Of a DNA stretch of 64,000 bases, positions 1 through 64,000 are shown piece by piece (the stretch's first letter is position 1; each line of letters starts with the position of its first letter). The position numbers were made by a program, and so were the translations under genes. The stretch is from an uncultured Acidobacteriota bacterium (GTDB lineage Bacteria > Acidobacteriota > Vicinamibacteria > Vicinamibacterales > 2-12-FULL-66-21). The notes under the pieces were generated by a model. It was not told the origin of the DNA and searched no databases. It saw only the letters and a list, made by a program, of their open reading frames with translations. The stretch lies in NCBI GenBank assembly GCA_963730995.1, contig CAVSUB010000013.1, positions 2,173,167 through 2,237,166 on the forward strand, read 5' to 3'.

Positions 1-118
1 ACGCAAACGCGGGATTCTGGCGCGCGTGGCCTTCGACCAGCGCTCTGGTGTCGGCTGACGCTTCACCCGCAAGGTACAGCGTAAGCAGATCGTCCATCAC
101 CTCGTCGGTTAGCTTCAT
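1..118 (-). CDS. Anti-sigma factor, N-terminal part; the gene runs off the window edge.
   Basis: The reverse complement of 1..118 translates as MKLTDEVMDDLLTLYLAGEASADTRALVEGHARQNPAF. This matches the anti-sigma N-terminal pattern (zf-HC2-like, but lacking the Cys pair). Its ATG at 118..116 overlaps the stop of the upstream ECF sigma gene as ATGA, which is typical sigma/anti-sigma coupling. Confidence 0.55.
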   Translation of the reverse strand, partial: MKLTDEVMDDLLTLYLAGEASADTRALVEGHARQNPAFA

Positions 119-597
119 TGCGATCTCCCTGGCGACTCCGTGGCCGCCGCTATGAGTTTGAGACGCGCCCGGTGGACCCGGATCTTCACGGTGTTGACGG
201 CAATTCCGATCAGCCGCCCGATCTCCTCGTACTCGACGCCAATCGCCGCCAGCATCAAGGGCTCTCGGTACTCGATCGGAAGCGCGCGAATCGCGTCGAG
301 CGTGCGGCGCAACTCGATCCTGGCCTCGGCATTCGGCGTGACGACCTGGTCGGGCACCTGCGCGTCCGGCCAGCGGCTGGCGAACCGTCCTCGGTCATGG
401 GCGAGATTCCGGGCGATCGCGAGCAGGTAGGCCTTCGCGGTCTCCACCCGGATCCGGTCGCGGCCCACCCACGCGCGCAGAAACGTCTCGGATGTGATCT
501 CTGCAGCGGCGTCGTCGCTCGCCGTCAGGGAGCGCGCGAACCTGTAGACGTCCTTCGCATGCGCTTCGTAGAGACTGTGAAATGCCGTGCCGTGCAT
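115..597 (-). CDS. RNA polymerase ECF (sigma-70 family) sigma factor.
   Basis: The 160-aa ORF has sigma-70 region 2 (FLRAW...DRIR) and region 4 (IEYREPLMLAAIGVEYEEIGRLIGIAVNTVKIRVHRARLKL) signatures. Its TGA stop overlaps the downstream anti-sigma start. Confidence 0.9.
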   Translation of the reverse strand: MHGTAFHSLYEAHAKDVYRFARSLTASDDAAAEITSETFLRAWVGRDRIRVETAKAYLLAIARNLAHDRGRFASRWPDAQVPDQVVTPNAEARIELRRTLDAIRALPIEYREPLMLAAIGVEYEEIGRLIGIAVNTVKIRVHRARLKLIAAATESPGRSQ

Positions 598-633
598 CGT
601 GGTCAGGTAGGATACGGAGATCAGCCTCGCGGG

Positions 634-660
634 TTACGGGACGACGTGCGGCGCGGTTCA
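634..660 (-). promoter_or_regulatory. Putative autoregulatory ECF-type promoter: TGAACC-N16-CGTAA.
   Basis: On the minus strand, TGAACC (660..655), a 16-nt spacer and CGTAA (638..634) lie about 35 nt upstream of the sigma start at 597. This resembles SigW/RpoE-like ECF promoters (AAC...CGT). Confidence 0.3.
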
Positions 661-938
661 CCGGCGGGAGGCGAATCGCTACGTACGACTCTGCAGTGCC
701 ATCCTGTAGCAGCCCGGGATTGCGCGGTCGGGACTCGACCCGCGCCGTATGTCGCGGCCCGCGGCGCTCTGTGGGTGGCCTGGGAGGAGGAGTTCGGCGA
801 GACCTGGTTCTACGAGCGTGGCGTACGGTGATTTGCGCGGAGACGCTGTGTTCGGAACGATCTGGGGCTTCGGGTTGGGGTCAGACCTGGGTCTGACCCC
901 ACTATCACTGGAGAGCGACTTGGGGCAGCCTGCCCCAG

Positions 939-1115
939 CTACTCCTGATCGTCCGCCTCCTTCGTGAGCTCCTCGCGGCGCCGATCTTCCTCTTCCTCGG
1001 TTTCTCCAAGGCTCGTCGTTTCGCCACCGCGCTCGATGCCAAGGACATCGCCCGGCTGCGCCCGCTCGGTCTTAGGATCAGGCCACCCTGAGCTGGCCTT
1101 CGGATCGTCTGCCAT
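939..1115 (-). CDS. Small acidic hypothetical protein (about 58 aa).
   Basis: The ATG at 1115 is preceded by a perfect AGGAGG Shine-Dalgarno sequence (reverse complement of 1124..1129). The product MADDPKASSGWPDPKTERAQ...EEEEDRRREELTKEADDQE has no recognisable domain. Confidence 0.4.
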   Translation of the reverse strand: MADDPKASSGWPDPKTERAQPGDVLGIERGGETTSLGETEEEEDRRREELTKEADDQE

Positions 1116-1252
1116 AGATCGCCTCCTGTTGATGTCATTCTCTCTCTGGCCGGCAGATTCTGCCAGAGTTAGATGACGGTGCTGCAACAATTCCTGCGGC
1201 TTCGCGGGTCTTGTTTCAACGCTCGCCGCTGCTGTCGACGAGGTCACCTGGA

Positions 1253-1528
1253 TTAGCTGTCCCTCTGTTCCTGACCCGCGAGGCGTGACCGAGGAACAAC
1301 CTGCCGCCAACCCTGTGCGATCAACTTGCGCTTCCATCGTTCGGCGAGCGCAAACGCTTCCTGGGCATTGATACAGCGTCTCGTCAGGAACGTATCTCCA
1401 TTGATCACAACGCGGAGCTCCCAATCCCGGGACCACGATAGCAGCGCACAGCGAGCGTTGCCCTCCGGGCCGCGGAGCGTCCACAGGGTTCCAACATCGT
1501 TGGCACTTCTCCGTGATCGCGTGAGCAT
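1253..1528 (-). CDS. Hypothetical protein (91 aa).
   Basis: The ORF has a GAAAGGA RBS about 6 nt upstream of its ATG. The product (DWELRVVINGDTFLTRRCINAQEAFALAERWKRKLIAQGW) has non-junk amino-acid composition and no recognisable family. Confidence 0.4.
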   Translation of the reverse strand: MLTRSRRSANDVGTLWTLRGPEGNARCALLSWSRDWELRVVINGDTFLTRRCINAQEAFALAERWKRKLIAQGWRQVVPRSRLAGQEQRDS

Positions 1529-1650
1529 CGCTATCCTTTCTGGCGAATACCCAAGGATTGTAAACAGCTCCTGTGATTACGGTGTGTCAACGGCGCAACA
1601 GCCGCATGACGGCCCGGTCGGACGCGCCAGGGGTTCGCCTCCGGCAGGGC

Positions 1651-2724
1651 TCAATGCACCAAAAAGACGAGCTCGAGCAGGATGAGAATGACGACGATCG
1701 TTTCCAGGAACTCGCCTCGCGCCATCGACGTGTGCTCGACGGCGAAGCGGTAGATGTCATCCACCGTCTTGAGTTTCTCGCGAACGTTCCCCTTCCACTG
1801 CTCGAGTCCGAGCCTGGCAGCGGTCATGGCAAATAGACGCGCCGCGTAGACGTCGCCGGCGATCTTCAGCGCATTCTCCGCCTTATCCGTGAGCTCGTTG
1901 ACGTCGATGAAGAGCGCATGAATCTGCCGCGCTGTGCGGGCGTAGCGACGACCGATCCACGGCGGCCGCCAGCCACCGCGCTGGAGCCGCGCGTACGTGC
2001 GCGCCAGCTCCACGTCGAGCAGGTGGTCGTAGTAACGAAACTCGAGAAGCTGCGAGTTGGCGAATTCAAGAATCTCGAGCACGCCGGACGCACCACTCTG
2101 CGAGTCGTATACGAGCGCGCTGTTCCAGGTCGCAACGACGACGTCGGAGGTGTAGTAGGACAGGCGATGGCGGAGTACTTCTTCACGCTCCTGGCTGCTC
2201 AGCTGTTGGCGCTCGTTGCGTAGCAGCTGAGCGATGAGGTTACCGCGCGTCGAGAGCAGTGCCTCCGCAGTCTCGCCGGACCCATCCGAGAAGACCGTGA
2301 AGACGAAATAGTCCTCGTTGAGAAACTGACCCTCGCGCAGCTTCGTGACGGCGCCGGCGATGCGCGCCAGCAGTTCGCGGCACAGACGTTCCGCGTGCTT
2401 CTCGAGCCTCCCGTCCTCCTGCCATTCCAGACCCGACTCGAGCAACGCGTCCCATGCGTCCGGCAGCTCGCGGGTGAAGGCGACGGAGATCACGCCATAG
2501 TCGAACGCTTTCAACCGTACGCGAAACCCCTGGACATCAGCGAAACCGATAGCGGCGCCGTCCATCGTCAGTGGCGGCTGTTGATACTGGACGTAGGGCG
2601 GCGTCGCGGGGCGCGGCGCAAGCCGCGCCGATACCGTGACGTCAATCTGCGCACCGACAGCCTCGAGGTCAATCGCATCCCCGACCTCGAACAGGAAGAA
2701 GGCGGTCAAGTGACCATGCGGCAT
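1651..2724 (-). CDS. DUF155 (Rmd1/YagE-like) family protein with a C-terminal transmembrane helix.
   Basis: The 357-aa product (alternative start at 2757) resembles the Rmd1/sporulation-related DUF155 family and ends in a hydrophobic helix (IVVILILLELVFLV). Confidence 0.65.
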   Translation of the reverse strand: MPHGHLTAFFLFEVGDAIDLEAVGAQIDVTVSARLAPRPATPPYVQYQQPPLTMDGAAIGFADVQGFRVRLKAFDYGVISVAFTRELPDAWDALLESGLEWQEDGRLEKHAERLCRELLARIAGAVTKLREGQFLNEDYFVFTVFSDGSGETAEALLSTRGNLIAQLLRNERQQLSSQEREEVLRHRLSYYTSDVVVATWNSALVYDSQSGASGVLEILEFANSQLLEFRYYDHLLDVELARTYARLQRGGWRPPWIGRRYARTARQIHALFIDVNELTDKAENALKIAGDVYAARLFAMTAARLGLEQWKGNVREKLKTVDDIYRFAVEHTSMARGEFLETIVVILILLELVFLVH

Positions 2725-2946
2725 AGGTTGCGCCCCAATAGTAGTGCGAAGCTGCAACCTTCCCCCGGGAGGTCTCCGGACCTCGAGCGAAGCTCACCCC
2801 CGGCCGTTACAGCGCCGGCATGAGCGGCTCACTCACGATTGCGATGGGTTACGCAATCGACCGGCCGCTGGCGCGCGTAGCGACCAGAGCGTCCCCACGT
2901 GCGGGCTGAAGGCGGGTGCTGAAGGTGAGTGCGTCCGAGGGCAGGG

Positions 2947-3159
2947 CTAATCGCCGACGACAGCGGGTCCCGTTGCCGGCTTTCCGCATTTCAATTCCGT
3001 CCACTTGTGCCCGCATGCGATGCACCGATAGTAAATCTGCATCGACGTTCGGAGCGTGATCTGAGCCATGTCCTCGGTGCAGGCAGGGCAATGAGGCTCC
3101 GGAGAGCGAGCCGTCGCGCGTCGGTCGAATGAGGGCGACACGGGAATCATAGGCGCCAT
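2947..3159 (-). CDS. Small zinc-ribbon protein with CPAC-X17-CIAC; start uncertain.
   Basis: The ORF encodes ...HCPACTEDMAQITLRTSMQIYYRCIACGHKWTELKCGK, a four-cysteine CxxC...CxxC knuckle pair. It lies directly downstream of the ECF41 sigma gene on the same strand. Confidence 0.35.
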   Translation of the reverse strand: MAPMIPVSPSFDRRATARSPEPHCPACTEDMAQITLRTSMQIYYRCIACGHKWTELKCGKPATGPAVVGD

Positions 3160-3286
3160 ACTGTCAGACGACGCTCGGAGTAGCAAACCGCACTCTCTAA
3201 CGGCCTGCTCGGCTTTGATCGGCTCCCGCTGGCTCCTGGCGCTACCGGGCCGCTGCGAGTTGTCGGAGCCATGGCTTCCGGATATC

Positions 3287-4174
3287 TCAGTCTACGGTCG
3301 ACACGTCCAGCGCGCCGAGCCGCGCCGGATCGCCAATGACCTCGATCTCGGTGATCTTGCCGTCCGCGATCTTGAAGGTGAGCGCTCTGGACAATCGTCC
3401 CCGCGACGCCAGCACGACGCCGATGGCCCCATTCACGAGCGCGGGCCGCACGAGCCGCGCGAGGTGCCCGAAGGCGACCGCCTGCTTCGCCCAGACCGCC
3501 GCGCCGCGGACCTCGGCCGGCGCGCCGGACGGGGCCGTCAGGTCGGTGCGAACGACGAGGCCCGGATCGAGGACGGCGAGCAGGCCTTCGAAGTCGCCGC
3601 CGCGTAACGCCGTCAGAAAGACATCGACGACCTCACGCTGCCGAACGAGATCGGGGTCGGACGCTCCCGCGCCGCCGCGCACGCGGCGCCGCGCACGGCT
3701 GGCGAGCTGGCGCGTCGCCTCTGCGGAACGGCCGACGATGGGCGCGATCTCCTCGAACGGCACGGCAAACATGTCGTGCAGCACGAAGGCGAGGCGTTCC
3801 GCCGGCGTCAGCCTGTCGAGCACGACGAGCAGCGCGAGCCCGACAGAATCAGCGAGGACCGCTTCATGCTCGGGGCTGCTCCCGCTCGGGCCGGTTGCGA
3901 TCGGCTCCGGCGCCTGCGGGGCGAACGGCTCCTCGCGCCGCGATTTGCGCGACCGCAGCATGTCGAGGCACACGCGTGCGACGACGGTGGTCAGCCATCC
4001 GCCGAGGTTGTCGATGCCCGTGGTATCGGCGCGGCTGAGTCGCAGCCACGCCTCCTGAACGGCATCGTCCACCTCGCTCGACGAGCCGAGCATCCGATAA
4101 GCCACGGCCCGCAGGTGGGTTCGGTTCTCTTCGAATCGCTCGGCCAGATAGTCGCGTTCGGTCATCGGTGACAC
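3287..4174 (-). CDS. ECF41-type sigma factor (SigJ-like) with a fused C-terminal SnoaL-like regulatory domain.
   Basis: The N-terminal half has sigma-70 regions 2 and 4 (VQEAWLRLSRAD; LTPAERLAFVLHDMFAVPFEEIAPIVGRSAEATRQLASRARRRV). The 100-aa C-terminal extension (VVDVFLTALRGGDFEGLLAVLDP...KITEI) is as in ECF41, and there is no adjacent anti-sigma gene. The start is GTG at 4174 or ATG at 4165. Confidence 0.85.
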   Translation of the reverse strand: MSPMTERDYLAERFEENRTHLRAVAYRMLGSSSEVDDAVQEAWLRLSRADTTGIDNLGGWLTTVVARVCLDMLRSRKSRREEPFAPQAPEPIATGPSGSSPEHEAVLADSVGLALLVVLDRLTPAERLAFVLHDMFAVPFEEIAPIVGRSAEATRQLASRARRRVRGGAGASDPDLVRQREVVDVFLTALRGGDFEGLLAVLDPGLVVRTDLTAPSGAPAEVRGAAVWAKQAVAFGHLARLVRPALVNGAIGVVLASRGRLSRALTFKIADGKITEIEVIGDPARLGALDVSTVD

Positions 4175-4317
4175 TTCCCCTTGCGTTCCGTCATACCGCT
4201 GACGGACGAACGGCGCTCAATGTGACAAGGCGAGTCCGTTGCCGCGATGCTCTCGAACTGCTCTCCGCTAAACAGCAGTCTTCGCTCATCGGTCACATTC
4301 TCCCGCTGCGTTTCGTC
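4167..4317 (+). promoter_or_regulatory. Two tandem ECF41-type promoter motifs, GGTGACA-N15-CGTC and GGTCACA-N16-CGTC, pointing at the VOC gene.
   Basis: Copy 1 is GGTGACA at 4167..4173 and CGTC at 4189..4192. Copy 2 is GGTCACA at 4291..4297 and CGTC at 4314..4317. Both sit inside a roughly 50-bp imperfect direct repeat (4156..4205 and 4281..4332). Copy 2 matches the published ECF41 target consensus TGTCACA-N16-CGTC at 10 of 11 positions and lies about 45 nt upstream of the VOC ATG. Confidence 0.5.
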
Positions 4318-4365
4318 ATCGCAATGACGCGGCCACGCCCGCGAAAATGTACATTAGGAGGAACC

Positions 4366-4758
4366 ATGAAGATCAAATTGACCAGCGTGTACGTCGCCGA
4401 CCAGGAGAAGGCCCTGCGCTTCTATACCGGAGTGCTGGGCTTTGTGAAGAAGGCTGACTTCAGCAAGCCGCCGTTTCGCTGGCTGACGGTGGCCTCACCA
4501 GAGGACCCGGACGGCACGGAGCTGCAGCTGGCGCTCAACGACAACCCGGCGGCCAAAGCCTACCAGCAGGCGATTTTCCAGCAAGGCCAGCCCGCGGCCA
4601 TGTTCTTCACCGACGACGTCCAGGCCGACTACGAGCGGATGAAAGCGCGGGGTGCCGAGTTCACGATGCCACCGACGGACGTGACCGGCTCGAAGATCGC
4701 CATGCTGAACGACACCTGCGGCAATCTCATTCAGGTCACGCAACTGATGCGCTGGTAG
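4366..4758 (+). CDS. VOC (glyoxalase/bleomycin-resistance) family protein.
   Basis: The 130-aa product (MKIKLTSVYVADQEKALRFYTGVLGF...) has the glyoxalase-fold signature. An AGGAGG RBS lies at 4356..4361. Confidence 0.85.
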   Translation: MKIKLTSVYVADQEKALRFYTGVLGFVKKADFSKPPFRWLTVASPEDPDGTELQLALNDNPAAKAYQQAIFQQGQPAAMFFTDDVQADYERMKARGAEFTMPPTDVTGSKIAMLNDTCGNLIQVTQLMRW

Positions 4759-4988
4759 GGCGGACGTTCAGCAGCCTTCCGGGAGCGCTGCTGACTGCAT
4801 ACCCGGCGTTGCTTCCTGGCAAGGCAACGACAGTGACGGCGTTCGTGTGCGGCGGCCGCTTCGAGCACGAGGCCGTCGCGTCACTCCTGCTGGAGCGATC
4901 CATCGCGCTCGATGCCGACATCGGGAAACAGGTCGATTGAAGCCTTGGCCGCCTCGTCTTCGTCAAGTACTTTGGTAGGATTTCGCGC

Positions 4989-5642
4989 ATGGAAATGCAC
5001 GCGCACGTACCGAAACTCGGCAAGACCCTCGGCCATTGGCTGCTCGAGGGACTGTTCATCGTGATCAGCGTGGCTCTGGGCTTTTGGGTAACGCAGGTCC
5101 GCGAAGAGCGCCAGAGTCATGAACTCGCCGCACGCGTGCTGACAGGTCTGCAGGCGGAGATTCAACACAACCTCACGACGGTCGAACCGTTCATTGCCAT
5201 CCAGCAGAAGTGGCTCGATGCGATGGGCAAATTCGGGTCCGCCACAGATCGTCAAACCGACTTCCCCGTCTGCCCGACGTCCTCGACGGCATGTGGCATG
5301 TTCTTCGCCACCCGTCCGGATCTCGGGGAGATCAAAACCAACTTCCCGATCTTCCGCCGGGCCGCGTGGGATACGGCGCTTTCGACAGGGGCGCTGCGGC
5401 TCGTGGATTACGATCTCGCTGCCGGACTGTCCGAGATCTACCAGATGCAGGATCTCTTCAAGAACAACCTGGAGAAGGTTGGCCCGTCTTCCACGGACTG
5501 GTTCGACGCGGCCGCTCGCGATGCGGCAGTTCGCAAGACGTACATGGCAATGGTCGAAGTGCTATACGACGAGCGTCAGCTCCTGCTTCCGCTATATCGC
5601 AAATACCTGCCCCTCATCGCCGCCGCGGTTGGCCAAGGCTGA
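4989..5642 (+). CDS. Hypothetical membrane-anchored protein with an N-terminal transmembrane helix.
   Basis: The 217-aa product has a balanced, protein-like composition (K, N, F, Y, I) that is unlike the GC-driven junk ORFs. One transmembrane helix is predicted (WLLEGLFIVISVALGFWV). Confidence 0.5.
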   Translation: MEMHAHVPKLGKTLGHWLLEGLFIVISVALGFWVTQVREERQSHELAARVLTGLQAEIQHNLTTVEPFIAIQQKWLDAMGKFGSATDRQTDFPVCPTSSTACGMFFATRPDLGEIKTNFPIFRRAAWDTALSTGALRLVDYDLAAGLSEIYQMQDLFKNNLEKVGPSSTDWFDAAARDAAVRKTYMAMVEVLYDERQLLLPLYRKYLPLIAAAVGQG

Positions 5643-5784
5643 GTGCTCTCGCCCTGCGAGATGTCGCACTTCAACAGGATCTCATGGCGCGTTCACGGCG
5701 GGGCGCACGCACGTCGAAACGGGGCAGCCGGGGTGGCAGCACCAACTCGACTGTGAGAAACTTCACATACTGCCTGATGATCCG

Positions 5785-6210
5785 ATGGTCACGATAGAAC
5801 CGCGGCCGTACGGCGCGGACATGACGCCCGAGGAGCGCGATGCGCTGTTGTCGCGCGTCTACGTCGTCGAGCCGGGGATTGTCTTCTATCGCGAAATCCC
5901 CGTTCAGACGGTGGAGAGCATCGATCTAATGCTCGAACGATTGTACGAACTCGGAAGCCAGTGGCCGACATTTATCGAGGTCCTGGATCTCGCGACGGTC
6001 ACACGGCCCTCTCCTGCCGTACGCGCCGCTATCCGGACATGGATGCTCCGCATCGCGCCGCGGATGACACAAATGTGCGTCATCGTGGAAAAGAACGTCG
6101 TCATCCGAGCAGTCGCGCGGTTCGTCGGGTATTCGATGAACATCAGGAAGGTGTCGTTCCACGAGACGGAGGCGGAGGCGATCGATGTCGCGCGGCGATT
6201 ACGCGCCTGA
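5785..6210 (+). CDS. Hypothetical protein, possibly a STAS-like sensory partner of the adjacent histidine kinase.
   Basis: The 141-aa product (MVTIEPRPYGADMTPEERDALLSRVYV...VLDLATVTRPSPAVRAAIRTWMLRIAPRMTQMCVIVEKNVVIRAV) overlaps the start of the histidine kinase gene by 26 nt, suggesting co-translation. Confidence 0.4.
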   Translation: MVTIEPRPYGADMTPEERDALLSRVYVVEPGIVFYREIPVQTVESIDLMLERLYELGSQWPTFIEVLDLATVTRPSPAVRAAIRTWMLRIAPRMTQMCVIVEKNVVIRAVARFVGYSMNIRKVSFHETEAEAIDVARRLRA

Positions 6211-7132
6211 CCAGGACGGCGTCGTCGCTGAGATCCTGCGGCACCTGGCGGAAATCGGTGCCGGGCGTACCAGCATCACCGACGACGACCTCGCGAACGC
6301 TCCCACTGACGTCATGCGGGAACTGCTGGTCGGACTGCTGACACTGCATGAAGACCTGCAGTACGAGCAGGGCCTGCGAGCCGTCGCGGAGCAGCAGTCC
6401 GACCGGCTGGTCGCAGACCTGCGCGCCGCGGTGACGGCGCGAGACGAATTCCTGTCGATTGCATCACACGAGTTGCGCACTCCGCTGAGCACGCTCAGGT
6501 TGCAGACGGCCGGTCTCGCACGCTGGCTGTCTCAGGCGTCGCTGCCCGAGCATGAGCCCCACCTCCTGAAGCACTTCGCGGTCATCGACCGGCAAGTCGC
6601 GAGGCTGGAGAAGCTCACGACCGAGCTGCTCGACGTGAGCCGTATCACGTCGGGGCGCCTCGAGTTGCATCGCGAGCACTTCGATCTCGTGGTACTCGTT
6701 CGTGAGATAGTCGAGCGGTTCCGCGCCGACCAGGCGCGAGGTTCATCGCCCATCGTGTTCGAGAGCGCTCCGAGTGTCGTCGGCGAATGGGATCCCTTCC
6801 GGATCGACCAGGTCGCGTCGAACCTGGTCGTCAACGCCATTCGCTACGGCGAAGGCAAGCCGGTCCACGTGTCGGTGCACGCTGTGGACGACGCGGCGCG
6901 ACTCATCGTGCGCGATGAGGGCATCGGCATTGCTGCCGACCACAAGGAGCGAATCTTCGAACGATTCGAACGGGCGGTGTCGTCGTCGAACTACGGCGGC
7001 CTGGGATTGGGCCTCTGGATTGCGAGGCGGGTCGTCGACGCTCACGATGGCGCCATCGACGTCGACAGCGAGCCCGGGCTGGGAGCCACGTTTACGGTGA
7101 CGCTGCCGCTCCCGACGCGGGGCTCTGGATAG
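6185..7132 (+). CDS. Sensor histidine kinase (HisKA + HATPase_c), soluble, with no transmembrane or known sensor domain.
   Basis: The H-box SIASHELRTPLSTL and the N, G1, G2 boxes (NAIRYGEG, DEGIGIA, GGLGLGLWIAR) are present. Confidence 0.9.
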   Translation: MSRGDYAPDQDGVVAEILRHLAEIGAGRTSITDDDLANAPTDVMRELLVGLLTLHEDLQYEQGLRAVAEQQSDRLVADLRAAVTARDEFLSIASHELRTPLSTLRLQTAGLARWLSQASLPEHEPHLLKHFAVIDRQVARLEKLTTELLDVSRITSGRLELHREHFDLVVLVREIVERFRADQARGSSPIVFESAPSVVGEWDPFRIDQVASNLVVNAIRYGEGKPVHVSVHAVDDAARLIVRDEGIGIAADHKERIFERFERAVSSSNYGGLGLGLWIARRVVDAHDGAIDVDSEPGLGATFTVTLPLPTRGSG

Positions 7133-7138
7133 GCGGGC

Positions 7139-7519
7139 ATGACAAAAGCACGCGTCACGGTCATCGAAGACGACAGCGACCTCCGCGAGGCGATCTGCGT
7201 GATGCTCCGCTACGAAGGATACGAGGCCTCTGGCTTCTCCAACGCGAGGGAGGCCATCCATCGGCTCGAAGGCGGGCATCAGTCGGATGTAATCCTGCTC
7301 GACCTGATGATGCCGGTCATGAACGGCTGGGAGTTCTGCGAATACCGCGCGGAGGCGGCCGCGCTGGCCAGAGTGCCTGTGATCGTCATCACCGCCAGAC
7401 GAGCGGTGACGCCGCCACGCGGCGTCAGCGACGTCCTGCTGAAGCCGTTCGACGCCGACGAGTTGTACGACGCGATCAACAAGGTCCTCCCGGGATCGCC
7501 GGTGACGGACGGCCGGTAG
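7139..7519 (+). CDS. Single-domain response regulator (CheY-like receiver).
   Basis: The 126-aa product has the VIEDD...DVILLDLMMPVMNGWEF...LLKPF receiver signature. It follows the histidine kinase after a 6-nt gap. Confidence 0.9.
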   Translation: MTKARVTVIEDDSDLREAICVMLRYEGYEASGFSNAREAIHRLEGGHQSDVILLDLMMPVMNGWEFCEYRAEAAALARVPVIVITARRAVTPPRGVSDVLLKPFDADELYDAINKVLPGSPVTDGR

Positions 7520-7592
7520 CGCCAGGAACCCAGGATCTAGCTGAGACCTTTGCGCGCTGGGGTGGGTCAGCGCGGCGTTATCAAGCGTGCAG

Positions 7593-8162
7593 TCAAAAGT
7601 AAACCGTGGCCCCGAGCGTCCACTGCGATCCTCTGTGCCCTGGTATCAGGCCGCTGATGAGTCCTACACCCGGGTTGTTGTCCTTGCCGAAGTCGAGGAA
7701 GGTGTAGCGATAGTCGCCGTGGATCCCGAAGTGACTCCCGGCAAGGGCCTCGAGCCCGATGCCGGCGTGCCAGCCGAACTCGGTGGCTTCCACGGCCGGG
7801 TCGTTAGGTGCGTTGAGCAATTCCACCTTCCGTCGGTACCAACCCGGACCGCCCAGCAGGTATGGCGCCACCTTGCCGCTGGCCAACTTCATGAGCAGCG
7901 ACGCTTGAATGGGCCACTCGGTCACCTTCTGGTTGAGGAGCTCGAGTGTTTCTGAATGGTGGTCCAAGGAGACTTCCAGCCCCCAGCGGCTGGAGATGAG
8001 CCGGATCTGACCGCCGGTGAATCGGATCGAATCGACATCGACCTCCGAATCGGCCTTGACCCACGCCATGCGTGCGCCCACGCCGAAGCCCTGGGCAGAG
8101 GCGATGGACGGACGGGCGAACAGCGCAGCCGACACGACGACGGACACGATGATGTAGCGCAT
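7593..8162 (-). CDS. Outer-membrane beta-barrel protein (OmpA-like transmembrane / OmpW-like porin family).
   Basis: The signal peptide MRYIIVSVVVSAALFARPSIASA is followed by alternating amphipathic beta-strands and a C-terminal aromatic residue (...TLGATVYF). Confidence 0.7.
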   Translation of the reverse strand: MRYIIVSVVVSAALFARPSIASAQGFGVGARMAWVKADSEVDVDSIRFTGGQIRLISSRWGLEVSLDHHSETLELLNQKVTEWPIQASLLMKLASGKVAPYLLGGPGWYRRKVELLNAPNDPAVEATEFGWHAGIGLEALAGSHFGIHGDYRYTFLDFGKDNNPGVGLISGLIPGHRGSQWTLGATVYF

Positions 8163-8251
8163 GGACGCGGTGCAGGCAATTCGCATTCTTGGACTCCACG
8201 CCCTGGTACGGCGGCCGGCGGCCGCCGAAGAAAATGCAGCGTATCCCTGTC

Positions 8252-9751
8252 TTATCGGGGCGGGAGGGCGGGAACTTCAGGGGCAGCCGCGACCCAGGCG
8301 AGAGTACGGGAGCTCAGGTAGGGGAAGAACGGATTGCAGGTGAGGCGCATCAGCGTATCGGACGGGACCGAGAGGACAGCCTTCTCCCCACGCGGACTCA
8401 GAACGCCCAGGCGGATCGTCGCCGGCGCAGATCCGGTCTCCTCGCGGCCGTACACCGGGTCCGACATAGGGAAGGGAATCGCGACGTGCGACAGGGAGTA
8501 GACGTCGCGTGGCCAGGCCAGCCCCAGTTGACGCACGTCCACAGTCGTCGCGCCCGGCGCCACGGTGCGCTCGGCGACGTCGAGCGACGATGGATTGACG
8601 TTCGTGACGAGCGTGCGCCGATACCGACGCGCCGACGCGTCGGTCAGACGCGAGATGAGCGCCGCGTCCGCCGGCTGGATGAACGGGACGAGGCCTGACG
8701 ATCGATTGATGTCGAAAATCACCAGTTCCGAACGTTCGTCCGCAACCACGTCGTAGAGCGCGTTCACGACGGCGGGCGTGCTCACGGTCGCGTCCACCAG
8801 TGAGTGGAACGTGAGCAACGGCGGCAGTTCGCGGCCCCGTCCGGATTCGGCGATCCGCACGATCTGCGCCTGCATGGTCGTCGTCAGCCGCCATGTCTGC
8901 AGACCGGCGTTCGCGGGGAACGAGTTGTACTTGTACGGGTTGTATTCGGGATACACGTCGAGCCAGCGCGCCTTCTCGAACGCGGGGAGCGGGCCGAGCA
9001 TGCTGATGACGCGCGCGAGCCACGCAAACTTGGAGACGCCGATCATCGGCGACAGCAGCACGATGCGAGCCGCCTGCGGATCCCCCGATCCCTCGATCAC
9101 ATCGAGCGCATACTTCAGCACCAGCGCGCCGCCGTTCGAATACCCGACCAGTACGAGCGGCTTGTCCGCGCCGATCCGAGTGCGGAGGTCGCGTGCGGCG
9201 ATGCGGACCGCGGCCAGCCAGTCCTCCCAGGTGACGTCGGTCAGGCCGGCCGGGACGGTGCCGTGTCCGGGCACGCGGAGCGCCACGACGTGGTACCCGA
9301 GCCCGCGGAGATCCTCGCCGATGCTGCGCATGCTGTAAGGCGCGTCGGTGAGACCGTGCACGAGCAGTGCGCCGCCAATCGGCGCGCTCGCCGGCGAGAG
9401 GACCTGCGTGCGGTTCCAGTCCGTCCCGAGCCGGGAGGGATGGGACAGCCCTTCGGGGTTGTACCGATTGGCGGGTACTTTCGATTCCGGATCCAGCCGG
9501 TCCTCAATCCGTTCGCGGACCGTGCGAAAAGCGGCGTCCTCGATCGCGAGGTAATCGGCGAGCGTCGACGAGGCCTTCAGGTCCCCGGCTCGCAAATCGC
9601 GTGGGATGATCCGGTGCCACGGCTGGAGATCGGGAAGTCGACGCCGGGCGTCAAGGGCGCCGCCGATCACGATCGTGACGAACACGACCGCCGCGGACCA
9701 CGCGACGCGAAGGATCCAGCGGCGGAGCAGCGCGGCCGACGGAAAAGGCAC
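8252..9751 (-). CDS. Membrane-anchored alpha/beta-hydrolase (lipase/esterase-like).
   Basis: The 499-aa product has an N-terminal transmembrane anchor, the GYSNGG nucleophile elbow (GxSxG) and an overall alpha/beta-hydrolase layout. Confidence 0.8.
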   Translation of the reverse strand: MPFPSAALLRRWILRVAWSAAVVFVTIVIGGALDARRRLPDLQPWHRIIPRDLRAGDLKASSTLADYLAIEDAAFRTVRERIEDRLDPESKVPANRYNPEGLSHPSRLGTDWNRTQVLSPASAPIGGALLVHGLTDAPYSMRSIGEDLRGLGYHVVALRVPGHGTVPAGLTDVTWEDWLAAVRIAARDLRTRIGADKPLVLVGYSNGGALVLKYALDVIEGSGDPQAARIVLLSPMIGVSKFAWLARVISMLGPLPAFEKARWLDVYPEYNPYKYNSFPANAGLQTWRLTTTMQAQIVRIAESGRGRELPPLLTFHSLVDATVSTPAVVNALYDVVADERSELVIFDINRSSGLVPFIQPADAALISRLTDASARRYRRTLVTNVNPSSLDVAERTVAPGATTVDVRQLGLAWPRDVYSLSHVAIPFPMSDPVYGREETGSAPATIRLGVLSPRGEKAVLSVPSDTLMRLTCNPFFPYLSSRTLAWVAAAPEVPALPPR

Positions 9752-9816
9752 GGCATAGCGTAGCTCGCCGAAGCCACCGGGGTCCGCACCAGCGTGAATC
9801 CCTAAGGAAACTCACG

Positions 9817-10104
9817 TTGCGCGAGGCACTGCCTTTCGAAGAGGTCGTGCGGGCACAGAGGGAGCCATGGCTCGTGATCGACCCAAAGCCGTTCGTCGGG
9901 GATCGCGCCTACGACGCGATGCAACACCTCATGAACTGCAAGGGGCGGATGCTGACTGCCCCGACATCGACGATACGTCGCTTTGCCGACCTCCTCGAGG
10001 TCGACGACGGACGGATCCGGCTGTGGATGTTCGCGCGCGTGGCAACCGAGCTCGACGACTGGTCGCCTGACGACGACATCGCACTGGCGAGAGCGCTGTC
10101 GTGA
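9817..10104 (+). pseudogene. C-terminal roughly 95-aa remnant of an APH(6)-like aminoglycoside (streptomycin) phosphotransferase.
   Basis: The ...EPWLVIDPKPFVGDRAYDAMQHLMN...RIRLWMFARV segment matches the conserved C-terminus of APH(6)/StrB-type kinases (WLVIDP.GL.GD..FD.AN...). The first 170 aa or so are absent. Only 65 bp separate it from the divergent hydrolase gene, and its start is a TTG. Confidence 0.5.
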
Positions 10105-10217
10105 GAGGATCGCGGCACGCTGGACGGGCCAACGGTGGTGGTCCTTTCGGAGTCTTGGCGCCGCCGATCCGCCACGCTGAAACGCGAATGTCGGTATGCT
10201 GAACCTGGAGGTTCATC

Positions 10218-10640
10218 GTGCAAGTGAATCCATATCTGAGCTTCAAAGGGGATTGCGAGGCGGCGTTCAAGCTTTATGAGCAGTGCCTCGACGCCAGGGT
10301 CGGGACGATTTACCGTTACGAAGGGACCCCCCTGGCCGATCAGGTGCCTGCCGACTGGCATGACAAGGTGATGCACGGGAGCGTGACGTTCGGCGACCAG
10401 CTGCTGATGGGTGGCGACGTCGCACCGAACCGATATGAAGAACCGAAAGGGTTCTCGCTCTCCGTCCATCTCGAGAACCCGGCAGAGGCAGAACGCATCT
10501 TTGCCGAGCTGTCGCGTGACGGCCAAAGCGTGATGCCCCTCGAGAAGACGTTCTGGGCCGAGCGCTTTGGCATGGTCGTGGATCGATTCGGAATATCGTG
10601 GCTGATCAACTGCGAAGGATCCGCTCCGCCCCAGGCGTGA
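10218..10640 (+). CDS. VOC/PhnB-like glyoxalase-fold protein.
   Basis: The 140-aa product (MQVNPYLSFKGDCEAAFKLYEQCL...GFSLSVHLENPAEAERIFAELS...FGISWLIN) is PhnB/YjdN-like. The start is GTG with a GGAGG RBS. Confidence 0.8.
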   Translation: MQVNPYLSFKGDCEAAFKLYEQCLDARVGTIYRYEGTPLADQVPADWHDKVMHGSVTFGDQLLMGGDVAPNRYEEPKGFSLSVHLENPAEAERIFAELSRDGQSVMPLEKTFWAERFGMVVDRFGISWLINCEGSAPPQA

Positions 10641-10707
10641 TGCGACCGCCCCGGTTGGCCGCGAAGAAGGAACGCGAATTTCGACAATCGATGGAGGGCG
10701 CCGCGAT

Positions 10708-12285
10708 TCAGACGGCGCCGTCCAGTACTGCCGGACGCCGCTTCCAGTGCAGCGTCGCCTGTTCGAAGGCGTGGGCCAGCTGCAGCACGCTCCACTCGTC
10801 GCGATGGCGCCCGACGATCTGGAGGCCGACCGGCAAACCGCTGGACGTGAATCCAGCCGGCACCGATATCGCCGGATTCGACATCATCGTCACGTACCAG
10901 CACGACCGCATCCAGTCGATGTAGGTCGTCATCGTCGTGCCTGCAATCTCTGTCGGGTAAGGAACGTTGACGTCGAATGGCTGCACCTGTGTAACCGGAA
11001 GGATGAAGTACTGGTACTTCTCGAAGAACAACCGGCTCTCGTCGAACATGCGCGTCTGTCGCGCCCACGCGCGGCCGAGATCCGCGCCGGTTGCGCGTTC
11101 TGCCTGCGCGACCTCGAACTTGATTGTGTCCTTGACCCACTCGGGGTGCTGCTGGACCAGCGGCGCATACTGCGCGTAGTTCGAGGTGTAGCGAAGCAGG
11201 GGGAACGCTTCGTCCAGGCCGTTGAAGTCAGGTTCCGCCTCTTCGACAACGCAACCCATGTCCTCGAAGACCTTGCGGTTGCCGTCGACGACGCGCCGGA
11301 TTTCGGGCTCGAACGGGATTCCGCCCAGACCACGCCACCATGCGACGCGCGCGCCCTTGAGATTCCTCTCGAGTGGACCGCGGAAGCGCGCTTCGTCTTC
11401 CTGAATCGAAAGCGGGCACCGGGGATCGAAGCCGGCAACGGCGCTGAGGAACAGCGCCACATCCGCGACCGTCCTCGCGATCGGACCGGAGACAGCCAAC
11501 GGCGACCACGAAGTGGACTCGCTCGCCACGCGGCCGGGCGAGGGGCGCAGCCCGACAACGTTGCAGAAGGCGGGCGGATTTCGGAGGGATCCGCCGGTGT
11601 CGCTGCCATCGGCGATCGGCAGCATGCGGCAGGCCACGGCCGTCGCCGCCCCGCCGCTGCTGCCGCCACACGTCTTCGTCAGATCGTACGGATTCCGCGT
11701 TGCCCCGAACACGGCATTGAACGTCTGGGATCCCGCTCCCAATTCCGGTGTATTCGTCTTGCCCACAGTGATCGCGCCCGCAGCGCGAATCCTCGTGACG
11801 ATGAGCGCGTCGTGGGACGGGATGTTGTCCCGATAGAACTGTGACCCTCGAGTCGTTCGAATTCCGGCCGTGTCCACGAGGTCCTTGTGCGCCACGGGCA
11901 AGCCGTGCAGCACTCCCACCGCACCGCCGCGCGCGAGCGTGTCGTCCGCCCTGGCCGCATTCGCCATCGCCTGCTCGGCGACCAGTGTCACGATCGCGTT
12001 GACCTTCGAATTGACGTGTTCGATCTGCGTCAGATGTGCCGACATCACTTCGCGTGCCGAGACCTCCTTCTTACGAAGTCGGCCGACGAGATCTACTGCC
12101 GTCATCTCGCAGAGCTCTGATGCGCCCTGGCGGGCCGCCTGCGCGGCGGATGCGGGCGCGCCAAGTAACTGATGAAGTGCCGTCCCGACGGCTCCTGCGC
12201 CCACTGCCGCATTGAAGCTCCTCCGATCGATCGGAGCGCTCTGGCTGTGTCCTTCCGAGTCAGGACGATCCGCATCGCTCGACAT
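10708..12285 (-). CDS. Amidase-signature family enzyme, TAT-secreted.
   Basis: A TAT motif (RRSFNAAVGAGAVGTA...) is present together with the amidase-signature GGSSGG stretch and Ser-cisSer-Lys context (KDLVDTAGIRTT...GGSSGGAATAVA). An AAGGAG RBS lies upstream of the ATG at 12285. Confidence 0.9.
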   Translation of the reverse strand: MSSDADRPDSEGHSQSAPIDRRSFNAAVGAGAVGTALHQLLGAPASAAQAARQGASELCEMTAVDLVGRLRKKEVSAREVMSAHLTQIEHVNSKVNAIVTLVAEQAMANAARADDTLARGGAVGVLHGLPVAHKDLVDTAGIRTTRGSQFYRDNIPSHDALIVTRIRAAGAITVGKTNTPELGAGSQTFNAVFGATRNPYDLTKTCGGSSGGAATAVACRMLPIADGSDTGGSLRNPPAFCNVVGLRPSPGRVASESTSWSPLAVSGPIARTVADVALFLSAVAGFDPRCPLSIQEDEARFRGPLERNLKGARVAWWRGLGGIPFEPEIRRVVDGNRKVFEDMGCVVEEAEPDFNGLDEAFPLLRYTSNYAQYAPLVQQHPEWVKDTIKFEVAQAERATGADLGRAWARQTRMFDESRLFFEKYQYFILPVTQVQPFDVNVPYPTEIAGTTMTTYIDWMRSCWYVTMMSNPAISVPAGFTSSGLPVGLQIVGRHRDEWSVLQLAHAFEQATLHWKRRPAVLDGAV

Positions 12286-12484
12286 GAGACAACTCCTTGG
12301 AGCCGCGACGGCGGCGATCCCGCCGTCACAGCCTGACAGCCGCGCAGCGCAAGTGTTGTAAGGGAATACTACGCCAGCAAGAAGATACCTGCCGATTGGA
12401 TCGTGACTACCTCCAGGCATCGCCCCGACGGAGCGATCGTCCGGGCGCCCTGAGTGGAACCCTCGACAGCCCGGAAGTGTAAGA

Positions 12485-15247
12485 ATGACGATGAGATCGG
12501 AGCATCGGGGCGCTCCCCAATTTTATTCGGCCGGCTCCGCTCACTTCGGGATCCCTGATTTGCAATCACGCGTCGAACCGGGACAGGAGCGATCCCACGT
12601 GCCAGGAGCGCCCGCAATCCCGCTGCTGGAACGGGATGACTCATTCGATACGCTGTGCCGGGCCTTGTCTGCTGCCCGCGTGCAAGGTCAGATCGTCGGG
12701 ATCTCCGGCGAGGCCGGCGTTGGGAAGACCTCGCTCGTCGAAGCACTCGCTGCGCGCGAGGGTCAGAGAACTACGTTCCTGTGGGGCTCGTGCGAAGCGC
12801 TGGGTACACCGAGACCTCTTGGACCGCTGCTCGACATGGCGGCCGACCTCGGCTGCGAGCTCGAGGCGCTCCTCACCGGCGGAGCTCCCAGGCATCAGGT
12901 GTTCGCGGGGTTTGCGGCAGCGATCAGCCGGAATATTCCTTCCACCGCCGTCGTCTTCGAAGACGTTCACTGGGCAGATGAGGCGACCCTCGATCTGCTG
13001 CGATATCTCAGCCGACGCATCCATCGCATTCCCGCACTGATCGTCCTGACATGGCGCGCGGATGAGGTTGGCGCCGACCATCCGCTTTACCGATTGCTCG
13101 GCGAGCTGCCGCCGGACGCCACCCATCGCCTCGAGCTGAAGCCACTGTCACTCGATGCGGTCGCCCGGCTCGCAGGCGGCGCGCACGACGCGGGCACCGT
13201 CTTCCGTTTGACGCGCGGCAATCCGTTCTTCGTGACCGAACTGCTGCGGGGGGCGGATGACGCGGTGCCCGCGCGAGTACGCGAAGCGATCCTCGCAAGA
13301 CGCGCCAGCCTCCCGGCCGAAGCGCGCAACGTCGTCGATCTGGTGTCGGTCGTACCGGCGAGAGCCGAAATCGAGCTGGTGCGCGCGACCGTAACCTCTT
13401 CGAACGACACTCTGGCGCCCGCAGTGGAAGCCGGTCTGCTCACATTCGACGGGCGCACGCTTGGATTCCGTCACGAGCTGGCGCGACTCGCCGTCCTGGA
13501 GTCGCTGCCACTGCTGCGCGTGCAGGAGCTGCATCGAACGGTGCTGGCGGCGCTGTCGTCGTCCGCCGATCGGGCGGGAGTGCTTGCGCGGCTCGCGCAT
13601 CATGCGGTCGGCGCCGGCGATAGCGACGCGGTACAGCGCTACGCGCAGGCTGCCGCGCGTCAGGCCGCATGCCTCGGTGCGCATCGCGAGGCGGCCGCGC
13701 ACTACAGGACCGCCCTCGCCTGGGCCGATGCGCTCGAAACGTCTGCGCGGGCGGAGATCCTGGATCTCCTCTCTTACGAGTGCTACCTCACCGGCCAGCT
13801 CGCGGCAGCCTGGGATGCAAGAGTCGAGGCGCTCGGTGTGTGGCGGCAGCTCAATGTGCCGCGCGCCATCGGGACCGGGATCCGATGGCTGTCGAGACTC
13901 GCGTGGTTTCTTGGCGACTACGCCGAGTCCAGACAGCGCGCGATGGAAGCGCTCGACGTGCTGACGCCGCTTGGGGAGGACGAGGAGCTGGCGATGGCGC
14001 TGAGCAATCGCGCGCAGCTCCACATGCTCGCTCGAGAGCACGAACCGTGCGCGATCTTCGGCCAGCGCGCGATCGACATGGCCCGCCGGCTCGGATCGGT
14101 CGAAGTCCTCAGCCACGCGCTCAACAACGTCGGAAGCAGCCAGATCTATCTCGACACCGCTCGCGGACGGCAGATGCAGGAAGAGAGCCTGGCGCTCGCG
14201 CTCGATCACGATCTGCACCAACACGCCGCCCGCGGCTTCACGAATCTCGCGACGTCCAGCGTGCAGTCCCGCGACTACGCGTACGCCCAGCGATGGCTCG
14301 AGGCCGGCCTCAATTACACGCACGAGCGCGATCTCGATTCGTGGTGGCACTACATGCTCGCGTGGCGCGCGCGGATCTTCGTCGAGACCGGCCTCTGGTC
14401 GGAGGCTGAAGCCGACGCAACGACGGTGCTCGAGAACGTTCGCCCGCCTGCCGTGACCCGCATACCCGCCTTGACCGCGCTCGGGCTGCTCCGAGCGCGG
14501 CAACGAAGGCCGGAGGCCGTCGAACTGCTGGACGAGGCACTCGGGCTGGCGCTGCCCACAGCGGAGAAGCAGCGGCTCATTCCCGTACGCGCCGCCCGCG
14601 CGGAGCTCGCATTGCTCCAGGGCCGGCTTGACGAAGCGCGCACCGAGGCCGACGCCGGACTTCAGCTGCTGACCGAAACGGACCTGTTCTGGGAGTGGGA
14701 CCTCCTCCGCTACGTGAGTTGGCGGGCGGACGACAGGCAGCGCGTTCCGCCAGGAAGGACCGGGACGACAGTCACTGGGTGCAGTCCCCACGATCTGAGC
14801 ATCCGGGGTCATTGGCGCGAGGCGGCCCATGCGTGGGAGCGTCTCGGCTGTCCGTACGAGAGAGCCGAAGCGCTTGCCGAGGGGGATGTAGCGGCCATGG
14901 AGGAAGCGCTCCAGGCGTTCCTGGCTCTGAGTGCCGTCGCGCCCGCCGATCGCGTTCGACAGGAGCTCCGGCGGATGGGCGTCACCCGGTTGAAGCGCGG
15001 TCCACGGCCGAGTACACGCGCACATCCGGCCGGATTGACGCCGCGCGAGACGGAGATCCTTGGTCTGCTCGCCCTTCGTTTGAGTAACCCGGCGATCGGC
15101 ACGCGCCTGTTCGTGTCGGCGAAAACGGTCGAGCATCACGTATCGGCCATCCTCGGAAAGCTCGAAGTCGCCACGCGCGAGGAAGCGGTCGCAGAGGCGG
15201 TCCGTCAAGGGTGGCTCGCCGGATCGCCAGGATCAGGCGCAAAATAG
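12485..15247 (+). CDS. Large LuxR-family transcriptional regulator with an N-terminal AAA/STAND ATPase domain (LAL/MalT-like).
   Basis: A Walker A motif (GEAGVGKTS) sits near the N-terminus. A long helical/TPR-like middle region follows. The C-terminal LuxR/GerE HTH (LTPRETEILGLLALRLSNPAIGTRLFVSAKTVEHHVSAILGKL) closes the 920-aa product. Confidence 0.85.
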   Translation: MTMRSEHRGAPQFYSAGSAHFGIPDLQSRVEPGQERSHVPGAPAIPLLERDDSFDTLCRALSAARVQGQIVGISGEAGVGKTSLVEALAAREGQRTTFLWGSCEALGTPRPLGPLLDMAADLGCELEALLTGGAPRHQVFAGFAAAISRNIPSTAVVFEDVHWADEATLDLLRYLSRRIHRIPALIVLTWRADEVGADHPLYRLLGELPPDATHRLELKPLSLDAVARLAGGAHDAGTVFRLTRGNPFFVTELLRGADDAVPARVREAILARRASLPAEARNVVDLVSVVPARAEIELVRATVTSSNDTLAPAVEAGLLTFDGRTLGFRHELARLAVLESLPLLRVQELHRTVLAALSSSADRAGVLARLAHHAVGAGDSDAVQRYAQAAARQAACLGAHREAAAHYRTALAWADALETSARAEILDLLSYECYLTGQLAAAWDARVEALGVWRQLNVPRAIGTGIRWLSRLAWFLGDYAESRQRAMEALDVLTPLGEDEELAMALSNRAQLHMLAREHEPCAIFGQRAIDMARRLGSVEVLSHALNNVGSSQIYLDTARGRQMQEESLALALDHDLHQHAARGFTNLATSSVQSRDYAYAQRWLEAGLNYTHERDLDSWWHYMLAWRARIFVETGLWSEAEADATTVLENVRPPAVTRIPALTALGLLRARQRRPEAVELLDEALGLALPTAEKQRLIPVRAARAELALLQGRLDEARTEADAGLQLLTETDLFWEWDLLRYVSWRADDRQRVPPGRTGTTVTGCSPHDLSIRGHWREAAHAWERLGCPYERAEALAEGDVAAMEEALQAFLALSAVAPADRVRQELRRMGVTRLKRGPRPSTRAHPAGLTPRETEILGLLALRLSNPAIGTRLFVSAKTVEHHVSAILGKLEVATREEAVAEAVRQGWLAGSPGSGAK

Positions 15248-15309
15248 GGGGCGCTCCCCAATGTGCCGATTCCGCACGGTCCGTTAGGTTTTGACGTCCG
15301 CCCAGCACG

Positions 15310-16678
15310 GAGGTTCACGATGTCTGTTGCCAGTGCCATGGAACAACTCGCGCCCACATTCACAGGCCAGCTATTGCAACCGTCGGATCCGGGCTACGAC
15401 GAAGCGCGCCGCGTCCACAACGGTTTGATCGATAAGCGACCCGCCATCATCGCGCGCTGTCGCGGCACGGCGGACGTGGCGGATGCCGTCAAGCTCGCGC
15501 GTTCGCTGAACCTCGAGATCGCCGTTCGCGGCGGCGGGCACAACGTCGGCGGCCGCGGCACGATCGACGGCGGGATGATGATCGACCTGGCCACGATGAA
15601 GGGAATCCACGTCCATGCCGCGCGGCGGACCGCCCGCGCGCAGGGCGGCGTCCTCTGGAAGGAGTTCAACAGGGAGACGCAGCTGCACGGTCTCGCAACG
15701 ACCGGCGGCGTCGTCGGGACGACGGGGATTGCGGGATTGACGCTTGGTGGAGGCCTCGGTTGGCTGATGCCGAAATACGGGCTGGCCCTCGACAACCTGC
15801 TGTCAGCCGAGATGGTGATGGCCGACGGATCGGTCCGTCGCGCGGCGGCGGACGAGAATCCGGACCTGTATTGGGCCATCCGCGGGGGCGGCGGCAACTT
15901 CGGCGTTGCCGCCTCGCTCGAGTACGCGCTGCACCCGGTGGGACCGATGATTGCTGGCGGCCTGGTCGCGCATCCGCTGCAGAACGCGCGGAACGTCCTC
16001 CGGTTCTTTCGCGAAACCTGCGCGACGCTGCCCGACGAGATGATGCTGGTCGCCGGCCTGTTGACCGCGCCGGACGGCTCAGGGAACAAGCTCGTTGGCA
16101 TCCTTGCCGCGCATTGCGGATCGCTGGCCGCCGGCGAGGCGGCGGTGGCACCGATCAAGACGTTCGGGCCGCCGGTCATGGACGCGATGGGCCCGATTTC
16201 CTATTGCCAGCAGAACGGGCTGATCGACGCCTCAATCCCCAGGGGCGCACTCAACTACTGGAAGTCGCATTTTCTGGTCGATCTGACGGATGACTGCATC
16301 GGTGCGCTCGTGGACGCCTTCTCGGCGGCTCCGTCGCCGATGAGCCAAATCGTCATCGAGCACTTCCATGGCGCCGCCAGCCGCGTTCCCGTCACCGATA
16401 CGGCGTGCTCGATGCGTATCACCGGCTACAACGTCGTCATCGTCTCGCAGTGGATGGACCCGAAGGAAAACGACCGGCACATTGCATGGTGCCGCAGCGT
16501 CTACTCGACGCTTGGACCGTATCTCGGGACGACGCGGTACGTGAACTACCTCGATCACGACGAAGCCGACGCCGCCGCGATCGCCTACGGCCCGAACTAT
16601 GCGCGCCTTCGCGATTTGAAGGCCAAGTTCGATCCCGAAAACATCTTCCACATCAACGTGAACGTCCGGCCAAGCTGA
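15310..16678 (+). CDS. FAD-linked oxidase (VAO/BBE-like FAD-binding oxidoreductase).
   Basis: The FAD-binding PCMH domain motifs are present (RGGGHN; GLTLGGGLGWL; AIRGGGGNFGV) together with a BBE-like C-terminus. A GGAGG RBS lies 7 nt before the ATG. Confidence 0.9.
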
Positions 16679-16704
16679 GACGCGGCCGTAACACGCACGA
16701 TTCT

Positions 16705-18597
16705 GTGCCTGCACCTTCTTCGGCGCCTCGCGGCCGTCCCCCGATCGTCTGGGCGACGCTGGCGGCGTTCTCTCTCGCGGCGATTGCGGCGGCGATCGGC
16801 CTGTCATATCGTCGTGAGCCCGCGGCGCCACCAACGCATACGGAGCTCACTCGCCTGTCTCCGGATGACGAGCACTCGTATCTCGGACCAGCGATCTCTC
16901 CGGACGGCAAGCTTGTTGCCTACTCGTCGAACCGCAGCGGCAAATGGGAGCTATGGCTCCAGCAACCCGGCGCCGACGCTCCGATGCAGCTCACACACTC
17001 CGACCGGGTTGTCGGCGGACCATCGTTCTTCCCCGACGGCAAGCGGATCCTGTATTCGGCGACCTCGCCTTCACTGGACGAGACGACCATCGAGATCATC
17101 CCGTCAGCCGGAGGCGAGCCGGCGAAACTCTGGTCAGGCACCATTGTCACGAGTCCCGTCGATCTCAGAGGGCCGATGGTCTCACCGGACGGGAGCCGCG
17201 TCGCCTTTCTCGAGCAGCAACGAGGTGGAGGGCTGCGCCTGATGGTGATGTCAACGAGCGGCGGCCGGCCTCGGCCCGTTCCTGGCTTCGATCGGCTTCA
17301 GGTCTGGCCCGGGGGCACCCGGCTGACATCGTGGACTCCTGATGGACGATCAGTCCTCTGCCTGGCGGCAAGTACGAGCGGCGGACCGGTCTGGGAGTGG
17401 TTCTCCGTACCCCTCGACGGTGGCGAGCCCGTCGAGTTGATGGCCGGTCAAGCGCTCAGGCGCGCGGGATTCGACGTCGTGTCGCCGGCAGCCGTCTTCG
17501 GAAATCGAGCGCTGTTCTGGGGTTCCTTCACGCGGCCGCACGTCTTCGACGTTCCGCTGTCGACCGACACATGGAGGGTCAACGGTCCCCCGCGACAGCT
17601 CACGTTTGGCACGGGACGATTCGATCCGACGAGCGTCAGCAACTCAGGAGTCGCGGCAATCGAAAGACCCGTGAAGTCGATCGACTTCTACGCCATCCCG
17701 CTCGACAAAGCGACCGGTCACGCTTCCGCCGCGACGCGCCGGCTGACCAAGGAAGGACTTGGTGCGCCTCTCTTCGACGCGGGCGGGGAACCGGATCTGT
17801 TGTACGTCGTGATGTGGGAGAACAGAGACAGCGGACTGATCGCCAAGGCGCTGCGTCTACGGCTCGACACCGGAGAGGCCGCGCCGCTGGGACCGATTGA
17901 GGTCGATCGCGAAGGCTCGTGGACGGTATCGCGAGACGGCCGGCTGCTTGCGCATTCCCGTCCCGAGCGGAAAGCCTACTCGATCAGCATCACCGACCTG
18001 ACTGCGTCGACGACGGAGACGCGAGTGCTCTGCCATGACTGCGGGCTGGCGCAGGCCTTCTCACCTGACGGACGCTCGCTCTTCTATCAGCCTGAAGCGT
18101 CGTCTACGCAGGCGTCCCACCCGAAGACGAGCATCCACGTCCTGGACGTCACGTCCGGGAGCCACAGGCCCTGGATTGAGGACCAGGTGGACTCCCTGGG
18201 CGTGAAGGGGCTCACCGGCAGCAAAGGCGAATGGGTCGTCGTCTCGGCAACCACGCCCGGACCCCGCGGGAGTGCCACACGGACGTTCCTCGTGCCGTGG
18301 CGCAACGATCCTGTTCCGCGGGCGGACTGGATCGAAGTAGGCGGCGAGAACCTGAAGTTCTCGCCGGCCAGTCATCTCGTGTATTTTTTCGACGGCCCAA
18401 GGCTGATGACGATGCGGTTCGATCCGAAGACGAAACGGATGGGCGCACCGTATCAGGTTCGTCTCGTTCCGGGTTCACAGCCGGTGTTGAAACCAGACGA
18501 CGACTGGGTCGTCCGCGGTCCCGGCATCGTGTTCTCTCCAACCGATATCAAGGGCTCGGTCTGGCTGCTGAAGATGGCGAAGGATCAGCCTCGCTGA
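16705..18597 (+). CDS. PD40/TolB-like WD40-type beta-propeller protein, membrane-anchored.
   Basis: The GTG start is inferred because no in-frame ATG follows the upstream gene. An N-terminal transmembrane helix (WATLAAFSLAAIAAAIGL) is followed by repeated SPDG(K/S)xxA(F/Y) PD40 motifs (ISPDGKLVAYSS; FFPDGKRILYSA; VSPDGSRVAFLE; WTPDGRSV; FSPDGRSLFY). Confidence 0.7.
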   Translation: MPAPSSAPRGRPPIVWATLAAFSLAAIAAAIGLSYRREPAAPPTHTELTRLSPDDEHSYLGPAISPDGKLVAYSSNRSGKWELWLQQPGADAPMQLTHSDRVVGGPSFFPDGKRILYSATSPSLDETTIEIIPSAGGEPAKLWSGTIVTSPVDLRGPMVSPDGSRVAFLEQQRGGGLRLMVMSTSGGRPRPVPGFDRLQVWPGGTRLTSWTPDGRSVLCLAASTSGGPVWEWFSVPLDGGEPVELMAGQALRRAGFDVVSPAAVFGNRALFWGSFTRPHVFDVPLSTDTWRVNGPPRQLTFGTGRFDPTSVSNSGVAAIERPVKSIDFYAIPLDKATGHASAATRRLTKEGLGAPLFDAGGEPDLLYVVMWENRDSGLIAKALRLRLDTGEAAPLGPIEVDREGSWTVSRDGRLLAHSRPERKAYSISITDLTASTTETRVLCHDCGLAQAFSPDGRSLFYQPEASSTQASHPKTSIHVLDVTSGSHRPWIEDQVDSLGVKGLTGSKGEWVVVSATTPGPRGSATRTFLVPWRNDPVPRADWIEVGGENLKFSPASHLVYFFDGPRLMTMRFDPKTKRMGAPYQVRLVPGSQPVLKPDDDWVVRGPGIVFSPTDIKGSVWLLKMAKDQPR

Positions 18598-18611
18598 GCA
18601 ACGGAGGCCCC

Positions 18612-19094
18612 TTACGACGCTTCGTCCGCGCTCGGGCCGTAGATTGCCGGCACCTTGGCGCCCATCGGACGAAGATACGTCGAGAGCTGGCCGCGGTGAT
18701 GGATCTGGTCGAGCAGGAATCCCCACGCCATCTCGTACGCAGTGTCCTTCATGACTTCCTTTCCGCCGTACAAGAAAGGCAGCTCGGCGTCCCAGCGGGG
18801 GGAGTCGATCTCCCGCATTCCGTTCGTAATGCGGGAGTGTTCCCGATCGTACGTCCGAACGATCTCCTCGATCGTCGCGGGCGCCGGAACGTCGGCCCAT
18901 TCGAGCGTCCCCTTCCGCAGGCCGTCGCCAAGGGCGATTTCCTCGTACACGATCATCCACGCGAGCTCCCGGGCGGTGCGCGCTTTCGGATCCGGCCTGT
19001 AGTCGACGTGTGATTGAGGGATGCGGCTGATCACTTTCCGTGTGGCGGCAGCCTCTTTGTCCCAATGCGTGAGGAAGAACGTCTTGTGATCCAT
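18612..19094 (-). CDS. DinB/YfiT-like (DinB_2) family protein.
   Basis: The 160-aa product has conserved His residues in the four-helix-bundle pattern (LTHW...HEIALGD...FLLDQIHHRGQLSTYLR). Confidence 0.8.
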   Translation of the reverse strand: MDHKTFFLTHWDKEAAATRKVISRIPQSHVDYRPDPKARTARELAWMIVYEEIALGDGLRKGTLEWADVPAPATIEEIVRTYDREHSRITNGMREIDSPRWDAELPFLYGGKEVMKDTAYEMAWGFLLDQIHHRGQLSTYLRPMGAKVPAIYGPSADEAS

Positions 19095-19310
19095 ATCTGA
19101 CCTCCCCCGGCACACCAACGGCGCCGGCAGATCATGCAGCATAGGCGAAAGTTTATCGAAAGTCTATCTTGTCGGCCCACTTGACCGTTTCGGGATCCAT
19201 CGACAGGCGATCGCTGACAGGCAACGTGCGCGGCGGCGGCCCCATGCTCCACCTTCGCACCGCCTCGGGAGGGATCTCCGTCCGCTGAAATCTGCGATCG
19301 GAGCAGGCGC

Positions 19311-19895
19311 CTATGCCCGCTCGGCCTGCCTCGCAATCATCGGCAGCCACCGCTCGCCTGTTTCGACGAGGTCCGACAGCTCTCTGAACATGTTCGCGTT
19401 GATGCCCTCGGCGTAGGGCAGGATGCAGTTGCGAGTCTCGGCGAGATACCGCTTCACGAACGCCACGTCGTTCAGATATCCCAGCGTGGTGAGATTGCTG
19501 ATGCGATCCGCCAGCTTGAGGACTCTGGCTCGCGGGCTTCCATTCCGCATGATGCGCAGCAGGTACTCGGCCTTCGGCTCCCGGACGCCGTTCGCGAAGC
19601 GAATCGTCACCTCCATCACCAGCTCGTAAACAGCCCGACCGTCGTCGTCGATGCGGGTAATCTCCGACTCGGTGACCCCAGGCATCGTGGCGGCATCCTC
19701 GAAGAGATCGTGAATCACGGAGGCCTTGAGCAGCACGGGATCCGTCGTCTTGTAGTCGAGCAGGATTGCGAGCGTGCCGATCTGATGGCGGAACATGTTG
19801 CTGCCGGACCGGCGCTTGACGCCGATGAGCGCCATGGCCTTCACGATATACGGGGCCATCGTGATGCGCGCGAGCGAAGATTCGAGGTCGTCCAT
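19311..19895 (-). CDS. HD-domain phosphohydrolase (YfbR/HDDC2-like).
   Basis: The H...HD metal-binding motif is present (FRHQIGTLAILL...ASVIHDLFED), and the 194-aa length suits this family. Confidence 0.7.
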   Translation of the reverse strand: MDDLESSLARITMAPYIVKAMALIGVKRRSGSNMFRHQIGTLAILLDYKTTDPVLLKASVIHDLFEDAATMPGVTESEITRIDDDGRAVYELVMEVTIRFANGVREPKAEYLLRIMRNGSPRARVLKLADRISNLTTLGYLNDVAFVKRYLAETRNCILPYAEGINANMFRELSDLVETGERWLPMIARQAERA

Positions 19896-19976
19896 GACGG
19901 TGCCCTGCGGATTCTATGTTGATGAGGCGCAGGGTTCCTAATCGACGGAGGGCTCGATCGGGGCCGCCTCATCATA

Positions 19977-20036
19977 TGCAACCTTGAGGTTGCAAATCCA
20001 AGAAGCACCTCGTATGATCGGCAACCAGGAGGTTGC
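19977..20036 (+). promoter_or_regulatory. Sigma-70-like promoter (TTGCAA-N17-TATGAT) flanked by two palindromic operators upstream of the AHSA1/ArsR operon.
   Basis: The -35 TTGCAA lies at 19990..19995 and the -10 TATGAT at 20013..20018. Palindrome 1, TGCAACCTTGAGGTTGCA (19977..19994), overlaps the -35. Palindrome 2, GCAACCAGGAGGTTGC (20021..20036), overlaps the RBS directly before the ATG at 20039. Confidence 0.5.
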
Positions 20037-20038
20037 AC

Positions 20039-20536
20039 ATGTCTGTGGCGACGAGCGATCGAATCGAGAAGCGAATCATGTTGAACGCGCCCCGGGCCCG
20101 CGTGTGGAAGGCGCTCACGAATGCCGAGGAGTTCGGGAACTGGTTCGGCGTCAAACTGGACGGACCGTTCGAGGCTGGGGCCGCATTGCGGGGCGTCATC
20201 GTTCCAACCAAGGCAGATGCCGAGATTGCCAAGGCTCAGCAGCCCTATGCCGGAAAACCGTTCGAGATTACGGTCGAACGAATCGAGCCCGAGCGGCTGT
20301 TCTCATTCCGATGGCACCCGTTCGCGGTGGAACCCGCTGTCGACTACTCGAACGAGCCGACGACCCTCATCGAGTTCACGCTGGAGGAAAAGCCTCATGG
20401 CGTGATGCTGAGGGTGACGGAGTCCGGCTTCGATCGCATTCCCCTCGAGCGCCGCGCCAAGGCCTTCACGGCGAACGAAGGAGGCTGGACGATGGTCGTC
20501 ACGCTCATCGAGAAATACCTTGCGCAGAACGGGTAG
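20039..20536 (+). CDS. SRPBCC / AHSA1 (activator of Hsp90 ATPase homolog)-like protein.
   Basis: The product RIEKRIMLNAPRARVWKALTNAEEFGNWFG... is a typical bacterial AHSA1/polyketide-cyclase-fold protein. An AGGAGG RBS lies at 20025..20030. Confidence 0.85.
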   Translation: MSVATSDRIEKRIMLNAPRARVWKALTNAEEFGNWFGVKLDGPFEAGAALRGVIVPTKADAEIAKAQQPYAGKPFEITVERIEPERLFSFRWHPFAVEPAVDYSNEPTTLIEFTLEEKPHGVMLRVTESGFDRIPLERRAKAFTANEGGWTMVVTLIEKYLAQNG

Positions 20537-20867
20537 CGTCAAAGCGAAGGCGGAGCTCGCGGGCTCCGCCGCCGTTTTTGCGGCCCTGGGCGACGAGACG
20601 CGGCTGGGCCTCGCCTCACGCCTCTCGGACCAGGGCCCGCTGTCGATCGCGAAGCTCACGAGCGGCTTCGAGATTACACGGCAGGGGATCACGAAGCACC
20701 TGCGCGTGATGGAGGACGCCGGCCTCGTGCGTGCCACGCAGCAGGGCCGCGAGAGCATCTGGCAACTGGACCGGAAACGCCTGGCGGACGCGCGGCGGTA
20801 TCTTCAGACGATCTCGACGCAATGGGACGATGCGCTGGGAAGGTTGAAGGCTTTCGTGGAGGAATAG
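20520..20867 (+). CDS. ArsR/SmtB-family HTH transcriptional regulator.
   Basis: The product carries FAALGDETRLGLASRLSDQGPLSIAKLTSGFEITRQGITKHLRVMEDAGLV (wHTH). It overlaps the AHSA1 stop, which is the common ArsR-AHSA1 pairing. Confidence 0.85.
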   Translation: MRRTGSVKAKAELAGSAAVFAALGDETRLGLASRLSDQGPLSIAKLTSGFEITRQGITKHLRVMEDAGLVRATQQGRESIWQLDRKRLADARRYLQTISTQWDDALGRLKAFVEE

Positions 20868-20969
20868 CGAGCTCGACGAGCACCTGCGCCGGCTGAGCGG
20901 TCGTTTCGAGCAAACGAAAGCGGGTCACGCCCGTCCGATCGCGCCGGCGGTAGACTCTATCGAGACCCA

Positions 20970-21374
20970 ATGGCCGCGAAGAAGAACGCGTTTGCCGCGG
21001 TACGCGAATTCGGCCGCGCGCTCCCGGACGTCGAAGAGGGAACCACCTATGGGACTCCCGCCCTCAAGGTGAACGGGAAGATGTTCGTCTGCCTGGCGAA
21101 CCACAAGTCAGCCGAGCCCGGCACGCTCGTGGCCCGCGTCGGCTTCCCCCAACGGGACGACATGATCGCCACCGAACCGGACACGTACTACTTGAAGGAC
21201 CACTACGTGAACTATCCGGTCGTCCTGGTGCGGCTCTCGCGAGTGCACGCGGACGCGCTCCGCGATCTGGTCCTGATGGCGAGGCGCTTCACCTCGGCAA
21301 CGAACAAGCGGCGGTCCGTGCGACCAGGCGCCGTTCGCGCCGGCGCACGGAAGCGATCGGCCAAGCGGTCCTGA
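20970..21374 (+). CDS. MmcQ/YjbR-family protein.
   Basis: The 134-aa product (FAAVREFGRALPDVEEGTTYGTPALKVNGKMFVCLAN...) follows the YjbR family pattern. Confidence 0.75.
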   Translation: MAAKKNAFAAVREFGRALPDVEEGTTYGTPALKVNGKMFVCLANHKSAEPGTLVARVGFPQRDDMIATEPDTYYLKDHYVNYPVVLVRLSRVHADALRDLVLMARRFTSATNKRRSVRPGAVRAGARKRSAKRS

Positions 21375-21392
21375 AGCAGCGCTGAACGAACG

Positions 21393-23571
21393 TCAGAAAG
21401 GTGGGTCACGCCGTGGAGTCTGGTTCTTGCCTGGCTGGCTCCGAACCAATGGTCTGCCACTGAAACTCTGGAAATACTGAAGGATGTGATCTCTCCACGC
21501 CGCGGCGTCGGTCACCTGGACGACCAGCCTGTCGGACACTTCCTTGTGGCGCTGGGGATCGATTCGGCCCGAGAGCGATTGCCACGTACTCTGCAGCGCC
21601 GCCGCCTGGCTGACGCCCTCGTCGTATTTCTCGCAGAGTGCGTTCCAGAGCGTTCGCCCTGACTTCAGCTTGTAGTCCCATCCGCATCGATGAAACCAGA
21701 GCAGGAACTTGTCCGGACAGGTCTCGAGGTTGTCGAACATGTCGCGCACGGGCGGAAAGTACTGTCCGACGGCTTTGTCACCCTTCATCGTCCGGTCGAA
21801 GCCGATGCCGTCCGCCGATGCCTGGTGATAGTAAACGGCGGTCCAGTCGGCGCGCGGCGCCTTGCCGTTCTCTGGCATGGGCGCGTAGTGGTTCCCGCCG
21901 ATCAGATGGTGGAGCCCGAGCGGCATCGTGTAGTTCACGAATGTCTCCCTGGACGTCATCAGCATCTCGCAGATGGTGTCGACCGCCTTCGGCTCGGTGG
22001 TGAACGTCATGCGCGTCCACTCCTCCGCGATCTGCCTGGCAGGCAGGCTGGGGTTCCACGCCAGCCTGCCGGACGCATACCAATTGGACTGCGAGAAGTG
22101 ATGCCCGCACCAATTCGGGTCGAGGCCGGGGTTCACCACCGACGCCACGCCCGTCACGTGATACGGGTGGATCGCACCTTCGATCGCTTTGGCGACCGTC
22201 GATCCCTTGCCTTTGGCGAACGTATCGGCCTCGAGGAACTCCTGCCACATCGTTCCGAGGTACACCAGGTGCTTCGCCTGCCCCAGAGTATTCCTGCGTC
22301 GCCTGAATCTCGGCGAGCACCGGGGTCTTCTCGAGCGCGCCGAACAAGGGATGAAAGGGCTCCCGCGGCATGAAGTCGATCGCGCCGTTCTTGACCTGCA
22401 GAAGTGCGTTCGTGCGGAATTGCCCATCGAGCTTCGTGAACTCGATGTACGCGCGCTTGGCCCGATCGGGATCGACGTCCTCGTCGTAGATGAACGCGCG
22501 CCAGACGACACTGCCGCCGTGGGGAGCCAGAGCGTCGGCGAGGACGTTGGCGCCCTCGGCATGAGTGCGGCCGTAGTCCTTCGGGCCCGGTTGTCCCTCT
22601 GAGTTGGCCTTCACGGTGAACCCGCCGAAGTCGGGGATGATCTTGTAGATCTCGTCGACCTTCTGCTTCCACCACGAGGCGACGCCCGAGTCGAGCGGAT
22701 CGGCGGTCGTGAGCTTGCCGAGCGTCAGGGGTGCGGCAACGTTCGCCGACAGATACATGCGAAGGCCGTACGGACGCCACGCTTCCGCAAGCGCCGCGAC
22801 CTTGGCGAGGTACTCGGGCGAGAGAACGCGCACGTCGGCGTTCACGCTGTTGACGACCGACCCGTTGATGCCGACGGAGGCGTTCGCGCGCGCGTAGTCG
22901 ATGTACCTCGGGCTGATCGTGCCGGGCAGCTCGCTCCACTGCCAGATCGAGCGGCCCGCGTAACCCCGCTCGATCGTCCCATCCAGGTTGTCCCAGTGAT
23001 TCAGCAGCCGGAGCTGCACTCTCGGGCGCTCGGCAATGTTCAGCTTGTCCAGAGACGCGTCGCTCTGCAGGAGCCGCAGGAAATGGAACGCGCCGTACAG
23101 CGACCCCACCTCCCCGGCCGAAGCGATGGCAATGACCGACCGGCTGCCGACACGCGCGGGACGAATGACGTAGCCTTCGGCTCCCATCTTCGCCAGCTCG
23201 CCCTGCCATCCGAGCCCTTTGATCGCTGGAGAATTGTCAGGCGTGCCGACGACAATCGCGCCGTCGCGCAAGCCATCGGAGCCGTCCGGCAGCGTCGCGC
23301 CCAGCATCGACGAGAGTGCCGCGCTCATCTCCCGCCGAATTACCGTGGCCGTCGGCGAAGAGCCTTCAATCAGCAACTGACCGAGCGATCGCCGATATGC
23401 CGACGCGCCGCGTATCGGCACATAGCGAAGCCACAGCCTGTAACCGTCCTCGTTTGCGAGGGGTAACTGCTGTTGAGCGCTCGACAGATCCTCTGCCCCG
23501 AGAGTGCGCGCGGCATAGAGGCTCACCGTGCCAGCCAGGCCGGCGACGAACTCCCGTCGTGAATGCTGCAT
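21393..23571 (-). pseudogene. aguA: Alpha-glucuronidase (GH67), secreted, interrupted by a single-base frameshift near 22287.
   Basis: Two overlapping minus-strand ORFs (21778..23571 and 21393..22562) together span a GH67 enzyme. The signal peptide and GH67 N-terminal and catalytic regions are in one ORF. After ...[10 protein letters not shown] the reading switches to the +1 frame (...[20 protein letters not shown]...). Removing one nucleotide from the tactct run at 22285..22290 restores QEYLGQAKHL. Confidence 0.8.
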
Positions 23572-23711
23572 GAGATCCCTCGGACCAGGGCAATCCTACC
23601 TGGATCCCGAGACGGACGTCACGCTTGGGCGGCGTGAGAGAGGATTGCTTCGAGCGAACGCTGGACCATGATCCGAGCCTCTGCTCGCGCCAGGTGTCGA
23701 AGCCCGCAGCA

Positions 23712-26054
23712 TCAGGTTCGTGCCTGCAACACGGCTTTGACGCGCTCCCGGGTGAACGGAACCTGGCGGACGCGGGCTCCCGTCGCATCGAAGATCGCGT
23801 TTCCGATCGCGGCGGCCACAATCGTGATGGCGGTCTCCCCCGCTCCTGTGGCCTCCTCGTTCGGACGGTTGATGAGAACGGACTCGATTGTCGGAAGATC
23901 CGACCACCCGGTCCACGAGCCGTAGCTGCGCCAGTCGACGGATGTCACCTTTTGATCGTCCCAGGTGACCTCTTCCATCAAGGCGCGGCTCATGCCCTGA
24001 AGGACGCCGCCTTCGATCTGATTCCGCATGCCGTCAGGATTCGAGATCGGCCCGCAATCCTGCGCCAGCACGATCCGTTTCACCGTCACGGCGCCGGTAT
24101 CCTGATCGACGGCGACTTCGGCGACCATCGCGCAATATCCGTTGTCGCCTTCGTACGCGACGAGGGAGGCGCCGCGACCGGTGACGACGCCGGTTCGGGG
24201 AGTGCCCGGCTTCGGCGACGGCCGTGCATCCCAGTTCGCCGCCTTCGTCGCCCCCTTCAACACGTCGATCAATCGCGGATGACTCAGATGGCGCAGCCGG
24301 TACGCGACGGGATCCGCTTTCACCGCAGCGGCGATCTCGTCCATGAAGCTCTCGTGGGCGAACGTATTCTGGAGGCGCGCGGGCGATCGCAGCGGCCCGG
24401 TGAAGAAGAAAGACTTGATCGTGTGCGACAGCACGCGCTCGCTGCGGATCGTGCCGCCGCCGCCACACCGGCCGCCCACGCAGCCTGCGACGTACGACGG
24501 CGCAGCGTTGCTGCCATTGTTGAATCCTGCCGGCTCGGACGCGGGGCCGCGAGGAGCGAAGGCCGCCGGCTGGCGGCCTGCCAGCGTTCCCGTGATGACG
24601 TTGCCGGGCGTGTCGTTCCCCGGACGGTTGCCGAGCGTGGGCGACCAGGCCTCGTAGTCCCACGCGACGAGATTTCCGTTGGCGTCGAGACCCACGCGTT
24701 GATCGATGACGTACGCGGCGCCGTAGTTCTCCCACGCCATTTCATCCGCACGCATCAATTGCACGCGGACCGGCCGGGCGACCGCCTGGGACATCAGGGC
24801 CGCGTCGTACGAGACGGTGTCCGCCCCGTTCAAGCCATAGCAACCCGAACCTCTCGTGAAGATGACGTGTACGTTCTCCGCCGGTATGCCCAGCAGCGAC
24901 GCAGTACTGTTTTTCAAGGGATGGACCGCCTGCGTCGGCGACCAGACGGTTGCACGACTCCCCTGAACGTCCGCGACGGCGCACGCGGTGCCCATCGACC
25001 CGTGCATCTGATACGGATGGTGGTAGGTCGCCTTCATGACCTTCGCCGCCCCGGCCAGCGCGGCATCGACATCCCTCGAGTTCACCACGAACGCGTCTCG
25101 TGTCGACTTCTGGTTCCGCATGTAATCGAAGAAGTCGCCGTGCTTCGGCAGGCCCGGCCCAGGAGTCCATGTCGCCTTCAGCGCTCGGGCAGCCTGGACG
25201 GCCTGCCACGGCTTCTCGGCCACCACACCGACGAAGTTGTTCTTGACGACCAGCTTCACGAATCCGGGCACCTGCCGGACCGAGCTCTCGTCAACGGCCG
25301 CCAGCGTCGCACCCACCGAAGGCGGACGGACAACCCTTCCGTGCAGCATCCCCGGCACGCGCACGTTGTGCACGAACTCGAATTGCGCGGTCACCATGGC
25401 CGGCAGATCGAGTCGGGGTACCGGTTTGCCCAGCACCGTCCATTCGTGGGCGGGCTTCCGTTTGGCCGAACGATTGAGCGGGATGTCGAAGCGCTTCCCG
25501 CCCAGCAGCTCGCCGTAGCTCACCTTCTTCGAAGGATCCGCCTTGGCGACGATCACGCCATTCTCCAGCGCCAGACCCTCGACGGGCGCCGCGAGTCGTG
25601 CCGACGCCAGCTGCAGCAGGGCCTCTCTCGCCGTCGCCGCAGCGAGCGCAAGGTTGCTCTGGTTGAAGTTCGCCGGATGCGACTGGCTCCCCGACGTCGT
25701 TCCCTGATCGGGCGTCGTTGCGGTGTCGCACTGCACCAGCGTGACGCGATCGATGGCTACGCCGAGCTCTTCGGCGATCAACTGTGTCTGCGCCGTGAAC
25801 AGTCCCTGACCGAGCTCCGCCTTCCCTGTGTACGCGGTGACGCGGCCGTCGGCGGCGATCGCAATCCAGGAGTCCAGCTGGGAGCTCCCCTGGCCGTTGA
25901 ACCCCTGGGCCCTGACGGTCCCGGTCGAGTCCAGCACGCTGCCTGCGGCGAAGCTCACGATGAGGACGCCCGTTCCCTTCAGGAACGCGCGTCGAGACCA
26001 TTGGCCGCGATCGAGCGCCGCGCGTGCTTCGGGCGTCGTGGATGCATTCGTCAT
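23712..26054 (-). CDS. Molybdopterin-binding subunit of a xanthine-dehydrogenase-family hydroxylase (IorB/aldehyde-oxidase large-subunit-like), TAT-exported.
   Basis: A TAT signal (WSRRAFLKGTGVLIVSFAAG) and the Ald_Xan_dh_C/MoCoBD domains are present in the 780-aa product. Its ATG overlaps the small-subunit stop as ATGA. Confidence 0.9.
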   Translation of the reverse strand: MTNASTTPEARAALDRGQWSRRAFLKGTGVLIVSFAAGSVLDSTGTVRAQGFNGQGSSQLDSWIAIAADGRVTAYTGKAELGQGLFTAQTQLIAEELGVAIDRVTLVQCDTATTPDQGTTSGSQSHPANFNQSNLALAAATAREALLQLASARLAAPVEGLALENGVIVAKADPSKKVSYGELLGGKRFDIPLNRSAKRKPAHEWTVLGKPVPRLDLPAMVTAQFEFVHNVRVPGMLHGRVVRPPSVGATLAAVDESSVRQVPGFVKLVVKNNFVGVVAEKPWQAVQAARALKATWTPGPGLPKHGDFFDYMRNQKSTRDAFVVNSRDVDAALAGAAKVMKATYHHPYQMHGSMGTACAVADVQGSRATVWSPTQAVHPLKNSTASLLGIPAENVHVIFTRGSGCYGLNGADTVSYDAALMSQAVARPVRVQLMRADEMAWENYGAAYVIDQRVGLDANGNLVAWDYEAWSPTLGNRPGNDTPGNVITGTLAGRQPAAFAPRGPASEPAGFNNGSNAAPSYVAGCVGGRCGGGGTIRSERVLSHTIKSFFFTGPLRSPARLQNTFAHESFMDEIAAAVKADPVAYRLRHLSHPRLIDVLKGATKAANWDARPSPKPGTPRTGVVTGRGASLVAYEGDNGYCAMVAEVAVDQDTGAVTVKRIVLAQDCGPISNPDGMRNQIEGGVLQGMSRALMEEVTWDDQKVTSVDWRSYGSWTGWSDLPTIESVLINRPNEEATGAGETAITIVAAAIGNAIFDATGARVRQVPFTRERVKAVLQART

Positions 26055-26518
26055 CGCGCGACTCCCTGCGCATACCGTTTGATGGCGCGCAGCATCCGCC
26101 CGTGGGCGAAACATCGGCACAGCACACCTGACATCGCCTCATGGATTTCCACGTCGCTCGCTTTCGGGTTGCGGTCGACGAGGGCCTTGGCCGTCATGAT
26201 CACGGCGTTCAGACAGAACCCGCACTGCGCGGCCTGCTCGTCGATGAAGGCCTGTTGAATGGGGTGGGGCTTCTCAAGCGTGCCGAGCCCGTCCAGCGTG
26301 ACGACATCCGCGCCGCCCACAGCCGAGACAGGCGTCACGCACGAACGAAGCGCCTGCCCCTTTACGATGACTGTACAGGCGCCGCACTGCCCGAGGCCGC
26401 AGCCGAATTTCGGGCCCCGCTGCTGCAGATCATCGCTGAGCACGTAAAGAAGCGGAGTTGCCGGATCGACGTCCACGTCGTGCGGACGACCGTTGACGGT
26501 AAGCGTCATCTTGCTCAT
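26051..26518 (-). CDS. (2Fe-2S)-binding small subunit (IorA-like) of the same hydroxylase.
   Basis: Both [2Fe-2S] cysteine clusters (CGLGQCGACTV; CGFCLNAVIM...CRC) are present. A GGGAG RBS precedes the start. Confidence 0.9.
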   Translation of the reverse strand: MSKMTLTVNGRPHDVDVDPATPLLYVLSDDLQQRGPKFGCGLGQCGACTVIVKGQALRSCVTPVSAVGGADVVTLDGLGTLEKPHPIQQAFIDEQAAQCGFCLNAVIMTAKALVDRNPKASDVEIHEAMSGVLCRCFAHGRMLRAIKRYAQGVAR

Positions 26519-26577
26519 ACGTCTCGATCTCCCCAAGGTCGCAATGGTTCATTCTAAGGGGAGTCGGAGCCTTGCGA

Positions 26578-28051
26578 TCAGCTCTCGCGCAGGATCTCGG
26601 CAGGGTCGAGCCGCGCAGCTCGGCGCGCCGGAACCAGGCAGGCTATGCCCGCCGCGAAGGCGAGCGCGGCTGGCACGGCGATCATCGTACGGACGTCGGT
26701 CGGGCTCACTCCGTAGAGCAACGTCGCAATCAGGCGACCGCCAAGCATCGCGGCAGCGATGCCGACGACTACGCCCACGACCACGAGGCGAAGCCCCTGC
26801 CACACGACCATCCGGCGCATCGTCGACGGATCGCCGCCAAGCGCCAGCCTGATGCCGATCTCACGGGTGTGCTGATCGACGAAGTGGGCCATCACGCCGT
26901 AAACGCCGACGATGGACAGGACCAGTGCGGCCAACGCGAACATCGCGACGAGAACACTGAGGTAGCGCGGGGCCACGAGGGCGTTCGAGACGAGCTCGTC
27001 GCCCGTTGCAATGTTCGCCAGAGCAATTGTCGGATCCAGTTCCTGCATCGCCCGCCGCAGGTTCGACGCGACTGTCGAGGGATCTTCGATTGTCCTCAGG
27101 ACGATGTACGTGCTGGGAAGATCGACGAAAGGGAAATAGACCGTACCGGGATCGGGCCGATCCAGCCCGACGAATTTGACCGTCGAGACGACGCCAACGA
27201 CCGTCGTCCAGGAGCAGCTCGTGCAGCCACCGCCCTTCAGGCGCCGGCCCAGGACTTCCTGATTCGGGAAGAACCGATCGGCCCAGGCACGGTCCACGAC
27301 AACGACGTCGTCGTCGAGCGAGTGCTCGTCGAGCAACCGCCCGCGTTCCAGAGTCAGCCCGACTGCTTTGAAGAACCCGGGCGACGCGCCAACCCAGGTG
27401 GAGATCGGCTGGTTCTGACCGGGCGGCGTCGGATGATCCTCGAGGTCGAAGTTGTTGCTCTGACCCGCATCCCTCGGTGGACGGCTGTCCGCCAAGGCCG
27501 CAGCCTCGACGCCGGGAAGTGCGGCCAGCCGGCGCAGCGTCCGCTCCCAGAACGCCTTTCGGTCGGTGTCACGCGGGTAGCTCGATGACGCGAGCGACAC
27601 GGACGCCGTCAGCAGCCGATCGGTCTCGATGCCGACGCGAACGTGGCTGAGGCCATTCAGACTGGCCATTACGGACTGATCCCCGCCATCCATTGCTCGC
27701 GGCTCCGCCTCGAACGCGCCCTCGCATCGGGCGGGCGCTCGGGAACCGACGGCCCGGCCGCGCGCCAGCTGCGACGAGGGCTGGTCGCCACTGAGTTCGC
27801 GCTCGCCACTCCGCTGATCGTCGCCGCTGTCCTCGCGTCAGGTGCGCTGCGCCGCCCAGCATTGCGCCGAAGAAACCGCGGATGCGGTCGACGATGATGT
27901 GCATTGGATAGAACAGACGCTGTTGCCGGAGCCAGCGCGCGGCCGCGACATCCCCTTCGTGACGGCGGCGGAGCTCGAAGAGCTCGGTCAGATCGCTTTC
28001 GATCGCGCGCCGATCGGCTTCGGTCACGATGAAGCGCAGAAGCCAGCGCAT
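26578..28051 (-). pseudogene. Degraded ADOP-type (FtsX/MacB-like) ABC-transporter permease: an N-terminal prefix domain plus the second periplasmic and FtsX half; the first half is missing.
   Basis: The segment 28051..about 27900 encodes the conserved PadR-associated permease prefix (MRWLLRFIVTEADRRAIESDLTELFELRRRHEGDVAAARWL...). The frame then degenerates. The segment 27693..26578 encodes only the second periplasmic domain and FtsX transmembrane helices 6-8 (…ALAFAAGIACLVPARRAARLDPAEILRES). The two full-length ADOP paralogs in this window are about 800-870 aa, against roughly 490 codons here. Confidence 0.5.
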
Positions 28052-28052
28052 G

Positions 28053-28379
28053 TCAGACCTTGCGCGTCCTGAGGATTCGCTCCAGACCCCGCCACAGACG
28101 CGCGTGCTCGAGGTGGTGCTCCCTGACTGCGGCAAGCCCCTCTTTCGTGAGCTTGAAATACCGCCGCGCGCGTCCGCCCTGCGGCTCCTCGAGTCGGGAC
28201 CTGACGAGCCCCTTCTTCTCGAGGCGGCTCAGAGCGATGAAGACCGCCGCCTGCGCGACCGGCCGGCCACCCTGTTTTTCCAGCGCGAGGACAAGAGGCA
28301 CACTGTACGTCTCACCGTCGCTGCGCAGCATGGCCAGCAGGACCTGCAGTTCGAAATGCTGTAGTGTCTGTCGGCCCAT
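28053..28379 (-). CDS. PadR-family transcriptional regulator.
   Basis: The product carries the PadR wHTH (FELQVLLAMLRSDGETYSVPLVLALEKQGGRPVAQAAVFIALSRLEKKGLV). Its stop is 1 nt from the permease-prefix ATG, the characteristic PadR-ADOP operon arrangement. Confidence 0.85.
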   Translation of the reverse strand: MGRQTLQHFELQVLLAMLRSDGETYSVPLVLALEKQGGRPVAQAAVFIALSRLEKKGLVRSRLEEPQGGRARRYFKLTKEGLAAVREHHLEHARLWRGLERILRTRKV

Positions 28380-28482
28380 CTCCCTGTACCACTCTCGCGA
28401 GACTGCTTCCCCTGGACTCGCCCTGGGGCTAATACCGGGACTCACTTGCGTTGGCACCCGAAACCGGATCCCACGTCAAATG

Positions 28483-28497
28483 ACTAACACTGTTAGT
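28483..28497 (-). promoter_or_regulatory. Candidate PadR operator (palindrome ACTAACAcTGTTAGT).
   Basis: A 15-bp palindrome with an odd centre lies about 100 bp upstream of the padR start, in the padR 5' region. Confidence 0.3.
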
Positions 28498-28526
28498 GAC
28501 ATCCTGGATCGCGCGGCATCAGCCTG

Positions 28527-29903
28527 TCAACGGGGATGTCGTCGAACATCGTCCCGCATGGTGAGCGTGGAGGCGGCGGGTGCGCGGACGAACATATCGA
28601 AATCGTGGCGGGTGTCGCGTTCGTCGATTGGATGGCGGGATGTGAAGACGACCACCTCGCCAGATGCATCCAGCTGCGGCGCCTCACTCTCTTCGGCCCA
28701 TCCGCCGGATGGCAGCGCGCTGATCCAGTCGGTGTGCCCGGTCGTGCGATCGAACCGAAAGACATCGGCGAGCAGGTTCACATCTTCGAGCGGGGCCTCG
28801 CAACCGCGGGCGCAGATCATGTCGGACGCATCCGACTGGAACGCGATGAAACGGCCGTCCGCGGAGATAGCGGGGCTGCCACTCGGACCGTTCGCCGTTC
28901 CGCCCTTCGCGGCGCGGCTTACAAGCGCAATCGAGCCGTCAACCATGTCCCGTACGAACACGTCCGGCGAGCGATTCCGATCGCCGCGCGTGAGATTCGT
29001 GGCGTCCGACGTCAAGGCGATGAAGCGCCCGTCCCGGCTGATCGCAGCGTCGAAGCTGGCGCCGTCGAGCGGTCCGGCACCGCCGACGCTGACGCGTCTC
29101 GTCGTGCCGAGTTCCCTGTCACGCACGAAGACCTGAGCTGTCGGTGCTGTCTGACTCCTGCGTCCCTGGGATGGCTCACCTCCAGCAATACCATCCAAAT
29201 CGGCCGTCGAGGTGAACGCGACCCAGCGGCCATCGCCGCTGACGCTCGGGGCAAAGCTGGAGCCGATGGCGCTCTGAATGCCACGGCTGTCGACGCTGAT
29301 TCTCCGCAGCGCGCGCGTGGCCGGCACCCACTCGTAGACATCGGCTCGAGAGCCGTTTTCGTCCCAACCCGCGACGAGATCGGTGACTGTCGACCGAAAG
29401 ACAACGAGCTGGCCGTCGTCGCTGATCGCAGGATCACCGGTCCACTCTGCACTGGACCCCTCCGTGTCTCCGCGTATACGCGTTGACACGTCGCGATCTC
29501 GGTCGCGGTAGACGACGTCGGCCATGGAAGGCGAGCCGGCATTCGTTCCAAGCACCGTGTGGAACACGAGGTAGCGGCCGTTCGCGCTCAGGCGCGGGTG
29601 CCCGCTGTCGCCGTTCAACGGACGGCCGTCGGCTTTGAGACTCTCGAGCGAGATCCGCCCGCTCAAACGATCGAGGACGTAGATGTCGGCGCGGTCGTTG
29701 GTATCAGCCGGAACCAGTCGCGCGTACGACATCACCGCAACGTACCGGCCGTCAGCGCTGACCGAGGCGGACGCGCTTGCCGAAGATCGCCAGCGGTCAC
29801 CCTGCTCGAGGGTCATGAGAACAGCAGGGGGCTGAACCTGCGTGCCGAGCAGCAAGCCCATCGCCGTGATGCCGACGCTTGCGGAGGCACGCAGCATTTT
29901 CAC
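28527..29903 (-). CDS. Secreted PD40/TolB-like beta-propeller repeat protein.
   Basis: A signal peptide is followed by repeated S(A/G)DGR(Y/F)(V/I)AF PD40 motifs (VSADGRYVAV; LSANGRYLVF; ISDDGQLVVF; VSGDGRWVAF; ISRDGRFIAL; ISADGRFIAF). Confidence 0.75.
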   Translation of the reverse strand: MKMLRASASVGITAMGLLLGTQVQPPAVLMTLEQGDRWRSSASASASVSADGRYVAVMSYARLVPADTNDRADIYVLDRLSGRISLESLKADGRPLNGDSGHPRLSANGRYLVFHTVLGTNAGSPSMADVVYRDRDRDVSTRIRGDTEGSSAEWTGDPAISDDGQLVVFRSTVTDLVAGWDENGSRADVYEWVPATRALRRISVDSRGIQSAIGSSFAPSVSGDGRWVAFTSTADLDGIAGGEPSQGRRSQTAPTAQVFVRDRELGTTRRVSVGGAGPLDGASFDAAISRDGRFIALTSDATNLTRGDRNRSPDVFVRDMVDGSIALVSRAAKGGTANGPSGSPAISADGRFIAFQSDASDMICARGCEAPLEDVNLLADVFRFDRTTGHTDWISALPSGGWAEESEAPQLDASGEVVVFTSRHPIDERDTRHDFDMFVRAPAASTLTMRDDVRRHPR

Positions 29904-29993
29904 ATCTGCTGTTTCGGCTGAGCTTTCACATCTGCCGTTCTGTCTGAGTCCTCGTCTGCCGTGTCGGCGCTCATCTGCTGCTCCAGCCGGCCT

Positions 29994-30620
29994 TCAGTTG
30001 CCGCTCCGACGCACTTCGTCACTGACTGCGCGGCCGGCACGGATCGCCCGAACCGTCTCGTACGCTTCCTCTCGTCCCTCGCAGCGCTTGACGCCACTCG
30101 AGGGCACCTTGGCCAGCGTCCGCAGATCGATGTCGTCGAGCTGCTCGATGACGTGCTCGAGCTCGTGCGCAATGAGCTCGACATGATCGTCCACCGGCGG
30201 AATCGACATCAGTGCGATCCGGCGGCCGGTCGACGTTGTCGTCACGACGGTGCGGGCCCGCCCCTCCCCGCTGTTGGTGGAATGAAACCAGGTCATCGCG
30301 ACGGTCGCCTCCGGAGCGTTGGCGATGCGAAGGCACTGACGCCTGAAGGTGGGCGAGCCGCGCAGCATCGCGTCGACCAGGCGCCTCATCGTCGCTGGGA
30401 CGATCAGATTTGTCGGAAGAGGAACCGTCGTGTCCCACCGCGCGTCGGCGAGGAAAATGCGGGCGACGCCCGTCCCAGATCGCGTGTCCTCGAAGAAGCG
30501 GCTCGAGTCGAGGTCAGTGCGCGGCGACAGGTTGTTCGATTGCGGGAACGCAGGGACGGCGAAGACACAACTCATCGCGGATGTTGCGATCGCGAACGCT
30601 GCGATTCGACCGCGAAGCAT
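29994..30620 (-). CDS. Secreted hypothetical protein with an HExxH motif; possible zinc metallopeptidase.
   Basis: The N-terminus has a signal peptide (MLRGRIAAFAIATSAMSCVFAVPAFPQ). The only recognisable motif is ELIAHELEHVIEQLDD. The alternative start is at 30662. Confidence 0.45.
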   Translation of the reverse strand: MLRGRIAAFAIATSAMSCVFAVPAFPQSNNLSPRTDLDSSRFFEDTRSGTGVARIFLADARWDTTVPLPTNLIVPATMRRLVDAMLRGSPTFRRQCLRIANAPEATVAMTWFHSTNSGEGRARTVVTTTSTGRRIALMSIPPVDDHVELIAHELEHVIEQLDDIDLRTLAKVPSSGVKRCEGREEAYETVRAIRAGRAVSDEVRRSGN

Positions 30621-30898
30621 GACACATAAGACGAGTGGCACGGCCTCAAGGTTTGGCCTCATGTCACTTATTACGCGCGACTCGAATCAGTGGTTAACGG
30701 TGCGCGCGCAAGCTGTGTTGTATCGATATCTGAGCTTGCGTCTCGGGCAACGCCGTGTCGTCAATCGGACGGGGAGTCCGGAGTGTTCAGCGGAGTGCTC
30801 CGAGTTCAGGAGCGGCTGCCGCCAGGGATGGGACGAACCACCCGCCGGAAGACCGGTCGACATACTACGCGCAGCGCACCGCCGTTGGAATGTAAGGG

Positions 30899-30928
30899 AT
30901 GGCTGTCCTCCCTGGAGAGGACAGCCAT
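30899..30928 (-). terminator. Hairpin downstream of the flotillin gene: a perfect 12-bp stem with a 6-nt loop.
   Basis: ATGGCTGTCCTC cctgga GAGGACAGCCAT lies 55 bp past the flotillin stop. No U-tract follows, which is common in high-GC genomes. Confidence 0.4.
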
Positions 30929-30983
30929 TGGCTTCAAGAGCTCGCCGGGAGAAAATCCGGACGAGCCCTGCCGTTGACATTCG

Positions 30984-33017
30984 TCAGCGATTCAAGTCCC
31001 CCTCGATCTTCCGTCGTATCGCCTCGGCCGCCGGATGGCGCGGCGTCGGCGCCTGGGCCACGTCGGTTCCGAGCCGCTCCGACAGCATCAGCGTGAGCAA
31101 GGCCTCCATCACGTTTCCTGACATCGCCCCGCGATCGTTCCCGTTCTGCGAGCCGCCAATCAGGATCTTCGGGACGACATCAACGCCCGAGGCCTGAATC
31201 GCGTCGGCGAAGCGGCCCAGCACCTGCTGCGTGAGCTGCAGCCGCGGTCCACCGTAGGCCCGCACCTGCTCTTCGATGGCCATCGCCTGGGCGATGCCTA
31301 CGCGCGCGGTGCGTTCCGCCTCTGCCCCTGCGATCGCCTGGATTTTTTTGGCTTCGCCCTCTCCCAGGATGCGGATCTTCTCTGCCTCCGCCGTCGCGAG
31401 GGTTTGAATGCGGGCGGCTTCCTGCCGCGAACGCTCGTACTCCGCCTTTCCCTGGTTGCTCTGAATGTTGATCGACAGCTCCGACTCGGTGATGAACGTC
31501 TGCTGCTTCGCCCGCGACTCCGCTTCGCGCAGCTCCATCTCCTTCATCGCGGCCTTCTCCTGCCGCGTGTAGGTCTCGACCTGTTCTTCCGCAATCTGCC
31601 GTGAGCGCAACTGCGTCAGGATCGTCTCGATCTGACTGCCAACCGCACCGGACGTCGGCGTGCCGATGAGGACCTCCTGCAACTCGAGGTTGTAGTGCGC
31701 GAACTTCTCTTTCATCTGTTCGCCAGAGACCTGCTGGATCGCGCTGCGGTCCTGAATGAGCTGGATCAGCGTCCGTGTCTGACCGATGTTCTTGAAGTAC
31801 GCCGACACCATCGGATCGAGCGTCTGTTCCACGAGACGCTTGATGTCCCCGAACCGCTGAATGACGAGCGGCGCTTTCCGATAGTCGATGTGCACGACGA
31901 CGGACAACGGCAGCGACGGCTCGAACGCGTCTTTCGTGATCAGCGAGACCTCGGCCAGGTTCTCGTCGTACTTGTGCGCCCCGGTCTCCGATTTGTTCCA
32001 CTTCAGGATGAAGTTCGTCGTCGGCACGACCAGCACTTTGCCCGCGTAGGTATTGAACGCATACTTGCCGGGCAGCAGCGGTTCGCTCCAGACGCCGCGC
32101 GTGTCCCTCTTGACGAGCTCACCGTGCTTGTACTGGTCGCCGGTCACGTCGACGCCCAGCTCACCCGTGTACGAGACCACGACGCCGACGTTGCCGACTT
32201 CGATGACCGTTTTCGGGATCATTTCGACGGTCGCGAACAAGCGGTTGATGTAGTACGTGCCCTCCACGAGCGTCTGGAGCTGACGGCCGCGACGACCGCC
32301 GGCCTGCAGGAACTTCTCCGCGTCCTGGAAGTTGTTGTGGTACGTCGCGGCATCCCCTGCTTCGTCACCAACCGTGGGCGCGATGATCTGCCCTTCCGCG
32401 AGCGACGGCCCGTCGTGGACGGTCACGATCCCGATGAAGTCGTCGGTCCCCTTGATGACGACCGGCTCGAACCCGGTGCGGTCGGCGACGACTTCTGCCA
32501 TCCGCACGAAGGTATCCTCCTCATTCTTTTCGAGCGGATGAAAGTGGATCCGCTCCGCCGTGATGACGACGAACTGCACGAGATTGAGCGCGTAGGTGCC
32601 CTCGCGCAGGATCTTCCGCTGCGGTCCGCGCTGGCCGCCGGCGGCCAGGAACGCCGCGACGTCCTGGAAGTCGCTGGCGGCGACGTTGCTGGCCAGCGCC
32701 TGCGTGGCGGGCAGCGGCTGACCGTCGCGCGCGAACACGTAGCCGATCCTGCCCTGCGGAATGGTCACGAGAGGCATCTTGTGAATCCGGTACTGGAACG
32801 GGCGCAGCACGTGCCAGCCGCCGCGCAGCAGCCTTGGCTGGAACCCGGCCTCTCCGTTCAACGCGATGAGCCCATTTTTCAGCGATCCCGACGAGCTCCA
32901 CAATTTCTCCACGATGCCGACACGATCGTTGGGAATGTAACGAAACGTCGCCATAAGGGCCGCGAGCACGAACGCGGCAACTACCGCCAACGCGATGACC
33001 GACAAATCGATCGTCAT
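30984..33017 (-). CDS. Flotillin-like SPFH/Band-7 domain protein.
   Basis: The 677-aa product has an N-terminal transmembrane helix and two SPFH-like segments. A long Ala/Glu/Gln/Lys-rich coiled-coil tail follows (EAESRAKQQ...AEAEKIRILGEGEAKKIQAIAGAEAERTARV). Confidence 0.85.
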   Translation of the reverse strand: MTIDLSVIALAVVAAFVLAALMATFRYIPNDRVGIVEKLWSSSGSLKNGLIALNGEAGFQPRLLRGGWHVLRPFQYRIHKMPLVTIPQGRIGYVFARDGQPLPATQALASNVAASDFQDVAAFLAAGGQRGPQRKILREGTYALNLVQFVVITAERIHFHPLEKNEEDTFVRMAEVVADRTGFEPVVIKGTDDFIGIVTVHDGPSLAEGQIIAPTVGDEAGDAATYHNNFQDAEKFLQAGGRRGRQLQTLVEGTYYINRLFATVEMIPKTVIEVGNVGVVVSYTGELGVDVTGDQYKHGELVKRDTRGVWSEPLLPGKYAFNTYAGKVLVVPTTNFILKWNKSETGAHKYDENLAEVSLITKDAFEPSLPLSVVVHIDYRKAPLVIQRFGDIKRLVEQTLDPMVSAYFKNIGQTRTLIQLIQDRSAIQQVSGEQMKEKFAHYNLELQEVLIGTPTSGAVGSQIETILTQLRSRQIAEEQVETYTRQEKAAMKEMELREAESRAKQQTFITESELSINIQSNQGKAEYERSRQEAARIQTLATAEAEKIRILGEGEAKKIQAIAGAEAERTARVGIAQAMAIEEQVRAYGGPRLQLTQQVLGRFADAIQASGVDVVPKILIGGSQNGNDRGAMSGNVMEALLTLMLSERLGTDVAQAPTPRHPAAEAIRRKIEGDLNR

Positions 33018-33247
33018 AGAGGTCCTGTCCTCCTTCGGACGCGCCGAGGATAGAACAGTCGCAAGCGCCTGATTTATCCGGGTGTAACTACGAGGCGAAA
33101 GGTCGTGAAGATGAACGGAATCCTGCGAAGACGCGCGTCGGGAGCTCCAGAAAATGCGCCGGCGCGACGGGCGGCGCGTGGCGGATGGCGGTGGACGGAT
33201 CGGGTTTCACCGTCTCCGGGGGGCCCTCGTCGATGATTCCCGGCCCT

Positions 33248-34227
33248 TCAGACCGGCGTGGCTGGTGGCCACGGCGTCTCCGGGACGGGCGTCAGCGGCG
33301 GTCGACCAGCGGCCCACGCCGCCACGTTGTCCACCACCAGCTCCTCCATCTTCGTGCGGGTGTGAATCGTCGCCGACCCGAGGTGCGGGAAGAGGACGAC
33401 GTGATCCATCTCGAGGTACTCCTTCGGCACTTCCGGCTCGTCCAGGAACACGTCGAGGCCGGCGGAGTGGATCCGCCGCTCCTTCAGCGCCCGAATCAAC
33501 GCCTCGTCGTCAACCACGGTGCCGCGCGCCATGTTGATGACGATCCCGGTCGGCCCGAGCGCTTCGAGGACCTCGGCGTTGATCAGGTTCTTTGTTGCGG
33601 CACCACCAGGCGTCATGACGATCAGCGTATCGACGTCGCGGGCCATGCCGACGAGGCTCCTGTAGTGGCGATACGGAACGTCCGGCTGCGGATTGCGGCT
33701 GTGATACACGACTGGCACTTGGAAGGCGTCGAGCCGCCGTGCGATCGCCTTCCCGATTCGACCCAGTCCGACGATGCCGACCGTGCGGTCGCGGAGCGTC
33801 GCCTTCGTAAGCGGATAGGCCGCCTGCATCCACCGGCCTGCCCGCAGGTACCGCTCGGCCTGCGGAAACTCGCGGATGGTGCAGAGGAGCAGGCCCAGGG
33901 TCGTATCAGCAACCTCCTCGGTCAGCACGTCGGGGGTGTTGGTCACAGTGATGCCATGGGCCGCGCAATACGGCGTGTCGATGTTGTCGTAGCCGACGCC
34001 GAAGCTGGCGACGAGCTCGAGCTTCGGAAGGCGTTTCATCATCGCGCCGGTGATGGCTGCGGGCGCGCCCGTCACGACAGCGATTCGTGTCCGGGGCCCG
34101 ACGTCTGCGATCAACGAGTCCGCGTCCGTCGCACGTTCCAGCACGTGGAGCGAGACGAACGTCTCGAGCTTGTCGACCGTGAACTTCTTGGGTGTTCCGA
34201 TGAGAAGGACGTCCGGCCTGTCTGGCA
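33248..34227 (-). CDS. D-2-hydroxyacid dehydrogenase (glyoxylate/hydroxypyruvate-reductase-like), NAD(P)-binding.
   Basis: The GxGxxG-type Rossmann motif (VGIVGLGRIGKAIARRL) and the catalytic Arg/Glu/His context (NMARGTVVDDEALIRAL...GLDVFLDEP...FPHLGSAT) are present. Confidence 0.9.
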
Positions 34228-34288
34228 TCAGTGGTCTCCGGCGATGTGTGGCGGTTAGGCGAATCCCGACGTATTCCTGGATCCGAGG

Positions 34289-34306
34289 ATTATATCCGGA
34301 TATAAT
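34289..34306 (+). promoter_or_regulatory. Perfect 18-bp AT-rich palindrome ATTATATCCGGATATAAT containing a consensus TATAAT box.
   Basis: The palindrome sits in the divergent intergenic region between the dehydrogenase gene and the DUF2239 gene. TATAAT at 34301..34306 ends 9 nt before the ATG at 34316, which implies a leaderless or near-leaderless transcript. The site is an AT island in an otherwise very GC-rich region. Confidence 0.45.
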
Positions 34307-34315
34307 TGGCCTACT

Positions 34316-34933
34316 ATGCACACGCTCCCAGACAACGCGGTTCGCAGGCCCTGCACGGCATTCGACGGCACCCGGTGGATCGCGTCCGGCCCGCTTCGGC
34401 AGGTGGCGCTCAAAGCAAAATCCCTGGTGGACCGCCATCCCTCCTCGTCGGTCCTCATCTTCGACGACAACACGAGCGATGTGATCGACGTCGACTACCG
34501 CGGCAGCGCAAGAGAAGTCGCGCGACGGCTGGAAGAGAAATCGGCCACGGTGCGTCCCGCGCCCGCGCAATCGGACCCCGCGACGGATCGCGGACCTGGC
34601 CGACCCAGGCTCGGGGTCGTCGCTCGTGAAGTGACGCTGCTGCCGCGTCATTGGCTCTGGCTGAGCGGCCAGCCCGGGGGGGCGTCGGTCGCGTTGCGGC
34701 GTCTGGTGGACGACGCGAGGCGAGCCAACGTCGGCCGAGATCGCGTGCGGCGATCGCAGGAGGTCGCGTACCGTTTCATGTCGGCGATGGCAGGCAACCA
34801 TCCGGGGTTCGAGGAGGCGATCCGGGCACTGTTCAGAGGCGATCGCGAGCGCTTCGAAGAGCAGGTCGCGGGCTGGCCACCCGACGTCAGTGCCCACACG
34901 AAGAAGCTGGCGGCCGGAGCCTTCAGCCAGTGA
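34316..34933 (+). CDS. DUF2239-family protein.
   Basis: The 205-aa product carries CTAFDGTRWIASGPL...VLIFDDNTSDVIDVDYRGS...LPRHWLWLSGQPGGASVALRRLVDDARR. This is my recollection of the DUF2239 conserved blocks. Confidence 0.5.
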   Translation: MHTLPDNAVRRPCTAFDGTRWIASGPLRQVALKAKSLVDRHPSSSVLIFDDNTSDVIDVDYRGSAREVARRLEEKSATVRPAPAQSDPATDRGPGRPRLGVVAREVTLLPRHWLWLSGQPGGASVALRRLVDDARRANVGRDRVRRSQEVAYRFMSAMAGNHPGFEEAIRALFRGDRERFEEQVAGWPPDVSAHTKKLAAGAFSQ

Positions 34934-34949
34934 TCATGCGGGCGCGCCG

Positions 34950-35705
34950 CTAGCGTTGGAGCGTCGATCGAAAGCAAGGCGCCAGCTCCGGGAGAACACG
35001 CCGCAGCTCGTCGACGACCATGCGTCCGACGACTTCGCTGCCTTTCACGTTCAGGTGCGTCCGATCTATCTCGCCCTTCTCGTCCCGCGGGCTCAGGTCC
35101 GCCCAGACATCGTCGCCGACATTCTCGGCGTCGGCGAGGCTGATCGCGTGAAGGTCGACGAGCGGGACGCCCTTTTCCTTCGCCAAAGCCCGGACCGCTT
35201 CGACGTACGGCGTTTGGGTTGTCCGAATCCTGCCGTCGGTGTTGTAGATCCGGCGAACGAGGGAGGTCACGAGGATCGGCTTTCCACCGATCGCCCGCAC
35301 GTCGTCCACGTATCGCGCCATGTTCGCCCGAAAAGTCGTCGCCGGGTCTGTCTCGCGATCGGGACCCTTCCCCGGCTCATCGTTGTGACCGAATTGAATG
35401 AGGTAGTACTGACCCTTCTTGTCCAGCGCCTCTTTCCATCGCCCTTCGGCGATGAAGCTCTTCGAGCTGCGACCGTTGGCGGCGGTGTTGATGATTTCCG
35501 CGGATGGGGTCGCGAGGCGCCGAAAACCGGTGCCCCATCCAGAGTCGTCCGTTACGGTGGAATCGCCGACGAGAACGATCCTGATGGGAGCTGTGGCGTC
35601 CTGCGCCGACGAACGCGCCACCAGGCCTGCCGCCGTGCCGAGGACGGCCATGACCACGATCGCGCGCTGTCCGCCGAAGATGCCCGTCATTCGCCTCAGC
35701 CGCAT
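34950..35705 (-). CDS. Secreted SGNH/GDSL-type hydrolase (rhamnogalacturonan-acetylesterase-like).
   Basis: A signal peptide is followed by block I VLVGDSTV, block III IQFGHND and a DxxH context near the C-terminus. Confidence 0.8.
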   Translation of the reverse strand: MRLRRMTGIFGGQRAIVVMAVLGTAAGLVARSSAQDATAPIRIVLVGDSTVTDDSGWGTGFRRLATPSAEIINTAANGRSSKSFIAEGRWKEALDKKGQYYLIQFGHNDEPGKGPDRETDPATTFRANMARYVDDVRAIGGKPILVTSLVRRIYNTDGRIRTTQTPYVEAVRALAKEKGVPLVDLHAISLADAENVGDDVWADLSPRDEKGEIDRTHLNVKGSEVVGRMVVDELRRVLPELAPCFRSTLQR

Positions 35706-35801
35706 TCTATCCTCTGAGCAATCGTGGCAACGTCTCCGGTTCCGCGCGACCGTCGTCCGATGTCGAATGATGGTAATCTCCGGGCTGTTCGAGCTCTCGA
35801 G

Positions 35802-36945
35802 ATGAGGCGCTTTCTATTCGTGCTCGTGCTGGCCTTGCTGCCGTGTGGCTGCGGTAGCAGCGATCGGCCGAGCCTTGCTCCCGGGTCGGCTGCGCCTGAC
35901 TTCACGCTGCCCGGCGTGGACGGCAAGAGTCATTCTCTCGGTGACTTTGCGAGCAGCCGGGTCCTGGCCGTCGTTTTCACCTGCAACACCTGCCCCGTGT
36001 CGCAGTTGTACGAATCGCGCATCAAGAAGCTCGACGAAGACTATCGGGGCAAGGGCGTGACCGTCGTCGCCATCAATCCAAACAAGCCGGCGGCGATGCA
36101 GCTCGCGGACCTCGGACATACGGACGTCGGTGAGTCGCTCGACGACATGAAGCTCAGGGCGGCAGATCGAAGCATCGGGTACCCGTATTTGTCCGACGGC
36201 GACACGCAGTCCGTGACGCAGGCGTTCGGCGTTGTGGCCATGCCCCACGTCTTCGTGTTCGATCAGGCGCGGCGGCTGCAGTACCGAGGGGCGAATCGAC
36301 GACAACACGCGTGAGGACAAAGTCACGGCGCGTGATGCGCGCAACGCTATCGATGCGCTCCTCGCGGGTCGAGCGGTTCAGACAGCTCACACGAGCGTGA
36401 GCGGCTGCCCGGTCAAAGGGGGGCGCTCGTCCGCCGGCCCGGATCCAGATCTCGCCAGGGTCGAAAGCGCGCCAGTAACGGTCGACATGATCGGGCCCGA
36501 GGATCTTGGAAAGCTCCGGCGCAACGGGACCGGAAAGCTGCTCATGGTCAACTTCTGGGCGACCTGGTGCGCTCCCTGCGCGAGCGAGTTTCCGGATCTC
36601 GAGACGACCTACCGCATGTACAGGTCGCGCAATCTGGAGTTCGTTTCCGTTTCGGTGAACGACCCGGCTGAACGTCCTGCGGTCCTGGCCTTCCTGCAGT
36701 CGCATCACGCCTCTCACCCGAATCGGCTGTTCGCGACCTCCGACGTGTATGGACTTCAGGCCGCGTTCGACCCGAAAATGCCGGCTCCTGTGCCCTTCAC
36801 CCTGCTGCTCGCGCCCAACGGGGACGTCGTTTACCAGGAGCTGGGCGAGTTGACGATCTCCAAGCTGCGGCGCGCGATTCTGGCCAACCTTCCCGAGGAC
36901 GAGAAGTACCCCGGCCAGCAGGCCTACTGGTCCAACCCTGACTGA
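35802..36945 (+). pseudogene. Lipoprotein with two thioredoxin-like (AhpC/TSA-like plus TlpA-like WCxxC) domains, frameshifted at a G-run near 36287..36291; paralog of the next gene.
   Basis: Two plus-strand ORFs (35724..36314 and 36232..36945) together are collinear with the 428-aa downstream gene. The product has a lipoprotein-like signal (MRRFLFVLVLALLPCGCGS), a CPVS motif in domain 1 and WATWCAPC in domain 2. The frame breaks where QYRGRIDDNTRED is expected. The observed cgagggggcgaatcgac has one extra G compared with the paralog (ccagggccggatcgac). Confidence 0.7.
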
Positions 36946-36955
36946 GCGAGGCACC

Positions 36956-38242
36956 ATGATTCGATCGACACAGCAACACGCGACTGGCCGCATGCCGCAA
37001 CGGACCAAACGCGCTCTCGAACGGGCGCTCGTCGCCGCACTCGTCGTCGTGGCGGGTCCACTCATCGGGATGCGGGTCAATCTTCATGGGCAGGCGCCGC
37101 CCGCCCAGGGCGCGGGCAAGGGAATCCAGGCGAACCTGGACCATCCGGTATTGCCCATCGGTTCTCCGCTGCCCGATTTCACGCTGCCTGGTGTGGACGG
37201 GAAGACGCACAAGGCGAGCGAATACGGCGGAACCAAGGTGCTGGCGCTCGTCTTCGAGAGCAACCACTGCCCTGTCTCGCAGCTCTACGAGGGCAGGATC
37301 GACAAGCTCTATGAGGACTACAGGCAGAAGGGTGTCACGCTGGTCGCGATCAATCCGAACAATCCAAAGACCGTCCGTCTCGACGAGCTCGGCTACACGG
37401 ACGTGACCGACTCGCTGCCCGAGATGAAGCTTCGTGCGCGCTTCCGCGGAATCACATGGCCGTATCTCTACGACGGCGACACCCAGGCCATCTCCGAAAA
37501 GTTCGGCGCCGTCGCAACGCCGCACATCTTCATCTTCGACAAAGAGCGCAAGCTTCGATACCAGGGCCGGATCGACGACAACCAGCGCGAAGACCTCGTG
37601 AAGACGCACGACGCGCGCAACGCCATCGACGCGCTGCTCGCTGACAAGCCGGTTCCCGTGGCCGAGACGACAGCGTTCGGATGCACGACGAAGTGGCTGT
37701 CGAAGGCGTCAGGAGTGGAACAGGAGTGGGCGCGCATTCAGAAGGAACCGGTCACCGTGGACCCGGTCGGCGCCGAGGATCTGAAGAAACTGAGAACGAA
37801 TCCCACCGACAAGGTCATGCTGGTGCACTTCTGGGCCACCGAGTGTGCGGCCTGCACCAGCGAGTTCCTGGATCTGGAAACAACGTATCGCATGTATCGC
37901 AAGCGGGCGTTCGACCTGATCACGATCAGCACGAACGGCCCGTCCGAGAGTGCCGCCGTGCTGGATTTCCTGAAAAAAGAATACGCGTCGAGCCCCAACA
38001 AGCAATTCGCGACGGCAGACCGCGCAGGGCTGCAGGCGGCCTGGGGTGTCAAGTGGAGTCCCGCGGCGCCCTTGACCATGGTGATCGCGCCTGGCGGCAG
38101 GGTGCTCTACCAGAAGGAAGGCAAGTTCGACATTCTGGAAGTGCGTCGCGTCGTGCTCGCGAACATGCCCGATACGTCCGGTTACATCGGATCGAAAGCG
38201 TATTGGATGAACGCCGTGGAGGAGATGGCCCGCAAGAAGTGA
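36956..38242 (+). CDS. Two-domain thioredoxin-like protein (AhpC/TSA-like N-domain with CPVS; TlpA/ResA-like C-domain with CxxC).
   Basis: The 428-aa product has an N-terminal signal/transmembrane segment. Domain 1 reads VLALVFESNHCPVSQ and domain 2 reads MLVHFWATECAACTSEF. The starts are 10 nt from the preceding paralog. Confidence 0.85.
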   Translation: MIRSTQQHATGRMPQRTKRALERALVAALVVVAGPLIGMRVNLHGQAPPAQGAGKGIQANLDHPVLPIGSPLPDFTLPGVDGKTHKASEYGGTKVLALVFESNHCPVSQLYEGRIDKLYEDYRQKGVTLVAINPNNPKTVRLDELGYTDVTDSLPEMKLRARFRGITWPYLYDGDTQAISEKFGAVATPHIFIFDKERKLRYQGRIDDNQREDLVKTHDARNAIDALLADKPVPVAETTAFGCTTKWLSKASGVEQEWARIQKEPVTVDPVGAEDLKKLRTNPTDKVMLVHFWATECAACTSEFLDLETTYRMYRKRAFDLITISTNGPSESAAVLDFLKKEYASSPNKQFATADRAGLQAAWGVKWSPAAPLTMVIAPGGRVLYQKEGKFDILEVRRVVLANMPDTSGYIGSKAYWMNAVEEMARKK

Positions 38243-38249
38243 CCGCTCG

Positions 38250-39536
38250 ATGACGACGGTACTCGAGGATCTGGCATGGCGCGGCCTGTATGCCGACTGC
38301 ACTGACGCCGCCGCGCTGACCGAGCGGCTGGCGTCCGGACCTGTCACGCTCTACGCGGGCTTCGATCCGACAGCCGCCTCGCTGCACGTCGGCAACCTGG
38401 TGCCGCTCCTCGCGCTCCGGCGTTTTCAACTCGACGGACACAGCCCGATCGCGCTTGCCGGCGGCGCCACGGGCATGATCGGCGATCCTTCCGGCAAGGC
38501 CGACGAGCGCAGCCTCCTCACGCCGGAACAACTCGCGCACAACCTCGAGCGCATCACGCCCCAGCTCGCGAAGTTCCTCGACTTCGAGGCGGCGGGGAAT
38601 CCCGCCCGTCTCGTCAACAACTACGACTGGACCGAGCCAGTCTCTATCCTCGAATTCCTTCGAGACATCGGCAAGCACGTGTCGGTCAACTCGATGATCG
38701 GCAAGGAGTCTGTTCGCTCGCGCATGGAGGATCGCACGAGCGGCATCAGCTTCGCCGAGTTCAGCTACATGCTGCTCCAGGGATTCGACTTCTACCATCT
38801 GCGGAAGACGTACGGCTGCGAGCTCCAGGTCGGCGCGACCGATCAGTGGGGCAACATCACGGTGGGCACCGAGCTCTGCCGCAAGAAGCTGGGCGTTCCA
38901 GTGTGGGGGCTGGTCTTCCCCCTGATGACGAAAGCCGACGGGTCCAAGTACGGCAAGACGGCGACCGGAACGGTATGGCTCGATCCTGCTCGCACCTCGC
39001 CGTACCGGTTCTATCAGTTCTTCGTGAACACGGACGATGCGGACGTGATCGCGCTCCTCAAGATCCTGACGTTCCGATCGAAGGAGGAGATCGCCGAGCT
39101 TGAAGCGGCGGTACGCGACAAGCCGGAGGCACGAATCGCGCAGAAGGCGCTCGCGCACGACATGACGGCGCTGGTCCATGGCGAAGGCGCGCTCGACGGC
39201 GCGACGCGTGCCAGCGAGATTCTGTTCGGCGGCACGCTCGATGGCGTGTCCGAATCGGTTTTCGCTGACGTCGTCGGAGAGGTCCCGACGGCGGCGATCG
39301 GGAAAGAGCGATTGGACGGATCCGGCGTCCTTCCAACCGATCTCTTCGTGCACGCCGGGCTGTGCGCGTCGAAGGGGCAGGCGAGGCGGGATCTCGAGGG
39401 GGGCGGCCTGTACTTGAACAACGTGCGCTGCACCGATGTCGCACGCCCGGTCACGTCCGCGGATACGCTGTTCGGAAAATATCTGCTCTTGCGGAAAGGA
39501 CGCCGCGCTTATGCGCTCGTCACTGCAGAAGCGTAA
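38250..39536 (+). CDS. tyrS: Tyrosine--tRNA ligase.
   Basis: The class I HIGH-region variant (AGFDPTAASLHVGNLVPL), the KMSKS-like region (KYGKTATG) and the C-terminal S4-like domain are present. The overall TyrS architecture fits the 428-aa length. Confidence 0.95.
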   Translation: MTTVLEDLAWRGLYADCTDAAALTERLASGPVTLYAGFDPTAASLHVGNLVPLLALRRFQLDGHSPIALAGGATGMIGDPSGKADERSLLTPEQLAHNLERITPQLAKFLDFEAAGNPARLVNNYDWTEPVSILEFLRDIGKHVSVNSMIGKESVRSRMEDRTSGISFAEFSYMLLQGFDFYHLRKTYGCELQVGATDQWGNITVGTELCRKKLGVPVWGLVFPLMTKADGSKYGKTATGTVWLDPARTSPYRFYQFFVNTDDADVIALLKILTFRSKEEIAELEAAVRDKPEARIAQKALAHDMTALVHGEGALDGATRASEILFGGTLDGVSESVFADVVGEVPTAAIGKERLDGSGVLPTDLFVHAGLCASKGQARRDLEGGGLYLNNVRCTDVARPVTSADTLFGKYLLLRKGRRAYALVTAEA

Positions 39537-41343
39537 CGCCCTGCGCCGCTACAAACCGCAAGGGCTGACCTCGCGGTCGATCGTCCTGCTGTGGATTGCC
39601 GCCTTCGGACTGGTGGGCTTCGACGGCCAGACGACAGCCGACCCCCAGGCGCGCGCCAGTTTTCACGCCACGATCGATCCCGTCGTCGACGCACTCTGGT
39701 CGGCGTTCGACGAGCGCGCAGCGCTCGACCACGTCAGGTTCATCAGCCAGTACTGGCGCCTCCCGGGGAACACGGGTTACAACGCGTCCCTCGACCGTAT
39801 CCGCGATCGGCTCGTCAGCGCGGGCTTCGCGGCAAATGCCTCGGCCACAGCGCCGCGCGTTGTTGTAGAGGAGTACGCGAATTCCGGGCATGCGTGGGAA
39901 TACACGACAGGGACCGTCGCGATCGTTCGCCCTGGCGCGCAGGACGAAATCGTGCTCTCCCGGGACAAAGACCGCCTGGCGCTCTGCATCAATTCCTTTT
40001 CCACAGCGCCCGAAGGCGTGGTCGCCCGCCTCGTGGACGTCGGCGCCGGACGAGACGCCGACTACCTTGGCAAGGATCTCAAAGGCGCTGTCGCGCTCGG
40101 CGACGCCGAGACGGCCGCGTTGTGGCGCAAAGCGGTCGTCGAAGACGGTGCGATTGGTGTCATCTCAACGGCGCTCCCGTCCTATCTCGACGCCGATCCG
40201 CCAGGCGCCACAGTCCGCACGCCTCGAGATCAGTGGGACATCCTGCAGTGGAGCAGCATCCCGTACGACGAGAGCAGAAAGGGCTTCGGCTTCAAGGCCA
40301 CGCCGCGCGCGGCCGCGCGGCTCCGGCGCGCGTTGACGTCCAACGGCGGCGCCGCGGCACCGTCGGTCCGCGTCACCGTTGCGAGCACCTCCTCCACCGC
40401 GCCCGTACGCTCGCTCATCGCGGAGATTCCCGGCCGGATCGCGCCCGACGAGCGGATCGTGATCGCTGCGCACGTGCAGGAGCCGGGCGCAAACGACAAC
40501 GCGAGCGGCGTCGCCACCGGAGCCGAGATGGCTGTCGCCCTGGCGAAGTCGATTCGAGAAGGACGCGTCCCCCCGCCGTCACGCACCCTCACGTTCCTCT
40601 TCATCACCGAGATCGCCGGGAGCCGGCAATGGCTGCAGAGGGTGGGATCAGACCCACCCGGAACAGGCGCAGCCAGGCATGTCAGGTACATGTTTTCGAT
40701 GGACATGACCGGCGAGGACGTGACGAAGACGGGCGGCACGTTTCTTATAGAGCGTTTCCCGGATCCGGGGGCCGTTTGGGATCGGCCATGGGATCCGCAC
40801 ACCCAGTGGGGACGCGGCAGCGTCAAGGCGGAGAACCTCAAAGGCGACCTGATCACCGACGCGCACCTGGCGGTCTGCCAACGCGTCGCGAGGAAGACTG
40901 GCTGGGACGTGAGAACGAACCCCTACGAAGGCGGTAGCGATCACACCGTGTTTGGCGCCGCCGGGATTCCCTCGGTTCTCGACTGGCACTTCACCGACCG
41001 CTACTACCACACCAACTTCGACACGCCGGACAAGACGAGCCCTGCCGAGATGAGGAACGTCGGAGTGGCCGTGGCCGCTACGGCCTGGCTCTTCGCGTCG
41101 GCCACGGAATCCGTGGCGCTCGACGTGGCGCGCGTAGTCGCCTCCGCGGGGGAAGCGCGGCTCGCCAGAGAGCAGACCGACGGAGCCACGCTCCCATCGG
41201 CTGACCTCGTCATACCGGCCTGGCGAAAGTGGTACGCCGAAGCCGTCAGAAGCGCCGACCGGCTGGTCGTCGGAGCACCTTCGGCGGACTTTGCCGGCCG
41301 CCTGCGAACGCTCTCCGCTCCGTTCGATTCCCCGTCGCGCTGA
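39511..41343 (+). CDS. M28-family peptidase (aminopeptidase with a PA domain), secreted/membrane-anchored.
   Basis: An N-terminal transmembrane/signal segment (IVLLWIAAFGLVGF) is followed by M28 zinc-ligand context (IAAHVQEPGANDNASGVA...FSMDMTG...GGSDHTVF). The start is uncertain, and the ATG at 39511 overlaps the tyrS 3' end. Confidence 0.75.
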   Translation: MRSSLQKRNALRRYKPQGLTSRSIVLLWIAAFGLVGFDGQTTADPQARASFHATIDPVVDALWSAFDERAALDHVRFISQYWRLPGNTGYNASLDRIRDRLVSAGFAANASATAPRVVVEEYANSGHAWEYTTGTVAIVRPGAQDEIVLSRDKDRLALCINSFSTAPEGVVARLVDVGAGRDADYLGKDLKGAVALGDAETAALWRKAVVEDGAIGVISTALPSYLDADPPGATVRTPRDQWDILQWSSIPYDESRKGFGFKATPRAAARLRRALTSNGGAAAPSVRVTVASTSSTAPVRSLIAEIPGRIAPDERIVIAAHVQEPGANDNASGVATGAEMAVALAKSIREGRVPPPSRTLTFLFITEIAGSRQWLQRVGSDPPGTGAARHVRYMFSMDMTGEDVTKTGGTFLIERFPDPGAVWDRPWDPHTQWGRGSVKAENLKGDLITDAHLAVCQRVARKTGWDVRTNPYEGGSDHTVFGAAGIPSVLDWHFTDRYYHTNFDTPDKTSPAEMRNVGVAVAATAWLFASATESVALDVARVVASAGEARLAREQTDGATLPSADLVIPAWRKWYAEAVRSADRLVVGAPSADFAGRLRTLSAPFDSPSR

Positions 41344-41487
41344 AGGACACACCTTCTCCGTGCCCTTCGCCGCGCGTCACGACCGCTGCGCCGCGGCGTC
41401 ACAGCGTCGACGACCGCAGGAGCGCGGACTTTGTTTTGGTCCAGCTTTGGCCTACGATGAGGTGCTTCCTTGCCAGCGGGGACCACG

Positions 41488-42615
41488 ATGATGCGGCATT
41501 CCATCGTTCGGCAATCCGTTGCGCTCGCCCTGGCGTGCGCAGGCGCGGCGGTCATGCCAGACGACCGTGCGATCGGTCAGGAAGGTTTCCGGTTTCACTC
41601 GAGCATCGAGCTCGTCAACGTCACGGCGACCGTTACCGACAATTCCGGACACTTCGTGCCCGGGCTGAAGCAGACCGACTTCCTCGTGTTCGAGGACGAT
41701 CAACCGGTTGAGGTCACACAGTTCAGCTCCGAGCGCGTTGCGGTCAGCCTCGGGATCGTGCTGGACACCAGCGGCAGCATGGACGGGCAGAAGATCAATG
41801 CCGCGCGGGTGGCGCTCGAGCGGCTCCTCCTCGATCTGCTCGGCGACGACGACGAAGTGTTCCTGTATCGGTTCGACAACTCACCCCATCTTGTCCAGGG
41901 CTGGACGAGCGATCGGAACCTCATTCGAGACGAGCTCCGCCGCATTCCGACGGACGGCGCGACAGCGCTCTACGATGCCGTGGCCCAGGCGCTTCCTCTA
42001 CTTGAGTCAGGCCGTCATCGCAAGAAAGCGCTCCTCGTCATCTCCGACGGCAACGACACCAGCAGCAAGATCGACCTGCCGCGGCTGAAGCAGCTGATTC
42101 GCGAATCAGAGGCGCTCGTCTACGCGATTGGAATCGACGCCCAGGCTACCAGCGCGACGACCGGAAATGGCGCGGTTCGCGATAACCGGATGTTCGAGCA
42201 GCGAAGACGGCCTTTCCCGATTCCGCCTCCGTTTCCCGGTCCGAGAGTCCCTCCGCGCACCCCGCCGGTGCCCGGAACGCCGCCCGGCACCGCACCTCCG
42301 CCGCGCCAGCCGCGGACGCCACCGTCCGACGAACCGGGCAGCAACAGCGCCGGCGCGCGTCGAGGGGATGAGCCGGTCAACACCAATGCGCTGCACGACG
42401 TGACGGACGACAGCGGCGGTCGGACCGAGGTCCTGCGGGATGCGAAGGATCTCGGACCCGCGACCGCACGTATCGCAGACGAGTTGAGCAAGCAGTACTA
42501 CCTGGGATATCCGAGCCGCGCGCGGCATGACGGCCAGTGGCACGCGATCAGAGTCGAGATCCGGGATCGGTCGTTCAATGTCAGGGCGAGGAAGGGGTAC
42601 CGGGCGCCCTCCTAG
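41488..42615 (+). CDS. VWA-domain protein (Acidobacterial VWFA-related family), secreted.
   Basis: A signal peptide is followed by a VWA MIDAS-type motif (LDTSGSMDG). A Pro-rich linker (PFPIPPPFPGPRVPPRTPPVPGTPPGTAPPP) and a C-terminal conserved tail (KQYYLGYPS...RARKGYRAP) complete the protein. Confidence 0.85.
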   Translation: MMRHSIVRQSVALALACAGAAVMPDDRAIGQEGFRFHSSIELVNVTATVTDNSGHFVPGLKQTDFLVFEDDQPVEVTQFSSERVAVSLGIVLDTSGSMDGQKINAARVALERLLLDLLGDDDEVFLYRFDNSPHLVQGWTSDRNLIRDELRRIPTDGATALYDAVAQALPLLESGRHRKKALLVISDGNDTSSKIDLPRLKQLIRESEALVYAIGIDAQATSATTGNGAVRDNRMFEQRRRPFPIPPPFPGPRVPPRTPPVPGTPPGTAPPPRQPRTPPSDEPGSNSAGARRGDEPVNTNALHDVTDDSGGRTEVLRDAKDLGPATARIADELSKQYYLGYPSRARHDGQWHAIRVEIRDRSFNVRARKGYRAPS

Positions 42616-42738
42616 GGTTCTAGGTTCTAGAGGTTCTAGAGGTTCTAAGGTTCTGGGTTCTAGGGTTCCGGCGCCAGTGCCCTGAACCTAGAACCAGGAA
42701 CCCTTAGAACCTTTAGAACCCTGGAACCCTGGAACCTA
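42613..42738 (+). repeat. Tandem-octamer inverted-repeat element, (GGTTCTAG)n - centre - (CTAGAACC)n, that fills the whole convergent intergenic gap.
   Basis: About 7 GGTTCTAG-like units (42616..42669) precede a cGGCGCCagtgccct centre, which is followed by about 7 complementary TAGAACC/GGAACC units (42682..42736). The arms pair with G.U wobbles and bulges into a 50-55-bp interrupted stem. The element spans exactly from the VWA stop to the mgtE stop. Confidence 0.8.
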
Positions 42739-44166
42739 CAAGAGGGTCCCATGCAGGACCACCAGCGCGACGGTGAAGTAGATCACCAATCCCGTCACGT
42801 CGACCAGCGTCGCGACGAACGGTGCCGACGACGCTGCGGGATCGAATCCCAGTCGGCGCATCAGCAGCGGCAGGAGTGAGCCGGTCAGCGTTCCCCACAA
42901 CACCACACCGACGAGAGACAGGGCCACGGTCCAGGCAATCAGGAGCCAGTGCTGGCCATAGGTGTCCGCGAACGCCGACCACAGCGTGATTCGGAGAAAA
43001 CCAATCGTTCCGAGGATCAACCCAAGGGCGACACCGGCCAGGATCTCGCGGCGCATCACACGCCACCAGTCGCGGAGACCGACCTCGCCCAGCGCCAGGG
43101 CGCGGATGACGAGCGTCGCCGCCTGGGATCCCGAGTTGCCGCCGCTCGAGATGATGAGTGGAACGAACAGCGCGAGGACGACAGCCTTCGTGATCTCCTG
43201 CTCGAAGGATGCCATCGCCGTTGCGGTCAGCATCTCGCCGAGGAAGAGCGCGGTCAGCCATCCGGCGCGCTTCTGAATCATCCGTCCGAAGCCGATGTCC
43301 ATGTAAGGCTCATCCAGTGCTTCCGATCCACCGATTCGCTGGATCTCTCGCGTCGCGGTCGCTTCCGCCACGTCCAGCACGTCGTCGATGGTGACGATGC
43401 CGATGAGCATTCCGGTTGTGTCGGTCACGGGCAGAGCGCTGCGGTCGTACTCGCGGAACACGGCGACGGCGGCCGTCTGATCGTCCGTCGCTTTCAGCGA
43501 CACGAAGCGCCTGTCCATGAGATCCGCGACCTTCCTGTCGACGGGGGCCAGCAGGAACTCCCGAATGCGGATGTCGTCGATCAGCAGACCCTGCTCGTCG
43601 ATCACGTAGATGACGTTCAGGGTCTCGCTGTCCTGCCCGTGAGCGCGAACGTAGTCGAGCACTTCGCGGACGGTCCAGCCTTCGCGAATCGCCACGTAGT
43701 GCGGCGTCATCAGCCGCCCGATCGAGCGCTCGGGATACCCGAGCAGCGTGACCGCGACCGATCGCTCCTTTGGCGTGAGGAGGCCCAGAAGCTGGCGTGT
43801 GGCCGTCGCCGGCAGCTCCTCGAGGAACATCGTGCGGTCGTCCGGCGCCATGTCGTTCAGCAGCGCAGCCACGTCCTCCTGGGCCATCGCCTTGAGCAGC
43901 GTGTCTTTCGCGTCGTGTTCGAGGTATTCGAAGACGGTGGCCGCATCTTTCCTGGGCATCACGCGGAACACGACGACCTGGTCTTCGATGCTCATCTCCG
44001 TCAGCAGGGCGGCGAGCTCTCCTGCATGACGGTTGCGGATCATGTCGCGGAGCCGCGCGTAGTCCCGCGCACGCAGCACCGCGGCCAGTTCGTCGGCGAG
44101 CCTGGCGATCTGGCGAACGACGCCCAGCGCCTCCTCGCGTTGCGGTCCGTTGAGTTGCTGTTCCAT
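42736..44166 (-). CDS. mgtE: Magnesium transporter MgtE (core gene, 476 aa if started at the internal ATG at 44166).
   Basis: The MgtE N domain, CBS pair (IGRLMTPHYVAIREGWTVREVLDYV...; VADLMDRRFVSLKATDD...) and MgtE transmembrane domain (ISSGGNSGSQAA...) are present. The ORF stays open upstream for a further 402 codons; see the next feature. Confidence 0.7.
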   Translation of the reverse strand: MEQQLNGPQREEALGVVRQIARLADELAAVLRARDYARLRDMIRNRHAGELAALLTEMSIEDQVVVFRVMPRKDAATVFEYLEHDAKDTLLKAMAQEDVAALLNDMAPDDRTMFLEELPATATRQLLGLLTPKERSVAVTLLGYPERSIGRLMTPHYVAIREGWTVREVLDYVRAHGQDSETLNVIYVIDEQGLLIDDIRIREFLLAPVDRKVADLMDRRFVSLKATDDQTAAVAVFREYDRSALPVTDTTGMLIGIVTIDDVLDVAEATATREIQRIGGSEALDEPYMDIGFGRMIQKRAGWLTALFLGEMLTATAMASFEQEITKAVVLALFVPLIISSGGNSGSQAATLVIRALALGEVGLRDWWRVMRREILAGVALGLILGTIGFLRITLWSAFADTYGQHWLLIAWTVALSLVGVVLWGTLTGSLLPLLMRRLGFDPAASSAPFVATLVDVTGLVIYFTVALVVLHGTLL

Positions 44167-46267
44167 TTGTCTGAGCGCGGCCCTCACGACGTCGTGGTGG
44201 TGCACGTGCGGGCCAATGGCTTTCGTGACGTCGAGCCAGAGGCGGTGAATCTGATCCAGATCGGCGGCGGTGAGCGATGGAGGATGCGCGCCAAGGTGAT
44301 ACGAGTCGGTGCGCCCGCTGCGATGGTAGACGACCAGCCGGACGTCGAGCGGCTCGGGCTTGGCGGCATTCTCCCAAGCCTCGCCGAGGAGCCGGGCCTG
44401 CTCGTCGGCCGACAGAGTCGCCGATTCCCCGACGTGCACGTCCGACGATCGAAGCCGCAGGATGGTCGAGACAATCGCGTCGAACACGTTGTGCGCGGGC
44501 ACGATCAGCAGGCGCACCGAACGCCCCTGGCGCTCCGCGACCGCAATCACTTCAGACAGCAGCCGCTGTTCCGCAAGGGTCGGCGCGGCGTCGGTCGCCG
44601 CGTCTTCCGCCACGTCCAGCCCGACGAGCCGAACCGTCATGACCACGACGTCGCGATCGCGCGCCGCCTGCAGGGCCGAATGCAGGTGCGTCAGTGCGCG
44701 CGGGTTGCGCACTGGGACCAGGACGTTGCCGACGCGCGCGTCGATGTGATCGAGCGACAGCTCGGCCGCCGGAAGGAGATCGAGCGTCGCCGGGCTGTCG
44801 GCGACCACGCGGGACTCGACATCACGCGCGCCGAACGTGAAAAGGACCGTCAACCCACCGATCAGCGCGACAGTAGCAATGGAAGGGCCGTCGCCCATCG
44901 CGATCATGGCAAGAGCGCTCACGCCAACGATCAGACCGGAGCCGATGACGCCCAGCGGGATCTCGCGGCGGCCGACCTGCAGGTTCGCACCAGCCTTGAA
45001 CGGCTTCGGCTCCGTGCGCTTGCGACGCAATCTGAGGAGCGTCGCCGCTTTGAGCGCGACGCTGGCCGCCACGGCAATGGCATAGGCACGCCCGAGCCAT
45101 TCCACTCGGCCGCTCCCGGCGAGGATGATCAGGATCGTCGCCGCAGCCGCGACGTCGATCGCGCGCGCGGGCGTGCCGAATCGCGAGTGCAGCGCCGCGA
45201 GACCCTCCGGCAGAATGCCCTGGGTCGAAAGCCCCTCGAGCATGTGCTCGGCGTCGCCCAGCGCGGCGTGGGCGGCCGGCACGAGCATCAGGACTGCCGC
45301 GATGACGAGGCCGATTGCCAGGACGTCGCGCAGCCATCGCGGCGCGGCCAGATGCTGCGCAAGACCAGCCATGCGGCGCGGTGATCCAGGCGGCTTGCTC
45401 TGTCGCCGGTATCAGAAGAGCAAACAGGAACGTGGTGAGTGTTGTCACGAACAGCGCGAACACCAACGTCAGGAGAGCGGTCCGGCGCAGTGCCTGCACG
45501 CGAGGCGGCTCCAGCTCGTGCGCCGCCTGGGCGAGCACTTCCCCGCCACCAATCGCGGGAAGGACGAGACAGAGGCCCGTCAGGCAGGTCAGCCCCGCGT
45601 CGAGGTACCAACGCAGCGTCGGGACGGGCGCCGGCAGCGAGACGAGCGGGGCGAGAGGCGGGGCCGTCCGCACCGCGCTGACCACACTCCACAGAGCCGT
45701 CAGTACGAGCACGCCTACGCCAATCCAGACGCCGCGGGCGATCGTGTCCGACCGGAGGTCCAATCCGACGCGCGCCCGAATCCACAGCAGCCCCACCATC
45801 ACTACCGCGAGCATCGTCGCGAAGTCTTCGGGCCTGAGGAGACCTGTGAGCCGGAGCCCGGCTATGGCGGTCACGGCGACACCTGACGCATAGTGCCCCG
45901 CGACGACGACCGCGAGCGCGGCGAGAACGAACCGCTCGGTCAGCACCGTCGCGGCGGCCGTGCCGGCCAGCGAGGGGCCGAAGGCGTACTCGACGCGCCC
46001 GACGAACCCGCCGGGGATGAACACGGCCCAGCTCTCGATATCGATGGCGCGGACGAATGCCGCCAGAACGACTGCGGCCAGCACGAACCATCCAGCGCGC
46101 GGGCCGAGAACGGCAGTACTGACGCCGGCGATGAAGAACGCCGCGGCGCCAAGCTGCGCGAGCGCCAGCGCAGCCGCCTTCCGCACGGACATGAACGAGA
46201 GCAGCGCCGTCGAAGAGAGGACGACGCGCACACGGCGCCGGGGATCGATCAGAGGAACGAGCGGCAT
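44167..46267 (-). pseudogene. APC-family amino-acid permease with a C-terminal Usp-like domain, +1-frameshifted near 45340..45400 and reading through in frame into mgtE.
   Basis: ORF 44822..46567 (from the ATG at 46267) encodes about 8 transmembrane helices, including the APC signature ...ESWAVFIPGGFVGRVEYAFG. The last transmembrane helices and a Usp-like domain (NVLVPVRNPRALTHLHSALQAARDRDVVVMTV...) continue in the +1 frame, ORF 42736..45372. No stop codon separates this region from mgtE. Confidence 0.5.
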
Positions 46268-46421
46268 GAGTCCGAATGGCCGTGGCACCACGCGCGGCAG
46301 ATCGCGCCAGTCGCGAAACCGGGAGGAGTCACCCTGCAACGATATCGCCACTCGGGGTTCGAACGATAGAGCGACTTGAAGGGAGCGCGGTGAAAAAGGG
46401 CTGCGCCTGCGATCGGCGCGC

Positions 46422-47546
46422 TCAGCGGACCGTGCACGCGGCGACTTCACGAGCGATCGGGACGAGCGAGAGGCCGAAGCCTCCGCCAAAGCCACGCTGA
46501 CCGCCAAAGCCGCCGCGCGTGGATCGAATGAAGACGCTCGACCCGTCGACAGGAAACCCATTGGCATTCGCGCAGAACCGCTCCCAGAGGCCGTCCTGGC
46601 GGAGGTACTGTTCGACGTTCGAGACGTAGAACGCCGAGACGATCATCCCCCGCTGCCTGAGGTACGAGGCCACCGCGCGCAGCGCTTTTGTTCCGCCGAA
46701 GTTTCCGACCACGGGTACGACCATGTTCCGCGACTCGAGATCCTTCACGAACGCGAACGACGCCTCGGAAGCGAGGTAGCTGCGATTGCGGCCCTCGCCA
46801 TCTGTCGACGTCATCAGGTCGGCGTAGGTCGGAAACCCACCGGGTCCTCCGCGCCCGCCAAAACCGCCGTTCGTCAGCTCGTAGTGGATGTCGGGGCCCT
46901 GCTTGAACCACGCGTCGTATACGAACGCGAGACCGCGTTTGTCGTCCGGCGACAGCGCAAAGCCGTGCTTCGTGGTCAGGTGAGCCCAGACGGCCGCGAG
47001 ATTGCGTTCGTACAGTGCCGGACTCGGGGCGGCCTTCTCGTACGCCGAAAAGATCGCGGTCGCGGAAGGCGACGGTGCCAGATCGGCCGGCCGTTTCCGC
47101 GAGAACAGCCGCGACACGAAATCGGCACGATCGGCGGACAGCTCGAACAGCGCCTTGTACAGGAGGTGCAGGTCGAAATTGCCGCGTCGGACGTCGACAA
47201 TGAAGGCGAGCGAGGGCCGTACGGTGGCGATGTAGCTGAAGTTCTGCTCGGAACCGACTCCGACGTACGCGCGACCCGAGACGGCGGTCGCTTCCAGCTG
47301 AGGAAGGATCGATTGGAAGCCCGCCTCGTTCGAGACCAGGTTCTCGGAGTGGAATGTGCCATCCGGCTCCGAGAAGCCGGACGCCAGCTTCCAGAACTCC
47401 TGATCGGTCAGTCGGGACGCCGTTACAGGAGCCGTCCCCCGCACGCGGGCAGGCGCGACAAGAAGAAGCGCGGCCAGCAGGAGGCCGGCGATCGCAGCAC
47501 CTGCCGCGATTCGGCGGTTACTCCTGGATGAGGCGTGTCCGCCCAT
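46422..47546 (-). CDS. Secreted hypothetical protein.
   Basis: The roughly 375-aa product has a signal peptide (RRIAAGAAIAGLLLAALLLVAPARV) and a protein-like composition. Gly-rich GGFGG repeats occur near both ends. The alternative start is at 47576. Confidence 0.55.
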   Translation of the reverse strand: MGGHASSRSNRRIAAGAAIAGLLLAALLLVAPARVRGTAPVTASRLTDQEFWKLASGFSEPDGTFHSENLVSNEAGFQSILPQLEATAVSGRAYVGVGSEQNFSYIATVRPSLAFIVDVRRGNFDLHLLYKALFELSADRADFVSRLFSRKRPADLAPSPSATAIFSAYEKAAPSPALYERNLAAVWAHLTTKHGFALSPDDKRGLAFVYDAWFKQGPDIHYELTNGGFGGRGGPGGFPTYADLMTSTDGEGRNRSYLASEASFAFVKDLESRNMVVPVVGNFGGTKALRAVASYLRQRGMIVSAFYVSNVEQYLRQDGLWERFCANANGFPVDGSSVFIRSTRGGFGGQRGFGGGFGLSLVPIAREVAACTVR

Positions 47547-47696
47547 CGGGTCGATCCTCGTGATCATCGTGCACATATTGTCCTCGCGACGGCCATCGTC
47601 GTCGAGGCCCCACGCATTCGGCCGGTTCAAGGTCGGCCGACGCAAAGCTCCAGGGCGCTGATCCTCCAAGGTGCGGCGGTGTAGACTTGCCCGCTA

Positions 47697-48848
47697 GTGA
47701 AAATGACAGAGGGCGTCCAAATGAAGACATCGACCATGACCCGCGCCTGGTTTCGAGCGGTGCTCGTCGCCGCCGTCGTCGCTGCCCTGCCGAGTGTACG
47801 AGCTCAGGAACGGCCACCGCTCCGCCTTGCGATTGCGGGCCTCGTGCACGGACACGTCAGCGGCTTCCTTCGCGCCGCGCAAGGGCGAACGGACGTGCAG
47901 ATAGTGGGTGTCTTCGAGCCCGACGCGACGCTCCTGCGAAGCTATGCGGAACGCTACAAAATCCCCGATACGGCGCTCTTCACCGATCTCGGGTCGATGC
48001 TCGACACGATCAAGCCCGAGGCCGTCGCGTCGTTCACGAACACCCGCGACCATCCCTCGATCGTCGAGGCGTCGGCCAGGCGCCGCATCCACGTCATGAT
48101 GGAAAAGCCGCTTGCGGTCAACAACGCGGACGCGCAGCGGATCCGCCAGGCCGCGGCCGCCGGCGGCATTCAGGTCCTTGTCAACTACGAAACGACCTGG
48201 TACCCGAGTCATGGCGCGATGTGGACGCTCTTGAAGGAGCAAAAAGCCGGCGGCGAGATTCGCAAGATGGTGGCGATGGACGGCCACAGCGGTCCGAAGG
48301 CGATCAACGTACAGCCGGAATTCTTCGACTGGCTCTCGGATCCGGTCAGGAACGGCGCAGGCGCGTTGTTCGACTTCGGCTGCTACGGCGCCAACCTGAT
48401 GACGTGGATGATGGACAATCAGCGTCCGCTCGCCGTCACCGCGATCACCCAGCAGCTTCAGCCAGACGTGTATCCGCGCGTGGATGACGAAGCCACGATC
48501 CTTCTCGAGTATCCGAAGGCGCAAGGCATCATCCAGGCGTCCTGGAACTGGCCGTTCAATCGCAAGGACTTCGAGGTCTACGGCGATCACGGCCAGGCAA
48601 TCGCGACGGGCGGCACGAGCCTTCGTGTCACGCTGCCGAAGCAGCCCGAGCAGACTGTGACGCCCGAGGCCCGTCCGCCGGACGAGCGCGATTCCATCTC
48701 GCACCTGATCGCGGTCGTGCGCGGCACGCGCAAGCCGAATGCGCTCTCGTCGCTCGAGAACAACCTGATCGCGACCGAGATCCTCGATGCAGCGAGAGAG
48801 TCGGCGCGCAGTCACGCGCGGGTGACGCTGCCGCCGGCGCGACGGTAA
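47697..48848 (+). CDS. Gfo/Idh/MocA-family NAD(P)-dependent oxidoreductase, secreted.
   Basis: A signal peptide is followed by the Rossmann N-terminus (LRLAIAGLVHGHVSGFL) and the EKP motif (MMEKPLAVN). Confidence 0.9.
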   Translation: MKMTEGVQMKTSTMTRAWFRAVLVAAVVAALPSVRAQERPPLRLAIAGLVHGHVSGFLRAAQGRTDVQIVGVFEPDATLLRSYAERYKIPDTALFTDLGSMLDTIKPEAVASFTNTRDHPSIVEASARRRIHVMMEKPLAVNNADAQRIRQAAAAGGIQVLVNYETTWYPSHGAMWTLLKEQKAGGEIRKMVAMDGHSGPKAINVQPEFFDWLSDPVRNGAGALFDFGCYGANLMTWMMDNQRPLAVTAITQQLQPDVYPRVDDEATILLEYPKAQGIIQASWNWPFNRKDFEVYGDHGQAIATGGTSLRVTLPKQPEQTVTPEARPPDERDSISHLIAVVRGTRKPNALSSLENNLIATEILDAARESARSHARVTLPPARR

Positions 48849-48931
48849 CAAGCAACCCTTTGCCTTCTACTCTCCGTCTAAGCGCACATGCCGAACGTGT
48901 GCGCAGTCACCGTCGCCGGCCGGAGGCCTCG

Positions 48932-51466
48932 ATGAGGGACCTCCAGATGGCCGTCCGTCAGCTCGCCAAGAGTCGAGGGTTCACCATCGTCGCGGTGCTT
49001 TCGCTGGCGATCGGCATCGGCGCGAACACGGCGATCTTCAGCCTGGTCAACGACTTTCTCCTGCGCTCCCTGCCGGTCAGGAGCCCGGACGAGCTCGTCC
49101 TGCTGCGGAACATCGACGGCGCGGGCGGCAGAATGTCGCGGAGTGGTGAGAACAACGGGTCGATCGATCCGGTCACTGGACGGGCGGCGAGCACGTCTTT
49201 TTCGCTCCTGAGTTTCGAGCGGATGCGCGCGCAGCGCTCGGCACTGTCGGACCTCTTTGCGTTTGCGCCCTTCTCGAGGGTCAACATTCTCGTGGACGGC
49301 CAGCCGGAAATCACCGGAACTGCGCAAATGGTCTCCGGCGGGTACCACGGGGGCCTCGGCGTGTCGGCCGCGCTCGGCCGCACGATTTCGTCCGAGGACG
49401 ATCGGACCTCCGCACCGCCGGTCGCTGTCATTTCATATCGCTACTGGGAACGCCGCTTCGAACGCCGTCCGGACGTCCTGGGCAAGATACTCGCCATCAA
49501 CCGTGTTCCGACGACGATCGTCGGCGTGACGGCGAAGGGTTTCGACGGCGCGATGCAAGCGGGCGAATCGCCTGACGTCTCGGTACCTCTCGCCCACTAT
49601 CTGCTGTTTCAACCGGACCGGACCGGACGAGCGCAGCCTTCCTACTGGTGGATTCGGGTAATGGGCCGGCTCGCGCCCGGCGCGACACCGGCGCAGGCAG
49701 CCGCATCGCTCGAGCCGCATTTCCAGCAGGCGGCGAGCGAGGGCTGGGTCGCCGGCAGGCCGGCAGGGACTCCGTCTGACGAACGGATGCCCAACCCGCC
49801 TACGCTCGTCGCGGACCCAGGTGCCCGCGGCGAGAACGATACGCGCCGTCAGTTCTCCGCCTCGTTGCGGACGCTGATGGGCCTCGTCAGCCTGTTATTG
49901 GCGGCTGCGTGCGCGAATGTCGCGAATCTGCTGCTCGCACGCGGAGCGGCGCGCCGTCGTGAAATCGCGCTTCGCCTGGCCCTGGGAGCGGGTCGCGGGC
50001 GTGTCGTTCGACAACTGCTCGCCGAGTCGCTCCTGCTCGCTGTCGCTGGCGCTGCACTCGGAATGGCCTTCGCCTGGTGGGGGCGCGATCTGCTGCTGGC
50101 ACTGCGGCCGTTCGGTAACACCACCGTCGTCCTCGACCTCCCACTCGACGGGCGCGTCCTGGCCTTCACCATCGCCGTGACGTTCGGAACGGCCCTTCTC
50201 TTCGGGCTCTCTCCCGCGCTCCGCGCCACGAGCGTCGATCTCAATTCGGAGTTCCAGAGCGGTGGGCGTACTCTTGGCAGCGGCCGGCGTTCGCGTCTCA
50301 GCCGCGGACTCATGGTCGTCCAGATTGCGCTCTCCCTGGTGCTCCTCGTCAGCACCGGTCTCTTCGTGCGCACGTTGAACAACCTGCAGCACGTGGATGC
50401 CGGGTTCAACCGTCACGGCCTGGTGCTCTTCCGCATCGACGCGTCGTCTGCCGGCTACACCCGCGATCGGTTCACGACGCTGCAGGCGCGCCTGCAGGAG
50501 AGCGTCGCAAGGCTGCCCGGGGTGCGCGCGGCCACGTTCTCGAGTACGGCGCTGCTATCGCGTGTTCGCCAGAACAAGCGGATATCGGTTCCAGGCCACA
50601 CACTTCCGTCCGCACAGCTGCCGATCGTCAACACCAACGGGCTCGCGTCGAACTTCTTCCGGGCGATGGAGCTGCCGATGGTCCTCGGGCGGGACTTCAC
50701 GGAACAGGACAACGGGACGGCGCCGAAGGTGGCGGTCGTCAATCAGGCGTTCGTGCGGATATATTTCGACGGTGAGAATCCCGTCGGGAAGCCCATCGGC
50801 ATCCCAGGCTACGCTGACCGCGTCGAGGTCATCGGAGTTGCCGGGGATGCCAAGTACACGGAGCTGCGCGGCGACGCGCCTCCCACCGTCTATCTGCCGT
50901 CGCTGCAGCAGGTGGACGGAGATGCGAGCTTCGCCGTCCGGCTCGGCGGATCGAGCCGGACTGAAGCTTCTTTCTTCTCCGCTATTCGGTCGGCGGTGCG
51001 CGAGGTGGATCCGGCGCTACCCGTGCTGAACCTGCGGACCCAGGACGAACAGATCGATCGATTGAATGGACAGGAGCTGCTGTTCGCGAAGCTCTCCGGC
51101 CTGTTCGGCGTTCTCGCTCTCCTGCTCGCATGTGTCGGGCTCTACGGGCTGATGTCACAAACGGTCTTCCGTCGAACGGGCGAGATCGGACTGCGCATGG
51201 CGCTCGGCGCGCTGCCGGGACACGTCCTGCGGATGATCCTGCGGGAATCCCTCCTGCTCGTCGGCCTCGGCATCCTGACCGGCATCGCCGCAGCGTTCAG
51301 CGCCGGACGGATCGTGGCGTCGATGCTGTTCGACCTGTCACCGGCCGACCCGCTCACCTATGGTGCCGTCGCGATCGGCCTCACGCTCATCGCCCTGCTG
51401 GCGTCGGCAGCGCCGGCGCGTCGGGCGAGCCGCATCGATCCAATCGCCGCGCTGAAGATTGAATAG
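48932..51466 (+). CDS. ADOP-family ABC-transporter permease (duplicated FtsX/MacB-like permease).
   Basis: The 844-aa product has two MacB-periplasmic-plus-FtsX halves, each ending ...LAACVGLYGLMSQTV.RRTGEIGLRMALGA.... The C-terminus reads AARRASRIDPIAALKIE. A GGAGG RBS lies 6 nt before the ATG. Confidence 0.9.
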   Translation: MRDLQMAVRQLAKSRGFTIVAVLSLAIGIGANTAIFSLVNDFLLRSLPVRSPDELVLLRNIDGAGGRMSRSGENNGSIDPVTGRAASTSFSLLSFERMRAQRSALSDLFAFAPFSRVNILVDGQPEITGTAQMVSGGYHGGLGVSAALGRTISSEDDRTSAPPVAVISYRYWERRFERRPDVLGKILAINRVPTTIVGVTAKGFDGAMQAGESPDVSVPLAHYLLFQPDRTGRAQPSYWWIRVMGRLAPGATPAQAAASLEPHFQQAASEGWVAGRPAGTPSDERMPNPPTLVADPGARGENDTRRQFSASLRTLMGLVSLLLAAACANVANLLLARGAARRREIALRLALGAGRGRVVRQLLAESLLLAVAGAALGMAFAWWGRDLLLALRPFGNTTVVLDLPLDGRVLAFTIAVTFGTALLFGLSPALRATSVDLNSEFQSGGRTLGSGRRSRLSRGLMVVQIALSLVLLVSTGLFVRTLNNLQHVDAGFNRHGLVLFRIDASSAGYTRDRFTTLQARLQESVARLPGVRAATFSSTALLSRVRQNKRISVPGHTLPSAQLPIVNTNGLASNFFRAMELPMVLGRDFTEQDNGTAPKVAVVNQAFVRIYFDGENPVGKPIGIPGYADRVEVIGVAGDAKYTELRGDAPPTVYLPSLQQVDGDASFAVRLGGSSRTEASFFSAIRSAVREVDPALPVLNLRTQDEQIDRLNGQELLFAKLSGLFGVLALLLACVGLYGLMSQTVFRRTGEIGLRMALGALPGHVLRMILRESLLLVGLGILTGIAAAFSAGRIVASMLFDLSPADPLTYGAVAIGLTLIALLASAAPARRASRIDPIAALKIE

Positions 51467-51477
51467 GGCTCATCCTC

Positions 51478-53875
51478 ATGGCCAATCTCAAATTCGCACT
51501 TCGACAGCTCATCAAGTCGCCTGGATTCGCCACTGTCGCGCTGCTCACCCTCGCTCTCGGCATCGGCGCGTGCACGGCGATGTTCAGCATCGTCGATGCG
51601 GTGCTGCTGCGGCCCTTGCCGTTCCGGGATCCTGGTCGCCTGGTGTGGATCGAAAACGAAGGCACCAGCGGGATGTCGGCACGAACGACCCGCGCTGACA
51701 CGTTCAAGGCGTGGCGTGAAGAGAACACGAGTTTCGAAACCCTGGCCGGGTACTTCGCCTTTTTCGATTTCGGCCGCCGGCAAACGCTGACCGGCTCGGG
51801 CGATCCGGAGCGGCTCCGCGACGTCGGCGTGTCCGACAACTTCCTCGACGTGCTCGGCGTGAGGCTCGCGCTAGGGCGAAACTTCACCGCGGAGGAGTGT
51901 CTTTTCAAGGCTCCTCCGGTGGCGATTCTGAGCCACTCGCTCTGGCGCCGCCGGTTTGCCAGCGACCCCGGAATCGTCGGCCGCACGCTCACTTCGAACA
52001 ACGCGCCTCTCACCATCGTCGGTGTGCTGCCGGCGGACTTCGACTTCGACGCCATCTTCTCGCCGGGGACCGAGATCGACCTGATCACGCCGTTCCCGAT
52101 CGCACCGGAGACCGCACGATGGGGCAACACGCTCTTCGCGATCGGCCGCCTGAAGCCGAACGCGACGCCTGAAAGCGCGCAGGCGGATCTCCGTCTCATC
52201 AGCCAACGATTCAAGCGGACGATCAACTATGGCGGAACGCTCGGTGCGCGCGTCAGCCGCCTCGACGATGCGTTGCGAGGGAGCTTCCGGCAGGCGTTCT
52301 ACGTACTGGCGGGTGCGGTGGCCTGCATCCTGGCAATCGCCTGCGTGAACCTGTCGAACCTGCTGCTCGCCCGAATCAACGTCCGCCGGCAGGAGTTCGC
52401 CGTGCGGGTCGCCCTCGGGGCACGCCGACGTCACTTGATCGAGCAGACGCTGGCCGAGAGCTTCCTGCTCGCCGCAGCTGGCTCGCTCATTGGCATTCCG
52501 CTGGCGATCTGGGCGACGCGCGCGCTGGCCGGCCTCCAGACGTTCGGCGTGCCGCTCCTTCAGAATGCCGCCGTCGATCCGATCGCCCTTGCGGTCACCG
52601 TCGGGCTCACCGGTACTGGCCGGTGCCGCCTGCGGCGTGCTGCCAGCGTGGCATCTGTCGCGCGGCGATCATGCCCAGCAGACGGCCACACATCAGCGAA
52701 CGGCCGGTCGCTCCTCGACTTCCGCGCGAAGCGTTTTGGTGGTCGTCGAAGTGGCACTCGCCTGCATACTGCTCGTGGGCGCCGGTCTCCTGTTCAGGAG
52801 CTTCCGATCGCTGCTCCAGGTCAATCTCGGATTCCAGCCACAGCATGCGATGTCGTGGCGCGTGGACTCGCCACGGAGCTTCGGCAGCCGCGCCGAGGCA
52901 AATGAATATCTCGACGGCGTCGTCCGGACCGTTGCCGCCCTGCCGGGAGTCGAGGCGGTGGGACTGAGCGATGTACTGCCGCTCGGCCGAAATCGGACGT
53001 GGGGTATCCGGGCGAAAGGCGTGGAGTACCCGCCAGGGCAGGGCCCGTCGGTCTTCCCGCGCATGGTCGATCAGCACTATCTGCAGGCCATGCAGATCCC
53101 GCTGCGTGCGGGCCGGTTCTTCGACGATCGCGACACCGCGACGAGCGAGAAGACCGTCATCATCAACGAGCACCTCGCGCGCGAGCTCTGGCCCGATCGT
53201 GATGCCATCGGGCAGCAGATCACCCAGAACGGCGGCTCGACGGTCATCGGCGTCGTCGCCGACGTCCGCCATGGATCGCTCGAGAAGGCGGGCGGCAACG
53301 AGATGTATCTCCACTACCGGCAGAGCGGCGACTGGCAGGGAATGGAGATGGTGGTCCGCAGCGCGCGCAGCCCGGCATCCCTCGTCGCCGATGTGCGTTC
53401 GGCGCTCGCCACGTACGATCCGAGCCTGCCAACCGGGGAGTTCTATCCCCTCGAACAGCTCATCGACAATGCCGTCGGGGCGCGTCGCCTGACGACGCAA
53501 CTGCTCGGCTTTTTCTCGGCCCTCGCGCTGACGCTCGCCGCGATTGGTCTCTACGGCGTCATCGCGCAGTCGGTGGTCCAGCGAACGCAGGAGATTGGCA
53601 TCCGGATGGCGATTGGCGCGCAACGGCAAGACGTGCTGGGCATGATTCTCGCCAGCGGACTGCGGCTGGTTTCGATTGGCGTCGCACTTGGGCTGGTCGG
53701 CGCCTTTGCGCTGACACGCGTGTTGCAAACGCTGCTGTTCGGAATCACCGCGCACGATCCGATTTCGTTTGCGGGGAACGCTTTGCTGCTCATCTCCGTG
53801 GCAACCGCGGCCTGCCTGTTCCCCGCGCTGCGGGCTACGAGGGTCAATCCCATCATCGCCCTGCGGGCGGAGTAG
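51478..53875 (+). pseudogene. Second ADOP-family permease, broken by a single-base frameshift near 52614.
   Basis: ORFs 51478..52905 and 52490..53875 are collinear with the upstream paralog. The frame changes within ...AVTVGLTG|VLAGAACGVLPAW. Removing one base from ggtactgg restores a continuous protein of about 799 aa. Confidence 0.8.
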
Positions 53876-54007
53876 CAGATCTCGATCATCGCCGCCGCTG
53901 TCTGACACCCGCCGAGATGAATGACGCGGCGCGAGTGAGCACGGCGAGCGAGCCACGCGACCGGAGCGCGCCGGCGAAGCGGCGCGTGAGAGAGCGTGTG
54001 GGGGAGT

Positions 54008-54030
54008 CCGAGGGGCGAAGCCCCTCGGTT
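54008..54030 (+). terminator. Intrinsic-terminator-like hairpin CCGAGGGGC-gaa-GCCCCTCGG followed by TT.
   Basis: A perfect 9-bp GC stem with a GAA loop lies 130 bp downstream of the ADOP stop and is followed by ttgagg. Confidence 0.45.
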
Positions 54031-54093
54031 GAGGCTAGACTCCTCTGTGATGACGCGATTCGATCGAGCTGAGGGCCGGCCACTGCGCGTGCC

Positions 54094-55008
54094 GTGCGTC
54101 GCAGCGCCGCGCTGATGTCCGGTCTGCCTCCAATCCATCGCTGGGACTCGGTTTCCCAACCGCGCGCAAGCGTGCACATCCTGCACGGCATGGCGGAGCA
54201 CGGCAGACGCTACGCGCGCCTCGCGGGCGACCTGAATCGAGCCGGCTTCGTCGTCTGGGCGCACGATCATCGCGGTCACGGAACGAATGCGACACCGCCC
54301 GTCGGTCTTGGCCATTTCGGGGACACGGACGGCTGGCGGGCGCTCGTTGGGGACGCGTGGGCGGTCTCGGAGCGCATGCGGGCGACGTTCCCCGGATTGC
54401 CGCTCGTCCTGTTCGCGCACTCGATGGGATCCTTTCTCGGGCAGACGTTGATGGCCGAGCGCGGCACTGCCTATCGGGCCGTCGTCCTGTCCGGTACGAA
54501 CGGCCCGCCCGGCATTCAGGAAGCCCTCGCGCGAGGCCTCGCGCACGCACAGTACGCCGCGCTCGGGGGCCGGCGGCCGGGCACATGGCTCGACAAGGCC
54601 GTGATGGGGACCTACAACAGACGCTTTGCCCCCAACCGCACGAAATTCGACTGGCTGTCGCGAGACGAACGCGAAGTGGACGCCTACGCGGCCGATCCTC
54701 TGTGCGGATTCACGCTCACGACGCAGTCGTGGGTCGATTTTCTCACCGCAAAGACGCTGCTCGGCGATGTCGTCCATCTGCGACGGATACCGAGGGCACT
54801 GCCCGTTCACCTGATCGCGGGTACGCGGGATCCAGTGGGCGAAGAGTCGCGGGGCGTGGAACGGCTGCTCCGCGTCTACAACGAAGCTGGCCTCGCGAGA
54901 GTCACGTGCCGGTTCTATGATGGCGCACGTCACGAGCTCGTGAACGAGACCAATCGCGATGAGGTCACACGGGATTTGATCGACGTTCTTGGACAGCTCG
55001 GGTGCTGA
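54094..55008 (+). CDS. Alpha/beta-hydrolase (lysophospholipase / monoglyceride-lipase-like, Hydrolase_4).
   Basis: The HGMAEHGRRY oxyanion region, the GHSMGS nucleophile elbow and the C-terminal catalytic His context (GARHEL) are present. Confidence 0.85.
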   Translation: MRRSAALMSGLPPIHRWDSVSQPRASVHILHGMAEHGRRYARLAGDLNRAGFVVWAHDHRGHGTNATPPVGLGHFGDTDGWRALVGDAWAVSERMRATFPGLPLVLFAHSMGSFLGQTLMAERGTAYRAVVLSGTNGPPGIQEALARGLAHAQYAALGGRRPGTWLDKAVMGTYNRRFAPNRTKFDWLSRDEREVDAYAADPLCGFTLTTQSWVDFLTAKTLLGDVVHLRRIPRALPVHLIAGTRDPVGEESRGVERLLRVYNEAGLARVTCRFYDGARHELVNETNRDEVTRDLIDVLGQLGC

Positions 55009-55075
55009 CGGCGATAGCGAGGTCGCCTGGCTCCTGACATCCTGAGCTCCTGTTCGAAGGAGTAACCTGTACCCA

Positions 55076-56167
55076 ATGCCGTCCTCATCGCAGGAACCGA
55101 AAATCAAGGCGCTCACAGCCCGCGCCGTCCGGGTACCCATGCCGCAGCCGCATCGGACGGCAAGCGGTGTCGTCTCCGAGTCTCCACTCGTGCTCACGGA
55201 CATCACGCTGGACAGCGGTGTCGTCGGCCGCAGCATCACCTTCACGTACACTCCTCTCGCACTCGGGCCAACGGCGGATCTCATCAGGAATACAGAACCG
55301 TTGCTGATGGGCAACGCTGCCGCGCCCGCGGAGATCAGCCGTGGTCTGGCGGCCCGGTTTCGGTTGCTGGGAGCGCAAGGACTCGTTGCCATGGCGCTCG
55401 CCGCAATCGACATGGCGCTGTGGGACGGCCTGGCGCGCACCCACGGTGTTTCGCTCGCCCACCTGCTCGGTGGCCTGCCGAAACCGACGCAGGCCTACGG
55501 CGCCATCGGCTACGACGGACCCGCTGAAAGCGCGAAGGTGGCCGAAGCATGGGCGCAGCGGGGCTTCCGTGGCGTGAAAGCCAAAATCGGCTACCCCACC
55601 GTCGCGGAGGATGTCTCCGTCATTCGGGCCATTCGCCGGGCTGCCGGTGAGGAGACAGCCGTGATGGTCGACTACAACCAGAGCCTGACGCCGTCGGAGG
55701 CGGTCGAGCGTCTGCGGATCCTCGATGCCGAAGGGCTCACGTGGGTCGAAGAGCCGTCACTCGCACATGACTACGCCGGCCACGCCAAGGTTGCCCGCGA
55801 GGCCAGGACTCCCATTCAGGCCGGTGAGAACTGGTGGGGCATCACGGACTTCGCACACGCCCTCGAGGCTGGCGCAACGGATTTCGTGATGGCCGACGTG
55901 ATGAAGGTCGGTGGCGTCACTGGATGGCTGGAGGCGGCGGCGCTCGCCAACGCGCACAGGATACGAATGTCGAATCACCTGTGGCCGGAAATCAGCGCGC
56001 AGCTGCTGTCGGTCACACCGACGGCGCACTGGCTGGAGTACGCGGACTGGTGGAATCCGATCCTTGCGGACCCCCTTCGCATCAAGGACGGCATGTCCGA
56101 TCCGACTGGCGTGATCGGGACCGGCACCGAGTGGAACGAAGCGGCCGTCGAGAAGTTCCTGATTTAG
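55076..56167 (+). CDS. Enolase-superfamily enzyme (mandelate racemase/muconate lactonizing enzyme family; probably an acid-sugar dehydratase).
   Basis: The MR/MLE N- and C-domains are present with KxK (GVKAKIG) and metal-ligand Asp/Glu context (MVDYNQS...WVEEP...ADVMKVGGV). Confidence 0.9.
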   Translation: MPSSSQEPKIKALTARAVRVPMPQPHRTASGVVSESPLVLTDITLDSGVVGRSITFTYTPLALGPTADLIRNTEPLLMGNAAAPAEISRGLAARFRLLGAQGLVAMALAAIDMALWDGLARTHGVSLAHLLGGLPKPTQAYGAIGYDGPAESAKVAEAWAQRGFRGVKAKIGYPTVAEDVSVIRAIRRAAGEETAVMVDYNQSLTPSEAVERLRILDAEGLTWVEEPSLAHDYAGHAKVAREARTPIQAGENWWGITDFAHALEAGATDFVMADVMKVGGVTGWLEAAALANAHRIRMSNHLWPEISAQLLSVTPTAHWLEYADWWNPILADPLRIKDGMSDPTGVIGTGTEWNEAAVEKFLI

Positions 56168-56235
56168 GCTTCTCCGTTTCGCCTCCGTTGGCCCCGTTCC
56201 TCCGTTTGTGAGCGTCTCCGTGAACTCCGCAATCT

Positions 56236-57162
56236 CTACTTGCACATCGCAGGATTCGACTTGACGAAGTAGCTCTTGTAGCTCTTCGCTTTCGGATCCA
56301 TGCATCCCTCGAGGTTGAGGAGCTCGACCTTCCGGAAGTCGATCGGCGCCGTCTCGGCCTGCAGCGAAATGTATCCTCCCGTCAGCGGCGTGCCGTCGAT
56401 CTTGACGGCGGGATCCGTCGGGCTCGCCTGGCCGCCGCCGATCTGCGGCTTGGAGTACTCGAGAACCGTCTCTCCCTCGACCATGTGGCGGACGAGCTCG
56501 TCGCCGTGGACGAGGACCTCGACCCGCACCCACTGGTCGCCGTCGTACGTCTTCGACTTCGAGTTCGTACAATGCGCAGTTCGAAGCTCGCCGTTCATGA
56601 CGACGTTTGTACCCGGTGTGCAGAGATTCGCGGTGCTCCGAGGCTTGCCGTCGCTCAGTCCTCCGAGCAGCTGCACCTCGATCGAGATCGGAAAATCCTG
56701 ATCCTTCAGCATCGTCTTCGGCGGCGGCGACAGGATCATGAGCCCGTTGTTTCGAAGGGCCCAGGCGAGATCGGTCCGCGACGTCGGCACCTGTTGACCG
56801 ACGAACCGGTACTCGGCGGCCAGGAGGTAATACGAGAACGGGTCCTTGTAAAACAGGTGTCCGAACTCGTCGGTGAAGGAGGGCCATTTGTCGTACCGGA
56901 CTTCCAGCATCCCGTTCTCGACGCGGAACGTATCGCGGAAATTCTCGCCAAGCTCGTGGTGCGCGAACTTCGGCGTCCAGCCCGTCAAATCCTTCCCATT
57001 GAACAGTTGAATCCAGTCCTTCGCGTCGGCTTTGGGGATCGTTACCGGAGCTTGCCCGGCGTCGCGGGCCGAAACGCCGAAAACGGCACATGCGACGAGC
57101 ATCAACAGCGCTGCGATTCGCTGGAGCGGAGCGGCCGGGCGTCGAGGGGTGGAGATTGACAT
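56236..57162 (-). CDS. Secreted DUF1080 (3-keto-disaccharide hydrolase / LamG-like) domain protein.
   Basis: A signal peptide is followed by the DUF1080 hallmark (WIQLFNGKDLTGWTP...FRVENGMLEV...GGYISLQAE). Confidence 0.8.
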   Translation of the reverse strand: MSISTPRRPAAPLQRIAALLMLVACAVFGVSARDAGQAPVTIPKADAKDWIQLFNGKDLTGWTPKFAHHELGENFRDTFRVENGMLEVRYDKWPSFTDEFGHLFYKDPFSYYLLAAEYRFVGQQVPTSRTDLAWALRNNGLMILSPPPKTMLKDQDFPISIEVQLLGGLSDGKPRSTANLCTPGTNVVMNGELRTAHCTNSKSKTYDGDQWVRVEVLVHGDELVRHMVEGETVLEYSKPQIGGGQASPTDPAVKIDGTPLTGGYISLQAETAPIDFRKVELLNLEGCMDPKAKSYKSYFVKSNPAMCK

Positions 57163-57201
57163 GGGCGGATGATACCCCAGCCTTCCTGGGCCCAGAGCCG
57201 A

Positions 57202-58548
57202 CTAGAGTTTTTGCCGGCAGGCTTCCACGAACCTCGTCGCGAATGCCGGACACGACCGGAAGTGCAGGTGCACGTAGCTCCCCAGCACCGACCGCACTCG
57301 ATAACCCTCTGCGGGATCTCGATACACCCGTTGGATCGTGGCCGGCATGGGGTCGATCGTCGAATACCGGAACTCATGCCCACGCGCCCACTCACCACTC
57401 TTTAGCCAGGGCTCGCCTGCCTGGGTCTCGACCTGGACGTAACCGAGCTTGGCCAACCGTTTCTGCATGCGGGCACTCGTGGGAAAGAGACCCGCCATCG
57501 GCCAACGTCGTCCGTCGACGTCGACGATCGCCTCCGTCAAGTACATGAAACCGCCGCACTCGGCGTAGACAGGTGCATCGCCGGCCGCAAATTCCCGGAG
57601 GGCAGCCTGCATCGACGTGTTCGCCGACAATGCGGGCGCGTGCAGCTCCGGGTATCCGCCGCCAAGATAGATCCCATCCACTTCCGGCGGTAGCGCACGA
57701 TCCGCGATTGGACTGAATTCGACGAGCTCCGCACCCAACCCGCGCAACAAACTGAGGTTGTCCTCGTAGTAGAAGCAGAAGGCGGCGTCGCGGGCGATGC
57801 CGATGCGCGCGCGACTTGGCGAGGTGATCGGCGCCCTCACCGGTTGAACGGCAGGCGCAGAGCGCTCGGCGGTCAACCGCAACAGGCGCTCGAGATCCAG
57901 ATGTGGCTCGATCCAGTCGGCAAGCTGGATGACCCGTTCGGCGGTCCACGCTTCGTCGGCGAGATGCAGGCCGAGATGGCGCTCTGGAACGGCGAACCCA
58001 GGATCCCTTGGAAGGTATCCGATCGGCACGGGACGGCATCGCGCCGTGATGGCTTCCCGCAACAGCTCGTAGTGCCTGACGCTTGCCACTCTGTTGCACA
58101 CCACGGCGGCCAGCGGAAGGTCCGGGATCAGCGTGTCGAAGCCGTGAACCACGGCGGCTGCGCTTCCGGCGATCGCCGCGCCATCGAGCACGAGCACGAC
58201 AGGAGCGTCCAGCCAGAGCGCCATTTCGGCGGTCGTGCCTGACAGTGACGACGGCTGCTTGCCATCGAAGAGACCCATGACGCCTTCGACGACAGCGACA
58301 TCCGCGTCGGCGGTCGCGCCGTTGAAAATCTCGAGGTTGGCTTCGCGCGAAAGGATCCATCCATCCAGGTTGTGGCTGGGTCTCGACGTCGCAGCGCGGT
58401 GGAACGTCGGATCGATGAAGTCCGGGCCGACCTTGAACGCCTGAACGCGACGACCGCGCCGATGGAGGGCGGCCATGATGCCCGTGGCTACGGTCGTCTT
58501 CCCCACTCCGCTGTGGGTTCCTGCGATCACGACCCGAGGGGTGCTCAT
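57202..58548 (-). CDS. cbiA: Cobyrinate a,c-diamide synthase (CobB/CbiA).
   Basis: The N-terminal CobQ/CobB/MinD/ParA-type ATPase (VVIAGTHSGVGKTTVATGIMAAL) and the C-terminal glutamine-amidotransferase domain with its active Cys (AECGGFMYL) are present. Confidence 0.9.
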   Translation of the reverse strand: MSTPRVVIAGTHSGVGKTTVATGIMAALHRRGRRVQAFKVGPDFIDPTFHRAATSRPSHNLDGWILSREANLEIFNGATADADVAVVEGVMGLFDGKQPSSLSGTTAEMALWLDAPVVLVLDGAAIAGSAAAVVHGFDTLIPDLPLAAVVCNRVASVRHYELLREAITARCRPVPIGYLPRDPGFAVPERHLGLHLADEAWTAERVIQLADWIEPHLDLERLLRLTAERSAPAVQPVRAPITSPSRARIGIARDAAFCFYYEDNLSLLRGLGAELVEFSPIADRALPPEVDGIYLGGGYPELHAPALSANTSMQAALREFAAGDAPVYAECGGFMYLTEAIVDVDGRRWPMAGLFPTSARMQKRLAKLGYVQVETQAGEPWLKSGEWARGHEFRYSTIDPMPATIQRVYRDPAEGYRVRSVLGSYVHLHFRSCPAFATRFVEACRQKL

Positions 58549-58702
58549 CGGCAGATAACGACTCTCGACAATCTTAGTCCCTGCGAAGTTCGCTGACGCG
58601 GAGGACGGACCTTGAGAGTCTGTGAAAACATCGAGCGTCTGTGCCCCCAAGTCACGCGACGCGGAGGGGAAACTGCTGCGCTACTTGACACGAGATCAGA
58701 AG

Positions 58703-58745
58703 GTCAGGAGATCAGAAGACCAAAACCCCTTGATCTTCTGATCTC
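58703..58745 (-). terminator. Perfect 15-bp hairpin (CAGGAGATCAGAAGA...TCTTCTGATCTCCTG) just downstream of the FkbM gene.
   Basis: The 15/15-bp stem has a 13-nt loop. A third partial copy of GATCAGAAG lies immediately 5' on the plus strand. No U-tract follows. Confidence 0.45.
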
Positions 58746-58786
58746 CTGTGGTTGACGGCGCCTCAAGAGAGATCCACCCAACGAAT

Positions 58787-59575
58787 TCAATGGGGAGTCT
58801 GCCGGGCGAGGCTGTCTCGAAGCGGCTCGAAATAGAGATTCTCCAGATCCACCCACATGTACTTGCCGATCACGACGTAGCCGTGTCCGGCGAAGTAGTC
58901 GAGAATCTGCTGCCGAACGGGCAGGAGTCCCTCGACGCACACCAGCGAAGGCTTGAAGCGCTCGATGTCGAAGCCCGCGAGCGCTTGAGGCTCGTGCAGC
59001 TCGATGTCCATAGAGAGAAAATCGATCCGCTGGATCTTTTCCGAGTCGAGGATGTCGTCGAGCGTCATCGTCGGAACGTCACGCACTTCTGCGGGATCCC
59101 CGAACGACTTCACGAAGGCCTCGTTCGACGAGGCGACCTGGTCTTTCCTGCGTCGAAGGTAGAGACGCGCCGTGTGATTCGATTGATTCGAAACGAAGAA
59201 CGGCAGGAACCTGGTCCGAGGCCGGTACGCCTTGTACTCGTCTGCGAACTCCCGCTGCGGCTCGATCGCTATACCCGACCACCCCAGCCTGGATTCGAGG
59301 TAGTACGTCTTGCTCGCCACTTTGTAGTGATTGGCGCCCACGTCGACGAACACACCACCAGGCCGGTCCTGGAAGTAGTCGCGAATGAGCCATTCTTCTT
59401 CACGCTCCGAGAAGTGATCGGGACCGTACTTCTTCTTGAAGCCGGCGAGCTCAGTCGCGCTCATCGCCGAACTCCCGGATGTTCCAGAGGCGTCGGCGCG
59501 CCCATTCTGCTGCGCGCGGCAGCTTGCCACCGCCATCACTCCCGCCAGACCGAGAACCGCCGCCTTGAACGTCAC
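58787..59575 (-). CDS. FkbM-family methyltransferase, with a predicted signal peptide.
   Basis: The product has the FkbM-domain pattern (VFVDVGANHYKVASKTYYLE...WSGIAIEPQ...IDFLSMDIE). Confidence 0.65.
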   Translation of the reverse strand: MTFKAAVLGLAGVMAVASCRAQQNGRADASGTSGSSAMSATELAGFKKKYGPDHFSEREEEWLIRDYFQDRPGGVFVDVGANHYKVASKTYYLESRLGWSGIAIEPQREFADEYKAYRPRTRFLPFFVSNQSNHTARLYLRRRKDQVASSNEAFVKSFGDPAEVRDVPTMTLDDILDSEKIQRIDFLSMDIELHEPQALAGFDIERFKPSLVCVEGLLPVRQQILDYFAGHGYVVIGKYMWVDLENLYFEPLRDSLARQTPH

Positions 59576-59702
59576 GGCGGAGATCTTACCGGATTCACGA
59601 AATGGTCCGCTCTGTGGATTGCCCTCGTCGTCTGTCGAGCGGAAGCACTCGGCCGACTTTGCGGGATCGAAGCCGAACGCCGCGTCCGCCCCATCAGGAT
59701 TG

Positions 59703-60731
59703 ATGATAGAAATGCACTACATGCAGAATGTTCTCCGCGCTTTTAGTCTCGCTCTCATTTCCGTCGTCGGGCTCGGCCGGATCGTGGGTGCCCAGAACCC
59801 CTCTCCTCCTTCGCCTGCGTGGGCCTACGGCTTCCCGCCCCTGGCCGATGACCAACCGGCCGTGAGCGGAACCCCCGCCCCCGCTGCGACGCCGGCGCGT
59901 CCACCGGACACGTCGCTCAAGCGAATCCCGGGCAGCTCCAAGGAGTTCACGCTGGCGCACATCCGGGACTATTGGGACGTCGGCGACTGGTTTCCCGAGG
60001 ACCACCCGCCGATGCCCAGCGTGGTCGTCCACGGTCGTCAGCCGCACGTACGAGGCTGCGCGATGTGTCACATGCCGAACGGCAAAGGGCGGCCGGAAAA
60101 CGCTCCGATTGCGGGTCAGTCGTACGCCTATATCCTTCAGCAGCTGACAGACTTCAAGAACGGCCTGCGCGCGAGCGCCGATCCTCGGAAGCTCAACACC
60201 ACTCAGATGATCGAAGCCGCGAAGGACATGACGGACGATGAGATGAAAGCGGCCTCTGAGTATTTCTCGTCGATGAAGTGGACGCCGTGGATCCGCGTCG
60301 TCGAGGCCGCGGACGTGCCGAAGACGCGGCTCTCCGGCAACGTGTTCATGCCTCTAGCCGAAGGCGGCACAGAGCCCCTCGGCAATCGCATCGTCGAATC
60401 ACCGGAGAGTGCCGAGCGCTTCGAGCTTCGCGATCCGCGCTCGGGCTTCATCGCCTACGTTCCACCCGGCAGCCTTCAGAAGGGCGCGGCGCTCGTGGCG
60501 AGCGGCGGTGGCAAGACGACGCCATGCGGCGTCTGTCACGGCACCGACTTGAACGGCCTGGGCCCGGTCCCTGCGATCGCCGGGAGATCGCCGAGCTATC
60601 TCGTGCGCCAGATGTACGACATGCAGCAGGGCACCCGCAAGGGCGCGTGGTCTCCGCTGATGAAGCCTGTCGTGGCGAATCTGACGCAAGACGACATGCT
60701 GGCTATCGCAGCGTACGTGGCGTCACGCTGA
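59703..60731 (+). CDS. Di-haem c-type cytochrome, secreted.
   Basis: A signal peptide is followed by two CxxCH motifs (CAMCH and CGVCH), each followed by a Met-containing segment. Alternative starts are at 59712 and 59721. Confidence 0.8.
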   Translation: MIEMHYMQNVLRAFSLALISVVGLGRIVGAQNPSPPSPAWAYGFPPLADDQPAVSGTPAPAATPARPPDTSLKRIPGSSKEFTLAHIRDYWDVGDWFPEDHPPMPSVVVHGRQPHVRGCAMCHMPNGKGRPENAPIAGQSYAYILQQLTDFKNGLRASADPRKLNTTQMIEAAKDMTDDEMKAASEYFSSMKWTPWIRVVEAADVPKTRLSGNVFMPLAEGGTEPLGNRIVESPESAERFELRDPRSGFIAYVPPGSLQKGAALVASGGGKTTPCGVCHGTDLNGLGPVPAIAGRSPSYLVRQMYDMQQGTRKGAWSPLMKPVVANLTQDDMLAIAAYVASR

Positions 60732-61240
60732 CGCGCATCGGGATCCGCCGTCCTGGGTCCGGGATCCGTAGACACCGGGCTATTCGACTTGTTCATGCCA
60801 ACCCTTACGACGTCCGCTGATCTCTGGCCACGATCTTTCCGAGCACCGACCACGGATTCCTGATCCCTGACCTCGACATGATCCACCCCCATGCTTGAAT
60901 CCCGCGTCCTCCCGCAGCGGCGCCTTCCCGTCGCCGCTCGCGCGATCGTCGTGCTGCTCATAGGAGCCGGCCTAGCACTCCTCTATGCGAAGAAGATCGA
61001 GCGACGCATGCCGGACTATGAGGTGTACCGCCGCGCCGCGGCCCGGGCGGCGCGCGCGGAGCCTCTTTACCGACCCAGCGACGGGCACTATCAGTTCAAG
61101 TTCCTCGATCTGCTATCTCGTGATCATCGGCGGGCTCGTCGCGCTGCGGGCGCAGAGGGTGGCGTGAACGGCTGACAGCTATCAGCTGTCAGCTCTCAGC
61201 TTCGTGCGGAATTCACGCCCGACTCGAGTGAATTCCGGGA

Positions 61241-63013
61241 CTATGGCCAAGTGGGCACCATCCATGTGAACACATACGCCTGCAGCATCACGATGACGCC
61301 CATGATCGTGACGAGGCCGAGGCTGTGCCAGAAGACGAACCGCAGGATCTGGCCCTCCTGGCCGGGCTGATTCGTCGCGGCCGTTGCCACGACGATGCTC
61401 TGTGCGTCGATCATTTTTCCCATGACGCCGCCCGTGCTGTTCGCCGCGGTGATCAGCACCGGATTGAGACCGAGCTGCTGCGCCGTAATTTTCTGCAAGC
61501 TGCCGAAGAGCACGTTCGAGCTCGTGTCTGAGCCTGTCAGCGCAACGCCCAGCCATCCGAGGAACGCCGCGAAGAACGGATACAGGACACCCGTGCGCGT
61601 GAAGGCGAGACCGAGCGTCGCGTCCGTGCCTCCGTAGCGCGTGACGAATCCGAGCGAGAGCATGAACGCGATCGTCAGAAGAGACCATCGCATCCGAATC
61701 AGGGTCATACGGACCATCTGGCCGACGATGCGCTTGGGAATCCGGAGATAGATGACCGTTACGAATGAAGCCAGGAGGATCGCCGTCCCCGTGGCGGACA
61801 GCCAATTGAACGTGAACCTCGCAGCCTCCGCGTTCCTGGCTTTGTACGCGGGCTCTTGGAGACGAGCGCGATCGACAGGCGCGGTCACGACCGGATAGTC
61901 GCGGTAGACCATCTGATGGAGCCCCGGGACGTTGAATGCGGGAGACAGCACGGGATGCGGCGAGGGTGGGCGCCCCGTCGACAGATAGCTCGCTGCGCCG
62001 GCGGGCCCCGCGTTGAGGAAGGCTTTCACCGTGCCCGCGCCCCATGCCGTTACGAACACGGACAGAAAAATCCATGGCATCCACGCGCGGAGGATCGAGG
62101 CGGTGGTCAGCGCCGGACCTGAAGGCCGCGCACCTGTTGAGACGTGCCGGGCCTCGTCCCCCGACCGGGTGATTCCGCCAGGCGAAAAATCCCACTGCTC
62201 CCGCGGTTTCCACCAGAGGCAGAAGAGACCAAGGCAGCCGAGCGACGCGAGCCCGCCGATAATGTCCACGAGCTCGGGGCCGACGTAGTTGCTCCAGAGA
62301 AACTGGACGATGGCAAACGATCCTCCGCTGACGAGGACGGCCGGCCAGACGCCTCGCAACCCACGCCAACCGCTCATGGTCACGACCAGCCATGCCGGAA
62401 CGATCAGCGAGACGATCGGCAGCTGCCGCCCGGCCATCGCGCTCAGCACCCCTGCCGGAATATCGGTGATCGCCGCCAGGGTCAGGATCGGCGTGCCAAT
62501 CGCCCCGAAGGCGACCGGCGCCGTATTGGCGATGAGCGAGAGACCTGCGGAGTAAAGCGGAGTGAAACCCAGACCGTTGAGCAGAGCGGCGGTAATCGCG
62601 ACCGGTGTGCCGAAACCGGCCGCCCCCTCGATGAACGCACCGAACGAGAACGCGACGAGGAGCGCCTGGATGCGTCGATCGGCGGAGAGCCGCGCGACTG
62701 ACGTCTTCACGGCCTCGAACTGCCCCGCCGCGACGGTCAGGTTGTACAGGAAGACGGCGTTGACGACAATCCAGCCAATCGGAAAGAGCCCGTAGGCCGC
62801 GCCGTCGACCGCTGCGCCGAGCGCGGTCGAAACGGGCATCCCGTAGACGACGATCGATACGAGCAGCGCCGCGGTCAGGCCCGTGAGCGCGGCCCAATGT
62901 GCTTTCCACTCCAGCAGTCCCAGACTGATCAGCAGCAGAACAATAGGGATCGCCGCGAGCACCGTACTCAACCAGGCATGGTGGAGCGGATCGTAGAGTT
63001 GAACCCACTCCAT
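61241..63013 (-). CDS. L-lactate permease (LctP family).
   Basis: The 590-aa polytopic protein has a characteristic LctP N-terminus (MEWVQLYDPLHHAWLSTVLAAIPIVLLL) and conserved blocks throughout. Confidence 0.9.
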   Translation of the reverse strand: MEWVQLYDPLHHAWLSTVLAAIPIVLLLISLGLLEWKAHWAALTGLTAALLVSIVVYGMPVSTALGAAVDGAAYGLFPIGWIVVNAVFLYNLTVAAGQFEAVKTSVARLSADRRIQALLVAFSFGAFIEGAAGFGTPVAITAALLNGLGFTPLYSAGLSLIANTAPVAFGAIGTPILTLAAITDIPAGVLSAMAGRQLPIVSLIVPAWLVVTMSGWRGLRGVWPAVLVSGGSFAIVQFLWSNYVGPELVDIIGGLASLGCLGLFCLWWKPREQWDFSPGGITRSGDEARHVSTGARPSGPALTTASILRAWMPWIFLSVFVTAWGAGTVKAFLNAGPAGAASYLSTGRPPSPHPVLSPAFNVPGLHQMVYRDYPVVTAPVDRARLQEPAYKARNAEAARFTFNWLSATGTAILLASFVTVIYLRIPKRIVGQMVRMTLIRMRWSLLTIAFMLSLGFVTRYGGTDATLGLAFTRTGVLYPFFAAFLGWLGVALTGSDTSSNVLFGSLQKITAQQLGLNPVLITAANSTGGVMGKMIDAQSIVVATAATNQPGQEGQILRFVFWHSLGLVTIMGVIVMLQAYVFTWMVPTWP

Positions 63014-63145
63014 CAGACGACCCTCGACTCTCGTCCCGATTTCGGCATGCGAAACGCTCCGGCTCGTGTGATCCGCTGCCGAATGGCAGCGGTCCTAGAC
63101 GATATACTGTCGCCCGCACAGGCGACAGAGAAACGAAGGTCTCAA

Positions 63146-64000
63146 CATGCCGACAGATCGCACCGAGGCCGCCTACACGGTGGCAAGGCAGCAATATGCC
63201 GACCACGGCGTCGACACCGGCGCCGCGCTCGCGGCGCTCGCGCAGGTGCCCGTTTCGCTCCACTGCTGGCAGGGCGACGATGTCGGCGGATTCGAGAACT
63301 TTGGGGAATCGCTCGGCGGAGGCATCGCCGCGACCGGGAACTACCCGGGACGCGCGCGCACGCCTGACGAGTTGAGGTCGGACGCCGCCAAGGCGCTGTC
63401 ACTCATACCCGGCACGCACCGATTCAATCTGCACGCCTTTTACGGGGACTTCGGCGGCAAGCGTGTCGAGCGCGACGAGATTGGACCGGAACATTTCGCC
63501 GGATGGATCGACTGGGCGAAGTCGCTGGGGATTGGTCTCGACTTCAACCCGACGTTCTTCTCGCACCCCAAGGCGGCCGACAACTTCACGCTGGCACACC
63601 AGGACGCAGGAGTCCGGAAGTTCTGGATACGTCACGCGATCGCGTGCCGTCGTGTAGGCGCCGCGATGGGTGCCGCGCTCAGTAAACCCTGTGTGACGAA
63701 CCACTGGATCCCGGACGGCATGAAGGACACCCCGGTGGATCGCCTGCGTCCCCGCGAGCGCCTGATAGCGTCACTGGACGAAATCTTCCAGGCTCCCGTC
63801 GATCGCGCTCACAATCTCGATGCGGTCGAAGGCAAGCTGTTCGGCCTCGGCATCGAGAGCTACACGGTCGGCTCGCACGAGTTCTATTTCGGCTACGCGG
63901 CGTCCCGCAAGCTGCTCTACACGCTCGATACGGGCCACTACCACCCGACGGAGACCATCGTCGACAAGATCAGCGCCGTGTTGATGTTCGTGCCGGAGAT
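63146..64000 (+). CDS. rhaA: L-rhamnose isomerase (RhaA), N-terminal 285 aa; the gene continues past the window end.
   Basis: The ORF is open to the window edge and so is not in the supplied ORF track. Its translation ([51 protein letters not shown]...NLHAFYGD...WIPDGMKD...[14 protein letters not shown]...DTGHYHPTE) is collinear with E. coli RhaA block by block. An AAGG RBS is present. Confidence 0.9.

Follow-up and report, generated by a model that had tools for sequence, protein, structure and literature searches.

The spacer between a sigma factor gene that appears to be of the ECF41 type and a divergent VOC/glyoxalase-fold gene is a typical ECF41 control region, though with one instructive peculiarity, and not the pair of tandem VOC-directed promoters that a sequence-only reading of the same DNA had proposed. 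Within the 64-kb stretch analysed here (hereafter the window), this spacer probably derives from an ancestral cassette with two opposed promoters, which was duplicated and in which the two copies then decayed in a complementary manner. Judged from their motifs, the copy next to the sigma gene would retain the sigma promoter only and the copy next to the VOC gene the VOC promoter only. The basic observation, an ECF41 motif before both of two divergent genes, is ordinary and has already been published. The features of the locus are as follows.

3287..4165, minus strand: gene of an ECF41-like sigma factor, 292 aa when started at ATG 4165 (Pfam, NCBIfam and structure matches)
4166..4227, no strand: sigma-proximal cassette (copy 1), 61 bp and the g that precedes the ATG (nhmmer; alignment to the cassettes of relatives)
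4167..4192, plus strand: relic of a partner-directed promoter, GGTGACA-N15-CGTC, copy 1 of the earlier reading (homology to relatives)
4174..4182, minus strand: putative ribosome-binding site of the sigma gene, AAGGGGAAG (sequence reading)
4201..4204, minus strand: -10 element CGTC of the predicted sigma promoter (exact pattern match)
4221..4227, minus strand: -35 element TGTCACA of the predicted sigma promoter (exact pattern match, sequence reading)
4280..4289, minus strand: vestigial sigma start cgATGAGCGAAG, apparently duplicated along with the cassette (comparison with relatives)
4291..4353, no strand: cassette copy 2, VOC-proximal (nhmmer; alignment)
4291..4297, plus strand: -35 element GGTCACA of the putative VOC promoter (exact pattern match)
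4314..4317, plus strand: -10 element CGTC of the putative VOC promoter (exact pattern match)
4326..4353, minus strand: relic of a sigma-directed promoter in copy 2 (CGTC at 4329..4326; -35 element reduced to TGTACA at 4353..4348)
4356..4361, plus strand: putative ribosome-binding site of the VOC gene, AGGAGG (sequence reading)
4366..4758, plus strand: VOC/glyoxalase-fold gene, 130 aa (Pfam; solved-structure match)

The sigma factor and its group

Among alternative sigma factors, ECF41 is one of the groups with the widest distribution. The core of the sigma protein consists of Sigma70_r2 (residues 11-75) and Sigma70_r4_2/r4 (residues 111-163); sigma regions 1 and 3 were absent in the Pfam search, and ~127 residues follow region 4. 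By far the best NCBIfam matches are SigJ (NF007214, 243.9 bits) and TIGR02957 (212.7 bits), which align end to end and yet remain below their cutoffs of 271 and 323.25, respectively; the SigI model also aligns end to end. The best solved structure is SigJ of M. tuberculosis (5XE7, E 7.7e-44, residues 9-254), and this alignment extends into the C-terminal domain, through residue 254. ECF41 proteins characteristically carry a C-terminal extension of ~100 aa that shares homology with the SnoaL_2/NTF2-like domain of SigJ (Wecke et al. 2012, PMC3426412). The SigJ alignment points to such an extension here, and no Pfam SnoaL model matched at E <= 0.01. The linker that joins regions 2 and 4 (FAPQAPEPIATG) keeps the PEP of the ECF41 motif WLPEP, with QA in place of WL; SigJ reads TWLPEPVVTG at the aligned position.

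These features suggest that the gene is of the ECF41 type, as had been proposed. Because of the sub-cutoff NCBIfam scores and the missing Pfam SnoaL match, the protein could also sit in a neighbouring group with a SnoaL-like extension, such as ECF294, ECF295 or ECF56. The regulons of ECF56 (SigG-type) include glyoxalase-domain proteins (bioRxiv 10.1101/2020.01.30.927608), and the window shares with this group the NTF2/SnoaL-like C-terminal extension and a small glyoxalase-fold protein of unknown substrate as the putative target. The ECF56 promoter, in contrast, is CGATGAGTT-N14-GGTC, whereas the motif in the window is of the ECF41 type, and the sigma protein of the window matches SigJ/SigI-type models over its full length.

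No anti-sigma gene was found as a conserved neighbour of the sigma gene, in the window or in 160 related loci, in agreement with the earlier proposal. The sole small ORF nearby (2947-3186, 79 aa, zinc-ribbon-like) was ruled out as an anti-sigma gene or conserved neighbour, since it has counterparts in none of the 160 related loci; the same result was obtained for ORF 4989-5642 and ORF 1651-2757. The start of the sigma gene, previously placed at GTG 4174, is most likely ATG 4165 and less likely the GTG, because GTGACCG-ATG is conserved in relatives and their protein alignments start at that methionine.

The VOC gene and other partner genes

The divergent gene at 4366 encodes a protein that matches the Pfam family Glyoxalase (PF00903, E 4.8e-19), and its closest solved structure is 4G6X, an uncharacterised member of the glyoxalase/bleomycin-resistance family (E 1.8e-35), which upholds its previous assignment to the VOC/glyoxalase fold. 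Published ECF41 partners are carboxymuconolactone decarboxylases (CMD), oxidoreductases and epimerases (Wecke et al. 2012, PMC3426412). The divergent neighbour in the window falls outside these classes, as had been anticipated, and our literature search for ECF41 with glyoxalase returned no description of a VOC partner. YCII, which had been named among the usual ECF41 associations, is assigned to ECF42 instead (PMC6180224).

VOC genes beside ECF41-like sigma genes are likewise found in ~13 related loci from soil metagenomes. Among the loci of sigma relatives, partners include CMD (11 loci), NAD-binding proteins (18 loci), Zn-ADH, flavin reductase and OYE. Partner families were assigned by tblastn with reference proteins, plus clustering and Pfam; these replaced longest-ORF calling of upstream neighbours, which was unreliable in these GC-rich loci. 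The VOC loci with an ECF41-like sigma gene or a cassette suggest that the cargo is usually a small enzyme of the detoxification type.

Promoter motifs in the spacer

The ECF41 promoter TGTCACA-N16-CGTC has been validated by 5'-RACE and reporter assays (PMC3426412), and the published range of its spacer is 16 +/- 1. The pattern GTCACA-N16-CGTC has exactly two matches in the 64 kb of the window, where 0.33 are expected, and both lie inside the ~200-bp spacer, one on the plus strand (4292-4317) and one on the minus strand (4226-4201). An ECF41-type motif is therefore found before both the sigma gene and the VOC gene. The minus-strand site, which faces the sigma gene, is a perfect TGTCACA-N16-CGTC at 4227..4201 and the best match of the region; the earlier account had overlooked it. 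Towards the VOC gene, the plus strand carries an exact GGTCACA-N16-CGTC at 4291-4317, as described before, which is a very good candidate for an ECF41-dependent VOC promoter.

We infer from these matches that the two motifs fire and depend on this sigma factor. Mapped ECF41 transcription starts lie ~9 nt after CGTC (PMC3426412, PMC6180224), from which the sigma promoter is predicted to start near 4192, with a 5' UTR of ~27 nt, and the VOC promoter near 4326, with a 5' UTR of ~40 nt before the ATG at 4366. The latter distance agrees with that given in the sequence-only reading.

The relaxed pattern GTCAC-N-[CGT]GTC has 12 additional matches in the window, and the relaxed form GTGACA-N15-CGTC recurs at 60515-60539. 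A wider ECF41 regulon within the window was rejected on the strict motif, which occurs at no site outside the spacer. No sigma-70-like promoter was found in 4100-4900, on which basis a housekeeping promoter was rejected there, and a known RNA family in the spacer was rejected after an Rfam search of 3900-4900 that gave no match at E <= 1.

A conserved 62-bp cassette in related loci

In relatives from several phyla (Acidobacteriota, Actinomycetota, Chloroflexota, Alphaproteobacteria), the sigma start codon is directly preceded by a 62-bp pseudo-palindrome with the consensus TGTCACA-N16-CGTCA-N6-TGACG-N16-TGTGACC-g-ATG. This cassette contains a promoter motif towards the sigma gene and an opposed one towards the divergent partner gene; the partner-directed motif is GGTCACA-N16-CGTC, and its -35 element abuts the sigma ATG. 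The related loci, 844 kb in total, contain 25 distinct sites with the full two-way pattern, which is always 62-63 bp long. A profile built with nhmmer from 16 related cassettes matches 43 of 80 sigma-relative loci, abutting the sigma start in 36, as well as 16 of 80 VOC-relative loci and exactly two copies in the window. All four promoter elements are conserved in column counts taken from 56 unique cassettes, although the profile behind these counts was seeded with intact GTCAC/GTGAC cassettes, which somewhat inflates conservation at these positions. The literature on ECF41 with bidirectional or divergent promoters yielded no description of this geometry.

The arrangement of related loci suggests that the partner-directed motif serves the partner gene. 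In compact loci, the cassette is followed after 12-42 nt by the partner start codon, which leaves no room for another promoter, and the VOC-to-sigma spacer measures just 77 bp in three loci (L148, L134, L098). Several VOC loci still carry GGTCACA-N16-CGTC before the VOC gene although their sigma-directed half has decayed; among them are co-directional loci (L082, L112) that have no sigma start codon nearby. Thus, the motif appears to be kept for the VOC gene and not as part of the sigma leader.

This bears on the possibility that the segment from the -10 element up to the sigma ATG is an RNA-level element of translation or stability, with its likeness to an opposed promoter a by-product of the near-palindromic -35 element. 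The segment includes the ribosome-binding site, inside the predicted 27-nt leader, and the corresponding position holds GGAGGAA/GGGAA in relatives. The cassette is also found at loci where no divergent partner gene was recognised (L025, L079, L024). However, the same motif is kept before VOC genes that are not beside a sigma start (L082, L112 and copy 2 of the window), Rfam finds nothing in 3900-4900, and the distance from TGTGACC to CGTC is fixed at 16 in the relatives' cassettes, as a promoter needs. An RNA element as the main explanation is therefore the least probable of the readings considered, and we give it very little credence, although part of the conservation from the -35 relic up to the sigma ATG could serve translation of the sigma gene.

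A further reading regards the inverted repeats as operators of a dimeric repressor or activator and the sigma-motif match as secondary. Each copy in the window has a clear CGTCA-N6-TGACG dyad (4189-4204 and 4314-4329), with 81% complementarity between the two, and a related 14-nt family, GCGTTCsGTCATCG, occurs four times. Conservation of the A that follows CGTC, and of the flanking ATGACGG, also exceeds what a bare 4-nt -10 element would need. Yet the dyad is fully explained as a pair of opposed -10 elements, with exactly 16 nt separating each from a GTCAC element, and the layout from GTCAC to dyad is that of the experimentally validated promoter of the ECF41 group. A simple operator model gives no role to the outer arms or to the fixed 62-bp length, and no other regulator gene is conserved beside the related loci. 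We consider operators highly improbable and favour opposed ECF41 promoters as the basis of the cassette.

Duplication and complementary decay

If the cassette works as its motifs suggest, RNA polymerase with the ECF41 sigma factor would bind it in either orientation. The predicted starts are ~9-10 bp apart and each would fall over the -10 element of the opposite promoter, so that binding in one orientation should preclude binding in the other. In this way, auto-activation of the sigma gene would be coupled to the expression of one partner enzyme.

The spacer of the window contains a direct repeat (4157-4204 versus 4281-4329) in which 40 of 46 aligned bases are identical, with 3 gaps; its local score of 43 was reached by none of 2000 shuffled sequences (14.4 +/- 2.2), and its ungapped core (4176-4204 versus 4301-4329) is 76% identical. 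The repeat noted in the sequence-only reading is thus real, but its unit is the cassette with two opposed promoters. The profile aligns to copy 1 at 4227..4169 (E 4.3e-10, model positions 1-60) and to copy 2 at 4341..4291 (E 4.6e-8, model positions 12-62). An inverted duplication was rejected: when copy 2 is reverse-complemented, its alignment to copy 1 is confined to the central 16-nt dyad and scores 17, versus 43 for the direct alignment.

We propose a tandem duplication, ~124 bp in period, that took in the first sigma codons as well as the cassette. The vestigial start at 4280..4289 is based on the sigma gene of the relative L001, which begins ATGAGCGAACGC. A longer decayed 5' coding region between the cassettes is unsupported, as only ATGA-CGAA matches; the segment scores 13 against sigma coding sequence (shuffled 12.9 +/- 2.2) and is not significantly similar beyond ~9 nt, which makes the exact boundaries of the duplication uncertain. 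Partial duplications of the cassette also occur in L002, L010, L090, L114 and L117.

The two copies have lost opposite halves. In copy 1 (4166-4227), the sigma-directed promoter would be kept, and the partner-directed half reads GGTGACA-N15-CGTC, with the central -35 base off and the spacer 1 nt short. In the sigma-sense reading, this central base is C in the window, whereas relatives have G in 53 of 56 cassettes and C in none; the shorter spacer is a deletion relative to L084. In copy 2 (4291-4353), the VOC-directed promoter would be kept and the sigma-directed -35 element has lost one base (TGTACA); the same position has decayed otherwise in L084, L124, L160 and L082. The near-symmetric segment, which in relatives carries promoter elements for both orientations, has lost one orientation in each copy of the window. 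The outcome would be two separate back-to-back promoters, 64 bp apart, which no longer compete for the same DNA.

Copy 1 had previously been read as GGTCACA and as the first of two tandem promoters directed at the VOC gene. Compared with the ECF41 consensus, copy 2 fits, but copy 1 differs at the central -35 base and in its spacer, and is better described as the decayed half of the sigma-proximal cassette. If both plus-strand motifs were active, the distal copy 1 would give rise to a VOC leader of ~165 nt. Copy 1 retains CGTC and five of seven -35 bases, and since the published range of 16 +/- 1 includes its 15-nt spacer, its VOC-directed half might keep weak activity. A close relative, L084, has the same two-cassette layout with a still complete sigma-proximal cassette, including an intact GGTCACA-N16-CGTC, which makes tandem VOC promoters plausible in that lineage. 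Against this reading for the window, the central base of copy 1 occurs in 0 of 56 related cassettes, its spacer carries the deletion relative to L084, and GTGACA-N15-CGTC is not specific, as it is also present at 60515-60539. Moreover, a polymerase on copy 1 would be in direct competition with the sigma-directed promoter of the same cassette, whose motif is perfect. Tandem VOC promoters thus fit L084, while for the window we judge them unlikely, and complementary decay of a duplicated two-way cassette is the preferred interpretation.

Comparison with known systems

The closest published counterparts are the <ECF< >COE> loci (Wecke et al. 2012, PMC3426412), in which the sigma factor likewise has a regulatory domain fused at its C-terminus, an anti-sigma gene is lacking, one adjacent target gene is divergent and TGTCACA-N16-CGTC stands before both genes. 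In 55 divergent ECF41 loci, the motif was reported before the sigma gene in 36 and before the partner in 41 (PMC3426412). The window differs in that its promoters occupy two cassette copies instead of one. The overlapping pseudo-palindromic 62-bp geometry does not appear in that paper, which uses neither "palindrome" nor "bidirectional" and has "overlap" once, for structural genes.

Pseudo-symmetric bidirectional promoters are known for sigma-70 in E. coli (Warman et al.; PMC12825309), and these also consist of short near-symmetric DNA that polymerase uses in either orientation. Their divergent starts are commonly 10, 18 or 23 bp apart, compared with the ~9-10 bp predicted for the cassette, and binding in the two orientations is mutually exclusive, as predicted likewise for the cassette. 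For the sigma-70 promoters, strengthening one -35 element was shown to lower the opposite transcript (PMC12825309). They depend, however, on one shared symmetric -10 hexamer and the housekeeping sigma factor, whereas the cassette has two distinct CGTC elements, separated by 8 bp, along with a pair of near-palindromic -35 elements, would be specific for one alternative sigma factor, and would have that sigma factor as one of its products. No paper linking ECF41 to bidirectional promoters was found in our literature search.

Conclusions

Beyond the window, we put forward, with even confidence for and against, that the cassette is a dedicated bidirectional alternative-sigma promoter of fixed geometry. 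It would move among partners (CMD, epimerase-like, Zn-ADH, flavin reductase, OYE, VOC), and impose an either/or choice between sigma factor and enzyme, a constraint that would have been escaped repeatedly by tandem duplication and complementary loss. The interlocked 62-bp geometry predicts competition between auto-activation and target expression, which is directly testable, and engineered gene circuits could use the cassette as a compact two-way part that is orthogonal. A natural series of single, duplicated and "resolved" cassettes, to which the window belongs, illustrates how an overlapping two-way promoter can be split into an independent pair. On the bidirectional-promoter reading, the window would be a clean end state and L084 an intermediate, and the locus would exemplify subfunctionalisation at the level of the promoter rather than of the gene.

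Genes flanking the candidate promoter region

Two divergent genes enclose a spacer of 200 bp:

3287-4165, minus strand: sigma factor gene (292 aa)
4366-4758, plus strand: VOC/glyoxalase-fold gene (130 aa)

Pfam recognizes only regions 2 and 4 in the sigma factor, and the NCBIfam models SigJ, SigI and TIGR02957 align with it end to end at scores below their curated cutoffs. These sub-cutoff best hits, combined with the promoter motif, make ECF41 the likely group among several neighboring ones with SnoaL-like extensions. The VOC protein matches the Pfam Glyoxalase family (E 4.8e-19), and its nearest solved structure is 4G6X, an uncharacterized structural-genomics protein. Directly past the VOC stop codon, a GC-rich 8-bp hairpin with an 11-nt loop and no T-run (4768-4794, plus strand; TCAGCAGC ... 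GCTGCTGA) may be where a monocistronic VOC transcript ends; it was not called by a terminator scan.

Downstream of the sigma gene, at a distance of 100 bp, is an ORF of 79 aa (2947-3186, minus strand) that contains two CxxC pairs and gives weak zinc-ribbon Pfam matches below cutoff. A partnership with the sigma factor is improbable, because no counterpart was found in the 160 related loci. The window also contains a second, conventional ECF sigma gene (115-597, minus strand; 160 aa) with regions 2 and 4 only, no extension and no specific NCBIfam family above cutoff. At 6185-7519 (plus strand), two neighboring ORFs resemble a histidine kinase (SHELRTPL and GLGLGL motifs) and a receiver-only response regulator, judged by their translations alone.

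Repeat and promoter motifs in the spacer

A sequence-only reading had proposed a direct repeat in the spacer that carries tandem ECF41 promoters aimed at the VOC gene. The repeat is real: positions 4157-4204 and 4281-4329 align with three gaps and agree at 40 of 46 bases (76% identity in the ungapped core), and the alignment score far exceeds all 2000 shuffles. The VOC promoter was also identified correctly, as an exact GGTCACA-N16-CGTC at 4291-4317. The upstream motif assigned as GGTCACA actually reads GGTGACA-N15-CGTC (4167-4192), and the sigma gene's own promoter was overlooked. The latter, a perfect TGTCACA-N16-CGTC on the minus strand (4227..4201), is the best match in the region. TGTCACA-N16-CGTC has been validated in two species by 5'-RACE and reporter assays (Wecke et al., PMC3426412). 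Strict GTCACA-N16-CGTC matches occur twice in 64 kb versus 0.33 expected, both in the spacer and on opposite strands, while neither a sigma-70-like promoter nor an Rfam family was found in this region. Judged by its motifs, the spacer is a true ECF41-type control region, and its general kind is already known.

A conserved 62-bp two-way unit in related loci

For comparison, we used 80 genomic loci of sigma relatives (58-85% identity; Acidobacteriota, Actinomycetota, Chloroflexota and Alphaproteobacteria) and 80 metagenomic loci of VOC relatives (85-92% identity). Many sigma relatives contain a fixed unit directly 5' of the start codon, TGTCACA-N16-CGTCA-N6-TGACG-N16-TGTGACC-g-ATG. Read in the sigma sense, it is the published ECF41 promoter; the other strand holds a second motif, GGTCACA-N16-CGTC, which is aimed at the divergent neighbor and whose -35 element abuts the sigma ATG. 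The 844 kb of sequence from these loci contain the complete two-way pattern at 25 distinct sites, and its length is always 62 or 63 bp. A profile built from 16 units (E < 1e-3) matched 43/80 loci of sigma relatives, in 36 of which the unit abuts the sigma start, 16/80 loci of VOC relatives and exactly two sites in the window (4227..4169 and 4341..4291). Across 56 unique units, the consensus reads tGTCACATcggcngggttTcgtnCGTCActgcnATGACGgaacgCGACGgggGAATGTGACC; conservation is inflated at the -35 columns because the profile was seeded with units picked for intact -35 elements.

A systematic -10 variant of the same 62-bp cassette, with GGTC/TGTC-type elements (GGGTCA...ATGACAC) in place of CGTC, is present at positions of about 2938-2999 in L013, L015, L018, L021, L026, L060, L078, L079 and other loci, mostly in relatives with NAD-binding partners.

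Sequence comparison suggests that the motif on the opposite strand probably functions as a promoter. Where loci are compact, only 12-42 nt separate the unit from the start of the partner gene, and in three VOC loci (L148, L134 and L098) the entire spacer comprises only 77 bp; therefore, any partner promoter must sit inside the unit. In several VOC loci, GGTCACA-N16-CGTC is retained before the VOC gene alongside a decayed sigma-directed half; among these are the co-directional loci L082 and L112, in which no sigma start codon is nearby. Thus, the motif is maintained for the VOC gene and not as part of the sigma leader. Among 55 divergent ECF41 loci, the motif was reported before the sigma gene in 36 and before the partner in 41, but the interlocked pseudo-palindromic geometry was not described there (PMC3426412), and our literature search found no publication linking ECF41 to bidirectional promoters.

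Proposed duplication and complementary decay in the window

In the window the unit is present twice, at an offset of about 124 bp:

4166-4227: copy 1, abutting the sigma ATG; sigma-directed promoter perfect, partner-directed half damaged
4291-4353: copy 2; VOC-directed promoter intact, sigma-directed -35 element reduced to TGTACA
near 4192, minus strand: predicted sigma transcript start, leader of about 27 nt
near 4326, plus strand: predicted VOC transcript start, leader of about 40 nt

The predicted starts follow mapped ECF41 promoters, in which transcription begins about 9 nt past CGTC. Compared with the close relative L084, the partner-directed half of copy 1 differs in the central -35 base and has lost 1 nt of the spacer. 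In the sigma sense, this base is G in 53/56 related units and C in none (0/56), whereas the window has C. Weak residual activity may persist, because a 15-nt spacer falls within the published tolerance. The proposed tandem arrangement of VOC-directed promoters holds for L084, where the sigma-proximal member of a pair of units remains complete, but not for the window with its two lesions in copy 1.

The VOC-directed promoter of copy 2 is as far from the VOC ATG (48 nt) as in single-unit loci (about 50 nt). After copy 2 comes a vestigial sigma start (cgATGAGCGAA) matching the true sigma start of L001, the closest genomic relative. The simplest history would be a tandem duplication of the unit together with the first sigma codons, followed by complementary decay. 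The duplication boundaries are uncertain, because the inter-copy segment aligns significantly neither to the sigma coding region nor to L084.

Comparable states exist elsewhere: three partial units in L002, partial duplications in L010, L090, L114, L117 and L146, and, in L074, one unit adjoining the CMD gene plus a sigma-only half next to the sigma gene. L001 (2840-3000) and L101 have about 130-155 nt inserted between cassette and sigma ATG, ending in a GC-rich hairpin (GGGGCGAAGCCCC); as a result, a 52-codon upstream ORF in L001 ends in a stop codon that overlaps the sigma ATG (ATGA). An insert of 83 nt in L048 is similar and comes with an upstream ORF of 16 codons. A leader peptide or translational coupling might explain these inserts, or they may be mere noise. 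Beyond the VOC gene, L001 also encodes a second ECF41-like sigma factor (1375-2310; 53% identity) with its own partial cassette upstream, in which the partner-directed half is intact.

On a complete unit, the two predicted starts would be 9-10 bp apart, each over the opposing promoter's -10 element, and two polymerases could not occupy it at once. The same exclusion logic applies to pseudo-symmetric sigma-70 bidirectional promoters of E. coli, which compete once one direction is strongly activated (PMC12825309). With the split copies, this overlap would be gone: a single two-way promoter with overlapping halves would have become two back-to-back promoters that act independently, and the sigma factor would switch on the VOC gene and its own gene from separate sites. 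As has been proposed for ECF41 and SigJ (PMC3426412, PMC5766207), the input is presumably sensed through the C-terminal domain fused to the sigma factor.

The VOC gene as a probable ECF41 partner

VOC proteins are outside the published ECF41 partner classes, and the literature search found no publication on ECF41 paired with a glyoxalase-fold gene; the only match for such a pairing was ECF56, which uses a different promoter. The VOC-sigma pairing is nevertheless recurrent. It is shared by L001, an ECF41-like sigma gene is adjacent in about 13/80 VOC metagenome loci, in divergent or co-directional layouts, and L031 combines a sigma relative with a different VOC protein. Other partners of the sigma subfamily are CMD (11 loci), NAD-binding epimerase-like proteins (18), Zn-ADH, flavin reductase and OYE. 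Across many soil metagenome contigs whose neighborhoods are unrelated, the 130-aa VOC protein shows unusually high conservation (85-92% identity).

Three points go beyond the literature found: a VOC gene as partner, the conservation of a two-way cassette of 62 bp, and the duplication of this cassette followed by complementary decay. Most close VOC relatives have no linked sigma gene and only 16/80 VOC loci contain the cassette; the VOC gene seems to have been brought under ECF41 control in some lineages only.

Follow-up and report, generated by a model that had tools for sequence, protein, structure and literature searches.

In the stretch of 64,000 nucleotides analyzed here (referred to as the window), two convergent genes end on either side of a repeat element at positions 42612–42738. 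The plus-strand gene (41488–42615) encodes a 375-aa VWA-domain protein, as judged from its open reading frame (ORF), its translation, and Pfam matches to VWA_2 and VWA; an entry in the public collection (P0001, 375 aa) is 100% identical to it. The minus-strand ORF (42736–45372, 878 aa) has the domain matches of an MgtE-type magnesium transporter, with MgtE_N, CBS, and MgtE domains at residues 449–868. The element covers the stop codons of VWA and MgtE and the 120 nt that separate them; both stops are supplied by repeat units: the VWA stop TAG (42613–42615) lies within the first CTAG of the element, and the MgtE stop TAG (42738–42736, minus strand) uses the final C of the final GAACC. The convergent arrangement of the two genes is kept in relatives.

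The element consists of seven GGTTC-core units (7–9 nt), a 15-nt center, and seven GAACC-core units. The left array (42612–42668, plus strand) is a G/T-rich arm in which CTAG precedes the seven GGTTC-core units, with a period of 7–9 nt; it reads CTAG GGTTCTA GGTTCTAGA GGTTCTAGA GGTTCTAA GGTTCTG GGTTCTAG GGTTC, and its cores start at 42616, 42623, 42632, 42641, 42649, 42656, and 42664. The center, CGGCGCCAGTGCCCT (42669–42683, assigned to neither strand), is the apical loop region of the predicted fold, holds the palindrome GGCGCC, and is the sole non-repeat part between the stops; in the orthologous copies L108–L111 it is conserved with one C/G change. The right array (42684–42738, plus strand), a C/A-rich arm of seven GAACC-core units and a terminal TA, reads GAACCTA GAACCAG GAACCCTTA GAACCTTTA GAACCCTG GAACCCTG GAACC TA, with cores starting at 42684, 42691, 42698, 42707, 42716, 42724, and 42732. 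Its unit is complementary to that of the left arm, and reading the minus strand gives a second GGTTC array.

The exact GGTTCTAG unit occurs five times in the window, always within the element, against 0.48 copies expected, and none of 100 shuffles reached five; a three-unit pattern gave 10 matches in the window versus 0.00 expected. TRF found arrays of period 8–9 on both sides of the center with 80–100% matches, and the units are arranged head to tail. The sequence, TRF, and the shuffles thus confirm what an initial annotation had described, a 120-bp gap made of opposed repeat arrays with seven plus seven units around a GGCGCC center. Its wording of tandem GGTTCTAG-type octamers arranged as a palindrome of complementary arms needs two minor corrections: only 4 + 1 units are exact GGTTCTAG copies, and the arms are no more than 75–77% complementary when aligned without gaps. 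The two arrays are opposed, with their G-strands converging, which makes the gap as a whole an imperfect palindrome. An assembly artifact is excluded, because the element was recovered at this site in four independent metagenome assemblies.

RNA folding predicted a stem of approximately 55 bp on either strand, at −98.1 kcal/mol (z −9.9) for the plus strand and −87.3 kcal/mol (z −7.2) for the minus strand; the DNA fold of the element gave −42 (z −7.6). The stem of 50–55 bp proposed earlier for both strands is thus predicted, and since the minimum free energy (MFE) structure makes up only 0.1–1.4% of the ensemble, the result also fits the description of this stem as register-slippable. Both convergent mRNAs would likely carry this ~55-bp 3′ hairpin, which could act as a brake on RNA polymerase and a barrier to 3′ exonucleases. 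Such a structure might be a selected bidirectional terminator or 3′-end stabilizer, whose stem halts or pauses polymerase arriving from either side and shields the two mRNAs, the repeats being merely the material from which the stem happened to be built. On each strand the predicted hairpin is highly stable and, like those of intrinsic (Rho-independent) terminators, lies directly past the stop, the element sitting exactly between two convergent stop codons. In Xanthomonas, moreover, transcripts start or stop more at repeats capable of forming G-quadruplexes (G4s) than at control repeats (PMC4692102). However, intrinsic terminators have 5–15 GC-rich pairs, whereas this is a repeat stem of ~55 bp, and no U-tract lies 3′ of it on either strand (CAAGAGGGTCCC follows on the plus strand and AGGAGGGCGCCC on the minus strand). 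A promoter and terminator scan came back empty, with 0 terminator sites in positions 41000–44500.

We also compared the region with RNA families. An Rfam scan of positions 42300–43000 at a permissive E-value yielded only sub-threshold hits to microRNA precursors, all of them generic long-hairpin matches; the best scored 27.1 bits, where the gathering score of the microRNA-precursor model concerned is 53. A consensus fold of the four full-length alleles had a covariation term of −0.25 kcal/mol and held no covariation that could be used, since its paired columns consist of invariant repeat cores, and allele L111 carries four left-arm changes without compensation. Given this covariation term and these uncompensated changes, no structure-specific selection was seen, and the lack of compensatory changes also weighs against a selected terminator.

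The orthologous VWA/MgtE site exists in eight structural states that differ in unit number and sequence, with stop-to-stop distances of 126, 129, 42, 150, 18, 52, 61, and 7 nt. The window allele has 7 + 7 units and measures 126 nt. At 97% VWA identity, L108 likewise has 7 + 7 units, with unit substitutions and indels, and L167 has lost the apical ~85 nt, leaving 42 nt. At 91% identity, L109–L111 have 7 + 8 units (150 nt), and L116 has two GAACC units only (18 nt). Among the more distant orthologues, L117 (76%) has 4 + 2 units that form a perfect palindrome centered on CTAG, with a loop-less junction, GGGTTCTAGAACCC; L113 (75%) has seven GGTTC units and no opposite arm; and L112 (74%) has an empty site, TGAcCTA, with the stops 1 nt apart. 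A search of metagenome contigs with the locus-specific center TTCCGGCGCCAGTGSCCTGAA gave two matches, both due to chance and within unrelated sequence. As the 7 + 7 hairpin and its center are retained in the window, L108, and L109–L111, that is, across 91–100% VWA identity, the hairpin is not instantly lost and may bring some benefit as a 3′-end structure, which speaks for the terminator reading. Against it, the stem is deleted in the close relatives L167 and L116, and the distant orthologues are one-sided (L113) or have nearly abutting stops (L112). With the hairpin lost from, or never present at, the sites of close relatives, it is unlikely that the element is a structured RNA gene or an indispensable bidirectional terminator. 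The hairpin lacks the make-up of a canonical intrinsic terminator, and relatives manage in its absence.

We then searched a set of species-representative genomes with the pattern GGTTCTAG-N0-2-GGTTCTAG-N0-2-GGTTC. More than 107 stretches matched; among the matches listed, 50 (about half) lie in 19 Acidobacteriota/Vicinamibacterales metagenome-assembled genomes (MAGs), where CAVRPA01 has at least 14 loci, JBKPTE01 at least seven, and MELC01 at least six. The arrays contain 3–16 units with the consensus GGGTTCTA / GGTTCTAG and a period of 7–9 nt, and they lie almost always outside ORFs of coding-like composition. In related genomes the repeat is therefore intergenic and present at many loci, and the 64-kb window of the source genome holds one locus. 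Gene calls in the fetched loci came from a crude GC-frame heuristic, and the context counts are accordingly approximate. By these calls, arrays lie between convergent, tandem, and divergent genes, often abut or supply stop codons, and are as frequent at 3′ as at 5′ gene ends. Other copies thus exist, whereas their absence would have counted against the initial annotation, and they occupy tandem and divergent as well as convergent contexts. Opposed pairs make up ~10 of 56 family sites (about one in five); the remaining sites are single-orientation arrays, which cannot form the hairpin and whose orientation was unbiased with respect to the gene upstream (with the crude gene calls, 13 sense and 11 antisense). 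The centers of the opposed pairs are mutually unrelated, and the family copies share no common unique core. What is dispersed is consequently not the 120-bp palindrome, as had been suggested, but an 8-nt tandem array that is mostly one-sided.

The family is embedded in a wider excess of short tandem arrays. Across 381 kb of Acidobacteriota loci, TRF identified 31 arrays of period 7 and 39 of period 8, with 0 of period 4–6; 39 arrays in these loci are built from other units (e.g., GGCTTGG, CTTGGGG, TCCCCGA, and TCGGGAT) and are frequently joined end to end with GGTTCTAG arrays. Within the 381 kb, six additional arrays that were non-ascertained correspond to approximately one per 64 kb, a density equal to that of the window; family size in the source genome is an extrapolation from the 64-kb window and these 381 kb of relatives' loci. 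The array pattern had 47 matches in viral contigs, nearly all of them with a 9-nt period (GGTTCTAGN, encoding Gly-Ser-Ser linkers) or in low-GC contigs, with no link to phages of this lineage. Searches of the literature (the unit, Vicinamibacter tandem repeats, and octamer repeats) found no description of the GGTTCTAG family.

These data also bear on the terminator reading, since most family members are unable to form a hairpin, and opposed pairs also lie between tandem or divergent genes, where a bidirectional terminator would make no sense. With no U-tract, an empty terminator scan, and a hairpin that is missing in close relatives, the bidirectional terminator put forward by the initial annotation was not upheld, and we regard a selected terminator or stabilizer as unlikely. 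A small structured RNA, also proposed there, is disfavored by orthologous sites that have no hairpin, by the sub-threshold Rfam hits, and by the covariation term.

Being small, dispersed, intergenic, palindromic overall, and present or absent at orthologous sites, the element resembles REP/BIME/REPIN sequences and MITEs, and it might be a non-autonomous mobile element of this kind inserted between the two genes. Yet its unit is an 8-nt non-palindromic tandem rather than the 20–40-nt imperfect palindrome of REP-type elements, and the copies vary in unit number (3–16), orientation, and center, with no conserved core. In contrast to MITEs, the copies have no defined ends, and their length and architecture vary continuously; comparison of the empty L112 site (TGAcCTA) with the filled sites revealed no target-site duplication. 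The intermediates at the VWA/MgtE site (one-sided, 4 + 2, and two units) point to growth and decay in steps rather than to cut-and-paste insertion. We rejected a REP/BIME- or MITE-like identity because a common core, a uniform length, terminal inverted repeats, and target duplications are all missing, and insertion of a mobile element is extremely improbable as the origin of the array.

It is also conceivable that the hairpin is incidental and that the repeats are a functional motif array, which regulates the neighboring genes through protein-binding sites (on DNA or RNA) or through G-quadruplex tracts. The recurrence of the GGTTCTAG unit across many loci and MAGs agrees with this reading, and the consensus lends itself to quadruplexes: (GGGTTCTA)4 fits the G3-N5 pattern, (GGGTTCTA)n satisfies the G4 sequence rule (at least four tracts of three or more Gs, with loops of 1–7 nt), and most companion units are likewise G3–4 plus four to five other bases (GGGCTT, GGGGCTT, GGGATTC, and GGGGATC). 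The G3–4 design forms G4s in vitro in the Xanthomonas and Nostoc repeats (PMC4692102). The G-rich consensus RNA is also predicted to fold on itself via G-U pairs (−23.5 kcal/mol versus −9.3 kcal/mol for the C-rich strand). The window copy, however, has three GGG runs on the plus strand and four on the minus strand, the latter with loops of 5–18 nt, and contains no canonical quadruplex motif; G4 formation by this copy is doubtful because it is mostly GG rather than GGG. Unit spacings of 7, 8, and 9 nt are poor for phased protein binding, the arrays favor neither orientation with respect to the gene upstream, and relatives dispense with the array at the VWA/MgtE locus. The irregular spacing, together with the many other units, disfavors the scaffold for a repeat-binding protein that had been suggested, and a functional motif array of either kind seems quite unlikely.

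A further regularity concerns the order of the two arms. Among complementary pairs of 6–11-nt arrays in the fetched loci and the window, 19 lead with the G-rich arm and two with the C-rich arm; for GGTTC-family pairs in Acidobacteriota the counts are 10 and 0, in a sample that is small and ascertained via one unit. Gene context, whether convergent, tandem, or divergent, makes no difference to this polarity, and convergent pairs have also been reported in Xanthomonas (PMC4692102). Such strict G-rich-first polarity would call for a directional process. With the G/T-rich strand running 5′ to 3′ towards the dyad, the pairs would have the geometry of a head-to-head telomere fusion, as would follow if units were appended directionally at the 3′ ends of G/T-rich strands, through fold-back priming at CTAG or through iterative extension at a break and subsequent rejoining. 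On this view the arrays would be scars of directional repeat synthesis, in which 3′ ends grow by G/T-rich units, with the nascent G-rich strand folding back to prime its own extension or with the ends of a double-strand break being extended iteratively and then rejoined. The loop-less L117 junction GGGTTCTAGAACCC is as expected from a switch at CTAG. Against this stand the small sample ascertained through one unit, the lack of direct evidence for an enzyme or a break, and the heterologous neighboring arrays, which are not significantly polar (10 versus 4). The G-rich strand folds back preferentially with RNA parameters but not with DNA parameters (−4.2 versus −3.6 kcal/mol), so that fold-back priming remains a conjecture. 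We consider directional synthesis very unlikely as the full explanation of the element; that the polarity is the signature of a specific repeat-generating DNA-synthesis or repair process shared by distant phyla, with the arrays as its scars, is improbable.

The closest known kind of repeat is the G-rich 7-nt families of Xanthomonas and Nostoc. In X. campestris and X. axonopodis, GGGAATC arrays are intergenic, differ in length between species, and cluster at most 50 bp from, or overlap, stop codons; each genome has 70–75 convergent inverted pairs capable of forming stem-loops, and the repeat type (single or pair) is usually preserved between the two species (Rehm et al., 2015; PMC4692102). The family of Nostoc PCC 7120 has the unit GGGGA(C/T)T, and these heptamers have no link to mobile elements or to an established function (PMC4692102). 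The Vicinamibacterales arrays share with them a head-to-tail 7–9-nt unit starting with a G run, many strongly intergenic loci, proximity to or overlap with stop codons, unit numbers that vary between related genomes, frequent convergent pairs, and the absence of a link to mobile elements. They differ in the host phylum (Acidobacteriota), in an 8-nt unit (GGGTTCTA/GGTTCTAG) that holds the otherwise strongly avoided palindrome CTAG, and, for the window copy, in having mostly GG rather than GGG; the VWA/MgtE site also changes type repeatedly, whereas in Xanthomonas the type is usually preserved.

Two other systems are comparable. Cyanobacterial short tandemly repeated repetitive (STRR) sequences are tandem, intergenic arrays of several 7-nt units per genome, for which an origin by polymerase slippage has been proposed. 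The Acidobacteriota loci resemble them in their excess of period 7–8 arrays of many units but differ in taxon, in unit sequences, and in the prominence of opposed pairs. Long-unit SSRs are a related kind, over-represented in genomes that are large and GC-rich; PMC4692102 cites both kinds (refs 33 and 39). The TAACTGA tandem repeats of marine Beggiatoaceae, cyanobacteria, and Bacteroidetes, with more than 100 intergenic sites in a genome, lie just a few nucleotides before start codons, a placement suggestive of translational control; only a single indirect repeat was observed among them (MacGregor, 2015; PMC4679880). Here, too, one short tandem unit occurs at many intergenic sites, and distant lineages share the TAACTGA heptamer; unlike these start-codon-proximal repeats, GGTTCTAG arrays lie equally at 3′ and 5′ ends, and pairs are common.

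Collectively, these results indicate that the element is probably one locus of a lineage-specific, dispersed family of intergenic short tandem repeats in Vicinamibacterales (soil Acidobacteria). This copy is unstable and does not amount to a conserved terminator, a mobile element, or an RNA gene. We propose that the arrays of this family arise and are remodeled through gain and loss of units by replication slippage, that strand-switch or fold-back synthesis may add the second, complementary arm, and that palindrome-stimulated deletion may remove array sequence again; the copy at the VWA/MgtE locus would be tolerated rather than selected. Slippage alone does not account for one 8-nt unit recurring across numerous loci and MAGs, and the unit must in addition be seeded or favored.

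For annotation, the tempting reading of an exotic terminator, MITE, or small RNA gives way to an ordinary one: the intergenic space of Vicinamibacterales is partly filled by fast-evolving 7–8-nt arrays, which even supply stop codons. The family adds a third phylum to the class of G-rich 7–9-nt repeats known from Xanthomonas and cyanobacteria. Its allelic series (empty, one-sided, small perfect palindrome, 7 + 7, and collapsed remnants) is a natural time-course of the birth and decay of a palindrome, and the strict order of the arms, with the G-rich one first, offers a simple and testable constraint on how such pairs are generated.

The stop codons of the convergent VWA-domain gene (TAG, 42613–42615, + strand) and MgtE-type transporter gene (TAG, 42738–42736, − strand), both assigned by ORF and domain searches, are separated by 120 nt. 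From 42612, the + strand carries CTAG and seven GGTTC-core units spaced by 7–9 nt, followed by a unique 15-nt centre (CGGCGCCAGTGCCCT) and then, up to 42738, by seven GAACC-core units, complementary to the first set, and a terminal TA. Stop codons are embedded within the repeat units, which furnish those of both genes, and all six frames of the element contain stop codons. TRF and a repeat finder were concordant on these arrays. The 64-kb window has five exact copies of GGTTCTAG against 0.48 expected, and all of them lie inside the element; the three-unit pattern gave 10 matches in the window, where none was expected. The element is also the longest close inverted repeat of the window. CTAG itself is depleted about 14-fold in the window (1–64000; 15 observed versus 207 expected from base composition), and 6 of the 15 copies lie inside the 126-bp element; thus, the repeat unit is built around a word that the genome otherwise avoids. 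The adjoining MgtE ORF (42736–45372, − strand) encodes 878 aa, far above the usual MgtE length, and those of relatives, as called, reach 1054–1176 aa (L109, 4172–7702; L111, 2580–5744, both metagenome contigs); the N-terminal 430 aa or more is partly hydrophobic and has no Pfam hit.

A stem of about 55 pairs was predicted from either strand, with RNA folds of −98.1 kcal/mol (z-score −9.9) for the + strand and −87.3 kcal/mol (z-score −7.2) for the − strand, and a DNA fold of −42 kcal/mol (z-score −7.6). The best structure represents only 0.1–1.4% of the fold ensemble, so many registers compete. The initial annotation had described unit arrays filling a 120-nt gap and a register-slippable stem of this size on both strands; this description was correct, with the amendment that most units are variants, few being exact, and that an ungapped alignment gives an arm complementarity of about 76%. 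Rfam returned only sub-threshold microRNA-precursor matches for the element, as any long hairpin yields, and a known RNA family was rejected. A canonical terminator was likewise rejected, since neither strand has a T-rich tract after the stem and a terminator scan of 41000–44500 found none.

VWA-protein homologues were then located on metagenome contigs, and the DNA from stop to stop was compared with that of the window (7+7 units, 126 nt). The convergent VWA/MgtE order is kept down to approximately 74% protein identity, unlike the DNA separating the two stop codons. At 97% VWA identity, L108 has 7+7 units with several unit substitutions and indels around an identical centre (129 nt), and L167 has lost the apical 85 nt or so, leaving 2+3 units (42 nt). 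At 91% identity, L109, L110, and L111 carry 7+8 units, a centre with one change, and 12 extra nt past the stop (150 nt); L116 retains CTAGAACCCTTAGAACCTA only (18 nt); and in L168 the left array consists of GGTTCTAGA units instead, and the contig breaks off there. Further away, L117 (76%) has 4+2 units that meet without a loop in the perfect palindrome GGGTTCTAGAACCC (52 nt), L113 (75%) has seven GGTTC units without an opposite arm and the MgtE stop in the last unit (61 nt), and L112 (74%) is empty, its stops lying 1 nt apart (TGA-c-CTA, 7 nt). In L114 and L115 (66%), the VWA gene has another neighbor and is followed by an ordinary GC hairpin. Across the sites compared, the predicted stem energy varies between −92 and 0 kcal/mol. 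In the consensus fold of the four full-length alleles, the covariation term is −0.25 kcal/mol; four left-arm changes in L111 are unmatched on the opposite arm, on a 3.7x contig where sequencing error is possible.

The orthologous site is therefore hypervariable: it gains, loses, inverts, and collapses arrays within a few per cent of protein divergence, and palindromic and non-palindromic states coexist at it across relatives. Given the variable and empty states, the flanking genes manage without the element, and the locus behaves as an unstable simple sequence; a required terminator or RNA gene is unlikely on these grounds. Each convergent mRNA would terminate in a very long hairpin, which could make polymerase pause and keep 3′ exonucleases from advancing. 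We consider a selected terminator role unlikely, because the T-rich tract and the scan match are absent and the orthologous site is hypervariable, with flanking genes of relatives managing without the element. Units would be gained and lost via replication slippage. The second arm may arise via a template switch, as the CTAG of each unit is self-complementary and the L117 junction falls exactly at CTAG, and arrays could be lost via palindrome-stimulated deletion, as in L167 and L116.

A strict pattern, requiring two exact GGTTCTAG units and a third core, matched more than 107 stretches in a database of one genome per species. Acidobacteriota metagenome-assembled genomes (MAGs) account for at least 50 of those listed, in 19 MAGs, most labelled Vicinamibacterales, as are the named relatives of the window's VWA protein, from which the window very probably derives from this order too; three of these MAGs contain at least 14, 7, and 6 separate loci. 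Among the matches listed, arrays have 3 to 16 units, including the variants GGTTCTAA, GGTTCCAG, and GGTTCTGG, and the dominant unit length is 7, 8, or 9 nt, differing by genome. Site context was judged from ORFs whose codon-position GC resembles that of coding sequence, and by this crude heuristic the listed arrays are almost always intergenic, downstream of 3′ ends and upstream of 5′ ends alike, often touching or supplying a stop codon. In 381 kb of Acidobacteriota loci, six arrays were found beyond those that prompted retrieval, or approximately 1 per 64 kb, which equals the density in the window.

An opposed second array adjoins only about 10 of 56 listed sites, the majority being one-sided and incapable of such a hairpin. 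Paired sites have unrelated centres and hence no shared core of the MITE or REP kind. The dispersed intergenic family consists of tandem 8-nt arrays; it is the array that is dispersed, not the palindrome, dispersal of the whole element being one option listed in the initial annotation. The family might conceivably serve as a protein-binding or G-quadruplex sequence, its consensus (GGGTTCTA)n satisfying the G3-N5 rule; however, the window copy is mostly GG with irregular unit spacing, and no orientation bias is detectable (13 against 11).

The same genomes also abound in 7–8-nt arrays of other units. In the 381 kb, TRF detected 31 period-7 and 39 period-8 arrays and none of period 4–6; 39 arrays are built on other units, among them GGCTTGG, CTTGGGG, TCCCCGA, TCGGGAT, CGAAGTT, and TCTGCCG. 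In CAVRPA01, the Acidobacteriota MAG with most array loci among those listed, entire intergenic regions are concatenated arrays of 6–8-nt units, e.g., (GGTCTTG)n(GGGCTT)n(GGTTCTAG)n(GTCTGCC)n and (GGTTCTAG)3(CCCCGAT)12 (L033, 2640–2880 and 5250–5400; L097, 1880–2090; L096, 5880–6070; L021, 6700–6830). In most of its units, three or four consecutive G precede four or five other bases, and identical units reappear at several loci. The window holds a second repeat-built hairpin between ORFs at 58688–58749 (GAGATCAGAAG twice, loop AAAACCCC, then CTTCTGATCTC), whose 19-nt arms are 95% complementary, again with the purine/G-rich arm first. At 61168–61201, about 4.4 copies of the heptamer CAGCTNT, a small example of the 7-nt intergenic repeats abundant in related MAGs, begin 2 nt past a TGA stop codon, and a separate hairpin, GCGGAATTCAC...GTGAATTCCG, follows (61168–61237). 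Two tandem copies of the 26-nt unit TTTCACATCTGCCGTTCCGGCTGAGC at 29898–29948 give the top TRF score of the window (74; the element's best row, 68).

Matches outside Acidobacteriota are a mixture of non-coding arrays and coding repeats with a 9-nt period. Rumen Victivallales and Bacteroidales have non-coding arrays of 9-nt GGTTCTAGA at several loci per MAG. Dispersed, non-coding-looking GGTTCTAGA / GATTCTAGA arrays were seen at Victivallales/Lentisphaeria loci (L024, L029, L039, L044, L050, L056, L057, L061, L070, L082, L086, and L094) and Bacteroidales loci (L002, L009, L043, and L080), in MAGs from gut and rumen that represent unrelated phyla; some lie at contig ends where assemblies break. 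Most of the matches, on viral contigs (L120–L166), in Nitrosopumilaceae (L017 and L104), and at L028 and L106, have the 9-nt period GGTTCTAGN; nearly all viral ones are of this type or from low-GC contigs. Since GGTTCTAGN encodes Gly-Ser-Ser in frame, they represent low-complexity linkers in coding sequence, have no relation to the intergenic family, and were rejected as members.

Where complementary arrays are adjacent, the G-rich arm precedes the C-rich arm whichever strand is read, so that the G-rich strands converge. In the GGTTC family of Acidobacteriota, with at least three units per arm, the count is 10 against 0; for 6–11-nt units in L001–L107 and the window, it is 19 G-rich-first and 2 C-rich-first, the exceptions (L039 and L056) being a Victivallales element, CACAGAACA...TTCTGTGTA, with a spacer of about 85 nt. 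Such pairs were seen in several phyla and in convergent, tandem, and divergent gene contexts, so gene orientation does not account for the polarity; neighboring heterologous arrays have no significant polarity (10 against 4). Xanthomonas genomes each have 70–75 inverted GGGAATC array pairs, called convergent (PMC4692102). The geometry matches head-to-head telomere fusion; converging G-rich strands would follow if G/T-rich strands were extended directionally at their 3′ ends, a source we consider distinctly improbable. The G-rich strand can pair with itself via G-U/G-T wobbles, and is predicted to do so better than the C-rich strand under RNA parameters (−23.5 against −9.3 kcal/mol), with no difference under DNA parameters.

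Among described repeats, the nearest counterparts are two sets of G-rich heptamer SSRs, GGGAATC in Xanthomonas and GGGGA[C/T]T in Nostoc, which are intergenic, within 50 bp of or overlapping stop codons, variable in length between species, commonly in convergent inverted pairs, transcribed, without a mobile-element link, and of unresolved function (PMC4692102). The present family shares their defining features (a tandem 5–11-nt unit, dispersed intergenic loci, and inter-genome variation) and lacks those of intrinsic terminators, REP/BIME, MITEs, and Rfam families; the hairpin and the dispersal proposed by the initial annotation thus stand, and its main functional guesses were wrong. Also related are the cyanobacterial heptamer repeats and the general over-representation of long-unit SSRs in large high-GC genomes, both cited in PMC4692102, and the TAACTGA repeats of Beggiatoaceae (PMC4679880). 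The literature searched yielded no description of this unit, or of such repeats in Acidobacteria. The allelic series at the VWA/MgtE site and the polarity rule are the parts worth pursuing, and the 8-nt unit in Acidobacteriota adds to a known, poorly understood kind of bacterial repeat.

Follow-up and report, generated by a model that had tools for sequence, protein, structure and literature searches.

MgtE channels are homodimers, and a c-di-AMP-binding cytosolic domain and a domain-swapped dimer are features of the KimA and KUP transporters. MgtE ranks among the principal Mg2+ channels through which prokaryotes take up this ion, and its known regulation is by cytosolic Mg2+ (PMC8104411). A classification of MgtE proteins from 2025 comprises N-CBS-TM, CBS-TM, TM, TM-TM and mini-N types only (10.1101/2025.05.26.656215). 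KimA, the K+/H+ symporter of Bacillus subtilis (KUP family, APC superfamily; 6S3K, 8B70), is likewise a homodimer (PMC6994465). In this study, we analysed a locus within a window of 64,000 nucleotides (the whole stretch of DNA under analysis) from an uncultured Acidobacteriota bacterium. The best overall explanation, to which we assign a probability of about 0.8, is that the locus is a single conserved KimA-like/MgtE fusion gene and that the frameshift seen in the window is most probably an artefact. The gene encodes a 1,176-residue inner-membrane protein conserved in the Vicinamibacteria (Acidobacteriota). Its modules are, in order, a 12-TM LeuT-fold domain, the alpha/beta domain that goes with it in the cytoplasm, a helical hairpin rich in His and, in frame, a complete MgtE, which consists of the N domain, the CBS pair and a 5-TM pore with the selectivity Asp. 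Such a fusion had seemed undescribed in an earlier sequence-only reading of the locus, and our search agrees with this, as no description of a KimA-like/MgtE architecture was found in the searchable literature. The features of the locus are as follows.

42736..46267, minus strand: whole gene, KimA-like/MgtE fusion; 3,532 nt, 1,176 codons plus stop once one base is removed
44797..46186, minus strand: KimA-like membrane domain (KUP/APC superfamily, LeuT-fold), residues 28-490, 12 TM helices; from the AF2 model, Foldseek and profile match
45374..45374, minus strand: single inserted base, a coding-strand G inside codon 298 (CCCATGG to CCGCATGG)
44287..44730, minus strand: cytoplasmic alpha/beta domain, residues 513-660; from model secondary structure and the Foldseek alignment to KimA
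44122..44286, minus strand: His-rich two-helix hairpin, residues 661-715; from conservation and occurrence in stand-alone relatives
43711..44121, minus strand: MgtE N domain, residues 716-852; PF03448, E=2.9e-23, and alignment to T. thermophilus 2yvx
43312..43710, minus strand: MgtE CBS pair, residues 853-985; PF00571 and alignment to 2yvx
42739..43311, minus strand: MgtE five-helix pore domain, including D1156, residues 986-1176; PF01769, E=4.7e-37, and 2yvx alignment, E=2.3e-83
42736-42738, minus strand: stop codon of the fusion gene

As it stands in the window, the gene appears in two frames. An 878-codon ORF on the minus strand (42736..45372) contains the complete MgtE; the Pfam scan proposed for this ORF by the sequence-only reading indeed returned MgtE_N (aa 449-548), CBS (615-668) and MgtE (737-868). 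Exact-sequence matching gave no entry for this ORF or for the protein of the upstream DUF7790 gene. The upstream stretch, described earlier as about 400 in-frame codons without a stop, was counted as 402 codons; a run of this length in DNA of ~67% GC would arise by chance with a probability of ~1e-4 (a rough estimate from base frequencies). The start of the protein, including ESWAVFIPGGFVGRVEYAFG, lies in the other frame from ATG 46267, as had been noted, and one extra base at 45374 accounts for the change. The earlier division into eight upstream and four to five downstream TM helices differs slightly from ours (about seven and five). Once corrected, the protein is 99% identical to an intact 1,176-aa database protein (P0001).

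The MgtE half resembles the Thermus thermophilus channel (2YVX, 2ZY9) throughout. Both share the N domain, the CBS pair, the 5-TM pore and the equivalent of D432, whereas the fusion carries a ~715-residue N-terminal extension with 12 further TM helices. PF03448, PF00571 and PF01769 were all matched in the order known for MgtE (N domain, tandem CBS, 5-TM pore), and the half aligned end to end with the 2yvx chain (chain residues 26-471 of 473, E=2.3e-83). D1156 is paired with D455 of the tagged 2yvx chain and is invariant in the 31 family members of alignment A1. Assuming a numbering offset of 23, we take D455 to be native D432, the Mg2+-binding Asp of the pore. From its sequence, the MgtE half is predicted to be a working Mg2+ channel.

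The fusion is found well beyond the window. More than 100 database proteins of 1,175-1,178 aa are 56-99% identical over the N-terminal 700 aa, and all of them contain MgtE_N, CBS and MgtE. A genome scan with the closer alignment A4 yielded 124 matching loci in species-representative genomes, 80 of which were fetched, nearly all from Vicinamibacteria MAGs; the whole protein was covered in 73 and the junction lay in one frame in every one (80/80). Together, these loci and proteins speak for one of the two alternatives left by the sequence-only reading, a three-module fusion of about 1,170 aa. The other alternative, an APC-Usp gene of ~700 aa and an adjacent mgtE run together through a lost or mis-assembled stop, is prompted by the complete MgtE with its own ATG (44166) behind the upstream module. 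The alignment of orthologous loci suggested as a check found the APC-Usp part and mgtE joined in one frame at the junction in every locus, no stop was present between the two halves in any orthologue (80 loci, >100 proteins), and the junction ranks among the best conserved stretches of the fusion protein. The lost stop is refuted by these orthologues, leaving the run-together reading a probability close to nil; the frameshift that formed its other part is present in the window sequence and absent from a 98.7% identical contig. From this comparison of sequences, the KimA-like/MgtE fusion is genuine. Conservation differs along the protein, with a mean pairwise identity of 55% for the KimA-like TM domain versus 72-87% for the cytoplasmic domains and the pore. 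The fusion gene has no operon partner: of the 80 loci, just 1 has the DUF7790 gene that lies upstream in the window, and weak matches to the neighbouring VWA protein (29-37% identity) occur in 7 of 80, with varying position and orientation. In a Rosetta-stone test, no mgtE was found near one stand-alone relative of the N-terminal module on a 57-kb contig; two further stand-alone relatives lie on contigs too short to tell.

The frame change is caused by one extra base at 45374, where the sequence is CACCGCGCCGCATGGCT in the window and CACCGCGCC-CATGGCT in L002, an intact relative. L002, 98.7% identical across the gene, lacks this base, which is the sole indel within the gene between the two, and encodes an intact 1,176-aa protein. 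The base interrupts the membrane domain between TM7 and TM8. Programmed frameshifting was ruled out because the orthologues are in frame. A real mutation of the lineage, giving either a very young pseudogene or two expressed pieces of ~300 aa (TM1-7) and 878 aa (TM8-12 plus MgtE), has some points in its favour: L001, another assembly with no more than 98.2% identity to the window, has the same base inserted at the same site, so that two assemblies 1.8% apart could share a sub-lineage mutation and not a repeated error, and directly at the shift there happens to be an ATG (45372) from which the 878-aa frame can start. Yet neither side of the shift has decayed. The corrected coding sequence differs from that of L002 by 37 synonymous and 5 non-synonymous changes (pN/pS 0.05), none of the latter upstream of the shift, and selection is unlikely to have favoured a LeuT fold severed between TM7 and TM8. 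The same change from CCCATGG to CCGCATGG is seen again at L001:21454 and there breaks a 2-hydroxyacid dehydrogenase gene in two; the window has CCCATGG at the equivalent site and an open frame. Moreover, frame breaks in the fusion gene are nearly confined to Nanopore-only assemblies (15 of 36 Nanopore-only MFD MAGs versus 1 of 44 other assemblies, p=9e-6). The MFD assemblies were made with Flye and one round of Medaka (PMC12313526). We therefore regard a real mutation as rather unlikely. With high probability, the insertion stems from a systematic error in the base-calling of long reads at a site containing CCATGG, and the gene is consequently expected to be intact in the organism. Among the one-base indels between the window and L001 assemblies, 7 of 42 fall at GTAC versus a background of 1.7%, and, compared with L002, the window is frameshifted a second time, at 52612. 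As this gene is often broken by sequence-specific indels in Nanopore-only MAGs, an apparent pseudogene or split gene in such assemblies should be read with caution.

The N-terminal module had been called an APC-family permease, which holds for the LeuT/APC fold; it is not a generic amino-acid permease, and among solved structures the K+/H+ symporter KimA is nearest to it. In the AF2 model of the module (pLDDT 81), the whole LeuT fold is present and the first helix comprises residues 28-44. The best Foldseek match was KimA (8b70_A, E=2.2e-13) over 666 aligned columns, including the cytosolic domain. BasC, GkApcT, ApcT, AdiC and LAT2 were matched with TMt 0.72-0.81 and rmsd 3.8-5.8 A (TMt 0.78-0.81 for BasC, ApcT and GkApcT). 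Searched against the PDB, the profile of the divergent alignment A2 also found KimA (6s3k) as the best of all PDB sequences (E=1.2e-13); phmmer with the stand-alone relative P0161 gave no match in the PDB, KimA being reached by profiles only. The N-terminal 700 aa of the window protein had no Pfam or NCBIfam match, and PF13520 (AA_permease_2) was absent even at E<=10. This model was matched in 2 of 31 fusion proteins (best E 3.7e-21) and, over its full length, by all stand-alone relatives (E 1e-26 to 1e-53). Thus, the APC identity of the window module is supported by transitive homology and predicted fold. According to the model, the module has the LeuT-type 5+5 fold and the KimA/KUP architecture, in which a 12-TM domain is followed by a C-terminal alpha/beta domain. 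Since neither Pfam nor NCBIfam recognises the N-terminal 715 residues, these proteins are annotated simply as 'magnesium transporter'. The full-length AF2 model was left aside for inter-domain geometry because of its pLDDT of 64.9 and poor MgtE half.

KimA and the fusion thus have in common a 12-TM LeuT-fold domain with a cytoplasmic alpha/beta domain behind it, and the fusion retains counterparts of E233, Y377 and D117 (the last as E). In contrast, identity is 16%, the K+ ligands are replaced, and the fusion has the His-rich hairpin and an entire MgtE in addition. Also related to the fusion are metagenomic stand-alone KimA-like proteins of 670-777 aa (P0154, P0161, P0165, P0202, P0205, P0215 and P0243), which show 24-29% identity to it across all of the N-terminal 700 aa and have the same architecture, the longer ones including the hairpin, but end in their own stop without MgtE. 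Their matches to Pfam AA_permease_2 are strong, and they have the same residues as KimA at its D, Y, D, T, S, S, E and Y positions; P0181 and P0230 belong to the stand-alone group as well, but have lost several of the K+ residues. The next-best structural matches, the cation-chloride cotransporters (NKCC1, NCC, KCC), also combine a LeuT-fold domain with a C-terminal cytoplasmic domain, but are eukaryotic, 11-14% identical, and have other ion sites and no fused channel.

The modelled cytoplasmic domain consists of parallel strands alternating with helices and a terminal beta-hairpin, and it co-aligns with the cytosolic domain of KimA in Foldseek; as modelled, it is the counterpart of that domain. 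The KimA domain was described as PPAT-like, and R337, Q581 and S582 are its c-di-AMP ligand residues (PMC10284832). The earlier label 'Usp-like' may hold, judging by the model, for no more than the general alpha/beta fold class; Pfam Usp (PF00582) has no match in the window protein. The only Usp match among the relatives is to one stand-alone protein, at 19.4 bits versus a cut-off of 24. The KimA-like module is joined to MgtE by the His-rich hairpin (HLGAHPP...IHRLWLD...GPHVHHHDVVRAAL), a conserved element with 18 invariant columns among 55 and a mean pairwise identity of 79%. The hairpin is also found at the C-terminus of stand-alone relatives (P0154, P0161, P0165, P0181 and P0230).

The K+ site has been rewritten in the fused clade. 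Mapped onto KimA, whose numbering as used here agrees with PMC6994465, the K+ ligands show the replacements D36Q (Q38), Y43F (F45), T121L (L115), S125A and T230G (G240); the functional roles of the KimA residues are taken from PMC6994465 and PMC10284832. Y377 is kept as Y395, the proton-coupling acid E233 corresponds to position 243 (E in 15 and D in 16 of 31 sequences), D117 is represented by E111, and an invariant Arg112 has been gained. The K+-coordinating set of KimA and KUP (D36, Y43, T230 and Y377, plus T121) is therefore incomplete in the fused clade. Within this clade, the central-site positions Q38, F45, E111, R112, L115, G240 and Y395 are nearly invariant. In fused members at a greater distance, the D36 position is taken by D or E. 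The mapping of D36 and Y43 depends on a motif-based register for TM1, which was left unaligned by HMMER and placed in a different register by MAFFT. MAFFT --add set KimA TM1 on the unstructured N-tail (LSSDALSSVAY vs LSSTALLSFMS) with a 15-residue gap. We rejected this register because Pfam AA_permease_2 starts later (at residue 33 of P0154 and residue 5 of P0161), because the first helix of the model comprises residues 28-44, and because D-x-x-[ST]-S-x-x-Y is common to Kup, KimA and the stand-alone relatives. The replaced ligands suggest, on sequence grounds, a repurposed regulatory module or a changed substrate; the near-invariant central site is also compatible with an active site that takes a different substrate.

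What the KimA-like half contributes to the channel can be proposed with less confidence. The topology of the fusion is consistent, since a KimA-type module ends in the cytoplasm, where MgtE begins, and as KimA and MgtE are each homodimers, a 2 x 17-TM dimer is plausible by analogy. It is quite possible, at somewhat less than even odds, that the KimA-like module has ceased to import K+ and serves as a built-in sensor or regulator, or as a dimer scaffold, that controls MgtE gating. Such a half, with its K+-coordinating side chains replaced, its proton-coupling acid and Y377 kept and Arg112 gained, and with cytoplasmic parts much better conserved than its membrane part, would control how the N and CBS domains of MgtE move in gating, by way of the alpha/beta domain and the His-rich hairpin, both rigidly conserved. 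A little more tentatively, a LeuT-fold transporter may have been turned into a non-transporting built-in sensor (a 'transceptor') that gates a magnesium channel. The KimA-like module, its K+ site remodelled around the invariant Arg, would then sense membrane, proton or cation status; alternatively, a nucleotide or metal bound to the alpha/beta domain and hairpin would provide the input. The signal would be passed to the gating domains of MgtE, N and CBS, within one polypeptide. If true, this would be a new mode of MgtE regulation and a natural covalent carrier-channel chimera.

It can be proposed just as tentatively that the module is still an active secondary transporter, either for K+ via altered ligands or for another cation or small solute. 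In that case, the fusion would simply tie two uptake systems to each other in stoichiometry and regulation, for example in K+/Mg2+ homeostasis. The kept proton-coupling acid and Y377, the nearly invariant residues of the central site and the entire LeuT fold, predicted with high confidence, are in line with transport, and K+ fluxes perturb Mg2+ homeostasis in B. subtilis (PMC8844918). However, the fused clade has Q and F at positions where D36A/N and Y43A abolish transport by KimA (PMC6994465), L, A and G stand in place of T121, S125 and T230, and conservation within the protein is lowest in the membrane domain. The family shows MgtE joined, across an entire class of abundant soil bacteria, to a KUP/KimA-type module with a rewritten K+ site. 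With the physiological link known from B. subtilis (PMC8844918), the fusion family is a natural system for the coupling of K+ and Mg2+ homeostasis, and also for asking if a carrier fold can become a channel regulator.

The hairpin also contains an internal ATG (44166, M701). The sequence-only reading had taken it as the start of a complete mgtE of 476 aa, and the product of residues 701-1176 does have this length and reaches 362.9 bits with TIGR00400 mgtE (cut-off 232.75). An additional start at this ATG, which would supply free MgtE beside the full-length protein, is improbable. Although M701 is invariant in all 31 fusion proteins and the product would be a full-size MgtE, no Shine-Dalgarno-like sequence lies at the usual distance; the nearest GAGGG begins ~20 nt upstream. 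Stand-alone relatives have F or L at the same position of the helix, and since this residue is hydrophobic there as well, Met701 can be explained structurally.

The minus strand of the window carries an ORF of 878 codons, and the part upstream of it, from an ATG at 46267 to about 45378, is protein-like in a different frame. The elements of the locus are as follows.

42736..46267, minus strand: fusion gene, 3,532 nt, with a KimA-like module, a His-rich hairpin and MgtE
42736..45372, minus strand: ORF of 878 codons
C-terminal 430 residues of the 878-aa ORF, minus strand: MgtE_N, CBS and MgtE domains (Pfam)

The sequence-only reading had placed a complete MgtE of 476 aa from ATG 44166 behind about 400 stop-free in-frame codons. 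This was borne out: the 476 residues score 362.9 bits on TIGR00400 mgtE (equivalog cut-off 232.75), 402 upstream codons are open in the same frame, and the Pfam domain scan that had been proposed for the 878-aa ORF matched all three MgtE domains. No sign of a ribosome-binding site was found upstream of the candidate internal start at 44166. The frame break itself was also correctly seen; it had been put after about eight transmembrane helices, and the model locates it between TM7 and TM8.

Two explanations had been offered for the continuous frame: an APC-Usp gene with a frameshift and a lost stop beside mgtE, or a genuine three-module fusion. The query for a protein search was the N-terminal 700 residues, with the two frames joined as ...AAWITAP/MAGLAQ... 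Among the best 120 matches, almost all are 1,150-1,180 aa long, are 56-99% identical over the whole query and end in MgtE_N, CBS and MgtE; many are annotated 'magnesium transporter' and come from Vicinamibacterales. The database protein P0001 (1,176 aa, 99% identity) reads ...WITAPMAGLAQ..., exactly as in the reconstructed join. When each GTDB species was scanned through a single genome, 124 loci were detected; 80 of them were retrieved, almost all from Vicinamibacterales or Vicinamibacteria MAGs. The junction (residues 640-730), which ranks with the most conserved regions of the protein, lies in a single frame in 80/80, with no stop between the Usp-like and MgtE parts in any of them; the whole protein is covered in 73, the remainder being truncated by contig ends. 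The lost stop is thereby refuted, and the fusion is both real and old. Paralogues exist, since the Vicinamibacterales MAG SMAG_U3748 has two copies on different contigs (L015 and L027, on DASWZV010000085 and DASWZV010000066). Five loci (L046, L049, L053, L054, L057) are labelled as Terriglobia, Gemmatimonadaceae, Betaproteobacteria or Solibacteraceae MAGs, which could reflect errors in binning or, rarely, transfer of the gene beyond Vicinamibacteria. No conserved neighbour gene was found when the 80 loci were compared.

The 700 N-terminal residues of the window protein gave no Pfam or NCBIfam match of their own. Stand-alone relatives, 670-777 aa in size and 26-32% identical along their full length, emerged when 1.84 billion representatives were searched exhaustively. 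Their Pfam matches cover all of AA_permease_2 (E 1e-26 to 1e-53), and, where contigs were recoverable, they have their own stop and no MgtE. When all PDB sequences were searched with a profile of fused and stand-alone sequences, one strong match was obtained, to the K+/H+ symporter KimA (E=1.2e-13), with LAT2 as runner-up (E ~0.09). Residues 1-715 were modelled with AlphaFold (pLDDT 81). In a Foldseek comparison of this model, KimA 8b70_A was again best (E=2e-13), and its 666 aligned columns take in membrane and cytosolic domains together; cation-chloride cotransporters ranked after it, followed by BasC, GkApcT, ApcT, AdiC and LAT2 for the membrane domain alone (TMt 0.72-0.81). On the predicted structure, the module shares the KimA architecture, in which 12 TM helices are combined with a cytoplasmic alpha/beta domain. 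Thus, 'APC permease' holds at the superfamily level, with KimA as the specific architecture, while the domain called Usp-like does not match the Pfam Usp model and resembles the cytosolic domain of KimA, described as PPAT-like (PMC10284832). A two-helix His-rich hairpin (HLGAHPP...IHRxWLD...GPHVHHHDVVRAAL) follows the alpha/beta domain. The longer stand-alone relatives also end in this hairpin, so MgtE was appended to a protein that already existed in complete form.

The K+ ligands of KimA are D36, Y43, T230 and Y377, and T121 lies close to them; uptake is lost in the D36A/N and Y43A mutants, and E233 serves in proton coupling (PMC6994465; PMC10284832). Residues were mapped by HMMER alignment. 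TM1, which HMMER left unaligned, was placed by the shared motif D-x-x-[ST]-S-x-x-Y and is the weakest link in the mapping. A different TM1 register given by MAFFT was rejected, as it is contradicted by the start of AA_permease_2, the first helix of the model and the shared motif. The KimA N-terminal sequence used is presumed to be correct; it agrees with the PDB alignment from residue 55 and puts the eight named residues at their published numbers.

Ion-site residues (KimA; most stand-alone relatives; 31 aligned fusion proteins). The TM1 register (D36, Y43) is motif-based.
D36; D; Q38 (29 Q, 2 E)
Y43; Y; F45
D117; D; E111
Y118; Y, F or M; R112 (invariant)
T121; T; L115
S125; S; A119
T230; S; G240
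E233; E; E/D243
Y377; Y; Y395

In fused proteins of greater divergence, the first of these positions is D or E. Remodelling of the site is not confined to the MgtE-fused clade, since the K+ residues are also gone from two stand-alone proteins with the hairpin and no MgtE (P0181 and P0230, locus L085), in which D36 is replaced by P or V, Y43 by F, T121 by M or I and S125 by R.

The alignment of the MgtE half to T. thermophilus MgtE covers nearly the full chain (E=2.3e-83), and D1156, the equivalent of D432, is invariant in the 31 family members; no feature of this half speaks against a working Mg2+ channel. Conservation follows a gradient, with mean pairwise identities of 55% for the KimA-like membrane domain, 72% for the alpha/beta domain, 79% for the hairpin and 81-87% for MgtE. 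The cytoplasmic connection between the halves is strongly conserved, and the topology is consistent, the KimA-type module ending in the cytoplasm, where MgtE starts. Given the loss of the K+ ligands and the tight conservation of the cytoplasmic parts, we tentatively favour a KimA-like half that would regulate the MgtE gating domains or serve them as a scaffold. This half might instead still transport actively, with another substrate, as the remodelled site is nearly invariant and retains an acidic residue (E/D243); we hold this rival to be only slightly less likely, the points against it being that the membrane domain is the least conserved part and that the K+ ligands are replaced. A K+/Mg2+ link has a physiological rationale in B. 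subtilis (PMC8844918). MgtE is a homodimer. The same applies to KimA (PMC6994465), and the fusion protein is therefore likely to form a dimer with 34 TM helices.

The frameshift was analysed against two close relatives. L002, a JGI contig of 14.6 kb, is 98.7% identical to the window across the gene (98.2-98.5% elsewhere) and has the gene intact; L001 (ENA ERZ25039567 contig_32782; 98.2% identity) has a gene call of 878 aa. The sole indel within the gene relative to L002 is an extra G at 45374 (GCGCC-CATGG to GCGCCGCATGG), and its removal yields 1,176 codons with no internal stop. L001 shares this G, as would be expected of a real, very recent mutation. We consider such a mutation unlikely and put the probability of a sequencing or assembly artefact at roughly 80%. 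The corrected CDS differs from L002 by 37 synonymous and 5 non-synonymous changes (pN/pS 0.05), the latter absent from the 297 codons upstream of the shift and from MgtE, so that pseudogene decay is absent. At L001:21454 CCCATGG again becomes CCGCATGG, the second case in the comparison of window 32777..55360 with L001, and divides a 2-hydroxyacid dehydrogenase gene (21186..22122) exactly at this site into calls of 107 and 217 aa; the window reads CCCATGG there (33954), within a single open frame (33248..34897, minus strand). Among single-base indels in the same comparison, 7/42 adjoin GTAC against a background of 1.7% (~10x enrichment). A second window frameshift relative to L002, a one-base insertion at 52612 and thus a defect like that in the fusion gene, also adjoins GTAC and splits another gene:

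51478..52905 and 52490..53875, plus strand: overlapping ORFs of a MacB/FtsX-type ABC permease gene (798 aa in L002)

Finally, across the 80 loci the fusion gene is broken in 15/36 MFD MAGs and in 1/44 other assemblies (Fisher p=9e-6); MFD MAGs are Nanopore-only, made with Flye and one Medaka round (PMC12313526). The GTAC pattern is that expected of motif-specific base-calling errors, with methylation as the presumed link. Taken with the two CCCATGG changes, it points to methylation of GTAC and of a CATG-containing motif in these genomes as what misleads the basecaller. In a GFO_IDH_MocA oxidoreductase gene, -1 and +1 indels relative to L002 lie three bases apart (48618..48620), so that the frame recovers immediately, with a change of just one or two residues.

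Full-text literature searches on fusions of MgtE with amino-acid permeases, KimA or KUP, and on MgtE and Vicinamibacter, yielded no account of this architecture, and a 2025 genome-mining classification lists only N-CBS-TM, CBS-TM, TM, TM-TM and mini-N types (10.1101/2025.05.26.656215). The fusion proteins are already in public databases as 'magnesium transporter'; the sequences are known, and the architecture appears undescribed within the searchable literature. Downstream, the spacer between the convergent fusion and VWA genes (42600..42745) contains two opposed 9-nt repeat arrays (AGGTTCTAG about 6 times, GAACCCTnn about 4 times), which pair as a single long hairpin (-79 kcal/mol, z=-6.7), probably a bidirectional terminator. 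This spacer is very rich in indels between the window and L001.
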